This document shows, one piece after another, positions 1-64,000 of a DNA stretch of 64,000 nt. The stretch covers positions 352,001 through 416,000 of the forward strand of contig OZ224045.1 in the NCBI GenBank assembly GCA_963665325.3. Reading direction: 5' to 3'. A program made the position numbers and the translations under genes. The DNA comes from Alphaproteobacteria bacterium (GTDB lineage: Bacteria; Pseudomonadota; Alphaproteobacteria; Bin95). Numbering within the stretch: position 1 is the stretch's first letter; each line of letters starts with the position of its first letter. A model generated the notes under the pieces. The model was given only the letters and a program-made list of their open reading frames with translations, was not told the origin of the DNA and made no database searches.

Positions 1-3
1 GGT

Positions 4-246
4 ATGCGACCGATCTTCGTGATGGTGAAATGCTCGCTCGGCAAGGCGTATGAGGTTGCCGACCGTCTGGCGCAGGAAGTCGAGCAGGCTTCGGAAATCT
101 ATTCCACATCCGGGCAGTACGACCTGCTGGTCAAGTGCTACCTCGAAGACGACGCGGACCCCGGCCACTTCGTAACCGAGCGTCTGCAAACGCTGCCGGG
201 CGTCACCGACACATTTACCCTGATTACCTTCAAGGCGTTTCGGTGA
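4..246 (+). CDS. Stand-alone Lrp/AsnC ligand-binding (RAM) domain protein
   Basis: 80 aa; SGQYDLLVK and LPGVTDTFT motifs typical of the AsnC C-terminal domain; no HTH; stop overlaps next GTG start. Confidence 0.8.
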   Translation: MRPIFVMVKCSLGKAYEVADRLAQEVEQASEIYSTSGQYDLLVKCYLEDDADPGHFVTERLQTLPGVTDTFTLITFKAFR

Positions 247-1292
247 CCGCCGACAACGACCCGTTGCCGGTCAGCGTCATCACCGGTTTTCTCGGTAGCG
301 GCAAGACTACCCTGCTATCGCGCCTGATCCGCCGGGACGGGATGGAGCGCACCGCCGTCGTCATCAACGAATTCGGCGAGGTCGGCCTCGATCACGAACT
401 GGTCGCGGCGTCGAGCGACGAGAACGTCGTGGTGATGGACTCCGGCTGCATCTGCTGCTCGATCCGGGGCGAGCTTGCCGAGACCCTGCGCGACCTGTTC
501 GGGCGCCGCGCACGGGAAGAGATTCCAGCCTTCGACCGCGTGGTGATCGAGACCACCGGCCTCGCCGATCCGGCTCCCGTGCTGCACACGCTGATGGCCG
601 ACCCGATGGTGGCGACCTGTTTCCGGCTCGACAGCGTGCTGGCCACGGTGGACGGTGTGCACGGCGACGGCCAGCTCGACCGGCACGAAGAATCGCTGAA
701 GCAGGCCGCAATGGCCGACCGGCTGCTGCTGACCAAGACGGACATTGCCGGGGAAGACGGCGTTTCCGCGCTGGAGGACCGCCTGGCCGGGATCAATCCG
801 AGCGCGCCGCGCTACCGCGTGGTCCAAGGAGAAATCGAGCCCGACCGGCTGTTCGGCGCCGGCCTTTACGACCCCGCCACCAAGTCGGTGGACGTCCGCA
901 ACTGGCTGCGCGAAGAGGCCTTTCACGCGCACGACCACCACCACGGTCATGACCACGACAGCCACAGCCATAGCGACCGGTTCCCCTCCTTCTGCCTGCG
1001 CCGGGAAGGCGCGTGTTCCTGGAACACATGGGTGGGCTTCCTGGAAGCGCTGATTACTTCCCACGGTGAATCCCTGCTTCGTCTCAAAGGCATATTGAAC
1101 GTGACCGGGCTGGAAACTCCGGTCGCCGTGCACGGCGTGCAGCACATGTTCCATCCGCCGGCAATCCTGGAAGCATGGCCTTCCGACGACCGCACCAGCC
1201 GGATCGTCTTTATCGGCGACGGGCTGTCGCAGACCGGCATCGAGAAAATGCTGAACGCCTGGATCGAGGCGGATGAGGGGGCGAACCCGTGA
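243..1292 (+). CDS. CobW/COG0523 family G3E GTPase metallochaperone
   Basis: GFLGSGKTT Walker A, NEFGE, GCICC metal motif, ETTGLADP, His-rich linker; GTG start at 243. Confidence 0.92.
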   Translation: MTADNDPLPVSVITGFLGSGKTTLLSRLIRRDGMERTAVVINEFGEVGLDHELVAASSDENVVVMDSGCICCSIRGELAETLRDLFGRRAREEIPAFDRVVIETTGLADPAPVLHTLMADPMVATCFRLDSVLATVDGVHGDGQLDRHEESLKQAAMADRLLLTKTDIAGEDGVSALEDRLAGINPSAPRYRVVQGEIEPDRLFGAGLYDPATKSVDVRNWLREEAFHAHDHHHGHDHDSHSHSDRFPSFCLRREGACSWNTWVGFLEALITSHGESLLRLKGILNVTGLETPVAVHGVQHMFHPPAILEAWPSDDRTSRIVFIGDGLSQTGIEKMLNAWIEADEGANP

Positions 1293-2383
1293 AAATCGCG
1301 AATATCGAGACCGTCACACTGTCGATCCCGTTCGATCACGGGGGTCCGCCTACGGGCTTCGGCGGCACGGAATGGCGCAATCTCGACACACTGCTCATCA
1401 GGGTTGAGACCGATGAGGGCCATGTCGGCTGGGGCGAAGCGTTCGGCTTCAACGCGATTCCCTCGACGCGCGCGGCGCTGGAGACGATGATCGCCCCGCT
1501 CGTCATCGGTCGGGACGCGGGCGACATCGCCGCGCTGCATTTCGAACTCCAGCAAATGCTCCATATTTTCGGTCGGTACGGACAGACGATCTTCGCCCTT
1601 TCGGGCCTCGACATCGCACTCTGGGACATTGCCGCCAAGGCAGCGGGCATGCCTTTGCACCGGCTGCTCGGCGGTGCGCAGCGCATGTCGCTAGAGGCTT
1701 ATGCCAGCCTGCTGCGTTATTTCGAGCCCGATCTCGTCGGTGAGCGCTGCGCCGACGCCGCCTCACAGGGTTTCGGATGGGTCAAGCTGCACGAACGTAT
1801 GGAACCCGCCGTGGCCGCTGCCCGCGGCGCCATTCCGGCCGAAACGAAATTGATGGTGGACACCAACTGTCCGTGGACGCTCGCGGAAGCCATGGCAAAG
1901 GCAGAGTCCTTCGAGCCGCACGATGTGCACTGGCTCGAAGAGCCGATGTGGCCGCCGGAAAATTTTGCGGGCCTCGCAGAACTACGCGGCATGACCGACA
2001 TGGGTATTGCAGCGGGCGAGAACCTCTGCACCGCTTGGCAATTTCAGGCAATGCTCCAGGCCGAGGCGGTGGACGTGGCCCAGCCCAGCGTCACGAAAGT
2101 CGGCGGCGTGACCGAGATGCGCAAGATCGAGACACTCTGCAACCTGCACAATGTCCGCTATGTGCCGCACTCGCCCTATTTCGGGCCGGGCTTCCTCGCG
2201 ACGCTGCACCTGCTTGCCGTCGCGGACGCAGAGGAACCGGTCGAGCGGTTCTTCGGCGTGCACGAGGCGGAAATCTTCGGCGATCTCTGCAGGGTCGAAG
2301 ACGGGCGCATCGCGGTGCCGGACGGTCCCGGACTCGGGGCGGACCCGAGCCCGGAAGTCCTGCGGGATTACGCCGTCGCCTGA
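1289..2383 (+). CDS. Mandelate racemase/muconate lactonizing enzyme family (enolase superfamily)
   Basis: GWGE, GLDIALWDI, MVDTN..WLEEP..GEN metal ligands, PDGPGLG C-terminus. Confidence 0.9.
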   Translation: MKIANIETVTLSIPFDHGGPPTGFGGTEWRNLDTLLIRVETDEGHVGWGEAFGFNAIPSTRAALETMIAPLVIGRDAGDIAALHFELQQMLHIFGRYGQTIFALSGLDIALWDIAAKAAGMPLHRLLGGAQRMSLEAYASLLRYFEPDLVGERCADAASQGFGWVKLHERMEPAVAAARGAIPAETKLMVDTNCPWTLAEAMAKAESFEPHDVHWLEEPMWPPENFAGLAELRGMTDMGIAAGENLCTAWQFQAMLQAEAVDVAQPSVTKVGGVTEMRKIETLCNLHNVRYVPHSPYFGPGFLATLHLLAVADAEEPVERFFGVHEAEIFGDLCRVEDGRIAVPDGPGLGADPSPEVLRDYAVA

Positions 2384-2395
2384 ACGGTTTTCTGC

Positions 2396-2917
2396 CTATT
2401 CCTGAGGATAGCGCCAGGGCGTATCCGGCTGTTCGGCGTCCTCGTCGATGGTCCATTGCGGCAGTGAGAAGCCGTCCGCCACCTTCGAGAACACCATCCG
2501 GACGCGCGTGCCGATCCCGACCGACTTGACCGTCTCCGGCGGCACAAACTCGCCGTCGGCCGTGACGAGGTTGCCGGCGACCCGCAGCGCCTCATGCTCC
2601 GAGGGCTCGCCCTTCTGCGTGTCAAGATCGACCAGCAGGATCATGTAGGGGACCTTGTCGCGAAAGGCCGGTTGAATCGGGTGGTGCACCTCGACATAGG
2701 AATGCACCGCTCCCCTGCCCTCGACGGGGACCCAGTCGTATTCGCGGTCCGTGCTCCAGGGACAGGCCGTTGTCGGCGGGTAGCGCAGCAGGCCGCTTTC
2801 CGGGCTCCGTTGCAGGCGGAACTCGCCCTTGTCGCACCAAGAGAAGAACTCCCGATTCTCCCGGTCCACGTCGTCCACGGTGAGCATCATGCCCATATAT
2901 TCGCCTTGAACAGGCAT
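2396..2917 (-). CDS. DUF35/ChsH2-like OB-fold protein, partner of adjacent thiolase-like protein
   Basis: LRYPP..CPWS, GRGAVHSY, VPY..LVDLD, IGTRVRMVF pattern; directly downstream of thiolase-like gene. Confidence 0.8.
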   Translation of the reverse strand: MPVQGEYMGMMLTVDDVDRENREFFSWCDKGEFRLQRSPESGLLRYPPTTACPWSTDREYDWVPVEGRGAVHSYVEVHHPIQPAFRDKVPYMILLVDLDTQKGEPSEHEALRVAGNLVTADGEFVPPETVKSVGIGTRVRMVFSKVADGFSLPQWTIDEDAEQPDTPWRYPQE

Positions 2918-2931
2918 CGTTGCTCTCCCCC

Positions 2932-4200
2932 TCAGCGCGCGTCTTTTGTCATGATCATGGCGGAGCCGGTCGCCGGCATGGCCCAGCCGAGATTGGCCGT
3001 CAGCTCCACATCCTTCACCTGCCGGCAGCCGCCTTCGCTGTAGTCGTAGGTGTGCTGCTTCCTGCCGTCCGGCCCGACGGGGCAGCTGTCGTCCACCTCG
3101 CCCCGCAGCTGGCGGGTGTTTTCGATCACCATGTTCATGCCGTGGGTGTAGCCCTCGCAGAGATGGCCGCCGGAGGTGTTGTTCGGCCGCTTGCCGCCGA
3201 GCTCGATGATGCCCGACGACACATAGTCGCCGCCCTCCCCCTTCTTGCAGAAACCGTAATCCTCAAGCTGCAGCATGGTGGTGAAGGTGAAGGCGTCGTA
3301 GGAGCCGGTCAGGTCTATGTCTTCCGGCGTCACGCCCGCATTGGGGAACAGGATGTCCTTGGCGTAGTGGCCGGCGACGGTCGAGATCGGCCCGTGCTGG
3401 TAGTGCATGTCGATGCGCGGCTTGCAGCACCGCCCAACCACTGACTGGATGACCGCCGGCGGATTGCGGCAGTCGCGCGCCCGGTCGAGCCGGGTGACGA
3501 TGACGCAGGTGGCGTTATCCGTTTCGACGCAGCAGTCGAGCAGGTGCAGCGGCTTGCAGATGATGCGGCTGCCGACGACGTCGTCCACCGTCAGGCGGTT
3601 CTTGTAATAGGCCTTCGGGTTGTTGGACGCATGCTTGGAATGCGCGACCTTGACCGCCGCTACCTGCTCAGGCTTGGTTCCATAGTCGTACATGTGACGC
3701 AGGAAGGTCGGGGCGAACATCTGCCCGGCGCTCTGCCAGCCATAGGCGCGGTGATGGATCTGGTCGCCATTGATCGGCACGGCCGACCGCGCGCCCGTGC
3801 CGCCGATGCGCACCTGGCTGTAGCCGTTCATGGAGCGGAAGATCGCCACGGTCTTGCACATGCCGGCTTCGATGACGCCGATGGCGATGCCGATCAGCGC
3901 CTCGGTCGAGGAGCCGCCGCCATGCACGTCCATGTAGAAGTTCAACCGGATTCCGAGATCGCCCGCGACGAAGGGCGCGAACACCGAATCGTTGCCGGAA
4001 TAGCTCAACATGCCATCGATATCGCCCGGCGCCAGGCCGGCGTCGTCCATGGCGTTCTTGATCGCCCAGGTAGCGAGCGAGCGGGTCGAGTATTCGGAGC
4101 CGCGCATATAGGCGGTCTCCCCGACCCCGGCGATGGCGTATCGCCCGCGGAGATGCTTCGGCGACGAGGTATCGACGTCGCTTACGCTGGACAAGGTCAT
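2932..4200 (-). CDS. SCP2/Ltp2-type thiolase-superfamily protein (probable aldolase)
   Basis: AIAGVGET, PLHLLDCC.ETD, YDAFT, NTSGGHLCEGYTHG; start taken at ATG 4200. Confidence 0.85.
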   Translation of the reverse strand: MTLSSVSDVDTSSPKHLRGRYAIAGVGETAYMRGSEYSTRSLATWAIKNAMDDAGLAPGDIDGMLSYSGNDSVFAPFVAGDLGIRLNFYMDVHGGGSSTEALIGIAIGVIEAGMCKTVAIFRSMNGYSQVRIGGTGARSAVPINGDQIHHRAYGWQSAGQMFAPTFLRHMYDYGTKPEQVAAVKVAHSKHASNNPKAYYKNRLTVDDVVGSRIICKPLHLLDCCVETDNATCVIVTRLDRARDCRNPPAVIQSVVGRCCKPRIDMHYQHGPISTVAGHYAKDILFPNAGVTPEDIDLTGSYDAFTFTTMLQLEDYGFCKKGEGGDYVSSGIIELGGKRPNNTSGGHLCEGYTHGMNMVIENTRQLRGEVDDSCPVGPDGRKQHTYDYSEGGCRQVKDVELTANLGWAMPATGSAMIMTKDAR

Positions 4201-4256
4201 GGGTGTGCTTTCTCCATTTGCAGTCTTTCGAAGATAGTGCGGGTATTGCGCGGGTG

Positions 4257-4991
4257 TCAGACGCCCTCGGCGGACCAGCCGCCGTCCACGGGAATCGTGA
4301 CCCCGGTGACGAAACCGGCCGCGTCGGACGCCAGAAAGAGAGCCGTCCCGGCCATTTCCTCCGGTTGTCCCCAACGGCCCATCGGCGTGCGCTCCATGAT
4401 TTTCCGGTTGACCGGCTCGTTGGCCTGCACGGGGGCGGTGAGCTTGGTCGCTATCCAGCCTGGTGCGATCCCGTTGACGCGGATGCCGTCCGACGCCCAG
4501 GCGGATGCGAGCGATTGCGTAAGCTGGAGAATGCCGGCCTTGGACGCGCCGTAGCCCGGCCCGCGCGGCGACGAGAAATAGCTTGTCATGGACGCGATGT
4601 TGACGATCGAGCCGCCCGAGGCCGCCAGCTGCTCCCGGAACGCATGCGACATGCGGTAAGCGCCGTTCAGGTTGACCTGCACGGTGTGTTCGAAATTGTC
4701 CGGCTCGAAGGCCGCCGGGCCGCGCACGGTGGTGCCGGCCGAGTTGACCAGCACATCGAGCGCCGGCATGTCGCCTGCCAGCGCGAGGATGCCGTCATTG
4801 TCGGTCATGTCGAGCCGGCGGTAGGTCATGCCCGAAAGCTCGTCGGGATAGTCCTCCGGGCCGCCCCGCGTGCCGAGAACGGTGACTGCCGCCCCGGCGT
4901 CGCGGAAACCGACGGCTATGGCCCGGCCGATCCCGCTCGAACCGCCCGTCACCAGCACGGTCTTGCCCGAATAATCGAATTTCGCGGTCAT
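4257..4991 (-). CDS. SDR family NAD(P)-dependent oxidoreductase
   Basis: TGGSSGIG, NSAG, YGASK, VNGIAPG, VDGG. Confidence 0.93.
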   Translation of the reverse strand: MTAKFDYSGKTVLVTGGSSGIGRAIAVGFRDAGAAVTVLGTRGGPEDYPDELSGMTYRRLDMTDNDGILALAGDMPALDVLVNSAGTTVRGPAAFEPDNFEHTVQVNLNGAYRMSHAFREQLAASGGSIVNIASMTSYFSSPRGPGYGASKAGILQLTQSLASAWASDGIRVNGIAPGWIATKLTAPVQANEPVNRKIMERTPMGRWGQPEEMAGTALFLASDAAGFVTGVTIPVDGGWSAEGV

Positions 4992-5110
4992 CCCCTCCCC
5001 TCCCCGAGTCCGGCGCCGCCCTTATTCTGGCATGGCGGACGCTGCCGCGCACCCTTGCAGCGGGTCATTCGCCAGCGCAATATTCGCAAGGACGAGCGAG
5101 GAGAGGTTTC

Positions 5111-6007
5111 ATGGTCGGCATCGCCGCTTTGGACAGCACTTTGGGCGCGCGGGTAACGGATGTTGCGCTCGGCGATATGAGCCCAGCCGAGTGGCGCGAG
5201 GTCGAGGACGCTTTCCACGAATACGGGGCGCTGGTCTTTCCGGCCCAGCATTTGTCGGACGATGAGCATATCGCGTTCGGGGAACGGTTCGGCGACATCG
5301 AAATCCTGCGCGACGGGGCCAAGGCGGTGCGCGTCTCCAACAGGAAGGACGACGGCAGCCTGATGAAACCGGAGGAGAAGCGTTACCAGACACTGCGCGG
5401 CAATGAAGGCTGGCACACCGACAGCTCCTACATGCCGCTTGCCGCCAAGGCGTCGGCGCTTGCCGCGGAAATAACCCCTTCGAAGGGCGGCGAAACCGAA
5501 CTGGCCGACATGCGCGCCGCCTACGATTCGCTGGACGACGACACCAAAGAACGCATTGCCGGCCTCTCCGCCTATCACTCGCTTTATGCCTCGCAAGCGA
5601 AAGCGGGCTTTAGATTCAACACCGGAGAAGGCTACGGCTACCACACAAGGGGAGCGCCGTTGCGGCCGCTGGTGAAATCGCACCCCGTCACCGGCAGAAA
5701 GTCGCTGTTTATCGGGCGCCACGCTTTCCGGATTCCGGGCATGGCGGACGAAGACGCCCAGGCGCTGCTCGACGGACTGCTGGATCGTGCCTGCCGGGCG
5801 CCGCGGACCTATTCGCACGCCTGGGAGCCCGGCGACCTGATGATCTGGGACAACCGCTGCATCCTGCACCGCGCCATGCCGTACGACTACAACGAGCCCC
5901 GCGTGTTGCGCCATGTCCGCGTCGCAGGCGATCCGGCGAGCGAATTGGTCGAGACCGGACAGGATGAACGCGCCGACGCCTTCGAGCCGGCAGCAACCAA
6001 CCGCTGA
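5111..6007 (+). CDS. TauD/TfdA family 2OG-Fe(II) dioxygenase
   Basis: WHTDSSY, HPVTGRKSL, WDNRCILHRA. Confidence 0.92.
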   Translation: MVGIAALDSTLGARVTDVALGDMSPAEWREVEDAFHEYGALVFPAQHLSDDEHIAFGERFGDIEILRDGAKAVRVSNRKDDGSLMKPEEKRYQTLRGNEGWHTDSSYMPLAAKASALAAEITPSKGGETELADMRAAYDSLDDDTKERIAGLSAYHSLYASQAKAGFRFNTGEGYGYHTRGAPLRPLVKSHPVTGRKSLFIGRHAFRIPGMADEDAQALLDGLLDRACRAPRTYSHAWEPGDLMIWDNRCILHRAMPYDYNEPRVLRHVRVAGDPASELVETGQDERADAFEPAATNR

Positions 6008-6031
6008 GCAGCGGACGGGAGGCCATCGAGA

Positions 6032-7198
6032 ATGTCAGCCCTGTCCCTCTATGACGCTCCGTCCGTGGACTACGGCGCCGCCGAACCCGAAATGGCGCGC
6101 TATCGCGAGGCCGGGACGGCGCGGGCGCTCGCTCTGGACAACAGGGGGCCGCTGCGCCTCGGCCCGGACGGCGCGCTCGACCCGGCGATCCTGGAGTCCT
6201 ATTGGCGGCACGGCTTCTACATTTTCGAGGGCGCGCTGACTGCCGACGAGCTTGCGGACATCGAGCGCGACCTTGCCGACCTTCTGGAACGTGCGCCGAT
6301 GTCCCCGGGCGCGGAAACGGACAAGCATGGCCAACCTGCTTTCGACTACGGCAGAAAAGGCAGGGGCATCGGCTGGGTAAAGCCATTGTCGGACCCGGTT
6401 GGCGGCACCGATTACGCCTACGGCCGCCATCCGGCGAAGATGCTGGAGCCGGAGGCGCCAGGCGGCGCTCCGTCCCATGTGCTGCAACTCATCCATGGCT
6501 CGCTGCAATATTCCGAGGCATGCCTGCGCCTCTACGGCCATCCCGGGCTTCTGAAGGTGGCCGAGGCCGTAAACGGAAACGATTTCACACCGTTCAACGA
6601 GGCGATCTGGATCAAGCATCCGCACCTCGGCGGATCCGTCGCCTGGCACCAGGACGGCTGGACCCACTGGGACAGCCCGGAACTGGACGAGGGCAGCCAC
6701 GGCTTCAACTTCATGGCGCAGCTTTATGGATGCGACGCGGTGAACGGCCTCTGGGTGGTTCCCGGATCGCACCGCGGCGCGAGGGCGGACATAAAGGCGA
6801 TGGTGGCGGCCGCCGGTTCGGACCGACTGCCGGATGCCGTGCCGCTCGTTTGCGCGCCGGGCGATGTGGCTATCGTGAACAGGCAGGCCCTCCACGGCTC
6901 CTTCGCCAATACCGGCTCGAAGCCGCGTGTGACGCTGAACATGGGTTTCCACCGGCGGCGGTTCGTGCTGAACGTGGAGACGGGCGGCGTGCACAACCCG
7001 GTTGCCTATTACGATGCCGACTACATCCGGCGCCGGGCGCGGCTCATCCTGTACGCGATCGACGCGCGGCGCCAACGCTGGCCGGACGAGGAACCCTATC
7101 GCTATGAGCCTCTCGCCGACGAGGCGGAACGCTATCGCTGGACGCCGGCGACAATGGAAGAAATTCGCGACTACAATCTGGAAGACATCGGGATCTAG
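6032..7198 (+). CDS. Phytanoyl-CoA dioxygenase (PhyH) family protein
   Basis: WHQDG, NGLWVVPGSH, PGDV..LHGS..N..R. Confidence 0.88.
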   Translation: MSALSLYDAPSVDYGAAEPEMARYREAGTARALALDNRGPLRLGPDGALDPAILESYWRHGFYIFEGALTADELADIERDLADLLERAPMSPGAETDKHGQPAFDYGRKGRGIGWVKPLSDPVGGTDYAYGRHPAKMLEPEAPGGAPSHVLQLIHGSLQYSEACLRLYGHPGLLKVAEAVNGNDFTPFNEAIWIKHPHLGGSVAWHQDGWTHWDSPELDEGSHGFNFMAQLYGCDAVNGLWVVPGSHRGARADIKAMVAAAGSDRLPDAVPLVCAPGDVAIVNRQALHGSFANTGSKPRVTLNMGFHRRRFVLNVETGGVHNPVAYYDADYIRRRARLILYAIDARRQRWPDEEPYRYEPLADEAERYRWTPATMEEIRDYNLEDIGI

Positions 7199-7227
7199 GG
7201 CCCGACGGTGACCGGACGGAGGCGACG

Positions 7228-8016
7228 ATGGAATTGACGGCACAGCAGATCGACAGGTTTCAGGAGGACGGCTTCCTTATCTTTCCGGGGCTGTTTTCGG
7301 CCGAAGAGGTTGCGCGGCTGCGGGAGGAAGCGGAACGGGTTGCAGGGCTCGATGCTGAATGCGTTTTCCGCGAGGGTTCGAGCGGTGTGCCGAAGACGAT
7401 GTTCCGCCTCCACGCCGACGACGGCCCGACGGCCTCTCCTGCTTATCGCGCCGCCGCCCATGCGCCCCGCATTCTGCGGCCGGCCCAGCAGGCGATCGGC
7501 ACGGACGAGGTCTATATCCACCACTGCAAGGTCAACATGAAGGCAGCCATTGAGGGCAGCGCATGGCCCTGGCACCAGGATTTCGGGACCTGGCATCTGG
7601 ACGGAATCGACCAGCCGTCCCTGGCTACCTTCCTGGTGATGCTGGACGAAGCGACGGAGATGAACGGCTGCCTCTATTTCCTGCCGGGCAGCCACCGCGA
7701 CGGGCGCGTCGATCCCTATTTCGATAACTCGACCTCTTACAGCCTTTGGGCATCGACGCCGGAAACCATGAAGGCCGCGATGAACGCCCTGCCCGAGCCA
7801 GTTGCGGTGACGGGGCCGCCGGGAACGGCCGCCCTGTTCCATTGCAACCTGCTGCACGCTTCGGGCCACAACCTCTCGGCAACGGACCGCTGGCATGCCT
7901 ATTTCTGCTTCAACGCCTGCGCCAACCGGCCCCGGGATGTGGAGAACCCGCGCCCGGACTATGTGCGCTCGACCGACTGGCGCCCGATGGCAGCGGGAGC
8001 GGACGCAATTTCCTGA
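7228..8016 (+). CDS. PhyH family 2OG-Fe(II) hydroxylase (ectoine/proline hydroxylase-like)
   Basis: FQEDGFL, KVNMK, WHQDF, NGCLYFLPGSH, LLHASGHN; GGAGG RBS. Confidence 0.88.
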   Translation: MELTAQQIDRFQEDGFLIFPGLFSAEEVARLREEAERVAGLDAECVFREGSSGVPKTMFRLHADDGPTASPAYRAAAHAPRILRPAQQAIGTDEVYIHHCKVNMKAAIEGSAWPWHQDFGTWHLDGIDQPSLATFLVMLDEATEMNGCLYFLPGSHRDGRVDPYFDNSTSYSLWASTPETMKAAMNALPEPVAVTGPPGTAALFHCNLLHASGHNLSATDRWHAYFCFNACANRPRDVENPRPDYVRSTDWRPMAAGADAIS

Positions 8017-8028
8017 CCGGCCGCGGGC

Positions 8029-9276
8029 CTATGCGGCCCGGACCAGCACATGGCGTTTGCGGCCGGCCGACAGCTTGATCGCGTCCTGCCCTTCCAGGTC
8101 CGCGAGACCGATCAGCCGGTCTTCGCTGGCGACGGGCGTGTCGTTGAGGCGCGCACCGCCACCTCTTATGAGCCGCCGCGCCGCGCCGCCGGTATCCGCG
8201 AGACCCGCCTGACGAAAAAGCGCGAAGGCCGGAATACCGGCTTCAAGCTCCGCGCGCGGAACCGTTATTTCCGGCAGTCCTTCCGCCGATTCGCCCTGCT
8301 CGAAGGTCCGTCGGGCCGTTTCAGCTGCCAGACGCGAAGCATCGGCGCCATGGCAAAGTACGGTCGCCGCGTCGGCAAGCGCTTTCTTGGCGTCGTTCAG
8401 TTCCCGGCCTTCCAACGCCTCCAACCGGGCGATCTCATCCATCGGAAGTTCGGTAAACAGGCGCAGGAAGCGGCCGACATCGCTGTCTTCCGTATTGCGC
8501 CAGAACTGCCAGTAGTCGTAGGGCGAAACCCGCTCGGCATTGAGCCAGACGGCGCCGCTCGCCGTCTTGCCCATCTTGGCGCCGCTCGCGGTTGCGATCA
8601 GCGGCGTCGTGAGGCCGAACAATTCGACACCTTCCGCGCGGCGTCCGAGATCGATGCCGCTTACAATATTGCCCCACTGGTCCGATCCGCCCATCTGCAG
8701 CCGGCAGCCGAAGCGACGCGCCAGTTCGGCGAAGTCGTAGGACTGCAGCACCGCGTAATTGAACTCGAGGAAGCTCAACGGCTGCTGCCGGTCGAGGCGC
8801 AGGCGCACACTATCCATCGAGAGCATGCGGTTCACGGAGAAATATCTCCCGTATTCCCTCAGGAACGGGATATAGGACAGGCTGTCCAACCAGTCCGCAT
8901 TGTTGACCATCAGGGCGTCCGACGCCCCGTCACCGAAGGTCAGGAACTTCTCGAACACGCGCCGGATGCCGGCCATGTTCGCGGCGATCTGCTCGTCCGA
9001 AAGCAGCGGCCGCGCATCTTCCTTTCCGGACGGATCACCGACCTTCGTCGTCCCGCCGCCCATCAATACGATGGGCTTGTGGCCCGCCTGCTGGTACCGG
9101 CGCAGCAGCATGATCGACACCAGCGAGCCGACATGGAGGCTGTCGGCCGTGCAGTCGAAGCCGATATAGGCCGGCACGGACGGCCCCTCCAACAGCGAGG
9201 CAAGCCCGGGAGCATCGGTGCATTGATGCAGGGAGCCCCGCTCGCGAATGGTTTCCAGAAAGGACGGCTCGGTCAT
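8029..9276 (-). CDS. tyrS: Tyrosine--tRNA ligase
   Basis: [15 protein letters not shown] (HIGH), [16 protein letters not shown]-terminal S4 domain. Confidence 0.97.
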
Positions 9277-9353
9277 CGGTCTCACTGTTCGGAAGGGGCG
9301 AAGCGCCGTTTATCATGGCGACCGGAAGCCGACAACGAAGCTGGGCGCATCCT

Positions 9354-10397
9354 ATGGACCTGACGATAGGCCTGATGAGCGGCACCTCGATGGACGGGGT
9401 GGACGCGGCTCTTCTGGAGACTGACGGCGAAGATGCAATCCGGCCGCTGTGTTTCATCTCCCTGCCCTATTACGAGACAGAGCGAGCTACCATCCGCGCG
9501 GCACTGGGCGCCGGGGATGGAAAGAAAGTTCGCGCCGCCGGGACAGTCGTGACGGACGCGCATATTCGCGCCGTCTTTCACCTGTTGGAAAAGACCGGTT
9601 CGCAGAGCATCGCGGCCATCGCCTTCCACGGCCATACGCTGGACCACCGCCCTCAGGACCGTTTCACCTTGCAGATCGGCGACGCTGCCCGCCTTGCACG
9701 GGAGACCGGCATCCCGGTCATCGCCGATTTCCGCAGTGCGGATGTCGCGGCCGGCGGCCAGGGCGCACCGCTTGCGCCGGTGTATCACCGCGCCCGCCTG
9801 GCCGGACAGGGGCGTCCCATTGCAGTGCTCAATATCGGTGGCGTCGCCAATGTCACCTGGATCGGGAGGGACGGCGCGATGCTCGCCTTCGATACCGGGC
9901 CCGGCAACGCGCTGCTCGACGACTGGTGCCGCCGCCATACAGGCGAGCCCATGGACCGGGACGGGAGGCTGGCGGCGCGGGGGCGTGTCGATGAGAGCGT
10001 GTTGGAGCAGCTTCTGGACCACCCCTATTTTGCCGCCCCGCCGCCGAAATCGCTCGACCGGCAGAGCTTTTCTTCCGCGCCTGTCGAGGCCCTCTCGCCA
10101 GCCGACGGTGCTGCGACGCTTGCCGCCTTCACCGTCGCTGCCGTCGCGCGCGCACCGCTCCCGGAGCCTCCGAGCCGTTGGATCGTGTCCGGCGGCGGAC
10201 GGCGGAACCCGGTGCTGATGGCCGCCCTGCCCGGTGCGGCCGAGCCGGCCGAGGCACTTGGCTGGGACGGAGACGCGCTGGAAGCGGAGGCTTTCGCCTA
10301 TCTCGCCGCCCGGAAGCTCAGGAACCTGCCGGCGAGCTTCCCCGGCACCACCGGCTGCCCGGCCCCGATGACGGCGGGACGGCTATTTCCGCCGTGA
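9354..10397 (+). CDS. anmK: Anhydro-N-acetylmuramic acid kinase
   Basis: GLMSGTSMDGVD, DFRSADVAAGGQGAPL, NIGGVAN, FDTGPGN, EAEAFAYLA; divergent from tyrS. Confidence 0.95.
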   Translation: MDLTIGLMSGTSMDGVDAALLETDGEDAIRPLCFISLPYYETERATIRAALGAGDGKKVRAAGTVVTDAHIRAVFHLLEKTGSQSIAAIAFHGHTLDHRPQDRFTLQIGDAARLARETGIPVIADFRSADVAAGGQGAPLAPVYHRARLAGQGRPIAVLNIGGVANVTWIGRDGAMLAFDTGPGNALLDDWCRRHTGEPMDRDGRLAARGRVDESVLEQLLDHPYFAAPPPKSLDRQSFSSAPVEALSPADGAATLAAFTVAAVARAPLPEPPSRWIVSGGGRRNPVLMAALPGAAEPAEALGWDGDALEAEAFAYLAARKLRNLPASFPGTTGCPAPMTAGRLFPP

Positions 10398-11570
10398 CAC
10401 GCTCGCTGCCGACACCGCCCCCAGGATGGCGATGACGCCCGCAGAGGCGAACGCATAGCCCCAGGCGTTCACGGACGCCGCGCCGCCCGTCGTCTCCAGG
10501 ACGATCCCGAACAGCGCCGGGCCGACGAAACCGCCAGCCGAATTGCCGAAGGCGTGGAGAGCGAGCGCCCGCCCCCGCAGTTCGGGGCTGGTGACCTCGA
10601 TGATGCTGCCCGCCAGCGTGCCCGCATCCATCAGCACGAAGAGATTGTGGAACAGCACCGGCCCGAATAGGAGCAGCCAGAACGGCCAGTCCGCCGCGAA
10701 TCCGACGACGCAGGCCGCGCTGCCGGACAGGAGCAGGGATAATGCCGAGATCCGCGCCATTCCGAAGCGCGCGCCAAGCCAGGAACCAACCATGCCCGTA
10801 GGCGCGCCGAGTAATGTGAGCGCCATGGCGAGCAGCGGCCAGTTCCAGTCGGGCGCGCCGCCGTCCGTCGTCGCGGCAAACACGAAAAAGGCGACCATCC
10901 AACTGCGGAGCGACAACAGTTCTATGGTATGGAATAAATTCGCCAAGACCACCTTCATCGCATTCCGATTGACGAAGACCGGACGAAGATCCAGGGAAGC
11001 GTTGCCACCTCCCGCCACTGCCTTCGGTGCGATCAGGCTCCACACAAGAAGGGCCGCCACAACCGCCGCTATGCCCGGAACGGCGAAGGCCAGCCGCCAG
11101 CCGATCGCGGCATCCAGCCAGTAGGTCGTGACATAGGAACAGCTCGCCGCAATCGGGAATGTCGATATGTAGAACGCGCCGGCCCGCGCCTCCTTGCCCG
11201 GCGGCATTCGATCCGCAATGACCTTGACCCCGGGCACGTAAGTCCACGCAAAACCGATGCCTTGCACCAGGCGGAAACCGAACCCCGACCAGAAGCCGTC
11301 GGCGAAAAGCGCGAAGCCGAGGAACCCCGCGGCATTGGCCACGGAACCGGCGATCACCAGTCGGCGGGCATCGAAGCGGTCGCTCCCGATGCTGACCAGA
11401 ATGGCGAAAATCGACGACAGATAGGGCGCGCCGGCAAGCCAGCCGGCCTCGCTTTCCGAGAGCGTCCAGCGGGCGATAAAATCCGGCAGCAATGCGGGGA
11501 ACCCGTGCAGGCCGATCAGGTTGAGCCCCAGATGGCCGCACATGATCAAGAGCAGGACGGGGGTTTTCAT
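10383..11570 (-). CDS. MFS transporter
   Basis: About 12 hydrophobic segments, SDRFDARR motif A-like, RGRALA. Confidence 0.85.
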   Translation of the reverse strand: MKTPVLLLIMCGHLGLNLIGLHGFPALLPDFIARWTLSESEAGWLAGAPYLSSIFAILVSIGSDRFDARRLVIAGSVANAAGFLGFALFADGFWSGFGFRLVQGIGFAWTYVPGVKVIADRMPPGKEARAGAFYISTFPIAASCSYVTTYWLDAAIGWRLAFAVPGIAAVVAALLVWSLIAPKAVAGGGNASLDLRPVFVNRNAMKVVLANLFHTIELLSLRSWMVAFFVFAATTDGGAPDWNWPLLAMALTLLGAPTGMVGSWLGARFGMARISALSLLLSGSAACVVGFAADWPFWLLLFGPVLFHNLFVLMDAGTLAGSIIEVTSPELRGRALALHAFGNSAGGFVGPALFGIVLETTGGAASVNAWGYAFASAGVIAILGAVSAASVSRRK

Positions 11571-13084
11571 TCGCCGACTCCCCTGCCCGGCCTGCGCAGC
11601 AGCAGCACCAGCGGCGTAGCGGCAACGATCGCAACCGCCAGCAGCATGAAGTCGTTTACGAACGCGATGGTCTCCGCCTGGCGCAGCACCTCCCGGCGCA
11701 ATGCCGCCACCGCCGCATCGCTGCCGAGGTCCCAGGGCGACAGGTGCAAGGCTTCGCTATAGTACGAGATGAAGTCCTTCAACGCCGTATAGTTGGCTTG
11801 GGAGCTACGAGTGAGCACGGCGACAACGATGGACGTGCCCATGGATGCGCCCACGGCGCGGACCAGCGCGAACAGCGCCGCGGCTTCCGTCCGGTAACGT
11901 TGTGCGAGGGTGGAAAAGGTGACGGTGGTAAGCGCCACCCACATCATGCCCATTCCGGCACCGTTCAACACCGTCGTCCAAACAACGTCGGCGGCGCTCA
12001 CCTGGTGGTTCCATCCGGTCATCCAGAGATTGGACACCCCGACCGCGCCCAGGCCGGCCAGGATGAGGTATTTGCCGGCGACCCGGTTCGCCAACACGCC
12101 GGCAAGGAACATCGCGATTCCCGTCCCGATACCTCGGGCCGACAGCACCCAGCCGGCGGCCAGCACCGGGTAACCCTGAATATTCTGGAGAAAGAGCGGC
12201 AGCAGGAACATGCTGGCAAACACGGTGATGCCGAAGACAAAGATCAGGGCCAGCCCGACGACGAAGTTCCTGTCCCGGAAAATTGCAAGGTCGATATAGG
12301 GCGCCCGGGCCGTAAGCGAATGGGCAATGAACAGGTAGAGGCATAGCCCGGCGAGCGCCGCTTCCAGCACGATTTCCGGCGAGTGGAACCAGTCCTGTCG
12401 TTCGCCCCGATCCAGCACCAATTGCAGGCAGGCAACGCCGACGCCCAGCGTCAGGAGCCCCAGCCAGTCGAGCGAAATACCGCGTTTCTCGGTTTCGGGT
12501 GTCGTCATCCAGATACCGAGGAACGCGATGCAACCCAATGGTACATTGATGTAAAATATGTATCGCCAGCCGTAGAATTCCGTAAGCAGCGCGCCCACGG
12601 TCGGCCCGGCCACCGGCCCCAAAATCATGCCCATTGACCAGATCGACATGGCGAAGCCATGCCGGTGGCGGGGGTAGGTGTCGAGCATGATCGCCTGGCT
12701 GATGGGCAGCAAAGGCGCGCTGCCGAAGCCCTGCAACGCCCGGAACAACACCAATTGGCCCAAGCTGTCCGCAGAAGCGCAAAGCAACCCCGTCACGGTG
12801 AACGCGGCGATGGAGCACAGGAACACCAGACGCCGTCCGAATTTGACGGCAAGCCAGCCGGACACCGTCGTCCCGAGCGCGGACGCAACGATAAAGGCAG
12901 TCACCACCCACCCGACCTGATCGGGCGTCGCCGAGAGGTTGCCCTGCATTGAAGGCAGGGCAACATACGCGGTGCTCATATTGACCGAGTGCAGCAGCGA
13001 GGCTGCGAGCACCGGTATGGTTATCGTTACCGTTTCCGCGCGGGAGAACGGCCCCGCCGCCGGCCGGTTACGGGTCGAGAGCAA
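11567..13084 (-). CDS. DHA2 (EmrB/QacA) drug efflux MFS permease; start uncertain
   Basis: WVVTAF, FGRR, FRALQG, GPTVG, YIFYINVPLG; 14-TM pattern. Confidence 0.88.
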   Translation of the reverse strand: MLSTRNRPAAGPFSRAETVTITIPVLAASLLHSVNMSTAYVALPSMQGNLSATPDQVGWVVTAFIVASALGTTVSGWLAVKFGRRLVFLCSIAAFTVTGLLCASADSLGQLVLFRALQGFGSAPLLPISQAIMLDTYPRHRHGFAMSIWSMGMILGPVAGPTVGALLTEFYGWRYIFYINVPLGCIAFLGIWMTTPETEKRGISLDWLGLLTLGVGVACLQLVLDRGERQDWFHSPEIVLEAALAGLCLYLFIAHSLTARAPYIDLAIFRDRNFVVGLALIFVFGITVFASMFLLPLFLQNIQGYPVLAAGWVLSARGIGTGIAMFLAGVLANRVAGKYLILAGLGAVGVSNLWMTGWNHQVSAADVVWTTVLNGAGMGMMWVALTTVTFSTLAQRYRTEAAALFALVRAVGASMGTSIVVAVLTRSSQANYTALKDFISYYSEALHLSPWDLGSDAAVAALRREVLRQAETIAFVNDFMLLAVAIVAATPLVLLLRRPGRGVGE

Positions 13085-13108
13085 CGGCGGAGCCGCTATG
13101 CCGGATCG

Positions 13109-13921
13109 TCAGACCGAGGAGTTCGGGTCGAAGTTCGGCGGCCTCTTCTCCAGATGCGCCGCAAGGCCTTCCTCGACCTCCGGCCCGGTGAAGCCCAGCA
13201 TTTCCAGTGCGGTCGAGGCGTCGTAGGCCGGCCCCATCATGCGATACCAGTTGTTCAGCGCATATTTGGTCCAGCGGATGGCGCTCGGCGCCCCCCTGGC
13301 GAGCTTGCCTGCGACTTCCAGGGCCTTGTCCTGCAATTCGTCGTCCTCGACGCAGAGCGATACCAGCCCGATCCGTTCGGCTTCCTCGCCGTAAACCGAC
13401 TCGCAAAGCATCAGGTAGTATTTGGCCTTCGCCATGCCGCAAAGCAGCGGCCAGTTGATGACCGAGTGGTCGCCCGCGGCGACGCCGAGCCTCGTGTGGC
13501 CGTCGATGATGCGCGCCGATTTGCCGGCGATGGAAATGTCGCACAGCAACCCGGCGACGAGGCCGGCGCCCACGGCGACCCCGTTCAGCGCCGAAACCGT
13601 GGGCTTGCAGCAATCGATGATGTTGTAAACGAGGTCCCTGGCTTCCTTCCAGGCGCGGACGCGGTCGTCATAGTTGTCGATGTTCTTGCGGATCATCGAG
13701 AAATCGCCGCCGGAGGAAAACGCCCTGCCCTTGCCGGTCAGAATTACCGCCGAGACGTCCCGATCCTGGTCGATCTCCCGCCAGATGTAGGTCATGTCCC
13801 GGTGGCCGTTGGAGTCGAGCGAGTTGTAGGTCTCGGGCTTGTTGAGGGTCAGGCGCAGAACGCGCTCTTCCGGCCAGTCGATCTCGAACGTCCGGCGGTA
13901 GTCGTCGTAGCGGTCGCCCAT
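13109..13921 (-). CDS. Enoyl-CoA hydratase/isomerase family protein
   Basis: [30 protein letters not shown]; ATG at 13921. Confidence 0.9.
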
Positions 13922-14012
13922 CGGGGCTTTCCTCCTGCTTTGTCGCGTGTCGATTGTTGCCGCGCGGTTCTGGCGCGAAGCGGGTTCCGGGTCAATCGGC
14001 GGACGGACCGCC

Positions 14013-15347
14013 TCAGAGTGCTTCGGCTTCTGCTGCCTCCCCCTCCATAGCGGCCAGTTCGCCGAGGGTGAGAGGCTTGATCGGCGGGCGGATGCGGAAG
14101 CTACCGATGTCCTCGACCGCCAGACCGCGCTCATCAGCAATGATTTCGGCGACCGCAAGCCCGCACATCCGTCCCTGGCACGGCCCCATGCCGGCCCGCG
14201 CGAAGGCCTTGAGCTGGTTCGGCCCCATGGCGCCGTCGCGCACCGCCTGGCGAATGTCGCCGGCCGTCAAGCTTTCGCAACGGCAAACCAGCGCCCCGTC
14301 CGCGGGCAAGCCGGTATGGGGACGGAACAGACGGTCCAGCAAGGGCCGCGTCGCACGCTCTCGCTCCAGAGACCCGACGAGCTCGGCGGGGTCGATGCCC
14401 GCGACGAGCCGGGCTGCAATCCGTCCCGAAAGGGCGGCGGCCCGGGCGCCTGCAATGCCGCCGGCATCGCCGGCAACCAGCAAGGTCTCCTGCTCCGTTT
14501 GTCCCAGCGGGTCCACCGCCGGCGCCCAGTGGCGCTGCTCCGCGTGCCAGCGGTGCGGGAGGCCGGCCTGACGCGACAGGTGAGTCTGCGGAACCACGCC
14601 CTCGTGCAGCAACAACAAGTCGCACGCGATTTCACCACCCTCGAAGCGCACCGAAGCTCCGGTCGCCTCCAGGCCGGAGACGCCGGAACGGAACGCGACG
14701 CCTGCGCGCTTCAGCCTGCGCCGCATCGCAACACCCTTCGCGAGGTCGCGCCAACCCGCAAATGCTCGGGGCAAGGCAGGCGCCGCGTCCAGGTAGTCGC
14801 TGCGGGCCGTCGTCTCCAGCACGGCCACGACGTTTGCGCCCGCGTCGAGGAGCTGGCAGCCGACCAGCAGAAGCAGCGGTCCCGCCCCCGCCAATACGAT
14901 CCGCCCGGCCGGAACCAGCCCGGAGGCTTTGAGCAATGTCTGCGCGGCGCCGGCTCCCATAACGCCTGGCTGTTCGGCTCCGGGGACCGGCACCGGACGC
15001 TCCATAGCCCCGGTAGCGATCAACACGCGGTCCGCCGCAACGGTCGCGGCTCGGCCCTCCCGGCTGTAGGCGAGCCGGGCTCCCGCATCGAGACGCCAGA
15101 CGGCGCTGTTCGGACGATAGTCTATGCCGGCCGCGCGAAACGCCTCCGCCAGCGCCCGGCCTGCAGCATACTCGTCTCCCAGTATCGCCAAAAGCTCCGG
15201 TCCGGCGCGCTCGATGCCGCGATAGATCTGCCCTCCGGGCTCCGGCTGGTCGTCCAGCAGGACGACGGATAGGCCGTGCGCCGCCGCTTCGACGGCAGCC
15301 GCCATGCCGGCCGGGCCTGCGCCCACGATGGCAAGGTCGGTGCTCAT
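14013..15347 (-). CDS. Opine oxidase subunit A/HcnB-like FAD oxidoreductase with C-terminal BFD-like Fe-S domain
   Basis: GAGPAG, ATGAMERP, VCRCE..GMGPCQGRMC. Confidence 0.85.
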   Translation of the reverse strand: MSTDLAIVGAGPAGMAAAVEAAAHGLSVVLLDDQPEPGGQIYRGIERAGPELLAILGDEYAAGRALAEAFRAAGIDYRPNSAVWRLDAGARLAYSREGRAATVAADRVLIATGAMERPVPVPGAEQPGVMGAGAAQTLLKASGLVPAGRIVLAGAGPLLLLVGCQLLDAGANVVAVLETTARSDYLDAAPALPRAFAGWRDLAKGVAMRRRLKRAGVAFRSGVSGLEATGASVRFEGGEIACDLLLLHEGVVPQTHLSRQAGLPHRWHAEQRHWAPAVDPLGQTEQETLLVAGDAGGIAGARAAALSGRIAARLVAGIDPAELVGSLERERATRPLLDRLFRPHTGLPADGALVCRCESLTAGDIRQAVRDGAMGPNQLKAFARAGMGPCQGRMCGLAVAEIIADERGLAVEDIGSFRIRPPIKPLTLGELAAMEGEAAEAEAL

Positions 15348-15637
15348 GGCCGGCGGCGCACTCCATCCGTTTGGCGAACGACGCGGATCCCTTCGTGCAC
15401 CGGTGTCATGCAGGCCTGACGGTTCGGCTCGCCGTCGATCTCCACCAGGCATTCGAAACAAACGCCCATGGCGCACCAGGGGCCGCGCGGTCCGCCATCG
15501 ACCGGCGCGTGTCGAAATGCCGAGATTCCAGCGGCGAACATGGCCGCCGCTACGCTGTCGCCGGGCGCAGCAGTTGCACGCTCGCCATCAATCTCGATCG
15601 TGACCGATGCCTCGCGCTCAGGCAGCCGCCGGAACAT
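15344..15637 (-). CDS. 2Fe-2S subunit (HcnA/opine oxidase small subunit-like)
   Basis: GDSVAAA, CAMGVCFEC..QAC. Confidence 0.85.
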   Translation of the reverse strand: MFRRLPEREASVTIEIDGERATAAPGDSVAAAMFAAGISAFRHAPVDGGPRGPWCAMGVCFECLVEIDGEPNRQACMTPVHEGIRVVRQTDGVRRRP

Positions 15638-16730
15638 CGAACCTCCGCGCGCTGAAGGCTCCGAACCCGTCCGGTTGTCTTCCTTCGGCGATCCATTCGG
15701 GCAAGCGGGCCGCATGAACGGCAGCGAGCGTGACGCCGCTGTGCATCGTCGCGACGAAGGCGCCGGGATGGCTCTCCGACTCGTCGTAGATCGGACAGCG
15801 GTCGGGCGGGATAACGCGCAGCGCCGCCCAGCTCCGCACCAGCCGCAGCCGTTCCAGCGCCGGCAACGCCCGGATGGCGCGCTGGGCCAGCCCGCGCGCC
15901 GCTTTCAGTGTTGTGCCGGTGTCGAAGCCGACGCTCTCCTGTGTTGCGCCGATCATGACCGTCCCTTCCACCGTCTGGCGGAGATTGCCCATCGGCATCG
16001 GCATGAACCGTTCCGTCCGTTCGGTCACCAGCACCTGCCCGCGTTCGGGCACGGTCGGCACATGCAGACCGACCTGCGCGGCCAGTGGCGGAATGCCGTT
16101 GCCGGCAGCCAGCAACAGCTTCGGCGCCTCGAATACGCCAGCCTCGGTCTCCACCCTGAAGCCGCGCTGGATGCTGAGGACACGTGCTCCGGGCCGATAG
16201 CGGCCGCCTTTCGCCCTGAAGCCGGCATGAAGGGCGCGCAGCAGGAAAAGCGGGCCGCAATGGCCGTCCTTTTCCGAGAAGGACGCGCCGACGACCTCCT
16301 GCCCAAAGCGAACGCCAGGCGCCATCCGCTCCAATTCGGCGCGCTCGACCATTCGCGCGTGATAGCCGCCGCCCTGCTCGGCCATGGCGTCGTTGAGCCG
16401 ACGTTGCGCATCCCATTCCGCGTCGCCGAGGCACAGGATCGCGCCACCGGGCCGCTCATGGTGGATGTCGATGCCCGTGACATCGGCCAGTTCGGCGGCG
16501 AAACCCGAATAGCGGTCCGCCGATTCCTGCGACCACTCCTGGTAGCGCTGCAGGCCGAAGCCCTTGGTCTGGACCCATACAAGTCCGAAATTGCCCCTTG
16601 CCGCCCGAAAGGCGTCGTCGCCCTCGTCGAGCATGAGCACGTCGAGCCCTTCCCCGACGAGCCCGTAAGCCGCCGCCGCACCGACCATGCCGCCGCCGAT
16701 GACGATGATATCCGCCGTTCCCTCAAGCAT
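15618..16730 (-). CDS. DAO-family FAD oxidoreductase (OoxB/HcnC-like)
   Basis: IIGGGMVG-type motif, ARGNFGLVW, RGQVLVTE, HSGVTLA. Confidence 0.85.
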   Translation of the reverse strand: MLEGTADIIVIGGGMVGAAAAYGLVGEGLDVLMLDEGDDAFRAARGNFGLVWVQTKGFGLQRYQEWSQESADRYSGFAAELADVTGIDIHHERPGGAILCLGDAEWDAQRRLNDAMAEQGGGYHARMVERAELERMAPGVRFGQEVVGASFSEKDGHCGPLFLLRALHAGFRAKGGRYRPGARVLSIQRGFRVETEAGVFEAPKLLLAAGNGIPPLAAQVGLHVPTVPERGQVLVTERTERFMPMPMGNLRQTVEGTVMIGATQESVGFDTGTTLKAARGLAQRAIRALPALERLRLVRSWAALRVIPPDRCPIYDESESHPGAFVATMHSGVTLAAVHAARLPEWIAEGRQPDGFGAFSARRFDVPAAA

Positions 16731-16875
16731 GGCGGCAATGGTGCGGTAGTGCCGCAGTCCGCGCAAGCCGCGCCCCCGCGGCGAGCGCAGGCCCGTCCGG
16801 ACGGTTTCGTGGCGAGCAGGCCCGTGGCATGTTCCCGGCCCGCTGTTCCCTCGACGAAAGTCCGGACGACCCGCC

Positions 16876-18642
16876 ATGAATGTCGCCATGCCCCCGTTCT
16901 TTGCCCGGAACACCCTCCCGAACGCGACCGCAGCCGGCACGCCGCTGGCGCCCGATTGCCACGGGATGAACTTCTTCGACATCGACCGCAGCCTGCAGGC
17001 CCTGCTGCCGCTCTACCTGCCCGACGACCTCCGCGAGCACATGCTCCCGCATTTCCGGCGCCTCGGCGAGATCGCCGGCGGGCGGCTCGACGAGCTGGCC
17101 CGGCTGGCCGACCGACACGGGCCCGTGCTGCACCAGCGCGACGCTTTCGGGCGCGACGAGGACTGGATCGAGTTCCATCCCGCCTACCGGGAAATGGAGC
17201 AGATCGGCTTCGGCGATTTCGGCATCCACGCCATTTCCCGGCGGCCGGGCGTGCTCGGCTGGAACGGCACGCCGCTCACGGCGAAATACATTCTCCAGTA
17301 CCTGTTCGTGCAGTCCGAATTCGCCTTGATGTGCCCGATCTCGGTTACGGACACTTCGGCGTATCTGATTCGGAAATACGGCGACGAGGCGGTTCGGCGG
17401 CGTTTCATGCCGGGGCTCACCAGCCAGAATATGGGCGAAATCTGCAAAGCCGCCCAATTCATGACCGAGAAGACGGGCGGCTCCGATGTGGGCGGAATTG
17501 AGCTGGCGGCCCGGCTGGAGGACAGCCCCGACGGCCCGGAGTGGCGTCTTTACGGCGACAAATGGTTCTGCTCCTGCGCCGACGCCGATGTCGCCCTGTT
17601 GCTGGCGAGGCCGGAAGGCGCGGTGAAGGGCACGGCCGGCCTCGGCCTGTTCGCCCTACCGAAGCGCCGGGACGACGGAAGCCGCAACAGCTACCGGATC
17701 GTGCGCCTCAAGGACAAGATGGGCACAAGGTCCATGGCGTCGGGCGAAATCGTGTTCGACGGGGCCGTCGCCTATCCGCTCGGTGAGGTCGGGCCGGGCC
17801 GGAACGATGGCCTCAAGCAGATGCTGGACCAGGTCAATCTGAGCCGCCTCTCCCACGGCGTGCGGGCCGCGGCAATGATGAGGCGCTGCCTGAACGAGGC
17901 GTTGGTTGCGCCGCGCGGCCGCGCGGCGTTCGGTGGGATCGTTGCCGACAAGCCGTTGATGCGCCGCCAACTGCTCAAACTGATGGTCCCGACCGAACAG
18001 GCTCTCTCGATGGCGCTGTTCACCGCCGACAAGCTGGAAAGATCGGAAGCAGGCGACGCGGCGGCAACGGCGCTTGTGCGGTTGCTGACGCCGCTGCTGA
18101 AGTTCCGCACCTGCCGCGACAATATCGCAGTCGCGACCGGCGCGATGGAGGCGCGCGGCGGCAACGGATATATCGAAACCTTCGTCAATGCCCGGCTCGT
18201 GCGCGACGCCCATCTGGGTGTGCTGTGGGAGGGCACCTCCAACATCAATGCGCTGGACATTATCGGCCGCGCTGTCGGCAGGGCCGGCGCGCAGAAGGCG
18301 CTCGGCGAGACGCTGACGGAACTCTTGGACGAGGCGGATGGCCTGCCCGGCCAGCTGAAGGGCGCGCTGGGCCACGCCTCCGGCCGCGCCATCGCGCTCG
18401 CCGAGGAGGTCGCCGACACCGGGGACGAGCCGCGTATGCGCCAAGCTTCCGACGCGCTCTACCATGCGACGAGCGCGGTCGTCATGGCGCATGAAGGCGC
18501 CCGGATCGCAGCCGCCGGAGGCGGACGGAAACGCCTGCTGCTGGCGCAGATGGTGCTCGACCATCGTCTGAGCCCCCAGGACCCGCTCGATCCGCGCGGC
18601 GACGACCCGGAGATTTCCGACGAACTGCTGGCGGCGGCGTAA
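16876..18642 (+). CDS. Acyl-CoA dehydrogenase family, AidB-like
   Basis: FHPAY, CPISVT, QFMTEKTGGSDV, KWFCS, RLKDKMG, WEGTSN. Confidence 0.88.
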   Translation: MNVAMPPFFARNTLPNATAAGTPLAPDCHGMNFFDIDRSLQALLPLYLPDDLREHMLPHFRRLGEIAGGRLDELARLADRHGPVLHQRDAFGRDEDWIEFHPAYREMEQIGFGDFGIHAISRRPGVLGWNGTPLTAKYILQYLFVQSEFALMCPISVTDTSAYLIRKYGDEAVRRRFMPGLTSQNMGEICKAAQFMTEKTGGSDVGGIELAARLEDSPDGPEWRLYGDKWFCSCADADVALLLARPEGAVKGTAGLGLFALPKRRDDGSRNSYRIVRLKDKMGTRSMASGEIVFDGAVAYPLGEVGPGRNDGLKQMLDQVNLSRLSHGVRAAAMMRRCLNEALVAPRGRAAFGGIVADKPLMRRQLLKLMVPTEQALSMALFTADKLERSEAGDAAATALVRLLTPLLKFRTCRDNIAVATGAMEARGGNGYIETFVNARLVRDAHLGVLWEGTSNINALDIIGRAVGRAGAQKALGETLTELLDEADGLPGQLKGALGHASGRAIALAEEVADTGDEPRMRQASDALYHATSAVVMAHEGARIAAAGGGRKRLLLAQMVLDHRLSPQDPLDPRGDDPEISDELLAAA

Positions 18643-18729
18643 CTCGTCGCTGCCCGCGGACGCGGGCAGAAGCGTCCGCGACACCGGGTATCCTTGCCGG
18701 AACAGGCCGCCCTGCTTAGGGTCCGCGCC

Positions 18730-20025
18730 ATGATCGAACGCTATACCCGCGCCGAAATGGCGGCCATCTGGTCGGCAGAGGCCCGTTTCCGAATCTGGTT
18801 CGAAATCGAGGCTCATGCGCTGGACGCGATGGCGGAACTTGGCACCGCGCCCGCATCGGCCGCGCGCGCGGTGTGGGAGCGGGGCGCCTTCGAGATCGAG
18901 CGCATCGACGAGATCGAAGCCGAGACCAAGCACGACGTTATCGCGTTCCTCACCAACCTCGCCGAGCATGTCGGGCCGGAAGCGCGTTTCGTGCATCAAG
19001 GCATGACCTCTTCAGACGTGCTCGACACCTGCCTGGCGGTGCAGCTTGCGAGGGCCTGCGACATATTGCTGGCGGACCTCGACAGGCTGCTGGCGGCGCT
19101 GAAGGCGCGGGCGCTGGAGCACAAATACACAGTCTGCATCGGGCGCAGCCACGCCATCCACGCCGAGCCCACCACCTTCGGGGTTAAGCTGGCCGGCCAT
19201 TATGCGGAATTCGCGCGGAATCGCACTCGGCTGGAAGCTGCGCGAGCGGAGATCGCAACCTGCGCCATTTCCGGCCCTGTCGGGACGTTCGCCAGCATCG
19301 ATCCGCGCGTCGAAGCCCATGTGGCGGAGAAGCTGGGCCTCAAGCCCGAGACCCATTCCACTCAGGTAATCCCTCGCGACCGGCATGCAATGTTCTTCGC
19401 CGTGCTGGGCGTGATCGCCAGCGGCGTCGAACGGCTAGCGGTCGAAATCCGGCATCTGCAGCGCACGGAGCTTCGGGAGGCAGAAGAGTTTTTCTCTGCC
19501 GGCCAGAAAGGCTCCTCTGCGATGCCGCACAAGCGCAACCCGGTTCTGACCGAGAACCTGACCGGGCTCGCGCGCATGGTCCGGTCCGCCGTGACCCCTG
19601 CGCTCGAGAATGTCGCGCTCTGGCATGAGCGGGATATCTCGCACTCCTCCGTGGAGCGCATGATCGGCCCGGATGCGACCGTGACACTCGACTTCGCGCT
19701 TTATCGGCTTGCCGGCGTCGTGGAGAGGCTGTTGGTCTATCCGGAAGCCATGCGCCGCAACCTCGACAGCCTCGGCGGCCTCATCTTCTCGCAGCACGTG
19801 CTTCTCGACCTCACGAAGGCGGGAATGAGCCGCGAAGACGCCTACCGCAAGGTTCAGTCCGCGGCGATGGACGTCTGGCAGGAAGGCGGTTCCTTCCGCG
19901 CCCGGCTCGAACGGGATTCCGATATTGCCGCAGCAGTGCCGCCGGCGCGGCTCGACGAAATCTTCGATCTGGACCGCCAACTGGTCCATGTCGATACGAT
20001 CTTCGAGCGCGTCTTCGGTACATGA
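18730..20025 (+). CDS. purB: Adenylosuccinate lyase
   Basis: MIERY, HDVIAF, GSSAMPHKRNP, WHERDISHSS. Confidence 0.97.
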   Translation: MIERYTRAEMAAIWSAEARFRIWFEIEAHALDAMAELGTAPASAARAVWERGAFEIERIDEIEAETKHDVIAFLTNLAEHVGPEARFVHQGMTSSDVLDTCLAVQLARACDILLADLDRLLAALKARALEHKYTVCIGRSHAIHAEPTTFGVKLAGHYAEFARNRTRLEAARAEIATCAISGPVGTFASIDPRVEAHVAEKLGLKPETHSTQVIPRDRHAMFFAVLGVIASGVERLAVEIRHLQRTELREAEEFFSAGQKGSSAMPHKRNPVLTENLTGLARMVRSAVTPALENVALWHERDISHSSVERMIGPDATVTLDFALYRLAGVVERLLVYPEAMRRNLDSLGGLIFSQHVLLDLTKAGMSREDAYRKVQSAAMDVWQEGGSFRARLERDSDIAAAVPPARLDEIFDLDRQLVHVDTIFERVFGT

Positions 20026-20059
20026 CCCAACCCGCTTCTCGCCTCATGGAGTTTTCGTA

Positions 20060-21553
20060 ATGTCGGATCGCACCGTCGATGTCGCCGTCGTGGGCGCAGG
20101 CAACGCTGCCATGTGCGCCGCCCTGGCCGCGCGCGAACAGGGAGCGAGCGTGCTCATCCTGGAACGCGCGAACGAGGAAGAGCGCGGCGGCAATTCCGCC
20201 TTCACGGCCGGCAATATCCGCACGGTCTTCAATGGCGTCGAAGACATCAAGGCGCTGGTCCCGGATCTGACCGAGGACGAAATCGCGATCACGGATTTCG
20301 GCGTCTATAGCGAGGCCGCCTTCTACGACGACATGGGCCGGATCACCGAATACCGCACCGACCCGGACATGTGCGAGCTGCTGGTGACCCGCTCGCTCGA
20401 CACCATGAAATGGATGCGGGGAAAGGGCGTCCGGTTCCTGCCGATATACGGCAAGCAGGCATTCAAGATCGACGGGCGGTTCAAGTTCTGGGGCGGCCTG
20501 GTGCTGTCGGCCTGGGGCGGCGGGCCGGGGCTGGTGGACGCGCTGCACGACTCCTGCACGCGGGAGGGCATCGAGGTCCTTTACGGCGCGCGCGCCACTG
20601 AGCTTCTGCATGGCGACGACGGCGTGAAGGGCGTGCGGGTGCGCCAGGACCGCCGGAGCTTCGAGGTGCGTGCCCGCGCTGTGGTGCTCGCGTCCGGCGG
20701 TTTCGAGGCGAACCCGGAGATGCGCACCCGCTATCTCGGCCCCGGCTGGGATGTGGCCAAGGTTCGCGGCAGCCGCTTCAACACCGGCGACGGCATCCGC
20801 ATGGCGCTCGACGCGGGCGCGCGGGCCTACGGCAACTGGTCCGGCTGCCACGCTGTCGGGTGGGACTTCAACGCGCCTGAATTCGGCGACCTCGCGGTGG
20901 GCGACAATTTCCAAAAGCACAGCTACCCCTGGGGCGTCATGGTGAATGCGGAGGGCCGGCGCTTCGTCGATGAGGGCGCGGATTTCCGCAACTACACCTA
21001 CGCGAAATACGGCCGCGTGATCCTGGGCCAGCCGGGCCAGATGGCCTGGCAGGTGTTCGACAACAAGATCATCCCGAACCTGCGCGACGAATACCGGATC
21101 CGAGAAGTCACCAAGGTCCGGGCCGACACGATAGAGGAGCTTGCGGCAAAGCTCGAAGGCGTGAATGCCGAGAACTTCCTCGCCGAAATCCGCGCTTACA
21201 ACGCCGCCGTGCGTACCGACGTCCCCTACAATCCGAACGTCAAGGACGGGCGCCGGACGGAAGGCCTCGCCGTGGACAAGACGAACTGGGCCAACACCAT
21301 CGACGAGCCGCCCTTCGAGGGCTACCAGACCACATGCGGCATCACCTTCACCTTCGGCGGGGTGCGCGTGAACGACGATGCGCAGGTGATGGACACCGAC
21401 GATATTGAGATTCCGGGCCTGTACGCTGCGGGCGAGCTGGTCGGCGGGCTGTTCTGGTTCAACTATCCGGGCGGCACCGGGCTGATGGCAGGCGCGGTCT
21501 TCGGCAAGATCGCCGGCGAGGCGGCCGGTCGGTCGGCTGTCGGCAATGAGTGA
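20060..21553 (+). CDS. tcuA: FAD-dependent tricarballylate dehydrogenase TcuA-like flavoprotein
   Basis: VVGAGNAAMCAAL, RGGNSAFTAG, FQKHSYPWG, DFRNYTYAKYG, NYPGGTGLM. Confidence 0.8.
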   Translation: MSDRTVDVAVVGAGNAAMCAALAAREQGASVLILERANEEERGGNSAFTAGNIRTVFNGVEDIKALVPDLTEDEIAITDFGVYSEAAFYDDMGRITEYRTDPDMCELLVTRSLDTMKWMRGKGVRFLPIYGKQAFKIDGRFKFWGGLVLSAWGGGPGLVDALHDSCTREGIEVLYGARATELLHGDDGVKGVRVRQDRRSFEVRARAVVLASGGFEANPEMRTRYLGPGWDVAKVRGSRFNTGDGIRMALDAGARAYGNWSGCHAVGWDFNAPEFGDLAVGDNFQKHSYPWGVMVNAEGRRFVDEGADFRNYTYAKYGRVILGQPGQMAWQVFDNKIIPNLRDEYRIREVTKVRADTIEELAAKLEGVNAENFLAEIRAYNAAVRTDVPYNPNVKDGRRTEGLAVDKTNWANTIDEPPFEGYQTTCGITFTFGGVRVNDDAQVMDTDDIEIPGLYAAGELVGGLFWFNYPGGTGLMAGAVFGKIAGEAAGRSAVGNE

Positions 21554-21602
21554 CGCATCCCGGTAGACGAACCGGCGATACCCTTTACGGAGGCTGACCC
21601 CG

Positions 21603-22175
21603 ATGGCGCGCGCGCCCTACCCTGACATCGAGACGCTGCCGGACGAGCTGCGCACTTTCGTCCAGCGCTTCGATCCGCTGATGAACGTCTTCCACATGCT
21701 GGCCCACACGGGGCCTGCGCTCCCGCATTTCATGCGGCTCGGCAATGCGATCCTGTTCAAGGGCAAGCTCGATCCCGTGCTGCGCGAAATCGCGATTCTG
21801 CGCGTCGGCCACCTGCTGGGCGCGTCTTACGAGGTCCACCAGCACAATGTCGTCGCCCGCAATGTCGGCATGGGCGAAGCGCAGATCGCGGCGGTGGAGC
21901 ATGGCGAGAACACCGAGATGTTCTCCGATCTGGAAAACCTGGCCATCCGCTTTACAGACGAAGTGACGGCCAGCGTCCGCGCAAGCGATGCGACATGGGA
22001 TGCTCTCGCCGCCCTGCTCGACCCGGGGCAGATGGCCGAACTCACTCTCGCCGTCGGGTTCTATTCGATGATCGCCGTGTTCCTTGAGAACTTCGAGGTC
22101 GAAATTGAACCCGAAGGCGTCGTAGAAGACCCGATGAAGCGCCCCAGAAAAGCAGGGGAAACCCGTCCAAGCTAG
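21603..22175 (+). CDS. Carboxymuconolactone decarboxylase/AhpD-like protein
   Basis: LREIAILRV..YEVHQH, ELTLAVGFY. Confidence 0.82.
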   Translation: MARAPYPDIETLPDELRTFVQRFDPLMNVFHMLAHTGPALPHFMRLGNAILFKGKLDPVLREIAILRVGHLLGASYEVHQHNVVARNVGMGEAQIAAVEHGENTEMFSDLENLAIRFTDEVTASVRASDATWDALAALLDPGQMAELTLAVGFYSMIAVFLENFEVEIEPEGVVEDPMKRPRKAGETRPS

Positions 22176-22191
22176 TTTCGGGAGGGAAGCC

Positions 22192-23025
22192 GTGTCCGAG
22201 TCGCGCAGCTACTACGTGCCTGGCGGGGGCCTGCCCGGACAATCGGAGCTCCTAACCGGCCGGGCGGTGTTCACGGAAGCCTATGCCGTCATTCCCAAGG
22301 ATGTGCTCCGGGATATCGTCACCAGCCTGCTGCCCCACTGGGAAAAGACCCGGGCCTGGATTCTCGCAAGGCCGCTCTCCGGCTTCGCAGAGACCTTCTC
22401 GCAATACATCGTCGAGGTGGCCCCCGGCGGCGGCAGCGACAATCCGGAACCCGATGTGGGTGCGGAAGCCGGCATTTTTGCGGTAGCCGGCTCCTTCGAG
22501 CTCCTGCTTGCGGGCCAGACCCGGCAGATCGAGGCGGGAGGGTTCGTTTATATCCCCCCGGGCGAGGCTTGGCAGCTGCGCAACCGGGGTAGAGGGAACG
22601 CGGTCTTTCACTGGATCCGCAAACGTTATGAGCCGGTCGAGGGACTTGCCATGCCCGACCCCGTCGTGACCAGCGATCGGGAGGCGCCTGCCGTCGCCAT
22701 GCCGGATACGGACGGCCGCTGGGCGACCACGCGCTTCATCGACCCCGAAGACATGCGTCACGACATGCATGTCAACATTGTCTCCTTCGAGCCCGGGGCG
22801 GTCATTCCCTTCGCCGAGACGCATATCATGGAGCACGGCCTCTATGTGCTCGAAGGAAAGGGAGTGTACCGGCTCAATCAAGACTGGGTGGAGGTCGAGG
22901 CCGGGGACTTCATGTGGCTACGCGCCTTCTGCCCCCAGGCCTGCTATGCGGGCGGCCCCGGCCCGTTTCGCTATCTGCTCTACAAGGATGTGAACCGCCA
23001 TCCCCGGCTTGTGCCGCTGCTGTAG
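22192..23025 (+). CDS. allE: (S)-ureidoglycine aminohydrolase (bicupin)
   Basis: DIVTSLLP, ETFSQY, ETHIMEHGLYVLEG, YLLYKDVNRH; within purine catabolism cluster. Confidence 0.88.
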   Translation: MSESRSYYVPGGGLPGQSELLTGRAVFTEAYAVIPKDVLRDIVTSLLPHWEKTRAWILARPLSGFAETFSQYIVEVAPGGGSDNPEPDVGAEAGIFAVAGSFELLLAGQTRQIEAGGFVYIPPGEAWQLRNRGRGNAVFHWIRKRYEPVEGLAMPDPVVTSDREAPAVAMPDTDGRWATTRFIDPEDMRHDMHVNIVSFEPGAVIPFAETHIMEHGLYVLEGKGVYRLNQDWVEVEAGDFMWLRAFCPQACYAGGPGPFRYLLYKDVNRHPRLVPLL

Positions 23026-23043
23026 AGCTATCGGGCAGCGCTA

Positions 23044-24273
23044 TTACCGACTTTCCTCGTACCAAGCAGCGATCAGTCGGCGCTCCCCGTCTTCCATGGC
23101 GGCCAGATTCCCGGGGGGCATGGCGCGCGATCTGCCGGCCTGGAGGTAGATGAGGCGGGCGTTCCGCAAGAGCTGTTCGTCGGTCTCGAGAACAATGCCC
23201 TTCGGCGGGCGATGAATCCCCTCCCAGACCGGCTCCTCCGCGTGGCAGACGAGGCAGCGGGTGAGCACGGCTTCCTGCACCGCTTCGAAGTGAGGCGAGG
23301 CGGCCAGACGGCGTTCTGACGGAGAGAGCGCGGCCGCACCGTTGCCCGAGCCTGTAAGGACCGCCGGCATGGTCGAGAGCCAGACGATCACGGCAAACAG
23401 CACCGCAGCGGCAATCCACGGCCAAATCCGATGACCCTTCCGCGCATGCACATTGTTGAAATAGACCCGGATCAGCACGCCCATCAGGAAAATCAGCGAT
23501 GCAATTACCCAGCTGTATTCGGTCGCGAATGCCAGCGGATAGTGGTTCGACAGCATCAGAAAGATGACTGGCAGCGTCAGGTAGTTGTTATGGGTCGAAC
23601 GCTGATTGGCGATCCTGCCGTATTTGGCGTCCGGCGTTCGCCCTGCCTTCAGGTCCTCGGTCACGATGCGCTGGTTGGGAATGATGACCAGGAACACGTT
23701 GGCGCTCATGATCGTTGCCGTGATCGAGCCCAGATGCACGAAGGCGGCCCGCCCGGTAAAGACTTGGGAAAAGCCCCACGCCATGGCCACCAGAACGACA
23801 TACAGGAACAGCATCAGCCGCGTATTGTCGTCCCCGAACCGGCTCTTGCAGATCAGGTCGTAGGCGAACCAGCCGACGACGATAGAGGCGACGGAAATGG
23901 CAATTGCCGCCTCGTTCGACAGCTCCATGACCTCGTTGTCGACAAGGTAGAATTCCGGGTGGGCGTAATAGAGCACGCACAAGAGGGCAAAGCCGGAAAC
24001 CCAGGTCGCGTAGCTCTCCCATTTGAACCAGGTCAGGTGCTCCGGCAGTTCCGGTGGAGCGACCATGTATTTGCGGACATGGTAGAAGCCGCCGCCATGC
24101 ACCTGCCATTCCTCCCCGTTTACCCCTTCGGGGAGGCCCGGATGGCGGCGAAGACCGAGGTCGAGCGCGATGAAGTAGAACGAGGTGCCGATCCACACGA
24201 TGGCGGTCGTCACATGCGCCCATCGCACGGCGAATTCGAGCCATTCGCCCAGAATGGGAAGCAGCCCCTCCAT
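23044..24273 (-). CDS. puuD: Urate hydroxylase PuuD (membrane protein with cytochrome c domain)
   Basis: RWAHV, WQVHGGGFYH, WFKWESY, RSTHNNYLTLP, CLVCH heme motif, MPPGN; TGATG coupling to xdhB. Confidence 0.92.
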   Translation of the reverse strand: MEGLLPILGEWLEFAVRWAHVTTAIVWIGTSFYFIALDLGLRRHPGLPEGVNGEEWQVHGGGFYHVRKYMVAPPELPEHLTWFKWESYATWVSGFALLCVLYYAHPEFYLVDNEVMELSNEAAIAISVASIVVGWFAYDLICKSRFGDDNTRLMLFLYVVLVAMAWGFSQVFTGRAAFVHLGSITATIMSANVFLVIIPNQRIVTEDLKAGRTPDAKYGRIANQRSTHNNYLTLPVIFLMLSNHYPLAFATEYSWVIASLIFLMGVLIRVYFNNVHARKGHRIWPWIAAAVLFAVIVWLSTMPAVLTGSGNGAAALSPSERRLAASPHFEAVQEAVLTRCLVCHAEEPVWEGIHRPPKGIVLETDEQLLRNARLIYLQAGRSRAMPPGNLAAMEDGERRLIAAWYEESR

Positions 24274-26582
24274 CACCCGGTTCCCTCCCGCTTCAGCCGC
24301 TCGATGGCAAGCAGCAGACGCTCGGGCGTCGCCGGCGTGTCGAGCTTCGGGCAGTGCCGGTAGCCGGCAGTACTGGCGACAGCCATCGACAGCGCCTCGA
24401 CGACGGACGCGCACAACAGCAATGGCGGCTCGCCGATGGCCTTGGACCGGCCGATGGTGGGCTTGGCGTTCTCGGACCAGTCGGCGAGATGCACGTTGAA
24501 GACGGGCGGACAGTCCGAGGCTAGCGGTATCTTGTAGGTGGAAGGCGCATGGGTACGGAGCCGCCCCTCGCCGTCCCACCAGAGTTCTTCCGTCGTGACC
24601 CACCCCATGCCCTGGATGAAGCCGCCCTCTACCTGCCCGAGGTCGATGGCCGGATTGAGCGACCGGCCCGCGTCGTGAAGGATATCGACCCGCAAGACGC
24701 GGTATTCCCCGGTCAGTGTATCGACTTCGACTTCGGTCACGCCTGCGCTGTAGGCGAAGTAGTAGAAGGGCTGGCCGCGCCCGGCGGCACGGTCCCAGTG
24801 GATTTCCGGAGTGCGGTAGAAGCCCGTCGCCGAGAGCTGGACCCTGGCCATGTAGGCCGCCTCGACGAGTTCGGCGAAGGCGATGTCCTGGTTGCCGATC
24901 CGGACCCTGCCCGCTTCGAAGGCGACCTGGCCCGGTTCGACATTCCAGTGTTCGGCCGCGAAGGCGACAAGGCGACGCCTGATCGTCTCGGCCCCTTCGA
25001 AGGCCGCCATGCCGTTCAGGTCCGAGCCCGTGGAGGCCGCAGTCGGTGACGTGTTCGGTACCTTGCCGGTGCTTGTGGCGGTGATCTGGACGCGGTCGAG
25101 ACCGACCTGGAAGCAGTCGGCGACCACCGAGGCGACCTTGATGAAGAGCCCCTGCCCCATCTCCGTGCCGCCGTGGTTCAGGTGTATGGAACCGTCGCGA
25201 TAGACGTGCACCAGCGCGCCGGCCTGATTCATCCATGTTGCGGTAAAGGAAACGCCGAACTTGACCGGCGTGAGCGCGATGCCCCTGCGCAGGATTCCGC
25301 CCCGGGCGTTGAAGTCCAGAACCGCCTGGCGACGCGATGCATAGTCGGCGCGCTCTTCGATTTCTCTGACGAGCCGCGGGACGATGTTATCCTCGACCGG
25401 CTGGTGGTAGGGCGTCAGGTTCCTGCCGGGGCCGCCATAGAGATTGGCCTTGCGGATATCGAGCGATGGGCGGCCGGTACTGTACGCGACCTCCTCGATA
25501 ATCCGTTCGGCGGTAATCACGCCCTGGGGCGCACCGAAGCCGCGAAAGGCGGTATTGGAAACGGTGTTGGTGCGCATGGGCCGCGAGCGCAGCCTGACGG
25601 CCGGAAAGAAATAGGCGTTGTCGGCGTGGAAGAGTGCGCGGTCCGCGACCGCTCCCGAGAGGTCGGCGGAGAACCCGCAACGAGCCGTCAACACGGCGTC
25701 CACGGCGAGGATGCGCCCGTCATCGTCGAACCCGACATCGTAGTCGACGCGAAATTCGTGGCGCTTGCCGGTCGCGGTCATGTCGTCGTCCCGGTCGGGC
25801 CGCAGCTTGACCGCCTGCCCGAATTTCCGGGCCGCAAGCGCGGCGACGGCAGCAAACAGGTTCGACTGGGTCTCCTTGCCACCGAAGCCGCCACCCATTC
25901 GGCGCACGGTCACCGTAACCGCGCTCGACGGGACCCCGAGCACGTGGGCAACCATATGCTGCACTTCGCTCGGATGCTGGGTCGACGACACAACCCGGAC
26001 TTCGCTGTCCTCCCCGGGCATGGCGAGCGCGATATGGCCTTCGAGATAGAAGTGATCCTGCCCGCCCGTTCGCATCGTGCCCCGCAGGCGGCGGGGCGCC
26101 GCGCGAAGGGCGGGCTCGACATCTCCTCTCGCCAGCGTCAGCGGCTCCGATACGGCATCGACCGCCTCATCCGCGTCGATAACGGCCGGCCGCTTCTCAT
26201 GGACGACCCTGGCGAAGCGCGCGGCTTTCCGTGCCTCCGCCCGTGTCCTCGCAACGACTGCGAATATGGGCTGGCCGAAAAAGGAAACGACCTTATCGGC
26301 AAACACCGGGTCATCGCCGGCCCCGGTGGGGCTGATGTCGTTTTCCCCGGGGATGTCCGCGGCCGTCAGCACGCCGACCACCCCCGGTGCGGCGCAAACC
26401 GCCGACAGGTCGATCTCCGCAATACCGGCATGGGCCGCCGTCGAGAGGCCGAGATAGGCATGCAACATGCCGGCCGGCTCGACAATGTCGTCGGCATAGG
26501 CGGCAAGTCCCGTCACATGCTTGGCAGCGGAGTCGTGCCGCCAGGCGCGGTGCATGTGCTCGCGGGTTGCGGGTCCGGTCAT
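24273..26582 (-). CDS. xdhB: Xanthine dehydrogenase molybdopterin-binding subunit
   Basis: HDSAAKHVTG, QDHFYLE, RRMGGGFGGKETQ, AFRGFG, SKAIGEPP. Confidence 0.95.
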   Translation of the reverse strand: MTGPATREHMHRAWRHDSAAKHVTGLAAYADDIVEPAGMLHAYLGLSTAAHAGIAEIDLSAVCAAPGVVGVLTAADIPGENDISPTGAGDDPVFADKVVSFFGQPIFAVVARTRAEARKAARFARVVHEKRPAVIDADEAVDAVSEPLTLARGDVEPALRAAPRRLRGTMRTGGQDHFYLEGHIALAMPGEDSEVRVVSSTQHPSEVQHMVAHVLGVPSSAVTVTVRRMGGGFGGKETQSNLFAAVAALAARKFGQAVKLRPDRDDDMTATGKRHEFRVDYDVGFDDDGRILAVDAVLTARCGFSADLSGAVADRALFHADNAYFFPAVRLRSRPMRTNTVSNTAFRGFGAPQGVITAERIIEEVAYSTGRPSLDIRKANLYGGPGRNLTPYHQPVEDNIVPRLVREIEERADYASRRQAVLDFNARGGILRRGIALTPVKFGVSFTATWMNQAGALVHVYRDGSIHLNHGGTEMGQGLFIKVASVVADCFQVGLDRVQITATSTGKVPNTSPTAASTGSDLNGMAAFEGAETIRRRLVAFAAEHWNVEPGQVAFEAGRVRIGNQDIAFAELVEAAYMARVQLSATGFYRTPEIHWDRAAGRGQPFYYFAYSAGVTEVEVDTLTGEYRVLRVDILHDAGRSLNPAIDLGQVEGGFIQGMGWVTTEELWWDGEGRLRTHAPSTYKIPLASDCPPVFNVHLADWSENAKPTIGRSKAIGEPPLLLCASVVEALSMAVASTAGYRHCPKLDTPATPERLLLAIERLKREGTG

Positions 26583-28018
26583 GGCGAACCCGCCGGCGAC
26601 CGGTCCAGGTAGAAGCGGGTCAGCAGGTTCCGGGCGACCAGCGCCCGGTATTCCGCCGATGCGCGCCAGTCGGAAATCGGCGTGAAGTCGCGGTCCAGCG
26701 CCTGCCGGGCGGCTTCGACCGCCGGTTCGTCCCAATTCCTGCCGCACAGCGCGGCTTCGCCCGCCCTGGCTCGCTTCGGCGTCGCTGCCATGCCGCCGAA
26801 GGCGAGCCGCGCATCCTCGATGCAACCGTCCCGGACGCGAACCATGAAACCGGCGCAGACCGAAGAGATGTCCTCGTCGCGGCGCTTGGAGACTTTGTAG
26901 AAGCCAAGACAGGCATCTGCTGGCGGTCTTGGCACCCGCACCGCTTCCACGAACTCGCCGGGAGCAAGGTCCTGGCGACCATAGTCGATAAAATAGTCCT
27001 CCAGCGGGATGGTGCGCCGCTCCGCGCCGCGGCGCAGGACAAGCTCCGCCCCAAGCGCGATCAGGACGGGCGGCAGGTCGGCGATGGGCGAGCCGTTGGC
27101 GATATTGCCGCCGACCGTGCCCATATTGCGTATCTGCCAGCCGCCGATCCGGCTCCAGTAATCCGCGAGGCCCGGCACTGCCGCCGTCAGCGCGGCTTCC
27201 ACATCCGAATAGGACGCCGCAGCGCCGATCTCGATTGCCTCGTCGTTCACTTCTATCCGGCATAGTCCGTCCAGATGTCCGATGAACACCGCCGGTACGA
27301 TGTCCCGCATGTCCTTGTTGATCCACACGCCGACATCGGTCGCTCCGGCGACGACGGTGGCCGCCGGTCCCGATGCCAGCACTTCCGCGAGATCGTCCTC
27401 ATCGGCAGGAACGACCACGCTGCCGCCGCCCAGCTCCACTCGGCGTCCGTCCGCCAACACCGCGAGGCGCGAGCCGACCGCGCCGCGGTTCTGCACGAGC
27501 CCGTCGTCTTCCGGCAGGCCGTAATCGGCGGCGGCGGCGGCGGCCCGCAGGATCGGCGCGTAGCCGGTACAACGGCAGAGATTTCCCTGAAGAGCCTTTC
27601 GGACTTCGGCGTCCGTCGGCCTCGGCCGTTCCAGCCACAGCGCGTAAAGCGCCATGACGATGCCGGGCGTGCAGAAACCGCACTGGCTGCCGTGGCAATC
27701 GACCATGGCCTGCTGAACGGGATGCAGGCCGCCATTCGGCCCGGACAGATGCTCGACGGTGACGACATGGCATCCGTCCAGGCTCGGCAGGAGCCGGATG
27801 CAACTGTTGACGACCTCGTAGCGGACATCCCCGTCCCGCAACCGGCCCACCATCACCGTGCAGGCGCCGCAATCGCCTTCGGCGCATCCTTCCTTCGTGC
27901 CGCGCAGACCGCGGCGGAGCCTCAGGAATTCGAGCAGGCTGTCGCCCGCGCCGGCATCGCCGAGCGCCACCTCCTCGTCATTGAGCAGGAACCGGAGTTC
28001 GCGCCGCACTGCGGTCAT
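26579..28018 (-). CDS. xdhA: Xanthine dehydrogenase small subunit (2Fe-2S/FAD)
   Basis: GTKEGCAEGDCGACT, SQCGFCTPG, GNLCRCTGY, KVSKRRDEDIS. Confidence 0.95.
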   Translation of the reverse strand: MTAVRRELRFLLNDEEVALGDAGAGDSLLEFLRLRRGLRGTKEGCAEGDCGACTVMVGRLRDGDVRYEVVNSCIRLLPSLDGCHVVTVEHLSGPNGGLHPVQQAMVDCHGSQCGFCTPGIVMALYALWLERPRPTDAEVRKALQGNLCRCTGYAPILRAAAAAADYGLPEDDGLVQNRGAVGSRLAVLADGRRVELGGGSVVVPADEDDLAEVLASGPAATVVAGATDVGVWINKDMRDIVPAVFIGHLDGLCRIEVNDEAIEIGAAASYSDVEAALTAAVPGLADYWSRIGGWQIRNMGTVGGNIANGSPIADLPPVLIALGAELVLRRGAERRTIPLEDYFIDYGRQDLAPGEFVEAVRVPRPPADACLGFYKVSKRRDEDISSVCAGFMVRVRDGCIEDARLAFGGMAATPKRARAGEAALCGRNWDEPAVEAARQALDRDFTPISDWRASAEYRALVARNLLTRFYLDRSPAGSP

Positions 28019-28021
28019 GTC

Positions 28022-28375
28022 CTAGCTGCCCCGATAGGTTGAATAGCCGAACGGCGAGAGCAGCAGCGGTACATGGTAGTTGGCCCCGGCATCCGCAATG
28101 CCGAAGCGCACCGGCACCGTATCGAGGAACGGCGTGTCTGCGCCCGCCGCCGCGCGATGATAGGCGCCCGCATCGAACTCGATCTCGTAGACGCCGGGCG
28201 CGAACGCCTCGCCTTTCAACAGCGGCTCGTCGGTCCGCCCGTCGGCATTGGTGACGGTGACCCCCAGCAGGCTCCGGTTGCCCGCCTCCAGCCTGTAGAG
28301 CCTAAGCGCCAGCCCTGCGGCGGGGCGGCCGAGCGCTGTGTCCAAGACATGAGTGGTCAGCCGACCGTCGGGCAT
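28022..28375 (-). CDS. uraH: 5-hydroxyisourate hydrolase
   Basis: [32 protein letters not shown]. Confidence 0.96.
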
Positions 28376-28504
28376 GCGCGCCCCCTCGGACTCGTTCGGA
28401 GCCTTCCTGTCGGGAGGCAGTATCCTTGCACGCTAGCAATCCGCATTTTTACAATCAACACAGCTAGGGATTATCAAAAAATGGTTGGCAGGACGGAGAA
28501 AGCA

Positions 28505-29923
28505 ATGCTGCGCTATCCTAGAGACCTGCAAGGTTACGGCGCCGAGCCGCCCGATCCGAAGTGGCCCGGCGGCGCACGCATCGCCGTTCAGTTCGTCATC
28601 AACTACGAGGAAGGTGGCGAGAACTGTATCCTGCACGGAGACCCGGCCTCGGAGGCGTTCCTCTCCGAGATCGTGGGTGCAGCGCCTTGGCCCGGCCAGC
28701 GTCACTGGAACATGGAGTCTATCTACGAATATGGCGCGCGGGCCGGTTTTTGGCGCCTTCACCGGCTGTTCACCGGCCACGGCATCCCGGTCACGGTCTA
28801 TGGCGTGGCAACCGCCCTGGCGCGCTCGCCGGCGCAGGTTGCGGCCATGCAGTCCGCCGGTTGGGAGATCGCCAGCCACGGCCTCAAATGGATCGAATAC
28901 CGGGACATGGCGCCCGAGAGGGAGCGCGAAGACCTGGAGCACGCTATCCGCCTGCACGAGGAAGTGACGGGAGAACGACCCCGCGGCTGGTACACCGGGC
29001 GGTGTTCTGCGAATACCGTTGCGCTTGCCGCAGAGGAAGGCGGTTTCGACTATATTGCAGATGTTTATGCAGACGATCTGCCCTACTGGGTCCGCATCGG
29101 CGCACGCGACCAGCTGATGGTTCCCTACACGCTGGACGCCAACGACATGCGGTTCGCCGTAGCCCAGGGCTTCAATTCCGGCGACCAGTTCTTCGCTTAT
29201 CTGCGCGACAGCTTCGACGCCCTCTATGCCGAGGGCGAAGCCGGCAGCCCGAAAATGCTATCGGTCGGCCTGCATTGCCGGCTCGTCGGACGCCCCGGCC
29301 GCATCATGGCGCTGAAGCGGTTCGTCGAATATGCGGAGGGGCACGAGGCCGTCTGGTTCGCCCGGCGCATCGACATCGCCCGCCACTGGCGAGCCGAGCA
29401 TCCGCCTCCATCAGCGCGAGAGCGACCGTCGTCCATGGACCGCGAATCCTTCGTTTCCAGCTTCGGCGGTGTCTTCGAGCATTCGCCCTGGATCGCGGAA
29501 CGCGCCTGGGAGGATGAACTCGGGCCGGCCCACGACACGGCTGTCGGCCTGCATAGCGCGCTGACGAGGAAATTTCGCTCCGCATCCGAGGCGGAGCGGC
29601 TTGGCGTGCTGAAGGCGCATCCGGACCTGGCGGGAAGGCTGGCGGCTGCGCGCCGCTTGACCGAGGCATCGGCGGCGGAACAGGCATCCGCCGGTCTGGA
29701 CGCGCTGACCGACGCCGACCGTGCTCGCTTCACCGAATTGAACGGCGCCTACACGGCCAAGCACGGCTTTCCGTTCATCATCGCCGTGCGCGACCATGAC
29801 CGTGCGGGCATCCTGCAGGCCTTCGAACGACGCTTGGCGAACGACTCTCCCGCCGAGTTCGCCGAAGCCTGCCGGCAGGTCGAACGGATCGCAGGACTGC
29901 GCCTCTCGGAGATGCTCGACTAG
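28505..29923 (+). CDS. puuE: Allantoinase PuuE fused to OHCU decarboxylase (UraD) domain
   Basis: RYPRDL.GYG, NYEEGGE, ESIYEYG, LHCRLVGRPGR; C-terminal FEHSPW..HPDLA..EQASAGL..GFPFIIAV. Confidence 0.92.
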   Translation: MLRYPRDLQGYGAEPPDPKWPGGARIAVQFVINYEEGGENCILHGDPASEAFLSEIVGAAPWPGQRHWNMESIYEYGARAGFWRLHRLFTGHGIPVTVYGVATALARSPAQVAAMQSAGWEIASHGLKWIEYRDMAPEREREDLEHAIRLHEEVTGERPRGWYTGRCSANTVALAAEEGGFDYIADVYADDLPYWVRIGARDQLMVPYTLDANDMRFAVAQGFNSGDQFFAYLRDSFDALYAEGEAGSPKMLSVGLHCRLVGRPGRIMALKRFVEYAEGHEAVWFARRIDIARHWRAEHPPPSARERPSSMDRESFVSSFGGVFEHSPWIAERAWEDELGPAHDTAVGLHSALTRKFRSASEAERLGVLKAHPDLAGRLAAARRLTEASAAEQASAGLDALTDADRARFTELNGAYTAKHGFPFIIAVRDHDRAGILQAFERRLANDSPAEFAEACRQVERIAGLRLSEMLD

Positions 29924-30767
29924 GGTCTGTACTCGATTAGGGGATTCCGACAGAGTCTGGAATGTGATTCAAGTTTCCAAACGATATGGAGGTTTGAATG
30001 GCGCGGACGCTGTTTTGGTTGAGCGAGGAGGAATGGACACGGATCGAACCTTGGCTTCCTCATGGTCGTCGCGGCGCACACCGGGTTGATGACCGCCGGG
30101 TGATCTCTGGGATTGTCCACATGTTGAAGACCGGAGCGCGCTGGCGGGATTGTCCGGCGGAGTATGGCCCCTATACGACGATCTACAATCGGTTCAACCG
30201 GTGGAGCAAACAGGGTGTGTGGGAGGATGTGTTCTACGCCCTGTCGGGCTCAAGTGGCGTGATCAGCACGACCGCTGTCGATTCCACCCACGTAAAGGCT
30301 CACCGTTCGGCTGCCGGCGCAAAAGGGGGGAATATGAACACGCGATCGGACGATCTCGCGGCGGACGGACGACCAAGATTCACGCCCTGACCGATGAGGC
30401 CGGCCGGCCCGTGGCATTCACCCTTACGCCCGGCCAGGCCCACGATCTTGCCGGGGTCGGGGCTCTCCTGAAGCAGGTCCCCGCACCAAAGCGATTGATC
30501 GCCGACAGGGCCTACGATGCCCGCAAGTTCCGTAACTGGCTCACCGACCGCGGCTGCGAACCGGTGATACCGCCCCAGTCCACGCGGAAGAACCCGCACT
30601 CCTTCGACGCCACAGCCTACAAGCTCCGTAACCGCATCGAGCGTATGTTCTGTCGCCTCAAAGACTTTCGCCGTATCGCAACCCGCTACGACAAACGCGC
30701 CGATACATTCTTGTCGGCCGTCTTCATCGCCGCAACTCTCGCCTGGTGGGCCAATTGAGTCCCGACC
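29924..30767 (+). mobile_element. IS5-family insertion sequence (IS427-like, two-ORF frameshift type), 844 bp
   Basis: CTAG on both flanks (29920-29923, 30768-30771); imperfect terminal IRs GGTCTGTACTCGATTAG vs GGTCGGGACTCAATTGG (reverse complement of right end); DDE transposase inside. Confidence 0.93.
29998..30758 (+). CDS. IS5-family transposase, orfA (29998-30390) joined to orfB (ends 30758) by -1 frameshift
   Basis: LSEEEW..WRDCP..YNRFNRW; D (AVDST), D (ADRAYD), E (RNRIERMF); slippery AAAAGGGGGG at 30321-30330. Confidence 0.9.
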
Positions 30768-30772
30768 CTAGC

Positions 30773-31651
30773 CTACGCCGCGACCGGCCGGGCGGTATCG
30801 CGCACCTGCGTGCGGTGCATGTGGCGGCGGCTGCCGGCAGGCAGTGTATCGCGCCGATGAAGGGTGCAGCGATTGTCCCAGATCACCAGGTCACCGACCT
30901 GCCAATCCTGCGTCCACACGAACCCGCATCGCAGGATATGCGCCCAGATTTCGTCCAGCAGGGCGTCGCTCTCGGAATCGGACAGGCCGACGATCCAGGC
31001 ATTGGGCCGGCGTCCGACGCACAGCGCCTTGCGGCCTGTCCCCGGGTGGAGGAGGACCAGCGGATGGACCGCCCCGGGACGGCCCTCATTCGAATATTCT
31101 TCCTTGTAGCCGTGGCGCAGGCCGCCGTCGGACGAGCGCGTCGCATCGTGCTTGCAACTCAGGCCCTCGATCCGCCGGCGAAGGTCGTCCGGCAGTGCGT
31201 CGTAAGCCTTGTAGAGATTGTAGAATTGCGTGGCGCCGCCCTTTTCCGGGACCTCTATGCCATATAGCAGGCTCGCCTTGGGCGGGATGTCGTTGTAGGT
31301 CATGTCCTGGTGCCAGACGAGCTCCGAGTTGCCTAGCGCGCCGGCCGGCTTTCCGTCCACGACAATATTCGACACCACGACGATCTCGGGACGGTCGGGA
31401 TTGAACGGTTTGCCGCCGCGCCCCGTTGGCGCCATGTCCAATTCTCCGAAGCGGCGAGAGAAAGCGGCCAGCGCATCGTCGTCCAGCGTCTGTCCACGGA
31501 AACGAAGCACGAGATGGTCGTGCCATGCGCCCTCCAGGAAGCGGAATTCGGCGTCGTCGAGCTCCTGCCGGAGATCGACCCCGCTAATGTCCGCGCCGAG
31601 CGCACCGCCGGTCGGAACGATCCGAATGTCTGTTGCCGCCGTTCCGGACAT
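30773..31651 (-). CDS. TauD/TfdA family 2OG-Fe(II) dioxygenase
   Basis: LGADISGVDL, WHQDMTY, HPGTGRKAL, WDNRCTLHRR. Confidence 0.92.
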   Translation of the reverse strand: MSGTAATDIRIVPTGGALGADISGVDLRQELDDAEFRFLEGAWHDHLVLRFRGQTLDDDALAAFSRRFGELDMAPTGRGGKPFNPDRPEIVVVSNIVVDGKPAGALGNSELVWHQDMTYNDIPPKASLLYGIEVPEKGGATQFYNLYKAYDALPDDLRRRIEGLSCKHDATRSSDGGLRHGYKEEYSNEGRPGAVHPLVLLHPGTGRKALCVGRRPNAWIVGLSDSESDALLDEIWAHILRCGFVWTQDWQVGDLVIWDNRCTLHRRDTLPAGSRRHMHRTQVRDTARPVAA

Positions 31652-31721
31652 GGCTCTCTCCCGATTGCTTGCGCCCCGACGGTAGCGGAAGACGGTACCG
31701 CGAAAAAGTGTCCGGTAACAC

Positions 31722-33470
31722 CTATCTCCGGTCCAATGCCTTCACATGGACGGTCACGACATCCGTGTCGTGATATTGCTGGTGGCGCACCGAGGATGCG
31801 AGATGCCGCAGCAGCCGCAGCGAGATTTCGTGTTCGACCGGCGTGCCGGCGGTGTGCTCTCCGAGCAGCGCGATGCGGTCTTCCAGGTTGCTCTCTTCGC
31901 CGGCGGCAACCACGAATTCCAGCACCGCTCCCCCTTCCTCCCGCGATGCCGAAACACGCAAGCGCCGAGGTCCTGCTATTTCCCTGTCGTCGTTTTGCTC
32001 GACCAGCGTCAACAGGGTCTCTTCTCCGATAGCGTCCAGCCGTTCCTGCATGCCTTCCGCCCAACCGTTGCGCGATGCAAACGTCCTCAGGAACGCGCTT
32101 ACCGGCCCGATAGCGGAACCGTCGAATGCGGTTTCCATCCGGCTCCGGCGCGGCTTGGCCGCTTCGAGACACAGCGTCAGGAAAATCGCGGCAGCGCCGC
32201 CGGCCGTCATACCGTTCTGCAGCAGGCCGCCGGCGAAATCGGCGAAGAACCCGGGGAAGATCACGCCGTTCTGGAAGCCAACGCCGATCCAGAAGGATAC
32301 GCCCACCACCAGTCCCTTGCGGTAGTCGAGGCCGTCCTGCACCACGATTCTCATGCCCACCACGAAGAGCATCGCAAGCAGCACGGTCGCATAAGCGGCG
32401 ACGACCGGGCCCGGAACTGCAAGAACGATGGCGAGCGCCTTCGGCAGCAAAGCCAGGATGAGGAAAATTACGCCTACGGCAATGCCGACGCGCCGTGCAG
32501 CCACACCGGTGAGTTCGGTGACCGATATGCTGGTCGAATAGGTGGTATTCGGAACTGTGCCGAAGATGCCGGAGAGCAGGTTGCCCAGGCCGTCCGCGGC
32601 GACCGCGCCCTCGACCGCCCTGTAGTCCACGGCCCGGCGCTCGCGCCAGGAGACATGCTGGATTGCGATGGAGTCGCCGACCGTCTCGATGGCCCCGACC
32701 AGGGTGACCAGGACGAACGCCGGCAACAGCGTCCAGAAGGCCGGCCCGAATTCGAGGTCAAAACCCGGCCATCCGCCTTCCGGAAACCCGACCCAGGCCG
32801 CACTTGCGACACGTTCCAGATCGTAAATGCCGAAGGCGGCGCCCACTGCCGATCCCACCACCACCCCGATGACCGGCGCCCAGAGACGCCAGACCCCGGT
32901 TGCGGCAAGCGCGATGGCCACGATCACCGCCATCGTGACGCCGGCCGACACGGGAGCTGCAAGCGGCGGCGCTCCCTCCGGCGCCTTGTCCAGCATGTCG
33001 AAGATAATCGGCATGACCGTGACCGCGATCAGCATGATGACGGTGCCGGCGACCGACGGCGTGAAAATGCGGCGAACCAGCGACAGGCGGGCCGCCAGCG
33101 CGAACTGGAAGAACGACGAAATAACGACCAGCGTGGCGAGCAACGCCGGCCCGCCTTGCGCCATAGCCCCGATGCACACGGCGATAAACGCGCCGGAAGT
33201 GCCCATCAGCAGGACGTAACCGGCGCCGATGCGACCGACACGCACCGCCTGAACGACGGTCGTGACGCCGCAGACCGCGACGGCCGCAAAGGCCGCCCAT
33301 GAGAGATAGGAGTCGCTCCCTCCGCCCGCCCGAATTACGATGGAAGGCGTAAGGACAATTCCGGCGATGGTGAGCATCGCCAGCTGCAGGCCGAGGCCGA
33401 ACGCCAACGGCGCCGGCGGTTTCTCGTCAGCCGCATACCGCACATGGCGGCCTGCTTCGCTCGGTTCCAT
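31722..33470 (-). CDS. NCS2 (xanthine/uracil) family permease with ~130-aa extra C-terminal soluble domain
   Basis: DEKPP..GLQ, GTSGAF, ETVGD, ADGLG, PNTTY; hydrophilic tail after last TM. Confidence 0.82.
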   Translation of the reverse strand: MEPSEAGRHVRYAADEKPPAPLAFGLGLQLAMLTIAGIVLTPSIVIRAGGGSDSYLSWAAFAAVAVCGVTTVVQAVRVGRIGAGYVLLMGTSGAFIAVCIGAMAQGGPALLATLVVISSFFQFALAARLSLVRRIFTPSVAGTVIMLIAVTVMPIIFDMLDKAPEGAPPLAAPVSAGVTMAVIVAIALAATGVWRLWAPVIGVVVGSAVGAAFGIYDLERVASAAWVGFPEGGWPGFDLEFGPAFWTLLPAFVLVTLVGAIETVGDSIAIQHVSWRERRAVDYRAVEGAVAADGLGNLLSGIFGTVPNTTYSTSISVTELTGVAARRVGIAVGVIFLILALLPKALAIVLAVPGPVVAAYATVLLAMLFVVGMRIVVQDGLDYRKGLVVGVSFWIGVGFQNGVIFPGFFADFAGGLLQNGMTAGGAAAIFLTLCLEAAKPRRSRMETAFDGSAIGPVSAFLRTFASRNGWAEGMQERLDAIGEETLLTLVEQNDDREIAGPRRLRVSASREEGGAVLEFVVAAGEESNLEDRIALLGEHTAGTPVEHEISLRLLRHLASSVRHQQYHDTDVVTVHVKALDRR

Positions 33471-33495
33471 TCTTCCTCCGGCCGGGCCGGCCTCG

Positions 33496-34554
33496 TTAGA
33501 GTGCCTCGGCGATGGCGCGCCCGAGCTCTACCGTCGTGCCGTTGCCGCCCATGTCGGGAGTCAGCGGGCCGGCGCCGGTGAGGACCGTCTCGATGGCTCG
33601 CTCGATGGCCGCTGCTGCGTCACCGTGGCCCAGATGTTCCAGCATCATCGCCCCGGACCAGATCTGGCCGATGGGATTGGCGATGCCCCGGCCCGCGATA
33701 TCCGGAGCCGAGCCGTGTACCGGCTCGAACATGGAAGGCATATCGCCCGCGGGATTGATATTGGACGACGGGGCGATGCCGATGGACCCGGCTACGGCCG
33801 GCCCGAGGTCGGAAAGGATATCGCCGAACAGGTTCGAACCGACGACCACATCGAACCAGTCCGGGTGCTGGACGAAATGCGCCGTCAGGATGTCGATATG
33901 GTACTGGTCCGTGGCTACATCGGGATACCGGGCCGACATGGCCCGGAAGCGCTCGTCCCAGTAGGGCATGGTGTGGATGATGCCGTTGGACTTCGTCGCC
34001 GAGGTCACTTTCCTTCGCGGACGCGTCTCCGCGAGTTCGAAGGCGTAGCGCAGGATGCGGTCCACGCCGCGCCGGGTGAAGACCGTCTCCTGCACCGCCA
34101 TTTCAGCATCGGTGCCGGCGTAGAGCCGCCCCCCGATTTCCGAATATTCGCCCTCGCAATTCTCGCGGATGACGTAGAAGTCGATGTCTTCAGGCCCGCG
34201 GCCCGCCAGCGGCGAGCTTATCCCCTTCAGCAGGCGCACCGGGCGCAGATTCACATATTGGTCAAACCTGCGGCGGATCGGTATCAGCAGGCCCCAGAGC
34301 GAAACATGGTCCGGCACGGTGGGCCAGCCGACGGCGCCGAGAAAGATCGCATCGAACGCCTCCAGACGGTCCAGGCCGTCCTCAGGCATGAGACGCCCCG
34401 TTTCCGCATAACGCTCGCAGGACCAGTCGAAGGTTTCGAACTCGAAATCGATGCCGTAGCACCGACCGGCTGCCTCCAGGACCTGAACTCCTTCCGGCAC
34501 GACTTCCTTGCCGATGCCGTCTCCCGGAATGGATGCAATGCGGTAGCGGGGCAT
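33496..34554 (-). CDS. Tartrate dehydrogenase/D-malate dehydrogenase (decarboxylating)
   Basis: IPGDGIGKEV, VPDHVSLWGLL, FDQYVNLRP, SATKSNG, FEPVHGSAPDIAG. Confidence 0.9.
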   Translation of the reverse strand: MPRYRIASIPGDGIGKEVVPEGVQVLEAAGRCYGIDFEFETFDWSCERYAETGRLMPEDGLDRLEAFDAIFLGAVGWPTVPDHVSLWGLLIPIRRRFDQYVNLRPVRLLKGISSPLAGRGPEDIDFYVIRENCEGEYSEIGGRLYAGTDAEMAVQETVFTRRGVDRILRYAFELAETRPRRKVTSATKSNGIIHTMPYWDERFRAMSARYPDVATDQYHIDILTAHFVQHPDWFDVVVGSNLFGDILSDLGPAVAGSIGIAPSSNINPAGDMPSMFEPVHGSAPDIAGRGIANPIGQIWSGAMMLEHLGHGDAAAAIERAIETVLTGAGPLTPDMGGNGTTVELGRAIAEAL

Positions 34555-34642
34555 GAGGCGTTCTTTCCTGATCGGGTCGCGCCGGTATCGATACGGCCCG
34601 CCGCATTGTCAACCCGCCCGCGCGGGTCTAAGACGCGCCCGC

Positions 34643-35371
34643 ATGAACGACAGCCCCGCCGAACAAGCACTTGCCACCTTCCGGCAACAGATCGACCGCT
34701 GCGACTCCGCGATTCTGGAGAGCCTGCGCCAGCGCGCGCGTGTGGTCGAGCTCGTCGGCATGGACAAGAGCGCCCGCGGTGTTGTGGATGTCTATCGCCC
34801 CGGACGCGAGGCCGCGTTAATGCGTCGGCTGGCAGCTACCGATAGTGCGCCCTTTCCGACGGCTTCATTGCTGAGTGTCTGGCGGGAGGTGATCGGGGCC
34901 AGTTTCACGATAGAGGGTCATCCGCTGAATGTCGTGAGCGGCAGCGCAAATGCCTGGGAACGCGCCCGGAACCACTTTCGCGCGGCCCGTCATTCCCGAG
35001 TTTCCGGCGCTCGCGCCGTTGTGTATGCCGTCGCCACCGGCGAGGCCACTGTCGGTGTGGCGTCTCTCGACGATGACGAACCCTGGTGGCCTCTGCTGGC
35101 CGAACTCGATCCCCCGCTCCACATTGTCGCGCGCCTCCCGTTCGCGCCCGGCCTTTACCCGGTAGGCGCGCCCGGCGCGCTCGTGATTGCGCGCAATCCG
35201 CCGGACCCGAGCGGCGACGACCTTGCCGTCGCTATCGCCGCAGAAGCCGCAGGCGAGGTCCTGACGGCCCGCGGTGACCGATTCCTGGTTGCCGCAAGGG
35301 AAATCGGCGCCGATATGATTCCCCTCGGCGGCTATGCTGTGCCGATCAATCTCAAGGAGACCGCAGGATGA
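34643..35371 (+). CDS. Chorismate mutase (AroQ-like N-terminal domain, alphaproteobacterial type)
   Basis: [18 protein letters not shown]; WREVI; upstream of hisC-tyrC. Confidence 0.8.
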
Positions 35372-36441
35372 CCGTGCCTGCCCCCCGTGCCGGCGTGCTG
35401 GAGATTGCGGCCTATGTCGGCGGCGAAAGCGGTATCGAAGGCGTCGATGATGTCGCCAAGCTGTCCTCAAACGAAAACGCGCTGGGCCCGTCGCCGCACG
35501 CAGTAGAGGCGTTCCGGCGCATTGCTTCGTCCCTGCACCTGTATCCGGACGGCGCCGCGGAGGAACTCCGCGCCGCCATCGGCGAAGTCCATGACCTGGA
35601 CCCTGAACGCATCGTGTGCGGTTCGGGTTCGGACGAGCTCTTGTCGCTGCTGGCCCATGCCTATGCGGGTCCAGGCGACGAGGTGATCTATCCGGAGCAC
35701 GGCTTCGCGATGTATCCGATTGCGACGCGCGCGGCGGGTGCTCATCCCGTGGTGGCGGCGGAACGCGAATTCACAGCCGATGTCGATGCAATCCTGGCGG
35801 CGGTGACGACGCGCACGAAGCTGGTCTTCGTCGCGAACCCGAACAACCCGACCGGGACCTATATTTCCGGCGACGAACTTGTCCGGCTGCGCGAGGGGCT
35901 GCCGCCCGGCGTGCTGCTGGTGGTGGACGCCGCCTACGCCGAATATGTCGGCCGCAACGACTATGCCGACGGGCGCGAACTGGTCGAGGCCGGCGGCAAC
36001 ACCGTCATGACGCGTACATTCTCCAAGATCTACGGGCTGGCGGCTCTCCGACTGGGCTGGGCCTATTGCCCGCCCAATGTCGTGGACGTGCTCCAGCGGG
36101 TACGCGGGCCGTTCAATGTCAATGCCGCAGCACAGGCTGCCGGCGTGGCGGCAATACGCGACGCCGGGCATGTCCGGTTCTCGCGCACGCACAACGACAA
36201 GTGGCTCCCCTGGCTCACGGACGAAGTCCGCGCTCTGGGGTTCGAGGTGTTACCGAGCGTCGGCAATTTCATCCTGATCCGTTTCCCGGACGTGGAAGCC
36301 GCCCTGGCCGCCTTGCAAGGCCACGGCGTGATCCCGCGCCGCGTCGCCGGCTACGGTTTCCCGGACGGCCTTCGCATCACCGTGGGGCGGGAACAGGACA
36401 ACCGCGCCGTCGTCGCTGCACTGCGGACGCTCGTGCGGTGA
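35368..36441 (+). CDS. hisC: Histidinol-phosphate aminotransferase
   Basis: [43 protein letters not shown]. Confidence 0.95.
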
Positions 36442-37322
36442 GCGAACCGATGTTCGAACGGGTGGCGCTGATCGGCATCGGCCTGATCGGTTCGTCCCTG
36501 GCCCGGGTGATGCAGCGGGAGCGTCTTGCCGGCAGCATCGTCGCCTGCGCCCGGCGTGCGGAAACCCTGGCCGCGGTGCAGGAGCTCGCGATTGCAGACG
36601 ACACGACCCACGACCCGGCCGAAGCCGCCGACGGGGCCGATCTCGTGGTCGTCTGCACGCCTATCGGCGCCTATGCCGCCATCGGCGAGGCCATTGCACC
36701 CCGGCTTCGAAACGGCGCCATTGTCAGCGATGTCGGGTCGGTGAAGCAGACCGTGGTCCGCGACCTCGGCCCCCACATCCCCGACGGCGCGCATTTCGTG
36801 CCGGCCCATCCCGTGGCCGGCACCGAGCATTCGGGGCCGGAAGCCGGTTTCGCGGAGCTCTTCGAAGGCCGCTGGTGCATTCTCACGCCACCGCCCGGCA
36901 CGGACCCGGAAGCCGTGGAGAAGATCGGCACCCTGTGGAAGAGAGCCGGCATGACGCTTGAAACCATGACTCCGGCCCACCACGACCATGTGCTGGCAAT
37001 CACCTCCCACTTGCCTCACCTGGTCGCATTCTCGATCGTGGGAACGGCCGCCGACCTGGAGCAGGACCTTCGCCAGGAAGTCATAAAGTTCGCGGCGAGC
37101 GGCTTCAGGGACTTCACCCGCATCGCGGCCAGCGACCCGACCATGTGGCGCGACATCTTTCTCAACAACCGCCACGCGCTGCTGGATGTGTGCGGCCGGC
37201 TGCTGGAGGACATTTCCCGCCTCCAGCGGGCCATCCGTTGGGGTGAGGGAGAGGAGATCGAGAGTCTGATCGAAGCCTCGCGCGAAATCAGGCGCAAGCT
37301 GATCGACGCGAACCAGGCGTGA
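36438..37322 (+). CDS. tyrC: Prephenate/arogenate (cyclohexadienyl) dehydrogenase
   Basis: [47 protein letters not shown]. Confidence 0.92.
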
Positions 37323-38095
37323 CGGCCATCGCCGAGCGCGCCTTCCGGGGCGAACTCGTCGTTCTTCGCCGGCTGGACGCGCTCGACGCGTTGCTCGACC
37401 GCGCACGCGAGACCGCATTCGACGCCTTTGCCGACCCGGTCCGGGACGAAGGGCGCCTCGATAGCGGACTGTGGCAGGAGAAGGCGAAGGCGGCTCGCCG
37501 GAATTTCATGCGCTCCGAGGCTGTGTCGGGCCTGCTTCGCTCGCTCTTCGCCGAGTTCGGCTTCGACCCGGAGACGACCTACCGCGACCGGGCGATCCTG
37601 CGCTTCCAGCCGGGGCGGGCGGCCTGCCGGACGCGACGCCTGCGCGACCTGCCGCCGCACCGCGACAGCTGGGGCTCCAACATCATGACCCAACTGAACT
37701 GGTGGGGGCCGGTGTTTCCCGTCGAGCCGGCCGCGACAATGGAGATATGGCCGGGCTACTTCGACCGCCCGATTCCCAACAGCAGCGGAGACTGGGACAT
37801 CGACGCCCTGCGCGCCGCCAAGGGCGACTATCCTCTGCTGCCGGAAGCGGCCCGACCGGAAGAGGAAGGCGAACCCGTGCTGATCGAGCCCGGGGAACTG
37901 CTCTGCTTCTCCGGGGCGCATCTCCATGCCAGTCGGCCCAACCGGACCGGGCGAACGCGCATCAGCATCGACCTGCGCACCGTCGATGTTTCGGACGGTT
38001 CCGGCGCGCCGAATGTGGACGGCCACGCACGCCATATTGGCTATGACTGGTTCCACCGCCTTTCGGACGGCGCCTGCCTCGCCTCGGCCAGATAG
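37319..38095 (+). CDS. Hypothetical 2OG-Fe(II) oxygenase-like protein
   Basis: HRD..(QLNWWGP)..PGELLCFSGAHLHAS..TRISIDLR cupin-like HxD..H..R pattern; GTG overlaps tyrC stop. Confidence 0.65.
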   Translation: MTAIAERAFRGELVVLRRLDALDALLDRARETAFDAFADPVRDEGRLDSGLWQEKAKAARRNFMRSEAVSGLLRSLFAEFGFDPETTYRDRAILRFQPGRAACRTRRLRDLPPHRDSWGSNIMTQLNWWGPVFPVEPAATMEIWPGYFDRPIPNSSGDWDIDALRAAKGDYPLLPEAARPEEEGEPVLIEPGELLCFSGAHLHASRPNRTGRTRISIDLRTVDVSDGSGAPNVDGHARHIGYDWFHRLSDGACLASAR

Positions 38096-38844
38096 GCCAC
38101 CGTCTCCGCAAATCCCCCGAACGGGAAGAAGTGCAGGCCTTCCACTGACGGAGGCGCATCCCGGAGCCCGGAAATCAGCGTCGCCGGAGTCCAGCGTCCG
38201 GCTATCCGCAGCAGGCGTCCATCGCGCCACAGTCCCCGGAGCGAGCGCCCGACGCCGCACATCTTCGCGTATTTCAGCAACGCGCCGGGGCTGGCCACGC
38301 CGGGCAGGCCCACCCGAACCGGAGCGGTATTGCCGAGACGCGCAATGCGCTCTTCCCATTCCAGCAAGGCTTCGGCTTCGAACACGAACTGCGTGACCAC
38401 CGCACCTTCGGCCCCGACGGCGCGCGCGCTTGCAATCTTCGCGAGCAGCGCGGCGTCGCGGTTCTCCTCCGGGTGACCGGCAAAATAGAGGCGCTCGAAC
38501 CGCTCCGCCGCCGGTCCGATCAGGTCGCCGGCCACTGAAAAGGGGCCGAGCGGTTCGCTGCGGTCTCCGCCGACCAACAGCGCTTCCCGCACGCCGACCG
38601 ACCGCAGGGCATCCAGATGTCCGTCCAGATCGGCCCCGCTCCTTATGTGGCGGCCGCCGATATGCGGGACCGGCGCCATGCCGGCGCCCGCCAGGCGCGC
38701 TGCCGTCCTGACGACGCCGTCGAGCGCGCCGTGCGGCAAATGCGTGACGAAAACACGCGTGCCCTGCGGCAGGAGCGCGGCGAAAAAGCCGACCTCGCGG
38801 GCGCCGCCCGGTGTCGTCTCTATGGAGAAACCGTCGATCTTCAT
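38041..38844 (-). CDS. Methylenetetrahydrofolate reductase-like protein (short, divergent)
   Basis: SIETTP, PVPHI, LLVGGD, AGHPE, VTQFVF, LHFFPFGG. Confidence 0.78.
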   Translation of the reverse strand: MKIDGFSIETTPGGAREVGFFAALLPQGTRVFVTHLPHGALDGVVRTAARLAGAGMAPVPHIGGRHIRSGADLDGHLDALRSVGVREALLVGGDRSEPLGPFSVAGDLIGPAAERFERLYFAGHPEENRDAALLAKIASARAVGAEGAVVTQFVFEAEALLEWEERIARLGNTAPVRVGLPGVASPGALLKYAKMCGVGRSLRGLWRDGRLLRIAGRWTPATLISGLRDAPPSVEGLHFFPFGGFAETVAYLAEARQAPSERRWNQS

Positions 38845-39013
38845 GCCGGCGAGCGTCTCTTGCCGGGAGCGCAGCTTGCGGTCCGCGCACGACCAAGAGT
38901 TTCCCCTATGCGACAGCTTGTCGTGAGAGGCATAGTCGATGTCGCGAATGGAACGCTTGCCGATGCGACCGTCAGGCAGGTTCCGGCAAGGAATGAGGGA
39001 AGGAGCCCAGTCC

Positions 39014-41449
39014 ATGCGCACTCATGCCCGGGCAGTGGTTGTCGGCGGCGGCTGCGTCGGCGTCTCGATCGCCTACCACCTCGCGAAGCTCGGCGGCTGG
39101 TCCGATACCGTATTGCTCGAGAAATCGGAACTGACGGCCGGCTCGACCTGGCACGCGGCCGGCCTGCTGCCGCTCTTCAACATGAGCTACAGCGTCGGCC
39201 AGATCCACAAATACTCGGTCGACCTCTACAAGACGCTCGAAGCCGAGACGGGCCAGGATGTGAGCTTCCACGTCACCGGCAATCTCAGGCTCGCGAACAC
39301 GCGCGACCGCATGGACGAGTACCGGAAATATTGCGGCACTGCGAATACCATCGGCGTGCCGTTCGAGATGATCGGCCCCGACGAGATCCGCACCCTCTGG
39401 CCGCTGGCGAATACGCAGGGCCTTGTAGGCGCCCTTTTCCATCCGCATGACGGCCATGTGGCCCCGGTCGATCTGACCAATGCGCTTGCGGCCGGCGCGC
39501 GCGCCGGCGGCGCGGAGATTCACCGGCACACAAAGGTCGTCGATATCCGCCCGGAGCCGGACGGATCCTGGCGGGTCGTAACCGACAAGGGCGAGATCGT
39601 CACCGAGCATGTCGTGACCGCAACCGGCGCCTGGTGCCGGCAGACGCTGGCCATGGTCGGGCTCGATGTGCCCGTCATTCCGGTGGAGCACCAATATATC
39701 GTCACCGACGCGCACCCCGCCCTGACGGCACGCCATGCCGAGGGCCTGCCCGAAATGCCGGTACTGCGCGAGAGCGACGCTTCCTACTACCTGCGGGAGG
39801 AGCGCGACGGGCTGATTCTCGGTCCCTACGAGGCCGGCGCGCCTGCCTGCTTCGTGGACGGGGTCCCGGACGACTTCGGCCAGGAGTTGTTCCCGGGCGA
39901 TCTGGACCGGCTCGAGCCCCACATCGAAGCGGCCATCGCTCGGGTGCCCATTTTCGGCGAGGCCGGCATCAAGGACGTCGTGAACGGGGCCATACCCTAC
40001 ACGCCCGACGGCAACCCGCTGATCGGCCCGGCCTACGGCCTGAGGAACTTCTGGCTGGCCGAGGGCTTCAGCTTCGGAGTCACCGCAGCGGGCGGCGCCG
40101 GGCGCTTCCTTGCGGAGTGGATGCAGGACGGCGAGCCGCCCATCGACATGCTCGCGGTGGACCCACGCCGCTTCGGCGCCTACGCCAACAAGAGCTACGC
40201 GGTGGAGAAGAACGAGGAGGCCTACCGCAACGTCTTCACCGTGCATTTCCCCGACGAGGAGCGGCCGGCGGCCCGGCCGGCGAAGACGAGCCCCGTTCAC
40301 AGCCGGCACGAGGCAGCCGGCGCCGTGTTCGGACAGCGCTACGGGTGGGAGCGGCCCAACTGGTTCGCGCCTGCCGGGACGCCTGCGCGCGACGAGTGGA
40401 GCTTCCGCCGCAGCAACTGGTTTGCTCCTGTCGGCGAGGAATGCCGGCGCGCGCGCGAGCGCGTCGGGCTGATCGACATTACGAGCTTTTCCAAGTTCCG
40501 GGTCGCAGGGCCGGGCTCGGAGGCGTTTCTGGACGGCCTGCTCGCGAACCGGATGCCGAAAAGGACGGGCGCGCTCCGGCTCGGCCATGCGCTGACCTCG
40601 ACCGGCGGCGTCCGCTCGGAATTCTCGATCATGCGCGACGGGCCGGAAGAGTTTTACCTTGTGTCCTCGGGTGCAGCCGAGCGCTTCGACCACGACTACC
40701 TGGCCAAGGCCCTGCCCGGCGACGGTTCGGTCAGTCTCGACAACATCACCGAACGCCACGGCGTGCTGGTACTGGTGGGTCCCCACTCCCGCGACGTGCT
40801 GCAGAAGCTGACCGATACCGACCTTTCCAACGAGGCCTTCCCCTGGCTGACCGGACGGCATATCCGGGTTGGCATGGCGCCGGTGCGCGCGCTCAGGGTC
40901 AATTTCGTGGGCGAGCTCGGATGGGAGCTACACCACCCGATCGAATACCAGACCGGACTCTACGATGCGCTCTTGGCCGCTGGTGCGGAATTCGGCATCG
41001 GCGGGGTAGGCATGCGGGCGATGGAGTCCCTCCGGGTCGAGAAGTCCTACCGCATGTGGGGCATGGACCTGACGACGGAATATTCCGCCTTCGAAGCGGG
41101 GCTCGACCGCTTCATCGCCCTGAACAAGCCGGACTTCATCGGTCGCGACGCGCTCATCCGGCAACGGGAGGAAGGCGTGCCGCAGGCCTTCGTGACGCTG
41201 GAGGTGGACGCGGACGACGCCGACCCATGGGGCAACGAGCCGCTCTATCTGGATGGTGAGATGGTCGGCCGGGCAACCTCGGGGGTCTACGGGCACGCGG
41301 TCGGCCGGAGCCTGGCATTGGCCTATGTGCGCCCCGAAGCAGCTGGGCTCGGCGTCGAACTCGCTATCGACATCCTCGGCAGCCGCCGGGCCGCCCGCGT
41401 GATCCCTGAGTCGCCGCACGACCCCGAAAACGAGCGGCTCAGAGCGTAG
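39014..41449 (+). CDS. GcvT-family FAD-dependent dimethylglycine/sarcosine dehydrogenase-like protein
   Basis: VVGGGCVG, ELTAGSTWHAAG, YTPDGNP, GWERPNWF, GELGWELH, SLRVEKSYR, DPENERLRA. Confidence 0.9.
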   Translation: MRTHARAVVVGGGCVGVSIAYHLAKLGGWSDTVLLEKSELTAGSTWHAAGLLPLFNMSYSVGQIHKYSVDLYKTLEAETGQDVSFHVTGNLRLANTRDRMDEYRKYCGTANTIGVPFEMIGPDEIRTLWPLANTQGLVGALFHPHDGHVAPVDLTNALAAGARAGGAEIHRHTKVVDIRPEPDGSWRVVTDKGEIVTEHVVTATGAWCRQTLAMVGLDVPVIPVEHQYIVTDAHPALTARHAEGLPEMPVLRESDASYYLREERDGLILGPYEAGAPACFVDGVPDDFGQELFPGDLDRLEPHIEAAIARVPIFGEAGIKDVVNGAIPYTPDGNPLIGPAYGLRNFWLAEGFSFGVTAAGGAGRFLAEWMQDGEPPIDMLAVDPRRFGAYANKSYAVEKNEEAYRNVFTVHFPDEERPAARPAKTSPVHSRHEAAGAVFGQRYGWERPNWFAPAGTPARDEWSFRRSNWFAPVGEECRRARERVGLIDITSFSKFRVAGPGSEAFLDGLLANRMPKRTGALRLGHALTSTGGVRSEFSIMRDGPEEFYLVSSGAAERFDHDYLAKALPGDGSVSLDNITERHGVLVLVGPHSRDVLQKLTDTDLSNEAFPWLTGRHIRVGMAPVRALRVNFVGELGWELHHPIEYQTGLYDALLAAGAEFGIGGVGMRAMESLRVEKSYRMWGMDLTTEYSAFEAGLDRFIALNKPDFIGRDALIRQREEGVPQAFVTLEVDADDADPWGNEPLYLDGEMVGRATSGVYGHAVGRSLALAYVRPEAAGLGVELAIDILGSRRAARVIPESPHDPENERLRA

Positions 41450-42536
41450 ATACGCCGTCGCCGAGGGAGATTCCGAGCGAGCGCGCCGTATGCACCAACG
41501 GGCCGTCCAGATCGACGGCGGCGTAGGTGCTGATCGCGTCTTCCAGCGGCACGTCGATAACAGTTCGGTTGCGCCACGCGACCAGCCGGTCGTGGCGCCC
41601 CTCGGCCAGAACATCCACAGCGTGAACGCCGAATGCGGAGGCGATGAGCCGGTCCTGCGCGATCGGCTTGCCGCCGCGCTGGATATGTCCGAGCACCGCG
41701 ACGCGCGTCTCCGCCCCGGTCAACTCTTCCAGCCGGGCCGCCACCCAATGTCCGATGCCCCCGTAACTCGCCGTCTCGCCGGCGGCCTGGCGCACCGCTT
41801 CGCCCGTCTCGGTGCGCACGGCTTCCGCGACCACCACCAGCGCGAAATTGCGTCCACGCGCCTTGAGCGCCCGGATCTTCGCGGCGACATGCGCGAGGTC
41901 CGCCGGGATCTCCGGGATCAGGATCGCATCCGCGCCGCCGGCAATGCCCGCCGACAGCGCGATGTGGCCGGCATCACGCCCCATCAATTCCAGCACCATC
42001 ACCCTGTCGTGGCTTGCCGCCGTGGGCTGGAGATGGTCGAGAGCTTCGGTAGCGGCCGCAACGGCGCTGGCATGGCCGACCGCCGTTTCGGTTGAACCAA
42101 CATCGTTGTCGATTGTCTTGGGAATACCGACCAGGCGGATGCCACCCTGCTGCGCCAGCCGGCGCAATATCGCGAAGCTCCCGTCGCCGCCGATGCCGAT
42201 CAGGGCATCCAGTCCGAGTTGCCGGTAGCCCTCGATGATCTCTTCGGACCGGTCGATCCTGGAACCGTCTGGCATGGGGTAGTCGAAGGCATCGCCCTTG
42301 TTGGTGGTGCCCAACACGGTTCCGCCGCGTCGGAGCAGTTCACCTGTAAAGAGACCCGGGTCCAGAACCTCGTATTGTAGGGGCCTGGACAACAGGCCCA
42401 GCGTGCCCTTCTGGATGCCGATCACCGTCCAGCCGCGGTTGCCGTTCGCGTGAAGCGTCACAGCCCGGACCGCAGCGTTCAACCCGGCGCAATCGCCGCC
42501 ACTGGTCAGGATTCCGATGCGCCGTATCTCGCTCAC
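41439..42536 (-). CDS. pfkA: 6-phosphofructokinase
   Basis: GILTSGGDCAGLNA, GGDGS, PKTIDND, ELMGRDAG, LGHIQRGG; GTG start. Confidence 0.93.
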   Translation of the reverse strand: MSEIRRIGILTSGGDCAGLNAAVRAVTLHANGNRGWTVIGIQKGTLGLLSRPLQYEVLDPGLFTGELLRRGGTVLGTTNKGDAFDYPMPDGSRIDRSEEIIEGYRQLGLDALIGIGGDGSFAILRRLAQQGGIRLVGIPKTIDNDVGSTETAVGHASAVAAATEALDHLQPTAASHDRVMVLELMGRDAGHIALSAGIAGGADAILIPEIPADLAHVAAKIRALKARGRNFALVVVAEAVRTETGEAVRQAAGETASYGGIGHWVAARLEELTGAETRVAVLGHIQRGGKPIAQDRLIASAFGVHAVDVLAEGRHDRLVAWRNRTVIDVPLEDAISTYAAVDLDGPLVHTARSLGISLGDGVSTL

Positions 42537-42583
42537 CGTTTGCGCCTCTGCTATAGTGGATAGAGAGACGGAGCATAGGTGGA

Positions 42584-42793
42584 ATGTCCAGCCCGACGGA
42601 AGCCGACGCAATAGTCGCAAGGCTGGCAGCGTTGCGTTCCGAACATTCAGACCTCGACTACGCCATCGCCGCGCTTACCGAGAAAGCCCCTTTCGACCAG
42701 GTGCAGGTACAGCGCCTCAAGAAGCGAAAGTTGTGGTTGCGGGATATGATCGCAAGGCTGGAGGCGCAGGGTCATCCGGATCTGATCGCCTGA
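42584..42793 (+). CDS. DUF465/YdcH family small coiled-coil protein
   Basis: EHSDLD.AI..L..QRLKKRKL.LRD.I..PDLIA; usual position upstream of purE. Confidence 0.88.
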   Translation: MSSPTEADAIVARLAALRSEHSDLDYAIAALTEKAPFDQVQVQRLKKRKLWLRDMIARLEAQGHPDLIA

Positions 42794-42853
42794 ACGATTT
42801 TCCTTGTGCCGGCCCATCGCCGGTGGACCTCAAACAGCAAGAGGATCGAGATC

Positions 42854-43342
42854 ATGGGCGAGGCCGCCGTTCGCATCGGTATCGTCATGGGCAGCCAGTC
42901 GGACTGGGCGGTAATGCAGCGGTCCGCAGAGACGCTGGACGCGCTCGACGTACCCCATGAAGCGCGCATAGTGTCCGCGCACAGAACGCCCGACCGTCTC
43001 TACAGCTATGCCCGCTGGGCCCGCGACCGGGGCCTGATGGCCGTGATTGCAGGCGCCGGAGGCGCCGCGCACCTGCCCGGCATGGTGGCCTCCATGACAG
43101 TCCTGCCTGTCTTCGGCGTACCGATACCGAGCCGGGCGCTTTCCGGCCTCGACAGCCTGCTGTCCATCGTGCAGATGCCGGCCGGAGTGCCGGTCGGCAC
43201 GCTGGCGATCGGCGAAGCCGGCGCGGTGAATGCGGCACTACTTGCCGCAAGCGTCGTCGCGCTTTCCGATCCCGCCCTTGCGGAAAGGATTCAGGCCTGG
43301 CGGGACCGGCAGACCGCTGCGGTAGCCGAAATTCCCCAATGA
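42854..43342 (+). CDS. purE: N5-CAIR mutase
   Basis: [34 protein letters not shown]. Confidence 0.97.
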
Positions 43343-44403
43343 ATTCGATCGCTCCGGGGGGAACCATCGGCATTTTCGGCGGCGGCCAGCTCGGGCGCAT
43401 GACGGCCCTGGCAGCCGCGCGCCTTGGCTACCGGTGTCATATCTTCTGCCCCGAGGCGGAGAGCCCGGCAGGCGAAGTCTCGGCCACAGCCACGGTTGCC
43501 GACTACGGCGATGCTGCTGCGCTCGATGCGTTCGCTGCATCCATAGACGTTGCGACTTTCGAGTTCGAGAATGTGCCTTACGAGGCCGTGGCCCGCGTGG
43601 CCGGGAAAGTGCCGGTGAGGCCCGGCTGGGAGGCCCTGCGGACCAGCCAGGACCGCGCCGTCGAAAAGCACTTCCTCAACGGTATTGGGCTCGCAACACC
43701 TTCCTGGACCGAAGTCCGGTCGGCCGCAGACCTGAGACGGGCGCCCTGCCCCGGCATCCTGAAGACTGCGAAGCTGGGTTATGACGGGAAGGGCCAATTG
43801 CGGCTCGATGAAGGCTTCGACGCCGAGGCGGCCTGGAGCGTATTCGGCGCCGAACGCGGCGTTGCTGAAGCTCTGGTCGATTTCTCAGTCGAGGTTTCCG
43901 CGATTGCGGCGCGGGGGCCGGATGGCTCTGTCGTGGTCTTCGACGTTGCACAGAACGAACACTGCGACGGCATTCTGAGGCGCACGACCGTCCCTGCGCC
44001 GGTTCCGACCTCCCTGGAAGCAGAGGCGCAGATGTGGGCGACACGGGCTGCGGAGGCGCTCGATCTGGTCGGGCTCCTGGCAGTCGAGTTCTTCGTAACC
44101 CGCGACGGCACGCTGCTGGCCAACGAAATCGCCCCCCGGCCGCATAATTCGGGCCACTGGACGCAGGACGCCTGCGCGGTCGATCAGTTCGAGCAGTTCG
44201 TCCGCGCTGTCACCGGCTTACCGCTCGCCGAGCCGGACCGGCACAGCGATGTCGAGATGGTCAACCTGCTCGGACCCGATGCTCACGCCTGGCCGGACTT
44301 GCTCGCCGAGCCGGGAGCCCGTCTCCATCTATACGGAAAACGCGAGGTCAGGCCCGGGCGCAAGATGGGTCATGTCAACCGCCTGTCACCGAAAACGCGG
44401 TGA
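43339..44403 (+). CDS. purK: N5-CAIR synthase
   Basis: [38 protein letters not shown]. Confidence 0.96.
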
Positions 44404-45027
44404 AAATGCGCGGAAGCGCGGCAACCGCTCGCGGCACCGCATCAATCTCGCGCGCGCCTTTCCGATGAATGCCACATCCTCAAGCCGGCGGTCGAGAAAT
44501 GCCCAGGCGGCCTCCTGCCCTTCCGACCGGTCGTTCAGCCAGACCTGCAGGACGGCCGCATAGATCCCCGCAAGCGTGGCGCGCTTGGTGTAGTAGCTGA
44601 AGTCCGTGCTCCGGTCGTTCGCCAGGAGCCATATCGCATCCACCGTGCGGTAAAGCGATCTCAACGCCACCGGCGCGTTATGGGGAAGCGACAATCGGGC
44701 TGCTGCGCGACGAATGGCTTCCCGATGCGGCGCGTTTCGTTCCAGCCGCACGCGAATCGCAGCTCGGACGATTGCCGCCGCACCTGCCGGAGCAGGGTTG
44801 AGCGCCGAAACCTCCTCGATCATGTGTCGGTCGGCAAGCGCCATATGCACATCGATTGCCTCCATCGGTCCGCGAGGGAAAAGCACTTGTGCCTCTCCTT
44901 CATCCAGACCGGCGGCCGTTGCGCCGGCGCGGAGCGCAGCCATGGTCCATCCGTCGAAGGCGATATGAGGCAGCGCCGCCTCCACGACGCGTTCGCGCAA
45001 CAGCTCCCTGCTCTCCTGTTCAACCAC
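44386..45027 (-). CDS. COQ9 family (rpsU-divergently transcribed) protein
   Basis: FDGWT, VDAIW..DRSTDFSYYTKRATL, FLDRRLE. Confidence 0.9.
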   Translation of the reverse strand: MVEQESRELLRERVVEAALPHIAFDGWTMAALRAGATAAGLDEGEAQVLFPRGPMEAIDVHMALADRHMIEEVSALNPAPAGAAAIVRAAIRVRLERNAPHREAIRRAAARLSLPHNAPVALRSLYRTVDAIWLLANDRSTDFSYYTKRATLAGIYAAVLQVWLNDRSEGQEAAWAFLDRRLEDVAFIGKARARLMRCRERLPRFRAFSPRFR

Positions 45028-45094
45028 GATGCACCTGCCTCTACGGCGGGCGAATGGCCTATGCCGATCCGCCCTTCTGCATTGCCGACCTCCG

Positions 45095-45103
45095 TGCTAT
45101 AAA
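45095..45103 (+). promoter_or_regulatory. Putative extended -10 element upstream of rpsU
   Basis: TGcTATAAA about 45 nt upstream of rpsU start; AGAGGAG RBS follows. Confidence 0.45.
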
Positions 45104-45144
45104 CGCGCCCCTCGCAGCGACCGTCAGAGGAGCACCGAGCACCC

Positions 45145-45348
45145 GTGCATGTTACCGTCCGCGACAACAATGTCGATCAAGCGCTCAGGGCGCTGAAAAA
45201 GAAAATGCAGCGCGAAGGCATCTTTCGTGAAATGAAGCTGCGCCGTTCTTATGAGAAGCCCTCCGAGAAACGCGCGCGAGAGCAGGCCGAGGCCGTCCGC
45301 CGCCATCGCAAACTGATGCGCAAGCGTTTGGAGCGCGAAGGATACTAG
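45145..45348 (+). CDS. rpsU: 30S ribosomal protein S21
   Basis: [27 protein letters not shown]. Confidence 0.98.
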
Positions 45349-45355
45349 CTCCACA

Positions 45356-46981
45356 ATGAATGCCTATGACCGCGGCCTCGACCGACGGGCAGCAAACTAC
45401 GAACCGCTGACGCCACTTTCATTCCTGCAACGCACCGCCTGGGTTTTTCCGGAGCACCCTTCGGTCGTGCATGGAAAACGCCGGTTCACCTGGAAAGAGA
45501 CGCGCCAACGCTGCCATATGCTTGCGGATGCGCTTGCCCGGCGCGGCATAGGCAAGGGCGACACCGTGGCCGTCATGGCTGCGAACACGCCGGAGATGCT
45601 GGAGTGCCATTTCGGTGTGCCGATGACGGGCGCCGTGCTGAACACGCTGAATATCCGCCTCGACGCCGCGTCCATCGCCTTCATGCTGAAGCATGGCGAG
45701 GCGAAGGCCATTCTGGTTGATCGGGAATTTTCGGACACCATCCGTCAGGCGCTTGCCAGCCTCGGGCGGGATATCCTGACGGTCGATATCGACGACCCGG
45801 AATATGACGGACCGGGAGACCGGATCGGCAGCCTCGACTACGAGGCGCTGTTGGCCGAGGGGAATGCGGCTTTCGCATACTCTCCGCCGACGGACGAGTG
45901 GGATGCCATTTCGCTCAACTATACGTCCGGAACCACAGGCAACCCCAAAGGGGTGGTCTATCACCATCGCGGCGCCTGGCTGACCGCGACCGGAAACACG
46001 ATGGCGTGGCAGATGCAACTCCATCCGGTTTATCTCTGGACGCTGCCGATGTTCCACTGCAACGGCTGGTGCTTCCCCTGGACGATAACCGCGCAGGCCG
46101 GCACGCATGTGTGCCTGCGCCGGGTTGAGGCCGGACGGATTTTCGGCGCGATTGCGGACGAACGCGTGTCGCATTTCTGCGGCGCTCCGATCGTGCTCAA
46201 CATGCTGCTGCACGCGCCGGAGGAGGAGCGCCGGAGCTTCGCCCGCCGCGTCCAGGTAATGACCGCGGCCGCCCCGCCGCCGCCCTCGACGCTGGAGGGC
46301 ATGGAGGCAATGGGCTTCGACATCACCCACACCTACGGTCTGACGGAATGCTACGGCCCGGCCGTGGTCTCGGCCTGGAACACGGATTGGGACGCTTTGC
46401 CCGGCGCCGACCGCGCGGCGATGAAGGCGCGGCAGGGCGTTCGCTACCCGGTGCTCGAAGGCCTGACTGTGATGGACCCCGAAACGATGGCCGAAACGCC
46501 CCGCGACGGCGAGACCATCGGCGAGGTCATGATGCGCGGCAATGTCGTGATGAAGGGGTACCTGAAGAACGAGACCGCCAGCGATGAGGCATTTGCCGGC
46601 GGCTGGTTCCATACCGGCGATCTCGGCGTCATGCACGAGGACGGCTATATCGCGCTGAAGGACCGTTCGAAGGACATCATCATTTCCGGCGGGGAGAACA
46701 TCTCGTCCGTCGAGGTGGAACAGGTTCTGTACCGGCATCCGGCGGTGCTCGAAGCCGCGGTCGTAGCGAAGCCCGACGATAAATGGGGCGAAACTCCCTG
46801 CGCTTTCGTCGAAACCCTTTCGGGTGCAGAACCGACGGAAGCGGAGGTCATCGCCTTCTGCCGGGACAATATGGCCCGTTTCAAGGCGCCGCGCCGCGTC
46901 GTCTTCGGCCCCCTGCCCAAGACCTCCACCGGCAAGGTGCAGAAGTTCGTGCTCCGCGAACAGGCGCGCGATCTGGAGTGA
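45356..46981 (+). CDS. Acyl-CoA synthetase (AMP-binding)
   Basis: PLTPLSFL, YTSGTTGNPKG, YGLTE, GWFHTGD, LPKTSTGK. Confidence 0.93.
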   Translation: MNAYDRGLDRRAANYEPLTPLSFLQRTAWVFPEHPSVVHGKRRFTWKETRQRCHMLADALARRGIGKGDTVAVMAANTPEMLECHFGVPMTGAVLNTLNIRLDAASIAFMLKHGEAKAILVDREFSDTIRQALASLGRDILTVDIDDPEYDGPGDRIGSLDYEALLAEGNAAFAYSPPTDEWDAISLNYTSGTTGNPKGVVYHHRGAWLTATGNTMAWQMQLHPVYLWTLPMFHCNGWCFPWTITAQAGTHVCLRRVEAGRIFGAIADERVSHFCGAPIVLNMLLHAPEEERRSFARRVQVMTAAAPPPPSTLEGMEAMGFDITHTYGLTECYGPAVVSAWNTDWDALPGADRAAMKARQGVRYPVLEGLTVMDPETMAETPRDGETIGEVMMRGNVVMKGYLKNETASDEAFAGGWFHTGDLGVMHEDGYIALKDRSKDIIISGGENISSVEVEQVLYRHPAVLEAAVVAKPDDKWGETPCAFVETLSGAEPTEAEVIAFCRDNMARFKAPRRVVFGPLPKTSTGKVQKFVLREQARDLE

Positions 46982-47153
46982 GGCCGGGAAACCGGCTGGC
47001 CCCGAATTGCGCATCTGCGAGTTCGCTCGCGAACCCTCCGGCGGCGGCCCGTTTCCCGCTCCGACGCGCCAGAGCGGAGTCCTTCTCAGGCCGGACCGAC
47101 TCCGTCACCGTCGCCTTGGACTGCCGAATATTCATTTTTTGTTCCTAATTTTC

Positions 47154-47183
47154 TTGACTTTGAGGAAAATAGACTGATATAGG
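47154..47183 (+). promoter_or_regulatory. Putative sigma70 promoter of cassette copy 1
   Basis: TTGACT (47154-47159) followed by TGaTATAGG (47175-47183) in an AT-rich patch. Confidence 0.55.
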
Positions 47184-47185
47184 AC

Positions 47186-47218
47186 CCAGAGAAGCGGTGT
47201 CCGGAGCCGCTTCTCTGG
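47186..47218 (+). other. Perfect 12-bp hairpin at the 5' end of cassette copy 1
   Basis: CCAGAGAAGCGG-tgtccggag-CCGCTTCTCTGG; related hairpin at 60231-60258 in copy 2. Confidence 0.75.
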
Positions 47219-47399
47219 CGTCGCGCGGCCGGCGGCGCCATTTTCGAAAAAACCCTGAGAAACCGACGGGAGAGGTGTGCCCTCCGCCTCGCGCGCGCAA
47301 TCAGGCGTGCGAACCGCGCCGGCGCCAACGGGCGCCCCCGCCCGCGCGCGATAGCGCGCGGCAAAGGGTCCGCTGCTCCCGATCGGACAAGGAGAGCCG

Positions 47400-47873
47400 A
47401 TGACCGCAACCGACCCCCGCCCCGCACTGGCGGCGATGCTGGCCGCAAGGCTGATGCCGGCCGCCGATGCCCTCGCCGCAGGCTATACCCGGGACGCCAA
47501 CCCGGAGCCGCCGCCCTCGGACGACCGCGCCCGCGCCGAATGTGCCGACGCGCCGGGCGCGCCCAGCTCGCCCATCTGCGCCAGCTCCTCGCTCCGCTCG
47601 ACTGGAGCGCCGCGCACATGCCCGAGCCGGAACCGGAACCGTGGGAGTCGCCGCCCCCGGCGGTGCCGGACTACGACGGCAGCGAAGACGAGTTCCACTA
47701 TTTCGGCGAGGCCTGGGTCGGCAGCCAGGACACACCCGAATTCGGGGCATGGCGCGAACGGCAGAACCGCCGTACGGAAGCCAATATCGCCCGCTGCCTC
47801 GACAGCGCCGGAAGCGCGGGCCCCGACGGGGCGGCAAGCCATGACCGCAACCCCGCCGCATGACAAAACATGA
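47400..47873 (+). pseudogene. Hypothetical protein, probably frameshifted near 47540
   Basis: AAGGAG RBS before ATG 47400; protein-like helical sequence continues in the -1 frame (47540-47863) while the original frame turns low-complexity. Confidence 0.5.
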
Positions 47874-47885
47874 CATTCCATGACA
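47859..47885 (+). repeat. CATGACA x3 at exact 10-bp spacing
   Basis: CATGACAaaa CATGACAttc CATGACA starting at 47859, 47869, 47879. Confidence 0.9.
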
Positions 47886-47946
47886 CCGGGGGTGTGTGGA
47901 AGGAACCCGGTCCCGGGCTCGCCGGTGCGGGCCGCGCAGGACAGCG

Positions 47947-48762
47947 TTATTCCGGGCGTTCCCCCCGCAACGCTCGGGCGAGAGCGCAAAAGTCATCGAC
48001 TGTCAGTTCCTCGGGGCGCAGCGTGTCGTCGAGCCCTGCGCGGGCGGGGAGATCGCCGAGCGTGCGGCGGAGCATCTTTCGCCGCCCCCCGAAAGCGCGG
48101 GCCGTAATTTGTTCCAGATCGGACACGATCGCCGGCACCGGCGCCGAACGTGGCGTCAGTGCGACGACGCTGGAGGCGACTTTCGGCGCCGGGGTGAAGG
48201 CGCCGGGAGGTAGGTCGAAACAGCGGCGGACCTCGGCGCGCCATTGCACGAGAATCGAAAGCCGGCCTCGAGCCTTGCTGCCCGGCGGGGCCGCCAGACG
48301 GTCCGCAACCTCCTTCTGGAACATGAGGGTCATGGACTCGATCCCGGCCGACCGGCGCAGCCAGCCGACCAACAGCGGAGTGGCAACATTGTACGGCAGA
48401 TTGGCGATGAGCTTGATCGGCGCGGGGCCGAGCGCAGCTACGTCCACATCAAGCGCATCCGCGGCCATGACCCGAAGCCGCCCGCCGCTTGCCGCAGCGA
48501 GCTCCGCCAGCGCTTCGACGCAGCGGGCATCGCGCTCGACCGCAACAATTCGCTCCGCCCCGGCCTGCAGCAGCGCGCGCGTGAGACCGCCGGGGCCTGG
48601 ACCGATCTCGACGGCCGTTCGCCCCTCCAGAGAGCCCGCCGCGCGGGCGATGCGTTCTGCGATGCCGGGATCGAGCAGGAAATGCTGACCGAGCCCGCGC
48701 CGGGCGCCCAGCCCGTAGCGGCGGATCAGGTCCTGCGGGCGCGGCAGGTTGCCGTCAGACAC
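47947..48762 (-). CDS. rsmA: 16S rRNA m6,2A1518/1519 dimethyltransferase
   Basis: LGQHFLLD, EIGPGPGGLT, ANLPYNV, FQKEVA, F.PAPKV. Confidence 0.95.
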   Translation of the reverse strand: MSDGNLPRPQDLIRRYGLGARRGLGQHFLLDPGIAERIARAAGSLEGRTAVEIGPGPGGLTRALLQAGAERIVAVERDARCVEALAELAAASGGRLRVMAADALDVDVAALGPAPIKLIANLPYNVATPLLVGWLRRSAGIESMTLMFQKEVADRLAAPPGSKARGRLSILVQWRAEVRRCFDLPPGAFTPAPKVASSVVALTPRSAPVPAIVSDLEQITARAFGGRRKMLRRTLGDLPARAGLDDTLRPEELTVDDFCALARALRGERPE

Positions 48763-49738
48763 CTTGCCGGCGCTCTGCCATCGCATGGGCGAGTTTCAGG
48801 GCGGCAACCAGGCTGCCGGGCCGTGCGCAGCCGGTGCCGGCGATGTCGAGCGCGGTTCCATGGTCCGGCGATGTCCGCACGATCGGCAGGCCGAGTGTGA
48901 CATTCACCGCGTTGTGGAAATCCAGCATCTTCACCGGGATCAGTGCCTGGTCGTGATAGGCGCAGAGCACCGCATCGTACCGGGCCCGGGCTTCGGCGTG
49001 GAAGAGCGTGTCCGCCGGCAGCGGTCCGCGTATGTCGAGCCCTTCCCGCTTCAGCCGCGCCGCTGCCGGAGCCATGACCGCGCCGTCTTCCGCGCCGAGC
49101 GTCCCGCCCTCCCCGGCATGGGGGTTCAGGCCGGCCAGCACCAGGCGCGGCGCAGCGATGCCGAAATCGGCCCGCAGAGCATCGGCAACAATTCGCGCCG
49201 TTTCCTCGATCAAGGCTCCAGTCAGCCGGCCGGAAACCTCCGAGAGCGGAATATGCACAGTCAGAGGGACCGCCCGGAGGCCCTCGCCAACCAACATCAT
49301 GACCGAACGGCGCGCACCGGTAAGCTCCGCAAGGAACTCGGTATGGCCCGGATGGGCGAAACCGGCACTTGTCAGGCTTTCTTTCTGGATGGGAAGCGTG
49401 ACGACCGCAGAAGCGGCGCCGGAACCGACGGCCGCCACGGCTCGTTCGATGGAAGCGATGACCGCGGGAGCATGCTCAGGGTCGGCCGTTCCGGGTTCGA
49501 CCGGCGCCGTCAAGGGCAGCGGCAACACCGGCAGGGCGTCGGGAAATATCCGCACGGCATCGTCAGGCCGCTCGATCCGGCGGACGGGCGCAGCCGGGTC
49601 GATCCGCGCCAGCCAGTCGGCATCGCCGACCAGGAAAAACGCCGGCACGCCGGGTGTAGTCCAAGCCTTCAGGGCAAGTTCCCCGCCGACGCCGCCCGGT
49701 TCACCCATGGTCAGCGCGAGCGGCCGCGAGGAGGTCAT
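48755..49738 (-). CDS. pdxA: 4-hydroxythreonine-4-phosphate dehydrogenase
   Basis: TMGEPGGVG, PGHTEFL, NPHAGE, YHDQAL, RTSPDHGTA. Confidence 0.96.
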   Translation of the reverse strand: MTSSRPLALTMGEPGGVGGELALKAWTTPGVPAFFLVGDADWLARIDPAAPVRRIERPDDAVRIFPDALPVLPLPLTAPVEPGTADPEHAPAVIASIERAVAAVGSGAASAVVTLPIQKESLTSAGFAHPGHTEFLAELTGARRSVMMLVGEGLRAVPLTVHIPLSEVSGRLTGALIEETARIVADALRADFGIAAPRLVLAGLNPHAGEGGTLGAEDGAVMAPAAARLKREGLDIRGPLPADTLFHAEARARYDAVLCAYHDQALIPVKMLDFHNAVNVTLGLPIVRTSPDHGTALDIAGTGCARPGSLVAALKLAHAMAERRQGV

Positions 49739-50997
49739 TTGCGGCGGAATATCAATGCTGTGCGGCGCAGATCCTGCAAATATCGGTCCGCGCGTCGATT
49801 AATCCGCTCCACACGCAACTGCCGCGCGATCGCCTCCCGTTCTCTGGTGTCTTCCGGCGTCCTGATGCGCTCGCACACCATCAACACTAGGAAACCGCCT
49901 TCCCAAGGTATCGGGCTGCTCGCGACGTCCGGCTCCAGGCTCGATACCTCCCTTTGCAACTGCTCGGGCAGGTTACCGAGCTTGACCCGACCGGCGTCCA
50001 CCGGCTCCTCGATCCCGGCTTCCGTGGCGGCACGCTCCATGTCGGTGCAACCGGCGACCGTACTGCCGACCGCGGCCGCCCGCTCGCGGAGCGTTTCCGA
50101 CTGTGCAGGCGCGGCACCGTCCGGCGCCGTGAAATGGAGGCGCTTAAGTGCGAATTCAGCTTCCTCCGCGACGAAACCTTCGACAACCCTCCGCTCACGC
50201 AACAAAAGGATATAAAACCCGTTTTCAAGGCGAACCGGCAGAGAAAAACTATTTGGCGCCAGCGAGTCCAATGCCGCCTCCAGCCGGGAATCGAGCTGCC
50301 CGGCACGCACGCGCCCCAGATCGCCGCCAATGGCAGCAGAAGAGGATTGCGAAAACTGCCGGGCCAAACCTTCGAAGGAGGCGCCGGAGCGCAATTGCGC
50401 CACGATCCCGTCCGCGACTGCGCGAACTTCCCCTTCGCTCGCCGGGTCGTTCATTGCCAGGAAGATCTCCGAGACGACATATTCGCTCGAGCCGACGGCG
50501 GCGCGGCGTTCCGCCAGACGTGCTTCGACCTCGTCGATGCCGACTTCGACGCGCGGCGCGACCCGCCTAGCCAACAACTTGTTCCAGGCGGCCTCCACTC
50601 GCAAATGTTCCTTCAGCGCCTCGATATCGAGCCTATTGCTGCGGAAAAACCGGTCCAAACCGCCCGGTTGCAGATTGTTGCGCTTCTCTATGTCCGCGAT
50701 CTGCTCTGCAATCTCGTGTCCGCTCACATTGATTCCGAACCGCCTCGCTTCCTGGCTTTGCAGTCGTTCATCCATAAGTGTGCGCAGGATTTGCGACCCG
50801 AGCCGCTGGCGGATCTCCGGTGTGTCCTCGACATTCGAAGACGACAACGCAATGCCAAGCCGGGCAATAACGTCGTACCGAGTGATAATGTCATCGTTGA
50901 CGACGGCCACGATCCGGCCTGCCTGCTGAGCTTGGGCTACGCCGCAAGCAGCCAGGCCGCACAAGATGAAAATAAACCGCAGGCATGCGCAACGCAT
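49735..50997 (-). CDS. surA: Periplasmic chaperone/PPIase SurA
   Basis: Signal peptide, IVAVVNDDIIT, FEGLARQFS..GGDLG, YLQDLRR; upstream of pdxA. Confidence 0.88.
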   Translation of the reverse strand: MRCACLRFIFILCGLAACGVAQAQQAGRIVAVVNDDIITRYDVIARLGIALSSSNVEDTPEIRQRLGSQILRTLMDERLQSQEARRFGINVSGHEIAEQIADIEKRNNLQPGGLDRFFRSNRLDIEALKEHLRVEAAWNKLLARRVAPRVEVGIDEVEARLAERRAAVGSSEYVVSEIFLAMNDPASEGEVRAVADGIVAQLRSGASFEGLARQFSQSSSAAIGGDLGRVRAGQLDSRLEAALDSLAPNSFSLPVRLENGFYILLLRERRVVEGFVAEEAEFALKRLHFTAPDGAAPAQSETLRERAAAVGSTVAGCTDMERAATEAGIEEPVDAGRVKLGNLPEQLQREVSSLEPDVASSPIPWEGGFLVLMVCERIRTPEDTREREAIARQLRVERINRRADRYLQDLRRTALIFRRK

Positions 50998-51039
50998 CTT
51001 CGCCGTTCCCGTCTGGTCTTGGCTCCCGCAGTTATGCCG

Positions 51040-52131
51040 TCAGCCGTCCTCCAGATGCAAGAGCGCGGCACATCCGAGCATCACCGCAGCGGCTGCCGGT
51101 GTCCAGGCGGCCAACACGACCGGCGCCCTTCCCGAAAGGCCGAGCGCGAAAACGACGTCCGACAGGATGAAGAGCAGGAAGCCGGCCCCGACCCCGGCGG
51201 CAAGCATCGCCGCTGCGCCGCCGCGCCGCCGCGAGCGGATCGAAACTGTTGCCCCGATCAGGAGCATCGCTGCCGTCAAGACGACAGATGCCAGCAAGGC
51301 ATGCAGCCGAAGCCGGTGCTTTCGCGCCGGGAATCCCGCTTCTTCCAGCGATTCGATGTACCCAGGCAATCTCCAGACCGACATCGTGGCCGGGCCCGCC
51401 AGGCCGTCTTCGATACGTTCCCAGCTGAGCGTCGTAGGGACAGTCGCGGCACGGCGACGGACCGGGGAGTCTCTCGAATCGGCATCCCAAACGCCCTCAA
51501 GGGACCAGTGCCCTTGGCGCAGCTCCGCCGAATTCGCGTCGAGGCGATTTTGAAAGCTTTGCATGCCCTCGAAACGATAAAGCACCACGTCGTACAATAC
51601 GCGATCCGGTCCGACCCGGTCCGCGAACAGGATCGTCAAGTTGCCGTCGACAACTTCTCGCAGCCACAACCCCGATTGGGAAATCGACGATACCGGAGCC
51701 GCGTTCCCGAAATACTGCGCTTCCAGCCGTTCGAAACGGTCTTGCGCCGCAGCAGCAATCGGGCCGTAAAGCATCACTTTGCCCAAACCAAGCAGGAACG
51801 CAATCGCCAGCGCAGGCAGCAAAACCCGCCAGACCGAGACGCCGGCCCCGTGCGCTGCTGTCAGTTCGTTGTGCCGCGCCAGCCGATCGAAAGCGAACAG
51901 ACTGCCGAAAAGCACCGCGAAAGGCAGCATGAGTTCCAGCATTGCCGGCAATTTGAGCATCGCCATTTCCAGCACGATGCTGAATGTCGCGGCCTCCCGC
52001 GTACCGGAACGGCGCAACAGTTCGATCATTCCGACCAGCCATATAATCGCCGCCAACACGAGCAGGACGATGCATACCCAGAGAAGAAACCGCCTGGCCA
52101 AATACCGAAAAAGCACCCCGAACTGCTTCAT
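51040..52131 (-). CDS. lptG: LPS export ABC transporter permease LptG
   Basis: RYLARRF, LPFAVLFG, L.RHNELTA..GAG.S, GLWLRE, ends LLHLEDG. Confidence 0.88.
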   Translation of the reverse strand: MKQFGVLFRYLARRFLLWVCIVLLVLAAIIWLVGMIELLRRSGTREAATFSIVLEMAMLKLPAMLELMLPFAVLFGSLFAFDRLARHNELTAAHGAGVSVWRVLLPALAIAFLLGLGKVMLYGPIAAAAQDRFERLEAQYFGNAAPVSSISQSGLWLREVVDGNLTILFADRVGPDRVLYDVVLYRFEGMQSFQNRLDANSAELRQGHWSLEGVWDADSRDSPVRRRAATVPTTLSWERIEDGLAGPATMSVWRLPGYIESLEEAGFPARKHRLRLHALLASVVLTAAMLLIGATVSIRSRRRGGAAAMLAAGVGAGFLLFILSDVVFALGLSGRAPVVLAAWTPAAAAVMLGCAALLHLEDG

Positions 52132-52147
52132 TCGGCGCTTCCCCGTT

Positions 52148-53242
52148 TCAGACGGAAGCCGGGTGGCGTCGGCCGCTCAGCGCCAGCAGCGCGAATCCGA
52201 CCAAAATCGGCACCGCCCCGATAGCATATTGAAGACCGGCTAGAACCGGCAGTTTTGCCACTGCTGCCTTCGTCGCATACGCTCCCACCAGGAGACCGAA
52301 CGCAATCGCCCCGGCCAGTGCCGGTCGAAACGACTGGCCATGGCGGTTCACCCCGCCCAGCAGCAGACAGGCGAGCGCAACGACAGCCATGGCTCCCGGC
52401 ATGAGGCCGCTTGCAAGCCGGAAATGCCCCTCTGCCCTGTGCTTTGCGACATTTGCCCGCCCGACCTCCTCGGCGGAAGGATTCAGCAATTCGTTCAAAG
52501 TCCGTTCCCGCCGGCTGCGCGCTCTCTGCGGAACGGGGGGTAGATTGAGTTCAATTGTGTTGCGGTCGAAATAAACCAGGGTCAGGCGCCCCGTTTCCCG
52601 GTCGATCTCGTGCCTGCTCCCGTTGAAGGCAGTCAGCCTCGGTATTCCGTCCTCTACCGAGACGGTACCCCTTTCGGCCATGTAGGTTATGCGCCGCTCA
52701 GGATCCCGGTCATCCTGAAGCAGGATCCCCGAATACTCGCTGCCGCCGGTGCCGTCATGCACGAACAGAGTCATGTCTCGATCGACTTGCCTGAAGGTGC
52801 CCGGTTGCGCAAACAGGATGGAAAAGCGGTCCCTCAGGCTTGATCGAAGGTCGCGCAGCTCACTTTCGGAGGAAGGCGCCAGCACCAGGGCATTCCATGC
52901 GACGATGCCCATGATCGCCAGTCCCAACAAGAGCGCCGGCGCGGCCAGCCGAAGGTCGCTGACCCCGGCCGCCCGCATGACGATGAGCTCGCTTTCGGAG
53001 GCCATTCGTACATAGACCGTCAGGATGGCGATGAGCAACGCCAGCGGCAGCGCCACCCCGGCAAGATAAGGCAGCGCCAGGAGAACGAGCGCCGCAAACA
53101 GTTCGACGGCAGCTCCGCGTTCCACGATATCGTCGACGAAACGCAACGCTGTCGCCAGCAGCAGCAACGGGCAAAGCGCACCGGCCGCGGCGCCCAGTGC
53201 GACAAGCAAACGCCGCAGGACGTAAAGATCGGTCTGGCGCAT
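52148..53242 (-). CDS. lptF: LPS export ABC transporter permease LptF
   Basis: DLYVLRRL, ESELIVMRAAG.S, PGTF, AEGHFRLA; divergent from pepA. Confidence 0.86.
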   Translation of the reverse strand: MRQTDLYVLRRLLVALGAAAGALCPLLLLATALRFVDDIVERGAAVELFAALVLLALPYLAGVALPLALLIAILTVYVRMASESELIVMRAAGVSDLRLAAPALLLGLAIMGIVAWNALVLAPSSESELRDLRSSLRDRFSILFAQPGTFRQVDRDMTLFVHDGTGGSEYSGILLQDDRDPERRITYMAERGTVSVEDGIPRLTAFNGSRHEIDRETGRLTLVYFDRNTIELNLPPVPQRARSRRERTLNELLNPSAEEVGRANVAKHRAEGHFRLASGLMPGAMAVVALACLLLGGVNRHGQSFRPALAGAIAFGLLVGAYATKAAVAKLPVLAGLQYAIGAVPILVGFALLALSGRRHPASV

Positions 53243-53296
53243 CGCGAGCCTATATGCTGCTTTACTGAAAACTAGACAAGCCGCATGAGGACTCCC

Positions 53297-54757
53297 ATGA
53301 AGGTTTCTTTCGCCACTCCCGCCCTTCCCCCCTCGGGAGCCTTGGTACTGACGGTCGTCAAAGGAGGGACTCTGGAAGGCTTGGCGGCCGAAGCGGACGC
53401 TGCTGCGTCGGGCGCGCTTTCCAAAGCAATGGCAGCTTCCCGGTTCCACGGTGAGGCGAAGGCTACGCTTGAGGTCATGGTCCCCTCCGGCCTCGATGCC
53501 GAACGGGTCCTGCTCGTCGGAGTGGGGGATGAACTCGATGGGCGTCTGGCGGAGGATCTCGGCGGCACGATCTATTCCGTTCTCGCGAGGTCGGGTTCGG
53601 AGTCGGCGACGCTTGTCTGGCCGCAGGCCGGATCCGCCGCAGTCGTCGGTCTGGGCGCCGCTCTTGCAGCCTACCGCTTCGACAAGTACCGCACACAACT
53701 GAAGGACAAGGACAAACCGGTGCTCGCCGAACTCGTCATCGCAGCGCCGGATGCCGATGCTGCCCGCCGGTCCTACGATGAGGACGGCGCCAAGATAGTC
53801 GAAGCAGTCAAATTTGCGCGCGACTTCGTCTCGGAGCCCGGCAATGTTCTTTACCCGGAGACTTACGCGGAAGGGCTTCGCGAATTGGAAGCGGTCGGCG
53901 TCTCGGTGGAAGTGTTCGACCGGGCGGCGCTGGAAGAGCTGAACATGGCGACGCTGTTGGGCGTAGCGCAAGGCAGTGCTCGAGAGGCCCGGGTGGTCGT
54001 CATGCGCTGGAATGGAGCCGAGGGACCGCCGATAGCTCTCGTCGGCAAAGGCGTGACCTTCGACACTGGCGGCATATCGATCAAGCCGAGCGGCGGCATG
54101 GAAGAGATGAAATGGGATATGGGCGGATCCGCCGCTGTGGTCGGAGCGATGAAGGCGATTGCCGGCCGCAAGGCGGCCGCGAATGTCGTCGGTATCGTAG
54201 GCCTTGTGGAGAACATGCCTTCCTCGACGGCGCAACGGCCAGGCGACGTCGTAGCCAGCTATTCCGGCCAGACTGTCGAGGTAATCAATACCGATGCTGA
54301 AGGACGCCTCGTTCTGGCGGACCTGCTGGCCTATGTCATCGAAGTTTACAAGCCACGCGCTGTGGTCGATCTGGCAACGTTGACCGGCGCCATCGTTATG
54401 GCGCTCGCCCACGAATATGCCGGCATCTTCTCCAATGACGAGGCGCTGGCGCAATCGCTGCTGGCGGCAGGCGACGCCGTGGACGAGAAGTTATGGCGGT
54501 TTCCGCTTCATGACGCCTACGACAAGATGCTGGAATCGCCTATCGCCGACATGAGGAACATCGGCTCCTCGCGCGAGGCGGGCGCGATAACGGCAGCGCA
54601 ATTCCTGAAGCGTTTTGTCGGCGAGACGCCGTGGGCACATCTCGACATTGCCGGCACAGCTTGGACCGACAAGGCGCGTCCGACCGTGCCCAAGGGCGCG
54701 ACAGGCTACGGCGTCCGCCTGCTCGACCGGCTGGTCCGGGATGTCTGCGAAAGCTGA
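53297..54757 (+). CDS. pepA: Leucyl aminopeptidase
   Basis: GKGVTFDTGG, MKWDMGG, NTDAEGRLVLAD, HLDIAG. Confidence 0.96.
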   Translation: MKVSFATPALPPSGALVLTVVKGGTLEGLAAEADAAASGALSKAMAASRFHGEAKATLEVMVPSGLDAERVLLVGVGDELDGRLAEDLGGTIYSVLARSGSESATLVWPQAGSAAVVGLGAALAAYRFDKYRTQLKDKDKPVLAELVIAAPDADAARRSYDEDGAKIVEAVKFARDFVSEPGNVLYPETYAEGLRELEAVGVSVEVFDRAALEELNMATLLGVAQGSAREARVVVMRWNGAEGPPIALVGKGVTFDTGGISIKPSGGMEEMKWDMGGSAAVVGAMKAIAGRKAAANVVGIVGLVENMPSSTAQRPGDVVASYSGQTVEVINTDAEGRLVLADLLAYVIEVYKPRAVVDLATLTGAIVMALAHEYAGIFSNDEALAQSLLAAGDAVDEKLWRFPLHDAYDKMLESPIADMRNIGSSREAGAITAAQFLKRFVGETPWAHLDIAGTAWTDKARPTVPKGATGYGVRLLDRLVRDVCES

Positions 54758-55190
54758 CCCGCCGGGTTTCTACGACCTGGATGGCGCCCCGCTCGACCTT
54801 GGCCTGGGCCGGCTACTCGAAGCCGCACTGGCCGAAGGTCGGCGGGTATGCGTCCGCCTCGGCCAGGAGGAACGCGTAGCAGCGCTCGACCAAGGACTTT
54901 GGACCTATCGCAACGACAGCTTCCTGCCCCATGGAAGCGAAGGCGACCCCGCGGAGCATCCGGTGTGGCTGACGGCGGCGCTCGGGAATCCCAACGCGGC
55001 CGACCTGCTTGTCGTCGTGGACGATGCGTCCATGGATGGACGGGACGAATTCGCCGGTACCATCTATCTGTTCGACCGGCGCGACCCTGCAATGAGGGAC
55101 ATCGCCCGCGATCGCTTTGCTGCGTTTCGCGACCACGGAAACCCGCCTGGCTACCTGCGGTTCGGGACTCAAGGCTGGCCCCAATCGTAA
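54741..55190 (+). CDS. holC: DNA polymerase III subunit chi
   Basis: FY.L, LD..LWTY..DSFLPHG, PVWLT..NPN.A; follows pepA. Confidence 0.88.
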
Positions 55191-55198
55191 GGGCGTCG

Positions 55199-55227
55199 TT
55201 GTGCGGAACGGTCGGCATGGCTATAAC
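55199..55227 (+). promoter_or_regulatory. Putative sigma70 promoter of ndk
   Basis: TTGTGC-N17-TATAAC, then GGAGGAG RBS before GTG 55261. Confidence 0.5.
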
Positions 55228-55260
55228 GCCGCGCCCGCCAAGCTGGGGAGGAGACCTGAA

Positions 55261-55683
55261 GTGGCGACCGAACGCACATTGTCGATTGTGAAACCCGACG
55301 CGACCCGACGACAATTGACGGGGGAGATCGTCGCCCGGCTGGAGAAGGCGGGACTACAGGTCGTGGCCCAGAAACGCATCCGGCTGACACGGGAGCAGGC
55401 GGAGGGCTTCTATGCCGAGCACAGCGAACGGCCGTTCTTCGACGACCTTTGCACCTTCATGACCTCCGGCCCGGTTGTCGTCCAGGTCCTCGAAAGCGAG
55501 AACGCTATCGATCAAAATCGCGAGATCATGGGCGTCACCAACCCGGCCAATGCCGCCGATGGCACCATCCGCAAGGATTATGGCGAGTCGATCGAGGCCA
55601 ATTCCGTCCACGGCTCGGACTCTCCGGAAAGCGCGGAGCGGGAAATCACCTATTTCTTCAGCACCTGCGAAATCGTCGGCTAG
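55261..55683 (+). CDS. ndk: Nucleoside diphosphate kinase
   Basis: [28 protein letters not shown]. Confidence 0.97.
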
Positions 55684-56429
55684 GAACGGTCCGGGCTGTC
55701 TACACGGGCTACGGACAGGGCATCGACGCGGGCAGCGCCTGAGCGTTTCAGGACCCGCGCGCAGGCTTCGAGCGTCGCCCCGGTCGTCAGCACATCGTCC
55801 ACGATCACGATACGCGCTCCGCGCACACGGTCCCGCCAGGCCGGCGCCAGCCGGAATGCGCCGGCGACATTGCGCCCGCGCTCGCGCCGCCCGAGTTCGG
55901 TCTGCGGGCGGGTACGCCGAATGCGCCGCAGCATATCGGGAGCGAAGACCGCCCTGCCCCTTGCCGCCAGGCGCCGGGCCAGCAGCGCGGACTGGTTGTA
56001 GCGGCGCCGGTAGAGCCGCATCCAGTGGAGCGGTACCGGCACGATCCAGTCCGCGTCCTTCAGCAAGGTGGCGCCGGCATCCAGCGTCCAGACCGTCAGT
56101 ATCGGCGCCAGGCCGGTCTCGTCGCGAAACTTAAACCGGTGGATAAGGTCTCTCGCGTTACCTTCATAAATTAGTGCACTTCTAGCGCGATCATAGGCCG
56201 GACGCCTCGCCATGCATGCCGCACACAAGGAAGCGGCTTCTGCCTCGAAGGCGAAGGGCCGCCCGCAACAGTCGCAGAGCGGCTCCGCCACGAAAGCAAG
56301 ATCCGACCAGCAGGCTGCACAAAGGGTCGCCGGGTCCGCGACAGGACCGCGGCAGGAAGCGCAGCGCGGCGGCAGCGCCAGGTCCAGCAGCAGCCGACCG
56401 AACGCTGCGGCTCCAACCACGGGTAACAC
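55680..56429 (-). CDS. comF: ComF family protein (double zinc ribbon plus PRTase domain)
   Basis: Four CxxC pairs, [22 protein letters not shown]. Confidence 0.9.
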
Positions 56430-56438
56430 CGGCCGGGA

Positions 56439-57971
56439 TCAGGCGGGACGGCTCCAAAACCGGGTCGTGCCATCACGATCCAACTGCTCCACCAGCCCGG
56501 TTTCCCAGTCGAGGTAAGCCTGCATGTTCTCCTCGACGGTTCCGGCCTGCTCATAAGGCTTCAGCCAGACGTCGTCGGGCGTATCCGCCATGTGCGCAGC
56601 CCCGCTTTCCAGCGGACCCGTCCATGCGCGCGTACCGCCCTCCAGCACCGCGACCGGGCGGTCGAAATCGCCTGCGGCCAATCGCGCCAGCTGTCCGTCG
56701 GGCGAGGTGAAGACATAGCGCTCCGCGTCCGGCAGACGCGCCGAAGCGAGCCTCGAGCGGACCGCAAACCAGGCTCCCGGAATGTGGCCGTCGGCATAGG
56801 TCTTGCTGTCGGCGAAATCGACCACGACCGCTCCTTCGACCGCCTCCGGCCCGACTGTCGGCACGTCGGCCAGCCCCGGTATCTCGTGAGCCTCGGGCCC
56901 GGTCTCCAGCGGGCCGGTCTCAAGCGCCCCTTCGAGCACCGCGGCCTCCCAGTTCATCTGCCGGAGCCAGTGGGCGGTCATCGCCGCACGGACGCCGGTG
57001 TCGTCCACCAGGAAGATGCGGGCGCCCTGCACCGCCGCATAGCGGTCCGTCGCCTGCACCAATTGGCCGCCGGGCGCGGAACGCGAGCCCTTCAGGTGCC
57101 CCGCTTCGAACTCATGCGGATGTCGCACGTCGAACACATAGGTCGTCCGGCCGGGCGCAGGTGCGATCTCGCGCACGACCGGCACCTCGAAACGCCCGGC
57201 AACCGCCCTGGCACAGGCGCGCGCCGCTTCCAGCCCGGACGCGCTCGGTTCCGGCGCAGGGCGCTCATTGCCACGCTCCAGTTCGAGGCCGGCGAGATGC
57301 CAGCCCATGGTGCCGTTGCGCAGCGCCGCGACCCGGTTCGGTATGCCGGCATTGATGAGCGATTGCGCCCCGATGATGCTGCGTGTCCGCCCGGCGCAAT
57401 TGACGATAACCGTCGTGTCCGGCGAGGGGGCGAGGTCGTGGACGCGATAGACGAGTTCCGCTCCCGGACAGCAGGTCCCGGTCGGAATGTTCATATTCCG
57501 GAACTCGTCCATCGGCCGGCTGTCCAGCACGACTACCGGGTCCGGGCCGTCGAGCATTTCCTTGAGCTCATCTGCCGACACGGACGGAGTGTCGTAGGCG
57601 TGCTCGACATATTCGCCGAACGCCTTGCTCGGCACGTTGAAGCCGGAGAACACCTCGCAGCCCGCCTGCCGCCAGGCCTCGACCCCGTTCGCGAACAAGG
57701 CGACATCGGTGTAGCCGAGTTCGCCGAGTCGCGCCGCGCCGTGTTCCGCCAACCCCTCGCCATTGTCGGTGACGACGATCCTCGTCGCCTTGCGCGGCAC
57801 CAGGTCGCGGATCGACAGCTCCAGCCGCGAAAGCGGGACATTGCACGCATGCAACAGATGGGCCGGCGCAAACGAACCTTCCTCGCGCATGTCGAGAATG
57901 GCCAGTTCTGCCTCTCCATCCAGCGCCTCGCGCAACTCCTCGGCCGAGATCAGGCTATAGTTCTCGTTCAT
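56439..57971 (-). CDS. Four-domain rhodanese-like sulfurtransferase
   Basis: LDMREE, NVPSKAFGE, VNCAGRTRSIIG, GGQLVQ, GHIPGAWF, MQAYLDWE. Confidence 0.88.
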   Translation of the reverse strand: MNENYSLISAEELREALDGEAELAILDMREEGSFAPAHLLHACNVPLSRLELSIRDLVPRKATRIVVTDNGEGLAEHGAARLGELGYTDVALFANGVEAWRQAGCEVFSGFNVPSKAFGEYVEHAYDTPSVSADELKEMLDGPDPVVVLDSRPMDEFRNMNIPTGTCCPGAELVYRVHDLAPSPDTTVIVNCAGRTRSIIGAQSLINAGIPNRVAALRNGTMGWHLAGLELERGNERPAPEPSASGLEAARACARAVAGRFEVPVVREIAPAPGRTTYVFDVRHPHEFEAGHLKGSRSAPGGQLVQATDRYAAVQGARIFLVDDTGVRAAMTAHWLRQMNWEAAVLEGALETGPLETGPEAHEIPGLADVPTVGPEAVEGAVVVDFADSKTYADGHIPGAWFAVRSRLASARLPDAERYVFTSPDGQLARLAAGDFDRPVAVLEGGTRAWTGPLESGAAHMADTPDDVWLKPYEQAGTVEENMQAYLDWETGLVEQLDRDGTTRFWSRPA

Positions 57972-58001
57972 GGGCTTTCCTTCCGGCGCAGCGGGGCGTC
58001 G

Positions 58002-58775
58002 ATGATACCGCAACTCTTCGACCGAGGCGCCCTACGGCGCCACCGCGACCGGGCGGCGGCAGCGCCGCCGGACGCCGGTTTCCTGTTTCGCGAGGTGGCG
58101 GAGCGCCTGGCCGACCGGCTCGACGATGTAACGGTCGCCTTGCCGGTCGCCCTCGACATCGGCGCGCGCGACGGCGTGCTGGCGAAGGCGCTGGAGGGAC
58201 GGGGCGGAATCGAAACCCTCATCCGCCTGGAGGTCTCTGAGGCGCTCTGCCGCGCCGGAGGCGGCATCTCCGCCGTCGGCGAGGAAGACCGCCTGCCCTT
58301 CGCGCGGCAGAGCTTCAACCTGATTGCGAGCAACCTCGCTTTGCACTGGACGCAGGACCTGCCGGGCGCGCTCGTCCAGATCAAGCAGGCGCTCAAGCCG
58401 GGCGGCCTGTTCCTCGCCAGCCTGTTCGGCGGCGAAACGCTGACCGAACTGCGCCATGGCCTGCTTGCCGCCGATGCTGCTACGTCCGGAGGCGCCGCGC
58501 CCAGGGTTTCCCCGTTCGCCGACCTGCGCGATGCCGCCGGGCTGTTGCAGCGTGCCGGCTTCGACCTCCCGGTTGCCGATCTGGATACCATCCGGGTGAG
58601 CTACGACTCGCCGTTCAAACTGATGGCCGACCTGCGCGCCATGGGCGAGACCAACGCGCTGGACGCCCGGCCGCGGCACTTCGCCCGCCGCGCACTCTTT
58701 GCCGAACTCGCTTCGCAACAGGCGGGCCGGCAGGCGGCAACCTTCCAGATCATCTATCTCTCCGGCTGGGCCTGA
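58002..58775 (+). CDS. SAM-dependent methyltransferase (BioC/NDUFAF5-like)
   Basis: LFDR, LDIGARDG, LHWTQDLPG, RVSPFAD, LQRAGF.LPV.D, LRAMGE. Confidence 0.88.
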   Translation: MIPQLFDRGALRRHRDRAAAAPPDAGFLFREVAERLADRLDDVTVALPVALDIGARDGVLAKALEGRGGIETLIRLEVSEALCRAGGGISAVGEEDRLPFARQSFNLIASNLALHWTQDLPGALVQIKQALKPGGLFLASLFGGETLTELRHGLLAADAATSGGAAPRVSPFADLRDAAGLLQRAGFDLPVADLDTIRVSYDSPFKLMADLRAMGETNALDARPRHFARRALFAELASQQAGRQAATFQIIYLSGWA

Positions 58776-59782
58776 CCGCGAACGAGGCGGGCGCCTGCGA
58801 CCATTGCCCGCAGCTTTTCCCGCGCAAGCCAGCGCGGGAGGGCGGAGAAGCCGCAATCTGCGGTGACCCAGAGCCGGTCTCTCGGCACAACGGCCAGCAC
58901 GCGCTCCAGCCGCGCGGCGACCTCCTCCGGCGTTTCGATGTGGAACGACTTCACGTCGATCACGCCAGCCGCGATGCGGTAGCGCTCCGCCAGCGCCGGT
59001 AACATATCCAGGTCCGCCATCTCGCGGTTGGCGAATTCCAGCACCAGCATCGAGCAGTCGAGCATGGCCATGCCCGGCAGCAGGCGGGCGAAACCGCGCG
59101 GCGCGTATGGGCGGGACGCATTGTTGCCGAAGCAGATATGCACCGCGACCCGCTCCGAATGGCCTGCCACGGCCTTGTTGATCGCCTCCGCGCGGCTGCG
59201 GCTGTCGAGGCCGTAGGAGGGATCGGTGAAACCGGGCTCGTCAATCTGGACCAGTTCCGCCCCCTCTTCCGCAAGCCTGTCGAGTTCGTCTTTCACGATG
59301 CCGGCGATGTCGTCCAGCAGCGCCATCGCGTCGCCGCCATAGGGACCTTCCGGCTCGATCTTGGGCATGAAGGTCAGCGGGCCGGGAAACGCCGCCTTGA
59401 GCAGCCTGCCGGGCGCCAGTTCCCGGAGCCGGCGGTATTCGGCCGCAATGCCGAGGCCGCCCGGCGCACGCACACGCTCGCGGGCCACGAAGTGCGGCGC
59501 CCGGTCATAGCCCGGCACACCGAGCCGCCGGCCGGCCGGAATCCGCTCTATCCCGGTCAGCCGGTCGTACATCTCATAGACGAACCGGCTCCGCCGAAGC
59601 TCGCCGTCGGACAGGATGTCCACGCCCGCCTCAATCTGGTCGGCAATCGCAATGCGGGTCGCATCGTCCAAGGCTTCCTCGACATCCTCGGCGCCGGTCC
59701 GTCCTCCGCGCATGGCCTCCCGGAACAGGAACAGCCAGCCGGGCGCTGCGTAAGACCCCACGCCCATCGTGGGCAAATCCAT
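58754..59782 (-). CDS. Cobalamin-independent methionine synthase II family (MetE C-terminal-only) protein
   Basis: VGSY..P, DGELRR, GPLT, QIDEP, HIC.GN, LEFA, DCGF zinc ligands; AAAGGAGG RBS. Confidence 0.85.
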   Translation of the reverse strand: MDLPTMGVGSYAAPGWLFLFREAMRGGRTGAEDVEEALDDATRIAIADQIEAGVDILSDGELRRSRFVYEMYDRLTGIERIPAGRRLGVPGYDRAPHFVARERVRAPGGLGIAAEYRRLRELAPGRLLKAAFPGPLTFMPKIEPEGPYGGDAMALLDDIAGIVKDELDRLAEEGAELVQIDEPGFTDPSYGLDSRSRAEAINKAVAGHSERVAVHICFGNNASRPYAPRGFARLLPGMAMLDCSMLVLEFANREMADLDMLPALAERYRIAAGVIDVKSFHIETPEEVAARLERVLAVVPRDRLWVTADCGFSALPRWLAREKLRAMVAGARLVRGQAQPER

Positions 59783-59860
59783 CTTGTTTCCTCCTTTCGA
59801 ACTCCGGCACGGGGACAGCGACAGCTTCCCGGATGCCGGGTCCCGCCCGACAGGCCGGAC

Positions 59861-59897
59861 TGTCATGAAGTGTCATGTCTTGTCATGCGATGTCATG
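59861..59897 (-). repeat. CATGACA x4 at exact 10-bp spacing
   Basis: TGTCATG on the + strand at 59861, 59871, 59881, 59891. Confidence 0.9.
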
Positions 59898-60007
59898 GTC
59901 TGCATGCGGATAACGCACAAGGGATGGTCCATTCGGACGTGAAGCCGTCGTTTTCGGCGGGGGCCGGAGGTATTCCGTCTGCTTTCCCCGCTTTGCATCT
60001 TCGGCAT
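59873..60007 (-). CDS. Possible 44-aa small ORF in cassette copy 2 (MPKMQSGESRRN...MTSHDKT)
   Basis: AGAGGAAGGAG RBS before ATG at 60007, at the same relative position as the copy-1 ORF start; coding status unproven. Confidence 0.35.
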   Translation of the reverse strand: MPKMQSGESRRNTSGPRRKRRLHVRMDHPLCVIRMQTMTSHDKT

Positions 60008-60265
60008 GGCTCCTTCCTCTCGATCCAGTTTCGTTCCGTTAGTCCCGCGGCCGGCTCGCCCCTGCGGCGGGACCCTGTTTCGCGCGTATCGGGCGCGAGC
60101 GGGCGCGCCCGTCAGCGCCGGCGCGGTTCGCGCGCCTGATTGCGCGCGCGAGACGGCGGACGCACCTGTCCCGTCCGTTCCCGCCGGGGCATTTTTTTGC
60201 AGCCCCAGCCGCCTTCCTGCGCAGAAATGCGAAAAGGCGGCCCCGGAAGCCGCCTCTCCATTCTC

Positions 60266-60292
60266 ATTCTACCACAGATATTTCTATGTCAA
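60266..60292 (-). promoter_or_regulatory. Putative sigma70 promoter of cassette copy 2
   Basis: Minus strand TTGACA-N15-TAGAAT with extended TG; spacer is short. Confidence 0.5.
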
Positions 60293-60328
60293 ATTTGTTT
60301 TGGCATTAAATCCACATAATGTGAATAA

Positions 60329-62619
<2,291 letters not shown>

Positions 62620-62625
62620 CCGCTC

Positions 62626-63609
62626 ATGCACCGCCTGTCTGTCGCGCCGATGATGGACCGGACGGACCGGCACTGCCGGTACTTCCACCGGGTGCTCTCG
62701 CGACAGGCGCGCCTCTACACCGAGATGCTGACCGCCGGTGCCGTCATCCACGGAGACCGGGACCGGCTACTCGGCTTCGATCCGGTCGAGCACCCCGTCG
62801 CGCTGCAACTCGGCGGGAGCGACCCGGACATGCTTGCCGAGGCATCGCGCATCGGCGAGCGCCTTGGCTATGACGAGATCAACCTGAACTGCGGCTGCCC
62901 GAGCGACCGTGTGAAGAAAGGCCGATTCGGAGCCGGCCTGATGGCGGAGCCGGAGCTTGTCGGCCGCTGCCTCGGCGCGATGCGCGAGGCGGTTTCGGTC
63001 CCGGTAACGGTCAAGTGCCGCGTCGGGATCGACGACCAGGACGACGACGCCCTCATGCGTTTTGGCGAGATCGTGCACGCGCTCTCCGGCGTTTCCGTCT
63101 TCATCGTCCATGCGCGCAAGGCCTGGCTCAAGGGCCTCAGCCCGAAACAGAACCGTGAAGTGCCGCCGCTGCGCTACGAGCTGGCGTTCGCCCTGAAGGC
63201 GGCCCGGCCGGACCTCTGCATCGTGTTGAATGGCGGCATTACCGATCTGGATGCTGCAGATGCCTTGCTGGCGGAGGGAGCGGTCGATGGCGTCATGCTG
63301 GGCCGCGCCGCCTATTCCGACCCCTGGCTTCTGGCCGATGCGGACCGCCGCCTGTTCGGGACGCAGAACCCGGTGACGGTGCGCCAGGAGGCGGTGGAAG
63401 CCCTGCTGCCCTACGCAGAGCGGCTGGCGGCGGACGGCGTCCGTCTGCATGCGCTGGCACGCCATATCCACGGGCTGTTCCAGGGCTGCCCCGGCGCACG
63501 CGCCTTCCGCCGCCACCTGGCCGAGAACGCGCACCTTCCCGGCGCAGGGCCCGAGGTGTTGGCGGCAGCCGCCAGCCTCGCTATCCCGCCCGACCGTCTG
63601 GCAGCCTGA
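62626..63609 (+). CDS. dusA: tRNA dihydrouridine(20/20a) synthase
   Basis: SVAPMMD.TDRHCR, LYTEM, NLNCGCPS, HARKAWL.GLSPKQNR, GVMLGR. Confidence 0.95.
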   Translation: MHRLSVAPMMDRTDRHCRYFHRVLSRQARLYTEMLTAGAVIHGDRDRLLGFDPVEHPVALQLGGSDPDMLAEASRIGERLGYDEINLNCGCPSDRVKKGRFGAGLMAEPELVGRCLGAMREAVSVPVTVKCRVGIDDQDDDALMRFGEIVHALSGVSVFIVHARKAWLKGLSPKQNREVPPLRYELAFALKAARPDLCIVLNGGITDLDAADALLAEGAVDGVMLGRAAYSDPWLLADADRRLFGTQNPVTVRQEAVEALLPYAERLAADGVRLHALARHIHGLFQGCPGARAFRRHLAENAHLPGAGPEVLAAAASLAIPPDRLAA

Positions 63610-63622
63610 AGGCATAATCCCA

Positions 63623-64000
63623 ATGAATCAGCTTGAATTAGGCGCACTTGAACAAGTGGAAGTCCGTCAAATTTGGCCGCACGAAGCGCACGACTTCACG
63701 CCATGGTTGGCGGACAACCTCGACAAGCTATCCGCCGTGTTGCATGTGGATCTTGAGCGTGAAGGCACTGAGGTACAAGTAGGGCGGTACAGAGCGGATA
63801 TTGTCGCCCGCATACCGCAAGATGACACGCGCGTACTCATTGAAAACCAAATCGACGAAGCCAACCTGCAGCATCTGGGGCAAGTGCTTGCCTATCTTGC
63901 CGGCTTAGACGCCGAAATCGTCGTCTGGATTGCGACCGGTTTTGACGAGGCGCACCTCTCCGCAATCCGTTGGCTGAACGAACACACGGCGGACCCGTTC
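63623..64000 (+). CDS. N-terminal part of a DUF4268-associated, PD-(D/E)xK endonuclease-like protein (runs off window end)
   Basis: MNQLELG..RQIWPHEAHDFTPWLADNL..E..VG.YRADI..VLIENQ..HLGQVLAYLAG..WLNE; absent from ORF track because it has no stop in the window. Confidence 0.78.
   Translation, partial: MNQLELGALEQVEVRQIWPHEAHDFTPWLADNLDKLSAVLHVDLEREGTEVQVGRYRADIVARIPQDDTRVLIENQIDEANLQHLGQVLAYLAGLDAEIVVWIATGFDEAHLSAIRWLNEHTADPF

Follow-up and report, generated by a model that had tools for sequence, protein, structure and literature searches.

An old, genus-restricted family of intergenic cassettes with a promoter-like end, a leader and a phased CATGACA array in an alphaproteobacterium

Introduction

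Two stretches of a 64,000-nt window (by which we mean the whole length of DNA analysed, part of the alphaproteobacterial genome G000) raise the question of what kind of element can repeat the same non-coding frame around unrelated contents. An earlier note, made from the letters of the window, had described the two as diverged copies of a cassette comprising an AT-rich promoter, a structured leader, a variable ORF and an array of phased CATGACA heptamers, and had proposed a multicopy mobile or regulatory family with a conserved frame and exchangeable cargo. Here we ask whether such a family exists, how its members are related at orthologous loci, and which mechanism best accounts for them.

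Results

Every part listed in the earlier description was found in both stretches, in identical order and on opposite strands (Table 1). The identity of 37/38 given for the nearly invariant block of the two copies was recomputed exactly, and the figure of about 78/89 for the wider core was close, the best 89-nt ungapped register that we tried giving 76/89; over the whole core the copies are identical at 92/127 positions. This similarity is not due to chance, since copy B was recovered by nhmmer with copy A as the query (E = 4.6e-13) and with the family profile (E = 4.2e-33). The ORFs of the two copies are indeed unrelated. Copy A carries a frameshifted relative of the cassette protein P0002: tblastn aligns residues 1-40 and residues 43-184 in different frames, the switch falls near 47541-47552, and comparison with G005, whose orthologue is intact, shows a 2-nt indel. 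Copy B carries a 44-codon ORF. Both window copies do have the ACCCGG..CCGGG hairpin that had been counted as a shared part, yet the family at large does not conserve it; in the anchored 3' alignment, information content is close to zero by 25 nt past the last heptamer.

Table 1. Features of the two cassette copies and of the gene downstream of copy B (window positions).
Feature	Position	Strand	Basis or remark
Copy A, AT-rich upstream block (GAATATTCA...TTTTTGTTCC)	47126-47153	+	Read from sequence; 5' edge of family similarity
Copy A, TTGACT	47154-47159	+	Followed by 18-nt spacer
Copy A, TGATATAGG, extended -10 type	47175-47183	+	Promoter-like element spans 47154-47183
Copy A, 5' stem-loop	47187-47217	+	RNAfold, single copy
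Copy A, second GC hairpin	47217-47239	+	RNAfold, single copy
Copy A, A tract	47246-47252	+	Sequence
Copy A, conserved leader core	47246-47371	+	nhmmer family profile
Copy A, nearly invariant block inside core	47288-47325	+	Nearly invariant across 138 copies from many genomes
Copy A, Shine-Dalgarno-like AAGGAGA and cargo ATG	47389-47402	+	Sequence; layout matches other copies
Copy A, cargo: relative of the 187-aa P0002, frameshifted and shortened internally	47400-47873	+	
Copy A, heptamer pad	47839-47885	+	One degenerate CATGACC, then three exact CATGACA (47859, 47869, 47879)
Copy A, small ACCCGG..CCGGG hairpin	47905-47919	+	Sequence; not a family feature
Copy A, whole	47126-47919	+	
Copy B, AT-rich upstream block	60331-60293	-	Sequence; similarity to the orthologous G011 flank reaches as far as here
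Copy B, TTGACA	60292-60287	-	Followed by 15-nt spacer
Copy B, TGGTAGAAT	60274-60266	-	Promoter-like element spans 60292-60266
Copy B, 5' stem-loop	60259-60231	-	RNAfold
Copy B, second hairpin, A7 in loop	60213-60180	-	RNAfold
Copy B, conserved leader core	60197-60067	-	nhmmer match at G000 C1:412197-412067
Copy B, nearly invariant block inside core	60152-60115	-	
Copy B, Shine-Dalgarno (60017-60008) and ATG (ending 60005)	60017-60005	-	Sequence
Copy B, 44-codon ORF	60007-59873	-	Stop codon inside pad
Copy B, heptamer pad	59897-59861	-	Four exact CATGACA, 10-bp period
Copy B, spacer with small hairpin (59841-59827) and the host gene's own Shine-Dalgarno	59860-59782	-	Sequence
Copy B, whole	60331-59827	-	
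Host gene into which copy B reads: Meth_synt_2, methionine-synthase-like protein (cobalamin-independent)	58754-59781	-	Pfam E = 6.8e-32; ORF list

An nhmmer profile of the family found 68 cores in G000, copies A and B among them, so that the proposed multicopy family goes well past two members. Of 16 further genomes of the genus, 14 hold it in several copies, and a search of 24 genomes from other genera did not find it; the family is old and genus-restricted. Anchored alignments bore out the conserved non-coding frame, in which a promoter block leads into one or two 5' stem-loops, the leader and a 3' array, arranged in asymmetric cassettes of 0.4-3 kb. The leader is GC-rich and in most lineages holds the nearly invariant block of 35-38 nt, and the Shine-Dalgarno and ATG layout of copy A recurs before the cargo of other copies. 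A downstream CATGACA array in the same orientation and with a 10-bp period accompanies 66/68 cores. Conversely, the genome has 79 heptamer clusters, and for 69 of them a core of the same orientation is found no more than 1.5 kb upstream; for another 4 this distance is 2-3 kb. These pads hold 2-5 heptamers, spaced by exactly 10 bp in 119/145 instances, and stops in all three frames occur in 54/66 pads compared to 18/1320 random windows of equal length. A permissive Rfam scan of 44000-64000 returned only MH_s15, at 18.2 bits (E = 0.8) where the gathering score is 123. The view that no known RNA motif or phage gene explains the family held for Rfam but needs amending for phage: in the fullest members, one encoded protein has the DNA-binding domain of a phage small terminase. 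The cassette repeat itself appears to be undescribed.

That protein, P0001 (326 aa), is carried by five cassettes in G000, and all five Terminase_2 genes of this genome sit within cassettes. Its N-terminus matches Pfam Terminase_2 (E = 1.2e-12, residues 11-80, profile positions 2-71 of 141) and the protein matches phrog_51 (E = 2.1e-14). The top Foldseek matches of the predicted model were the SF6 small-terminase DNA-binding domain, on which the N-terminal domain superposed with a TM of 0.85 and an rmsd of 1.5 A (41% identity over 56 columns). On sequence and predicted structure together, the P0001 N-terminus is a helix-turn-helix DNA-binding domain of the SF6/SPP1 small-terminase type. The remainder of the model is helical or disordered with an acidic tail (long helices 52-106 and 146-199, pLDDT about 60-75), and because profile positions 72-141 are unmatched, an oligomerisation part is not recognisable. 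No catalytic domain was recognisable in Pfam or in the model either, and P0001 therefore cannot move DNA alone.

P0001 was found in 12 of 16 congeners at 6-17 matches per genome, fragments counted, and thus in 13/17 genomes with G000. Identity among its copies is 95, 96 and 87% at codon positions 1, 2 and 3; judged by this pattern, the copies are under purifying selection. In the five P0001 cassettes, identity is 63% in the promoter, 79% in the leader and 93% in the ORF. All 34 aligned homologues terminate in HD plus two residues, which places the stop codon inside the pad. Pad dimers numbered 119 in G000 and 103-319 in six P0001-bearing congeners, and 0, 0 and 1 in three genomes without P0001; G009 has cores and 23 pad dimers with no P0001 match. 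The reversed control pattern of the dimer was absent (0) from all ten congeners searched.

We tentatively favour the explanation that the cassettes are a semi-domesticated, IS/MITE-like modular family that would supply a promoter and leader, with the array serving as a P0001 landing pad and three-frame stop. P0001 would bind the CATGACA pad on DNA and act as the family's own propagation or maintenance factor, in a role comparable to that of the transposase of an IS towards the related MITEs. On this view the P0001 cassette would be the candidate autonomous form, with the many short copies as non-autonomous derivatives, and modules would be swapped between dispersed copies by recombination or gene conversion. 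In the 5' region, family similarity begins about 40 nt 5' of TTGAC in 46 anchored copies. Of these, 37 have a -10-like hexamer, preceded by TG in 31/37, in the manner of a TGnTAnAAT-like extended -10. Against this explanation stand the spacing from TTGAC to the -10, most often 15 nt (28/37) and short for sigma-70; a strict sigma-70 consensus scan, requiring a 16-18-nt spacer where copy B has 15 nt, which called no promoter in either the copy A or the copy B stretch; and the cores and pad dimers of G009, a genome with no P0001 match.

We considered whether the cassettes might instead be mainly functional RNAs, either small RNA genes or cis-acting 5' leaders, in which the leader and AU-rich heptamer pad would work in the transcript (for example in protein binding, processing or ribosome handling) and P0001 and the other ORFs would be incidental. 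Strong 5' stem-loops are predicted by RNAfold in single copies, which fits the functional-RNA explanation, and the 5' hairpin is kept across copies with changed stem sequences. One-sided stem changes favour wobble-compatible pairs, with 41 U-G or G-U cells vs 13 C-A or A-C cells. A GC3 filter found a coding-like ORF in only 14/68 interiors, most of them lacking coding-like composition, and the conserved module preceding the pad, to which the copy B ORF belongs, lies in different reading frames among copies and is therefore conserved as nucleotides rather than as protein.

The comparison of G000 with G011 at the copy B locus also bears on this explanation. The two are identical at 174/200 positions in the adjacent flank and 78/160 in the promoter and 5' hairpins compared to 272/280 from core to pad, and the last 71 alignment columns, which comprise about 40 nt 5' of the host ATG and the first 31 nt of the gene, match at 70/71. 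A non-coding body 97% identical between two species, against 87% in the flank, points to a function of the transcript or of the DNA itself that lies outside our favoured explanation. The consensus fold of the core is, however, weak: RNAalifold of 138 cores gave 13 pairs, 1 with a two-sided change, and a covariation term of -0.21 kcal/mol, from an input whose conserved part hardly varies and whose variable GC-rich parts align poorly. A small helix tested by hand in the core failed to hold across subfamilies. Together with the lack of an Rfam match, the existence of orthologous cassettes in G012 and G011 that lack the core yet retain pad and promoter, and the strict tie of P0001 to the pad, which such a role leaves unexplained, this makes the functional-RNA explanation unlikely.

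At the copy B locus a cassette lies at the identical place and in the same orientation in seven species with differing contents, that of G013 carrying P0001 and that of G012 being without a core. For the copy A locus, the orthologue in G005 is intact, that in G011 is a minimal cassette lacking the core, and in G013 a cassette-like match lies between the flanks; the site is empty in the two family-free genomes. Wherever a family-bearing relative was compared, each window locus held a cassette of matching place and orientation but with another promoter, leader or cargo, in agreement with the exchangeable cargo proposed earlier. Read from these alignments, both loci were occupied before the species split, and the cassette sites are old and their contents exchanged.

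Genome-wide cassette exchange, in which cargo including the P0001 gene would overwrite resident cassettes between leader and pad, is a doubtful though far-reaching extension of this picture. If true, fixed landing pads, each with a promoter and leader, would number from about 70 to over 150 per genome. In function the family would then resemble a dispersed integron, or else count as a homing-type selfish element, and its driver would be a DNA-binding protein that has no known catalytic domain.

A related proposal is dispersed integron-like site-specific recombination, with the nearly invariant block as the crossover site for a recombinase encoded elsewhere, the phased heptamers as accessory (arm-type-like) sites and P0001 as an architectural factor. 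In form the block is an inverted GC repeat with a 7-nt asymmetric spacer (AATCAGG) between its arms, and it hardly varies among 138 copies; different cargo at orthologous sites also fits such recombination. In two different cassettes, an element with three tyrosine recombinases is inserted at the same core position, and the core can therefore be a recombinase target. One locus of another genome has three units in tandem, each made up of core, ORF and pad, behind a single promoter, an arrangement that unequal crossing-over could also give. However, the mosaic breakpoint between G000 and G011 falls outside the spacer, 25 nt or more to its 5' side, the core-less cassettes keep their pads and promoters, and no recombinase gene is linked to the cassettes. 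We give this proposal only a slim chance.

The consensus 5' end of the family reads TTTGTTC...GAAATAATTCC...TTGAC, and its 3' end is the CATGACA pad, often followed by GGAGTGGGCCCC. Inspection of the anchored alignments found no terminal inverted repeats, the two consensus ends being unrelated. Target-site duplication was sought in 59 copies; the longest word shared by the flanks averaged 6.29 vs 6.28 in 600 shuffled pairs, a comparison in which duplications below about 5 bp are undetectable. No near-identical copies were found, the closest being about 90-94% identical. The mobility suggested in the earlier note was thus not borne out: these three marks of movement were not found, and both window loci were already occupied before the species split. 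It is very unlikely that the cassettes are ordinary non-autonomous transposons (MITEs or mobile insertion cassettes) that a classical transposase, with its gene at another place in the genome, would move. Their high copy number, intergenic position and variable cargo, and the range of 23 to 319 pad dimers between species, would fit such transposons, but the ends and flanks just described do not, nor does the occupation of both window loci in all family-bearing species compared. A transposase-encoding parent between the same ends was not among the recurrent cargo, of which the only protein is P0001, the sole multicopy protein tied to the family, and it has no transposase domain.

Least probable of all is a role of the pads as dispersed pac-like sites. 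P0001 would then be a working small terminase and, together with the large terminase of a helper phage or gene transfer agent, would initiate packaging at many points of the host DNA. SF6/SPP1-type small terminases recognise repeated, phased boxes at pac; the pads are phased direct repeats in fixed orientation, and the P0001 DNA-binding domain is of that type. However, the profile match is partial, the five P0001 genes stand alone in their cassettes with no large terminase or other terminase gene adjoining, and large terminases are rare in the genus (Terminase_6N in 3/17 genomes, 2 above cut-off; Terminase_3 and TerL_ATPase in 0/17) compared to P0001.

Discussion

Under the favoured explanation, a modular IS/MITE-like family with P0001 as its own factor, the closest known systems are IS elements with their MITE or mobile-insertion-cassette derivatives. 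There, as here, a few protein-coding full copies share common ends with many short or cargo-swapped ones, and copy number differs between species. Many IS elements have a promoter at one end and the stop codon of their protein within the other, and the cassettes likewise have their promoter at one end and a protein stop codon inside the other. They differ from IS elements and MITEs in having no inverted terminal repeats, target duplication or transposase domain, and in the stability of their sites across species.

Other repeats share single aspects of the cassettes. The Correia repeat-enclosed elements of Neisseria and other promoter-bearing repeats are also high-copy and intergenic and can put a promoter before their neighbours. 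Correia elements are about 100-150 bp long with inverted ends and target duplication, whereas the cassettes are longer and asymmetric, with a leader, Shine-Dalgarno, cargo and heptamer pad. Pneumococcal BOX elements and enterobacterial BIMEs are, like the cassettes, assembled from a few modules whose order is fixed, with internal units that vary in number; they are not known to have a protein gene of their own, a promoter-plus-Shine-Dalgarno layout or a phased heptamer array. Integron gene cassettes resemble the family in their conserved non-coding frame, in exchangeable ORFs behind an upstream promoter and, at one locus here, in a three-unit tandem array. Unlike them, the family occupies about 70 dispersed sites, each with its own promoter and apparently no adjacent integrase; in the anchored alignments its 3' end is a direct-repeat pad instead of an imperfect inverted repeat of the attC kind, and its mosaic junctions do not fall at a single crossover point. 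P0001 recalls the SF6/SPP1 small terminase G1P and pac in its N-terminal domain and in the phased boxes that are its presumed target; it differs from G1P in its unrecognisable oligomerisation domain, its lack of a neighbouring large terminase and its 5-17 matches per genome, compared to one gene in a prophage.

A regulatory role of the cassettes can only be inferred from their layout; none of the four RNA runs examined extends over them. The next gene is co-directional with the cassette in 43 of 65 scorable cases, and there the cassette may act as a portable promoter and leader. The downstream genes are diverse, with no common theme among the 18 examined. Just 5' of the host gene's own ribosome-binding site, the pad holds, as sequence, a stop and a start codon in each of the three frames.

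The two window cassettes belong to a dispersed multicopy family

Reading both stretches and aligning copy A with copy B confirmed that, as the earlier note had claimed, the two cassettes lie on opposite strands and have their parts in one shared order. From the 5' side, an AT-rich block leads to TTGAC and a -10-like element; next come a strong hairpin, another hairpin that includes an A tract, and a core of roughly 125 nt rich in G+C, followed 3' by an SD sequence, ATG, an ORF, CATGACA repeats with a 10-bp period and a small hairpin. The identity of 37/38 reported there was exact and that of about 78/89 over a wider stretch was near, the best of the registers tried giving 76/89 and the full core 92/127. 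Copy A used as query in a similarity search of the genome retrieved copy B at E = 4.6e-13, and the similarity is therefore not due to chance. A terminator-like hairpin with a T run, read on the strand opposite copy B, corresponds in reverse complement to that copy's second hairpin and A7 loop, and could stop transcription coming into copy B from downstream.

The proposal of a multicopy family was upheld by an iterated nhmmer search of G000, the genome holding the window at C1:352001-416000 (5.58 Mb, 67% G+C, five contigs), which converged on 68 core copies spread over contigs C1 (29), C3 (18), C4 (16) and C5 (5). The cores were divided between the plus (33) and minus (35) strands, with no orientation bias relative to GC skew (33/68 co-oriented). 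Similarity among copies reached past the core at both sides, beginning upstream about 40 nt before TTGAC. A -10-like hexamer, most commonly TAGAAT, was present in 37 of the 46 copies with an exact TTGAC, at a spacer of 15 nt in 28 of these 37 and with TG at the extended -10 position in 31. A strict consensus promoter scan called no promoter-like site in the copy A or copy B stretch; copy B deviates from the strict consensus by its 15-nt spacer and copy A by a -10 element ending in G. We infer the cassette promoter from conservation across the family because the strict scan called neither window copy.

The core was multicopy in 14/16 other genomes of the genus; searches of 8 genomes from two sister genera and 16 from other families did not find it. 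An exact 29-mer of the core occurred in at least 99 sequence stretches from MAGs whose records name them as Alphaproteobacteria or Rhodospirillales bacterium.

Coordinates of cassettes and associated features
Feature	Location	Strand or direction
Copy A	window 47126-47919	+
Copy A core	window 47246-47371	+
Copy B	window 60331-59827	-
Copy B core	window 60197-60067	-
Terminator-like hairpin opposite copy B	window 60177-60190	+
Degenerate CATGCG-type units, copy B	window 59898-59925	-
Interrupted core, first (locus L195:247-4082)	G000:C1:777146	onward
Interrupted core, second	G000:C4:14292	downward
Third copy of core-inserted element	C5:193144	
Terminase_6N gene (locus L172)	G000:C1:484011-484640	
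P0001 cassette at synteny break (locus L160)	G000:C3:636725-640702	
Coreless cassette of G012 at copy B locus	L143:2314-2946	
Insertion of ~270 nt in G011 at copy B locus	L141 ~2990-3260	
Three-unit cassette array in another genome	L108:3480-4640	-

A phased heptamer pad closes the cassette

CATGACA occurred 710 times in G000, both strands counted, versus about 311 expected. Among the 79 clusters of at least two heptamers, 69 shared the orientation of a core lying at most 1.5 kb upstream of them, and 4 further clusters lay 2-3 kb downstream of cores with longer cargo. A heptamer pad was found downstream of 66/68 cores, both pad-less cores being broken by another element. Spacing was exactly 10 bp in 119/145 cases, and the consensus was CATGACA-AAA-CATGACA-TTT-CATGACA, followed in many copies by GGAGTGGGCCCC; family similarity was gone within about 25 nt 3' of the pad.

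Because 10 equals 1 modulo 3, three heptamers present TGA and ATG in all three frames, and a stop in every frame was found in 54/66 pads compared to 18/1320 random genomic windows of equal length. In-phase units with one mismatch differed at position 7 in 16/29 cases and were seldom altered at positions 4-6, a pattern that would fit a stop-codon role and a protein-site role alike. By eye, many pads were seen to have, immediately on their 5' side, one or two CATGCG-type units of degenerate sequence spaced at 9-13 nt, and the repeated region therefore exceeds the exact heptamers.

Most cassettes are short, and five encode a terminase-derived protein

An ORF with coding-like GC3 was detected in 14/68 cassettes using a crude composition filter that missed one P0001 gene, and most cassette interiors comprised 100-300 nt without a coding-like ORF. 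The cassette protein P0002 (187 aa) belongs to no known family, having no match in Pfam and a weak one in PHROG (E = 0.013), and was represented in G000 by one intact copy and three partial or broken relatives (tblastn). Other cargo included an alpha/beta hydrolase (Pfam), two ORFs resembling epimerase-type and isochorismatase-type proteins when their translations were inspected by eye, and a small basic ORF starting MPK. The ORF of copy A is a broken P0002 relative, its N-terminal 40 residues in one frame and the remainder in another, and differs from the intact orthologue in G005 by a 2-nt indel and internal deletions. The ORF of copy B is of the MPK type, with 44 codons. The conserved stretch before the pad was read in different frames among 13 MPK-type ORFs, and is therefore conserved as nucleotides and not as protein.

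Five G000 cassettes carry the gene for P0001, a protein of 326 aa with a phage small-terminase DNA-binding domain and no similarity to P0002. P0001 residues 11-80 matched positions 2-71 of the 141-position Pfam Terminase_2 profile (E = 1.2e-12), and the protein also matched phrog_51. In an AlphaFold model built with 34 homologues, with a mean pLDDT of 58.5 overall, the N-terminal domain was confident (pLDDT above 90 for residues 11-50); the model also has long helices, and acidic stretches of low confidence. Foldseek ranked the DNA-binding domain of the SF6 small terminase first, with 41% identity over 56 columns, an rmsd of 1.5 A and a TM of 0.85 on the target, at an E of 0.011 that lies above the tool's line of 0.001. 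The common ground of P0001 with small terminases is this DNA-binding domain only. The five G000 copies were 95, 96 and 87% identical at codon positions 1, 2 and 3, respectively, and the protein is under purifying selection.

All 34 of the 34 aligned homologues ended in H-D and two more residues, and the P0001 frame entered the first heptamer and terminated at the TGA of the second. Many insertion sequences have the protein stop inside the end-repeats and the promoter at the opposite end, and the P0001 cassette resembles them in both respects.

The five cassette-borne P0001 genes were the only Terminase_2 genes in G000. Across the 17 genomes of the genus, Terminase_6N was found in 3 (2 over the cut-off) and Terminase_3 and TerL_ATPase in none, and P0001 is in all probability no component of a resident packaging machine. 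Among the families searched, the sole large-terminase match in G000 was a Terminase_6N gene (83.6 bits; L172) located 68 kb beyond the window, which lacks its own Terminase_2 small subunit and presumably belongs to a prophage. P0001 homologues comprised at least 363 clusters at E <= 1e-5 among 8000 candidates scored in a large protein collection, some of them recorded as terminase small subunit, a name that would wrongly hint at prophages in annotation. P0001 would offer a natural example of a DNA-binding domain from a phage small terminase taken over for a role other than packaging, and CATGACA at helical phase is a simple and directly testable candidate for its target.

P0001 was detected in 12/16 congeners, with 6-17 matches per genome (fragments included), and was not found in G001, G003, G014 and G009. 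Two weak matches in a sister genus, with 31-32% identity over about 105 residues, look like ordinary terminases. Pad dimers, defined as two heptamers 10 bp apart, were counted per genome; a control search of ten congeners with the reversed pattern matched nothing. From these counts and the P0001 matches, pads and P0001 go together, G009 excepted (few pads, no P0001), an observation among related genomes and not a statistical test.

Pad dimers and cassette contents at the two window loci in compared genomes
Genome	Pad dimers	Copy A locus	Copy B locus
G016	319		
G005	252	intact orthologue	
G012	217		promoter, 5' hairpin and pad; different leader without core
G013	195	2.4 kb between same flanks, with cassette-like match	P0001 gene
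G011	178	minimal cassette without core	body as in G000; other promoter and 5' hairpin
G000	119		
G008	103		extra insertion and second pad
G009	23		core, then pad directly
G007			other leader subtype
G001	1		
G003	0	gap of ~57 nt between matched flanks	short intergenic region, ~155 nt
G014	0	gap of ~32 nt between matched flanks	short intergenic region, ~155 nt

Sites are fixed and modules differ between species

The claim of exchangeable cargo was substantiated by comparison among species, contents differing at both window loci. At the copy B locus the same two divergent genes were neighbours in every genome compared, and a cassette was present in 7/7 family-bearing species, constant in orientation and differing in contents. 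The family-free genomes G003 and G014 were empty at both loci, where intergenic DNA was too diverged for base-exact junctions. G012 had 8 P0001 matches in addition to its many pads yet held a coreless cassette at the copy B locus, and membership of the family therefore does not require the core. Between G000 and G011, identity at copy B was 174/200 in the upstream flank, 78/160 in the promoter and 5' hairpin and 272/280 from core to pad. The five P0001 cassettes of G000 were 63% identical in the promoter, 79% in the leader, 93% in the ORF, 86% in the pad and 31% in the flanks.

Internal deletion alone was ruled out as the source of the differing contents because the cargoes are unrelated. We read the sites as having been occupied anciently, after which gene conversion or recombination among the dispersed copies would have shuffled the modules. 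Such fixed sites with swapped modules offer a tractable system for the study of recombination between dispersed repeats in uncultured symbionts.

Three further loci were of note. In G011, an insertion of about 270 nt that is absent from G000 lies between the pad and the Meth_synt_2 gene, is bordered by the direct repeat GGCCTGTCGGG and looks like a different small mobile element, one that makes a target duplication. The flanks of the P0001 cassette at L160 were far apart or on different contigs in 5/5 other genomes, a family-free one included, and this cassette therefore lies at a rearrangement junction. At L108, one promoter and 5' hairpin were followed by three tandem units, each with a core, SD, small ORF starting MSFPDP and heptamer pad, forming a cassette array behind a single promoter.

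No target duplication was found in 59 copies, the longest words shared by the two flanks averaging 6.29 compared to 6.28 in shuffled pairs, and the two cassette ends were unrelated to each other. The family works most like insertion sequences with their non-autonomous derivatives and like promoter-bearing dispersed repeats, but it lacks the inverted ends, target duplication and transposase that define such elements. The conserved frame and exchangeable ORFs resemble those of integron cassettes; unlike these, the copies are dispersed, each with its own promoter, and appear to have no linked integrase or single junction point. No description of the family was found in literature searched on alphaproteobacterial intergenic repeats and CATGACA, or in Rfam, and as far as these sources extend it is so far undescribed. 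Papers matching the heptamer contained it mostly in primers, and the best-ranked concerns the pSK41 ArtA regulator (PMC2777438).

Cassettes tend to point into host genes

Neighbouring genes were assigned from composition-based ORF calls, by which 65 cassettes could be scored on both sides. Between co-directional genes, 29 cassettes pointed the same way versus 5 the opposite way; 17 occupied convergent and 14 divergent gaps, and 43/65 pointed into a co-directional gene. The 18 downstream genes examined, 16 with a Pfam family, had no common theme and included class I lysyl-tRNA synthetase, alanine racemase, E1 dehydrogenase and several solute-binding proteins; the gene downstream of copy B encodes a Meth_synt_2 protein. 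A strict scan found no intrinsic terminator 3' of the pad on the cassette strand in copy A or B. It returned no terminator-like site in the copy A stretch and two in the copy B region (expected 0.9), both on the + strand, opposite the cassette.

Because no intrinsic terminator follows the pad on the cassette strand, we infer that, locally, a cassette most likely supplies the next gene with a portable promoter and leader. Any translation of the cargo would stop at the pad, immediately ahead of the ribosome-binding site that belongs to the host gene. In four RNA runs (5-8% of words), contigs over 46500-60800 covered only short pieces of flanking genes and no part of copy A or copy B. If the promoter reading is true, each genome of the clade would carry about seventy or more extra promoter-led units, a large unannotated layer of gene control of which some two thirds point into varied host genes, lysyl-tRNA synthetase, alanine racemase and several transport binding proteins among them.

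The core as an RNA or DNA element

In agreement with the reported absence of a known RNA motif, a permissive Rfam scan of 44000-64000 returned only MH_s15, at a chance-level 18 bits compared to a gathering score of 123. Folded singly, cassette copies formed GC stems and strong hairpins at the 5' side. A consensus fold computed from 138 cores was weak, as were further folding attempts, since there is almost no variation in the central block and the parts that do vary are hard to align. A small helix picked by hand failed across subfamilies. One-sided changes in predicted stems were wobble-compatible in 41 versus 13 cells, an excess that, in copies related by descent, is no more than a hint of strand-specific pairing. 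The near-invariant block of the core is a GC inverted repeat around AATCAGG, and is as consistent with recognition by a protein as with a role in RNA.

Two cores were cut at the same position, within a small CGCGATA..CGCG hairpin, by one inserted element whose three tandem tyrosine recombinase genes include two for proteins with an Arm DNA-binding domain. As DNA, the core can therefore serve as the target of a recombinase, and the insertions suggest that the tyrosine-recombinase element prefers it as a target. The two inserted copies were 100% identical over their first 300 nt, and a third copy of the element, on C5, was 89% identical.
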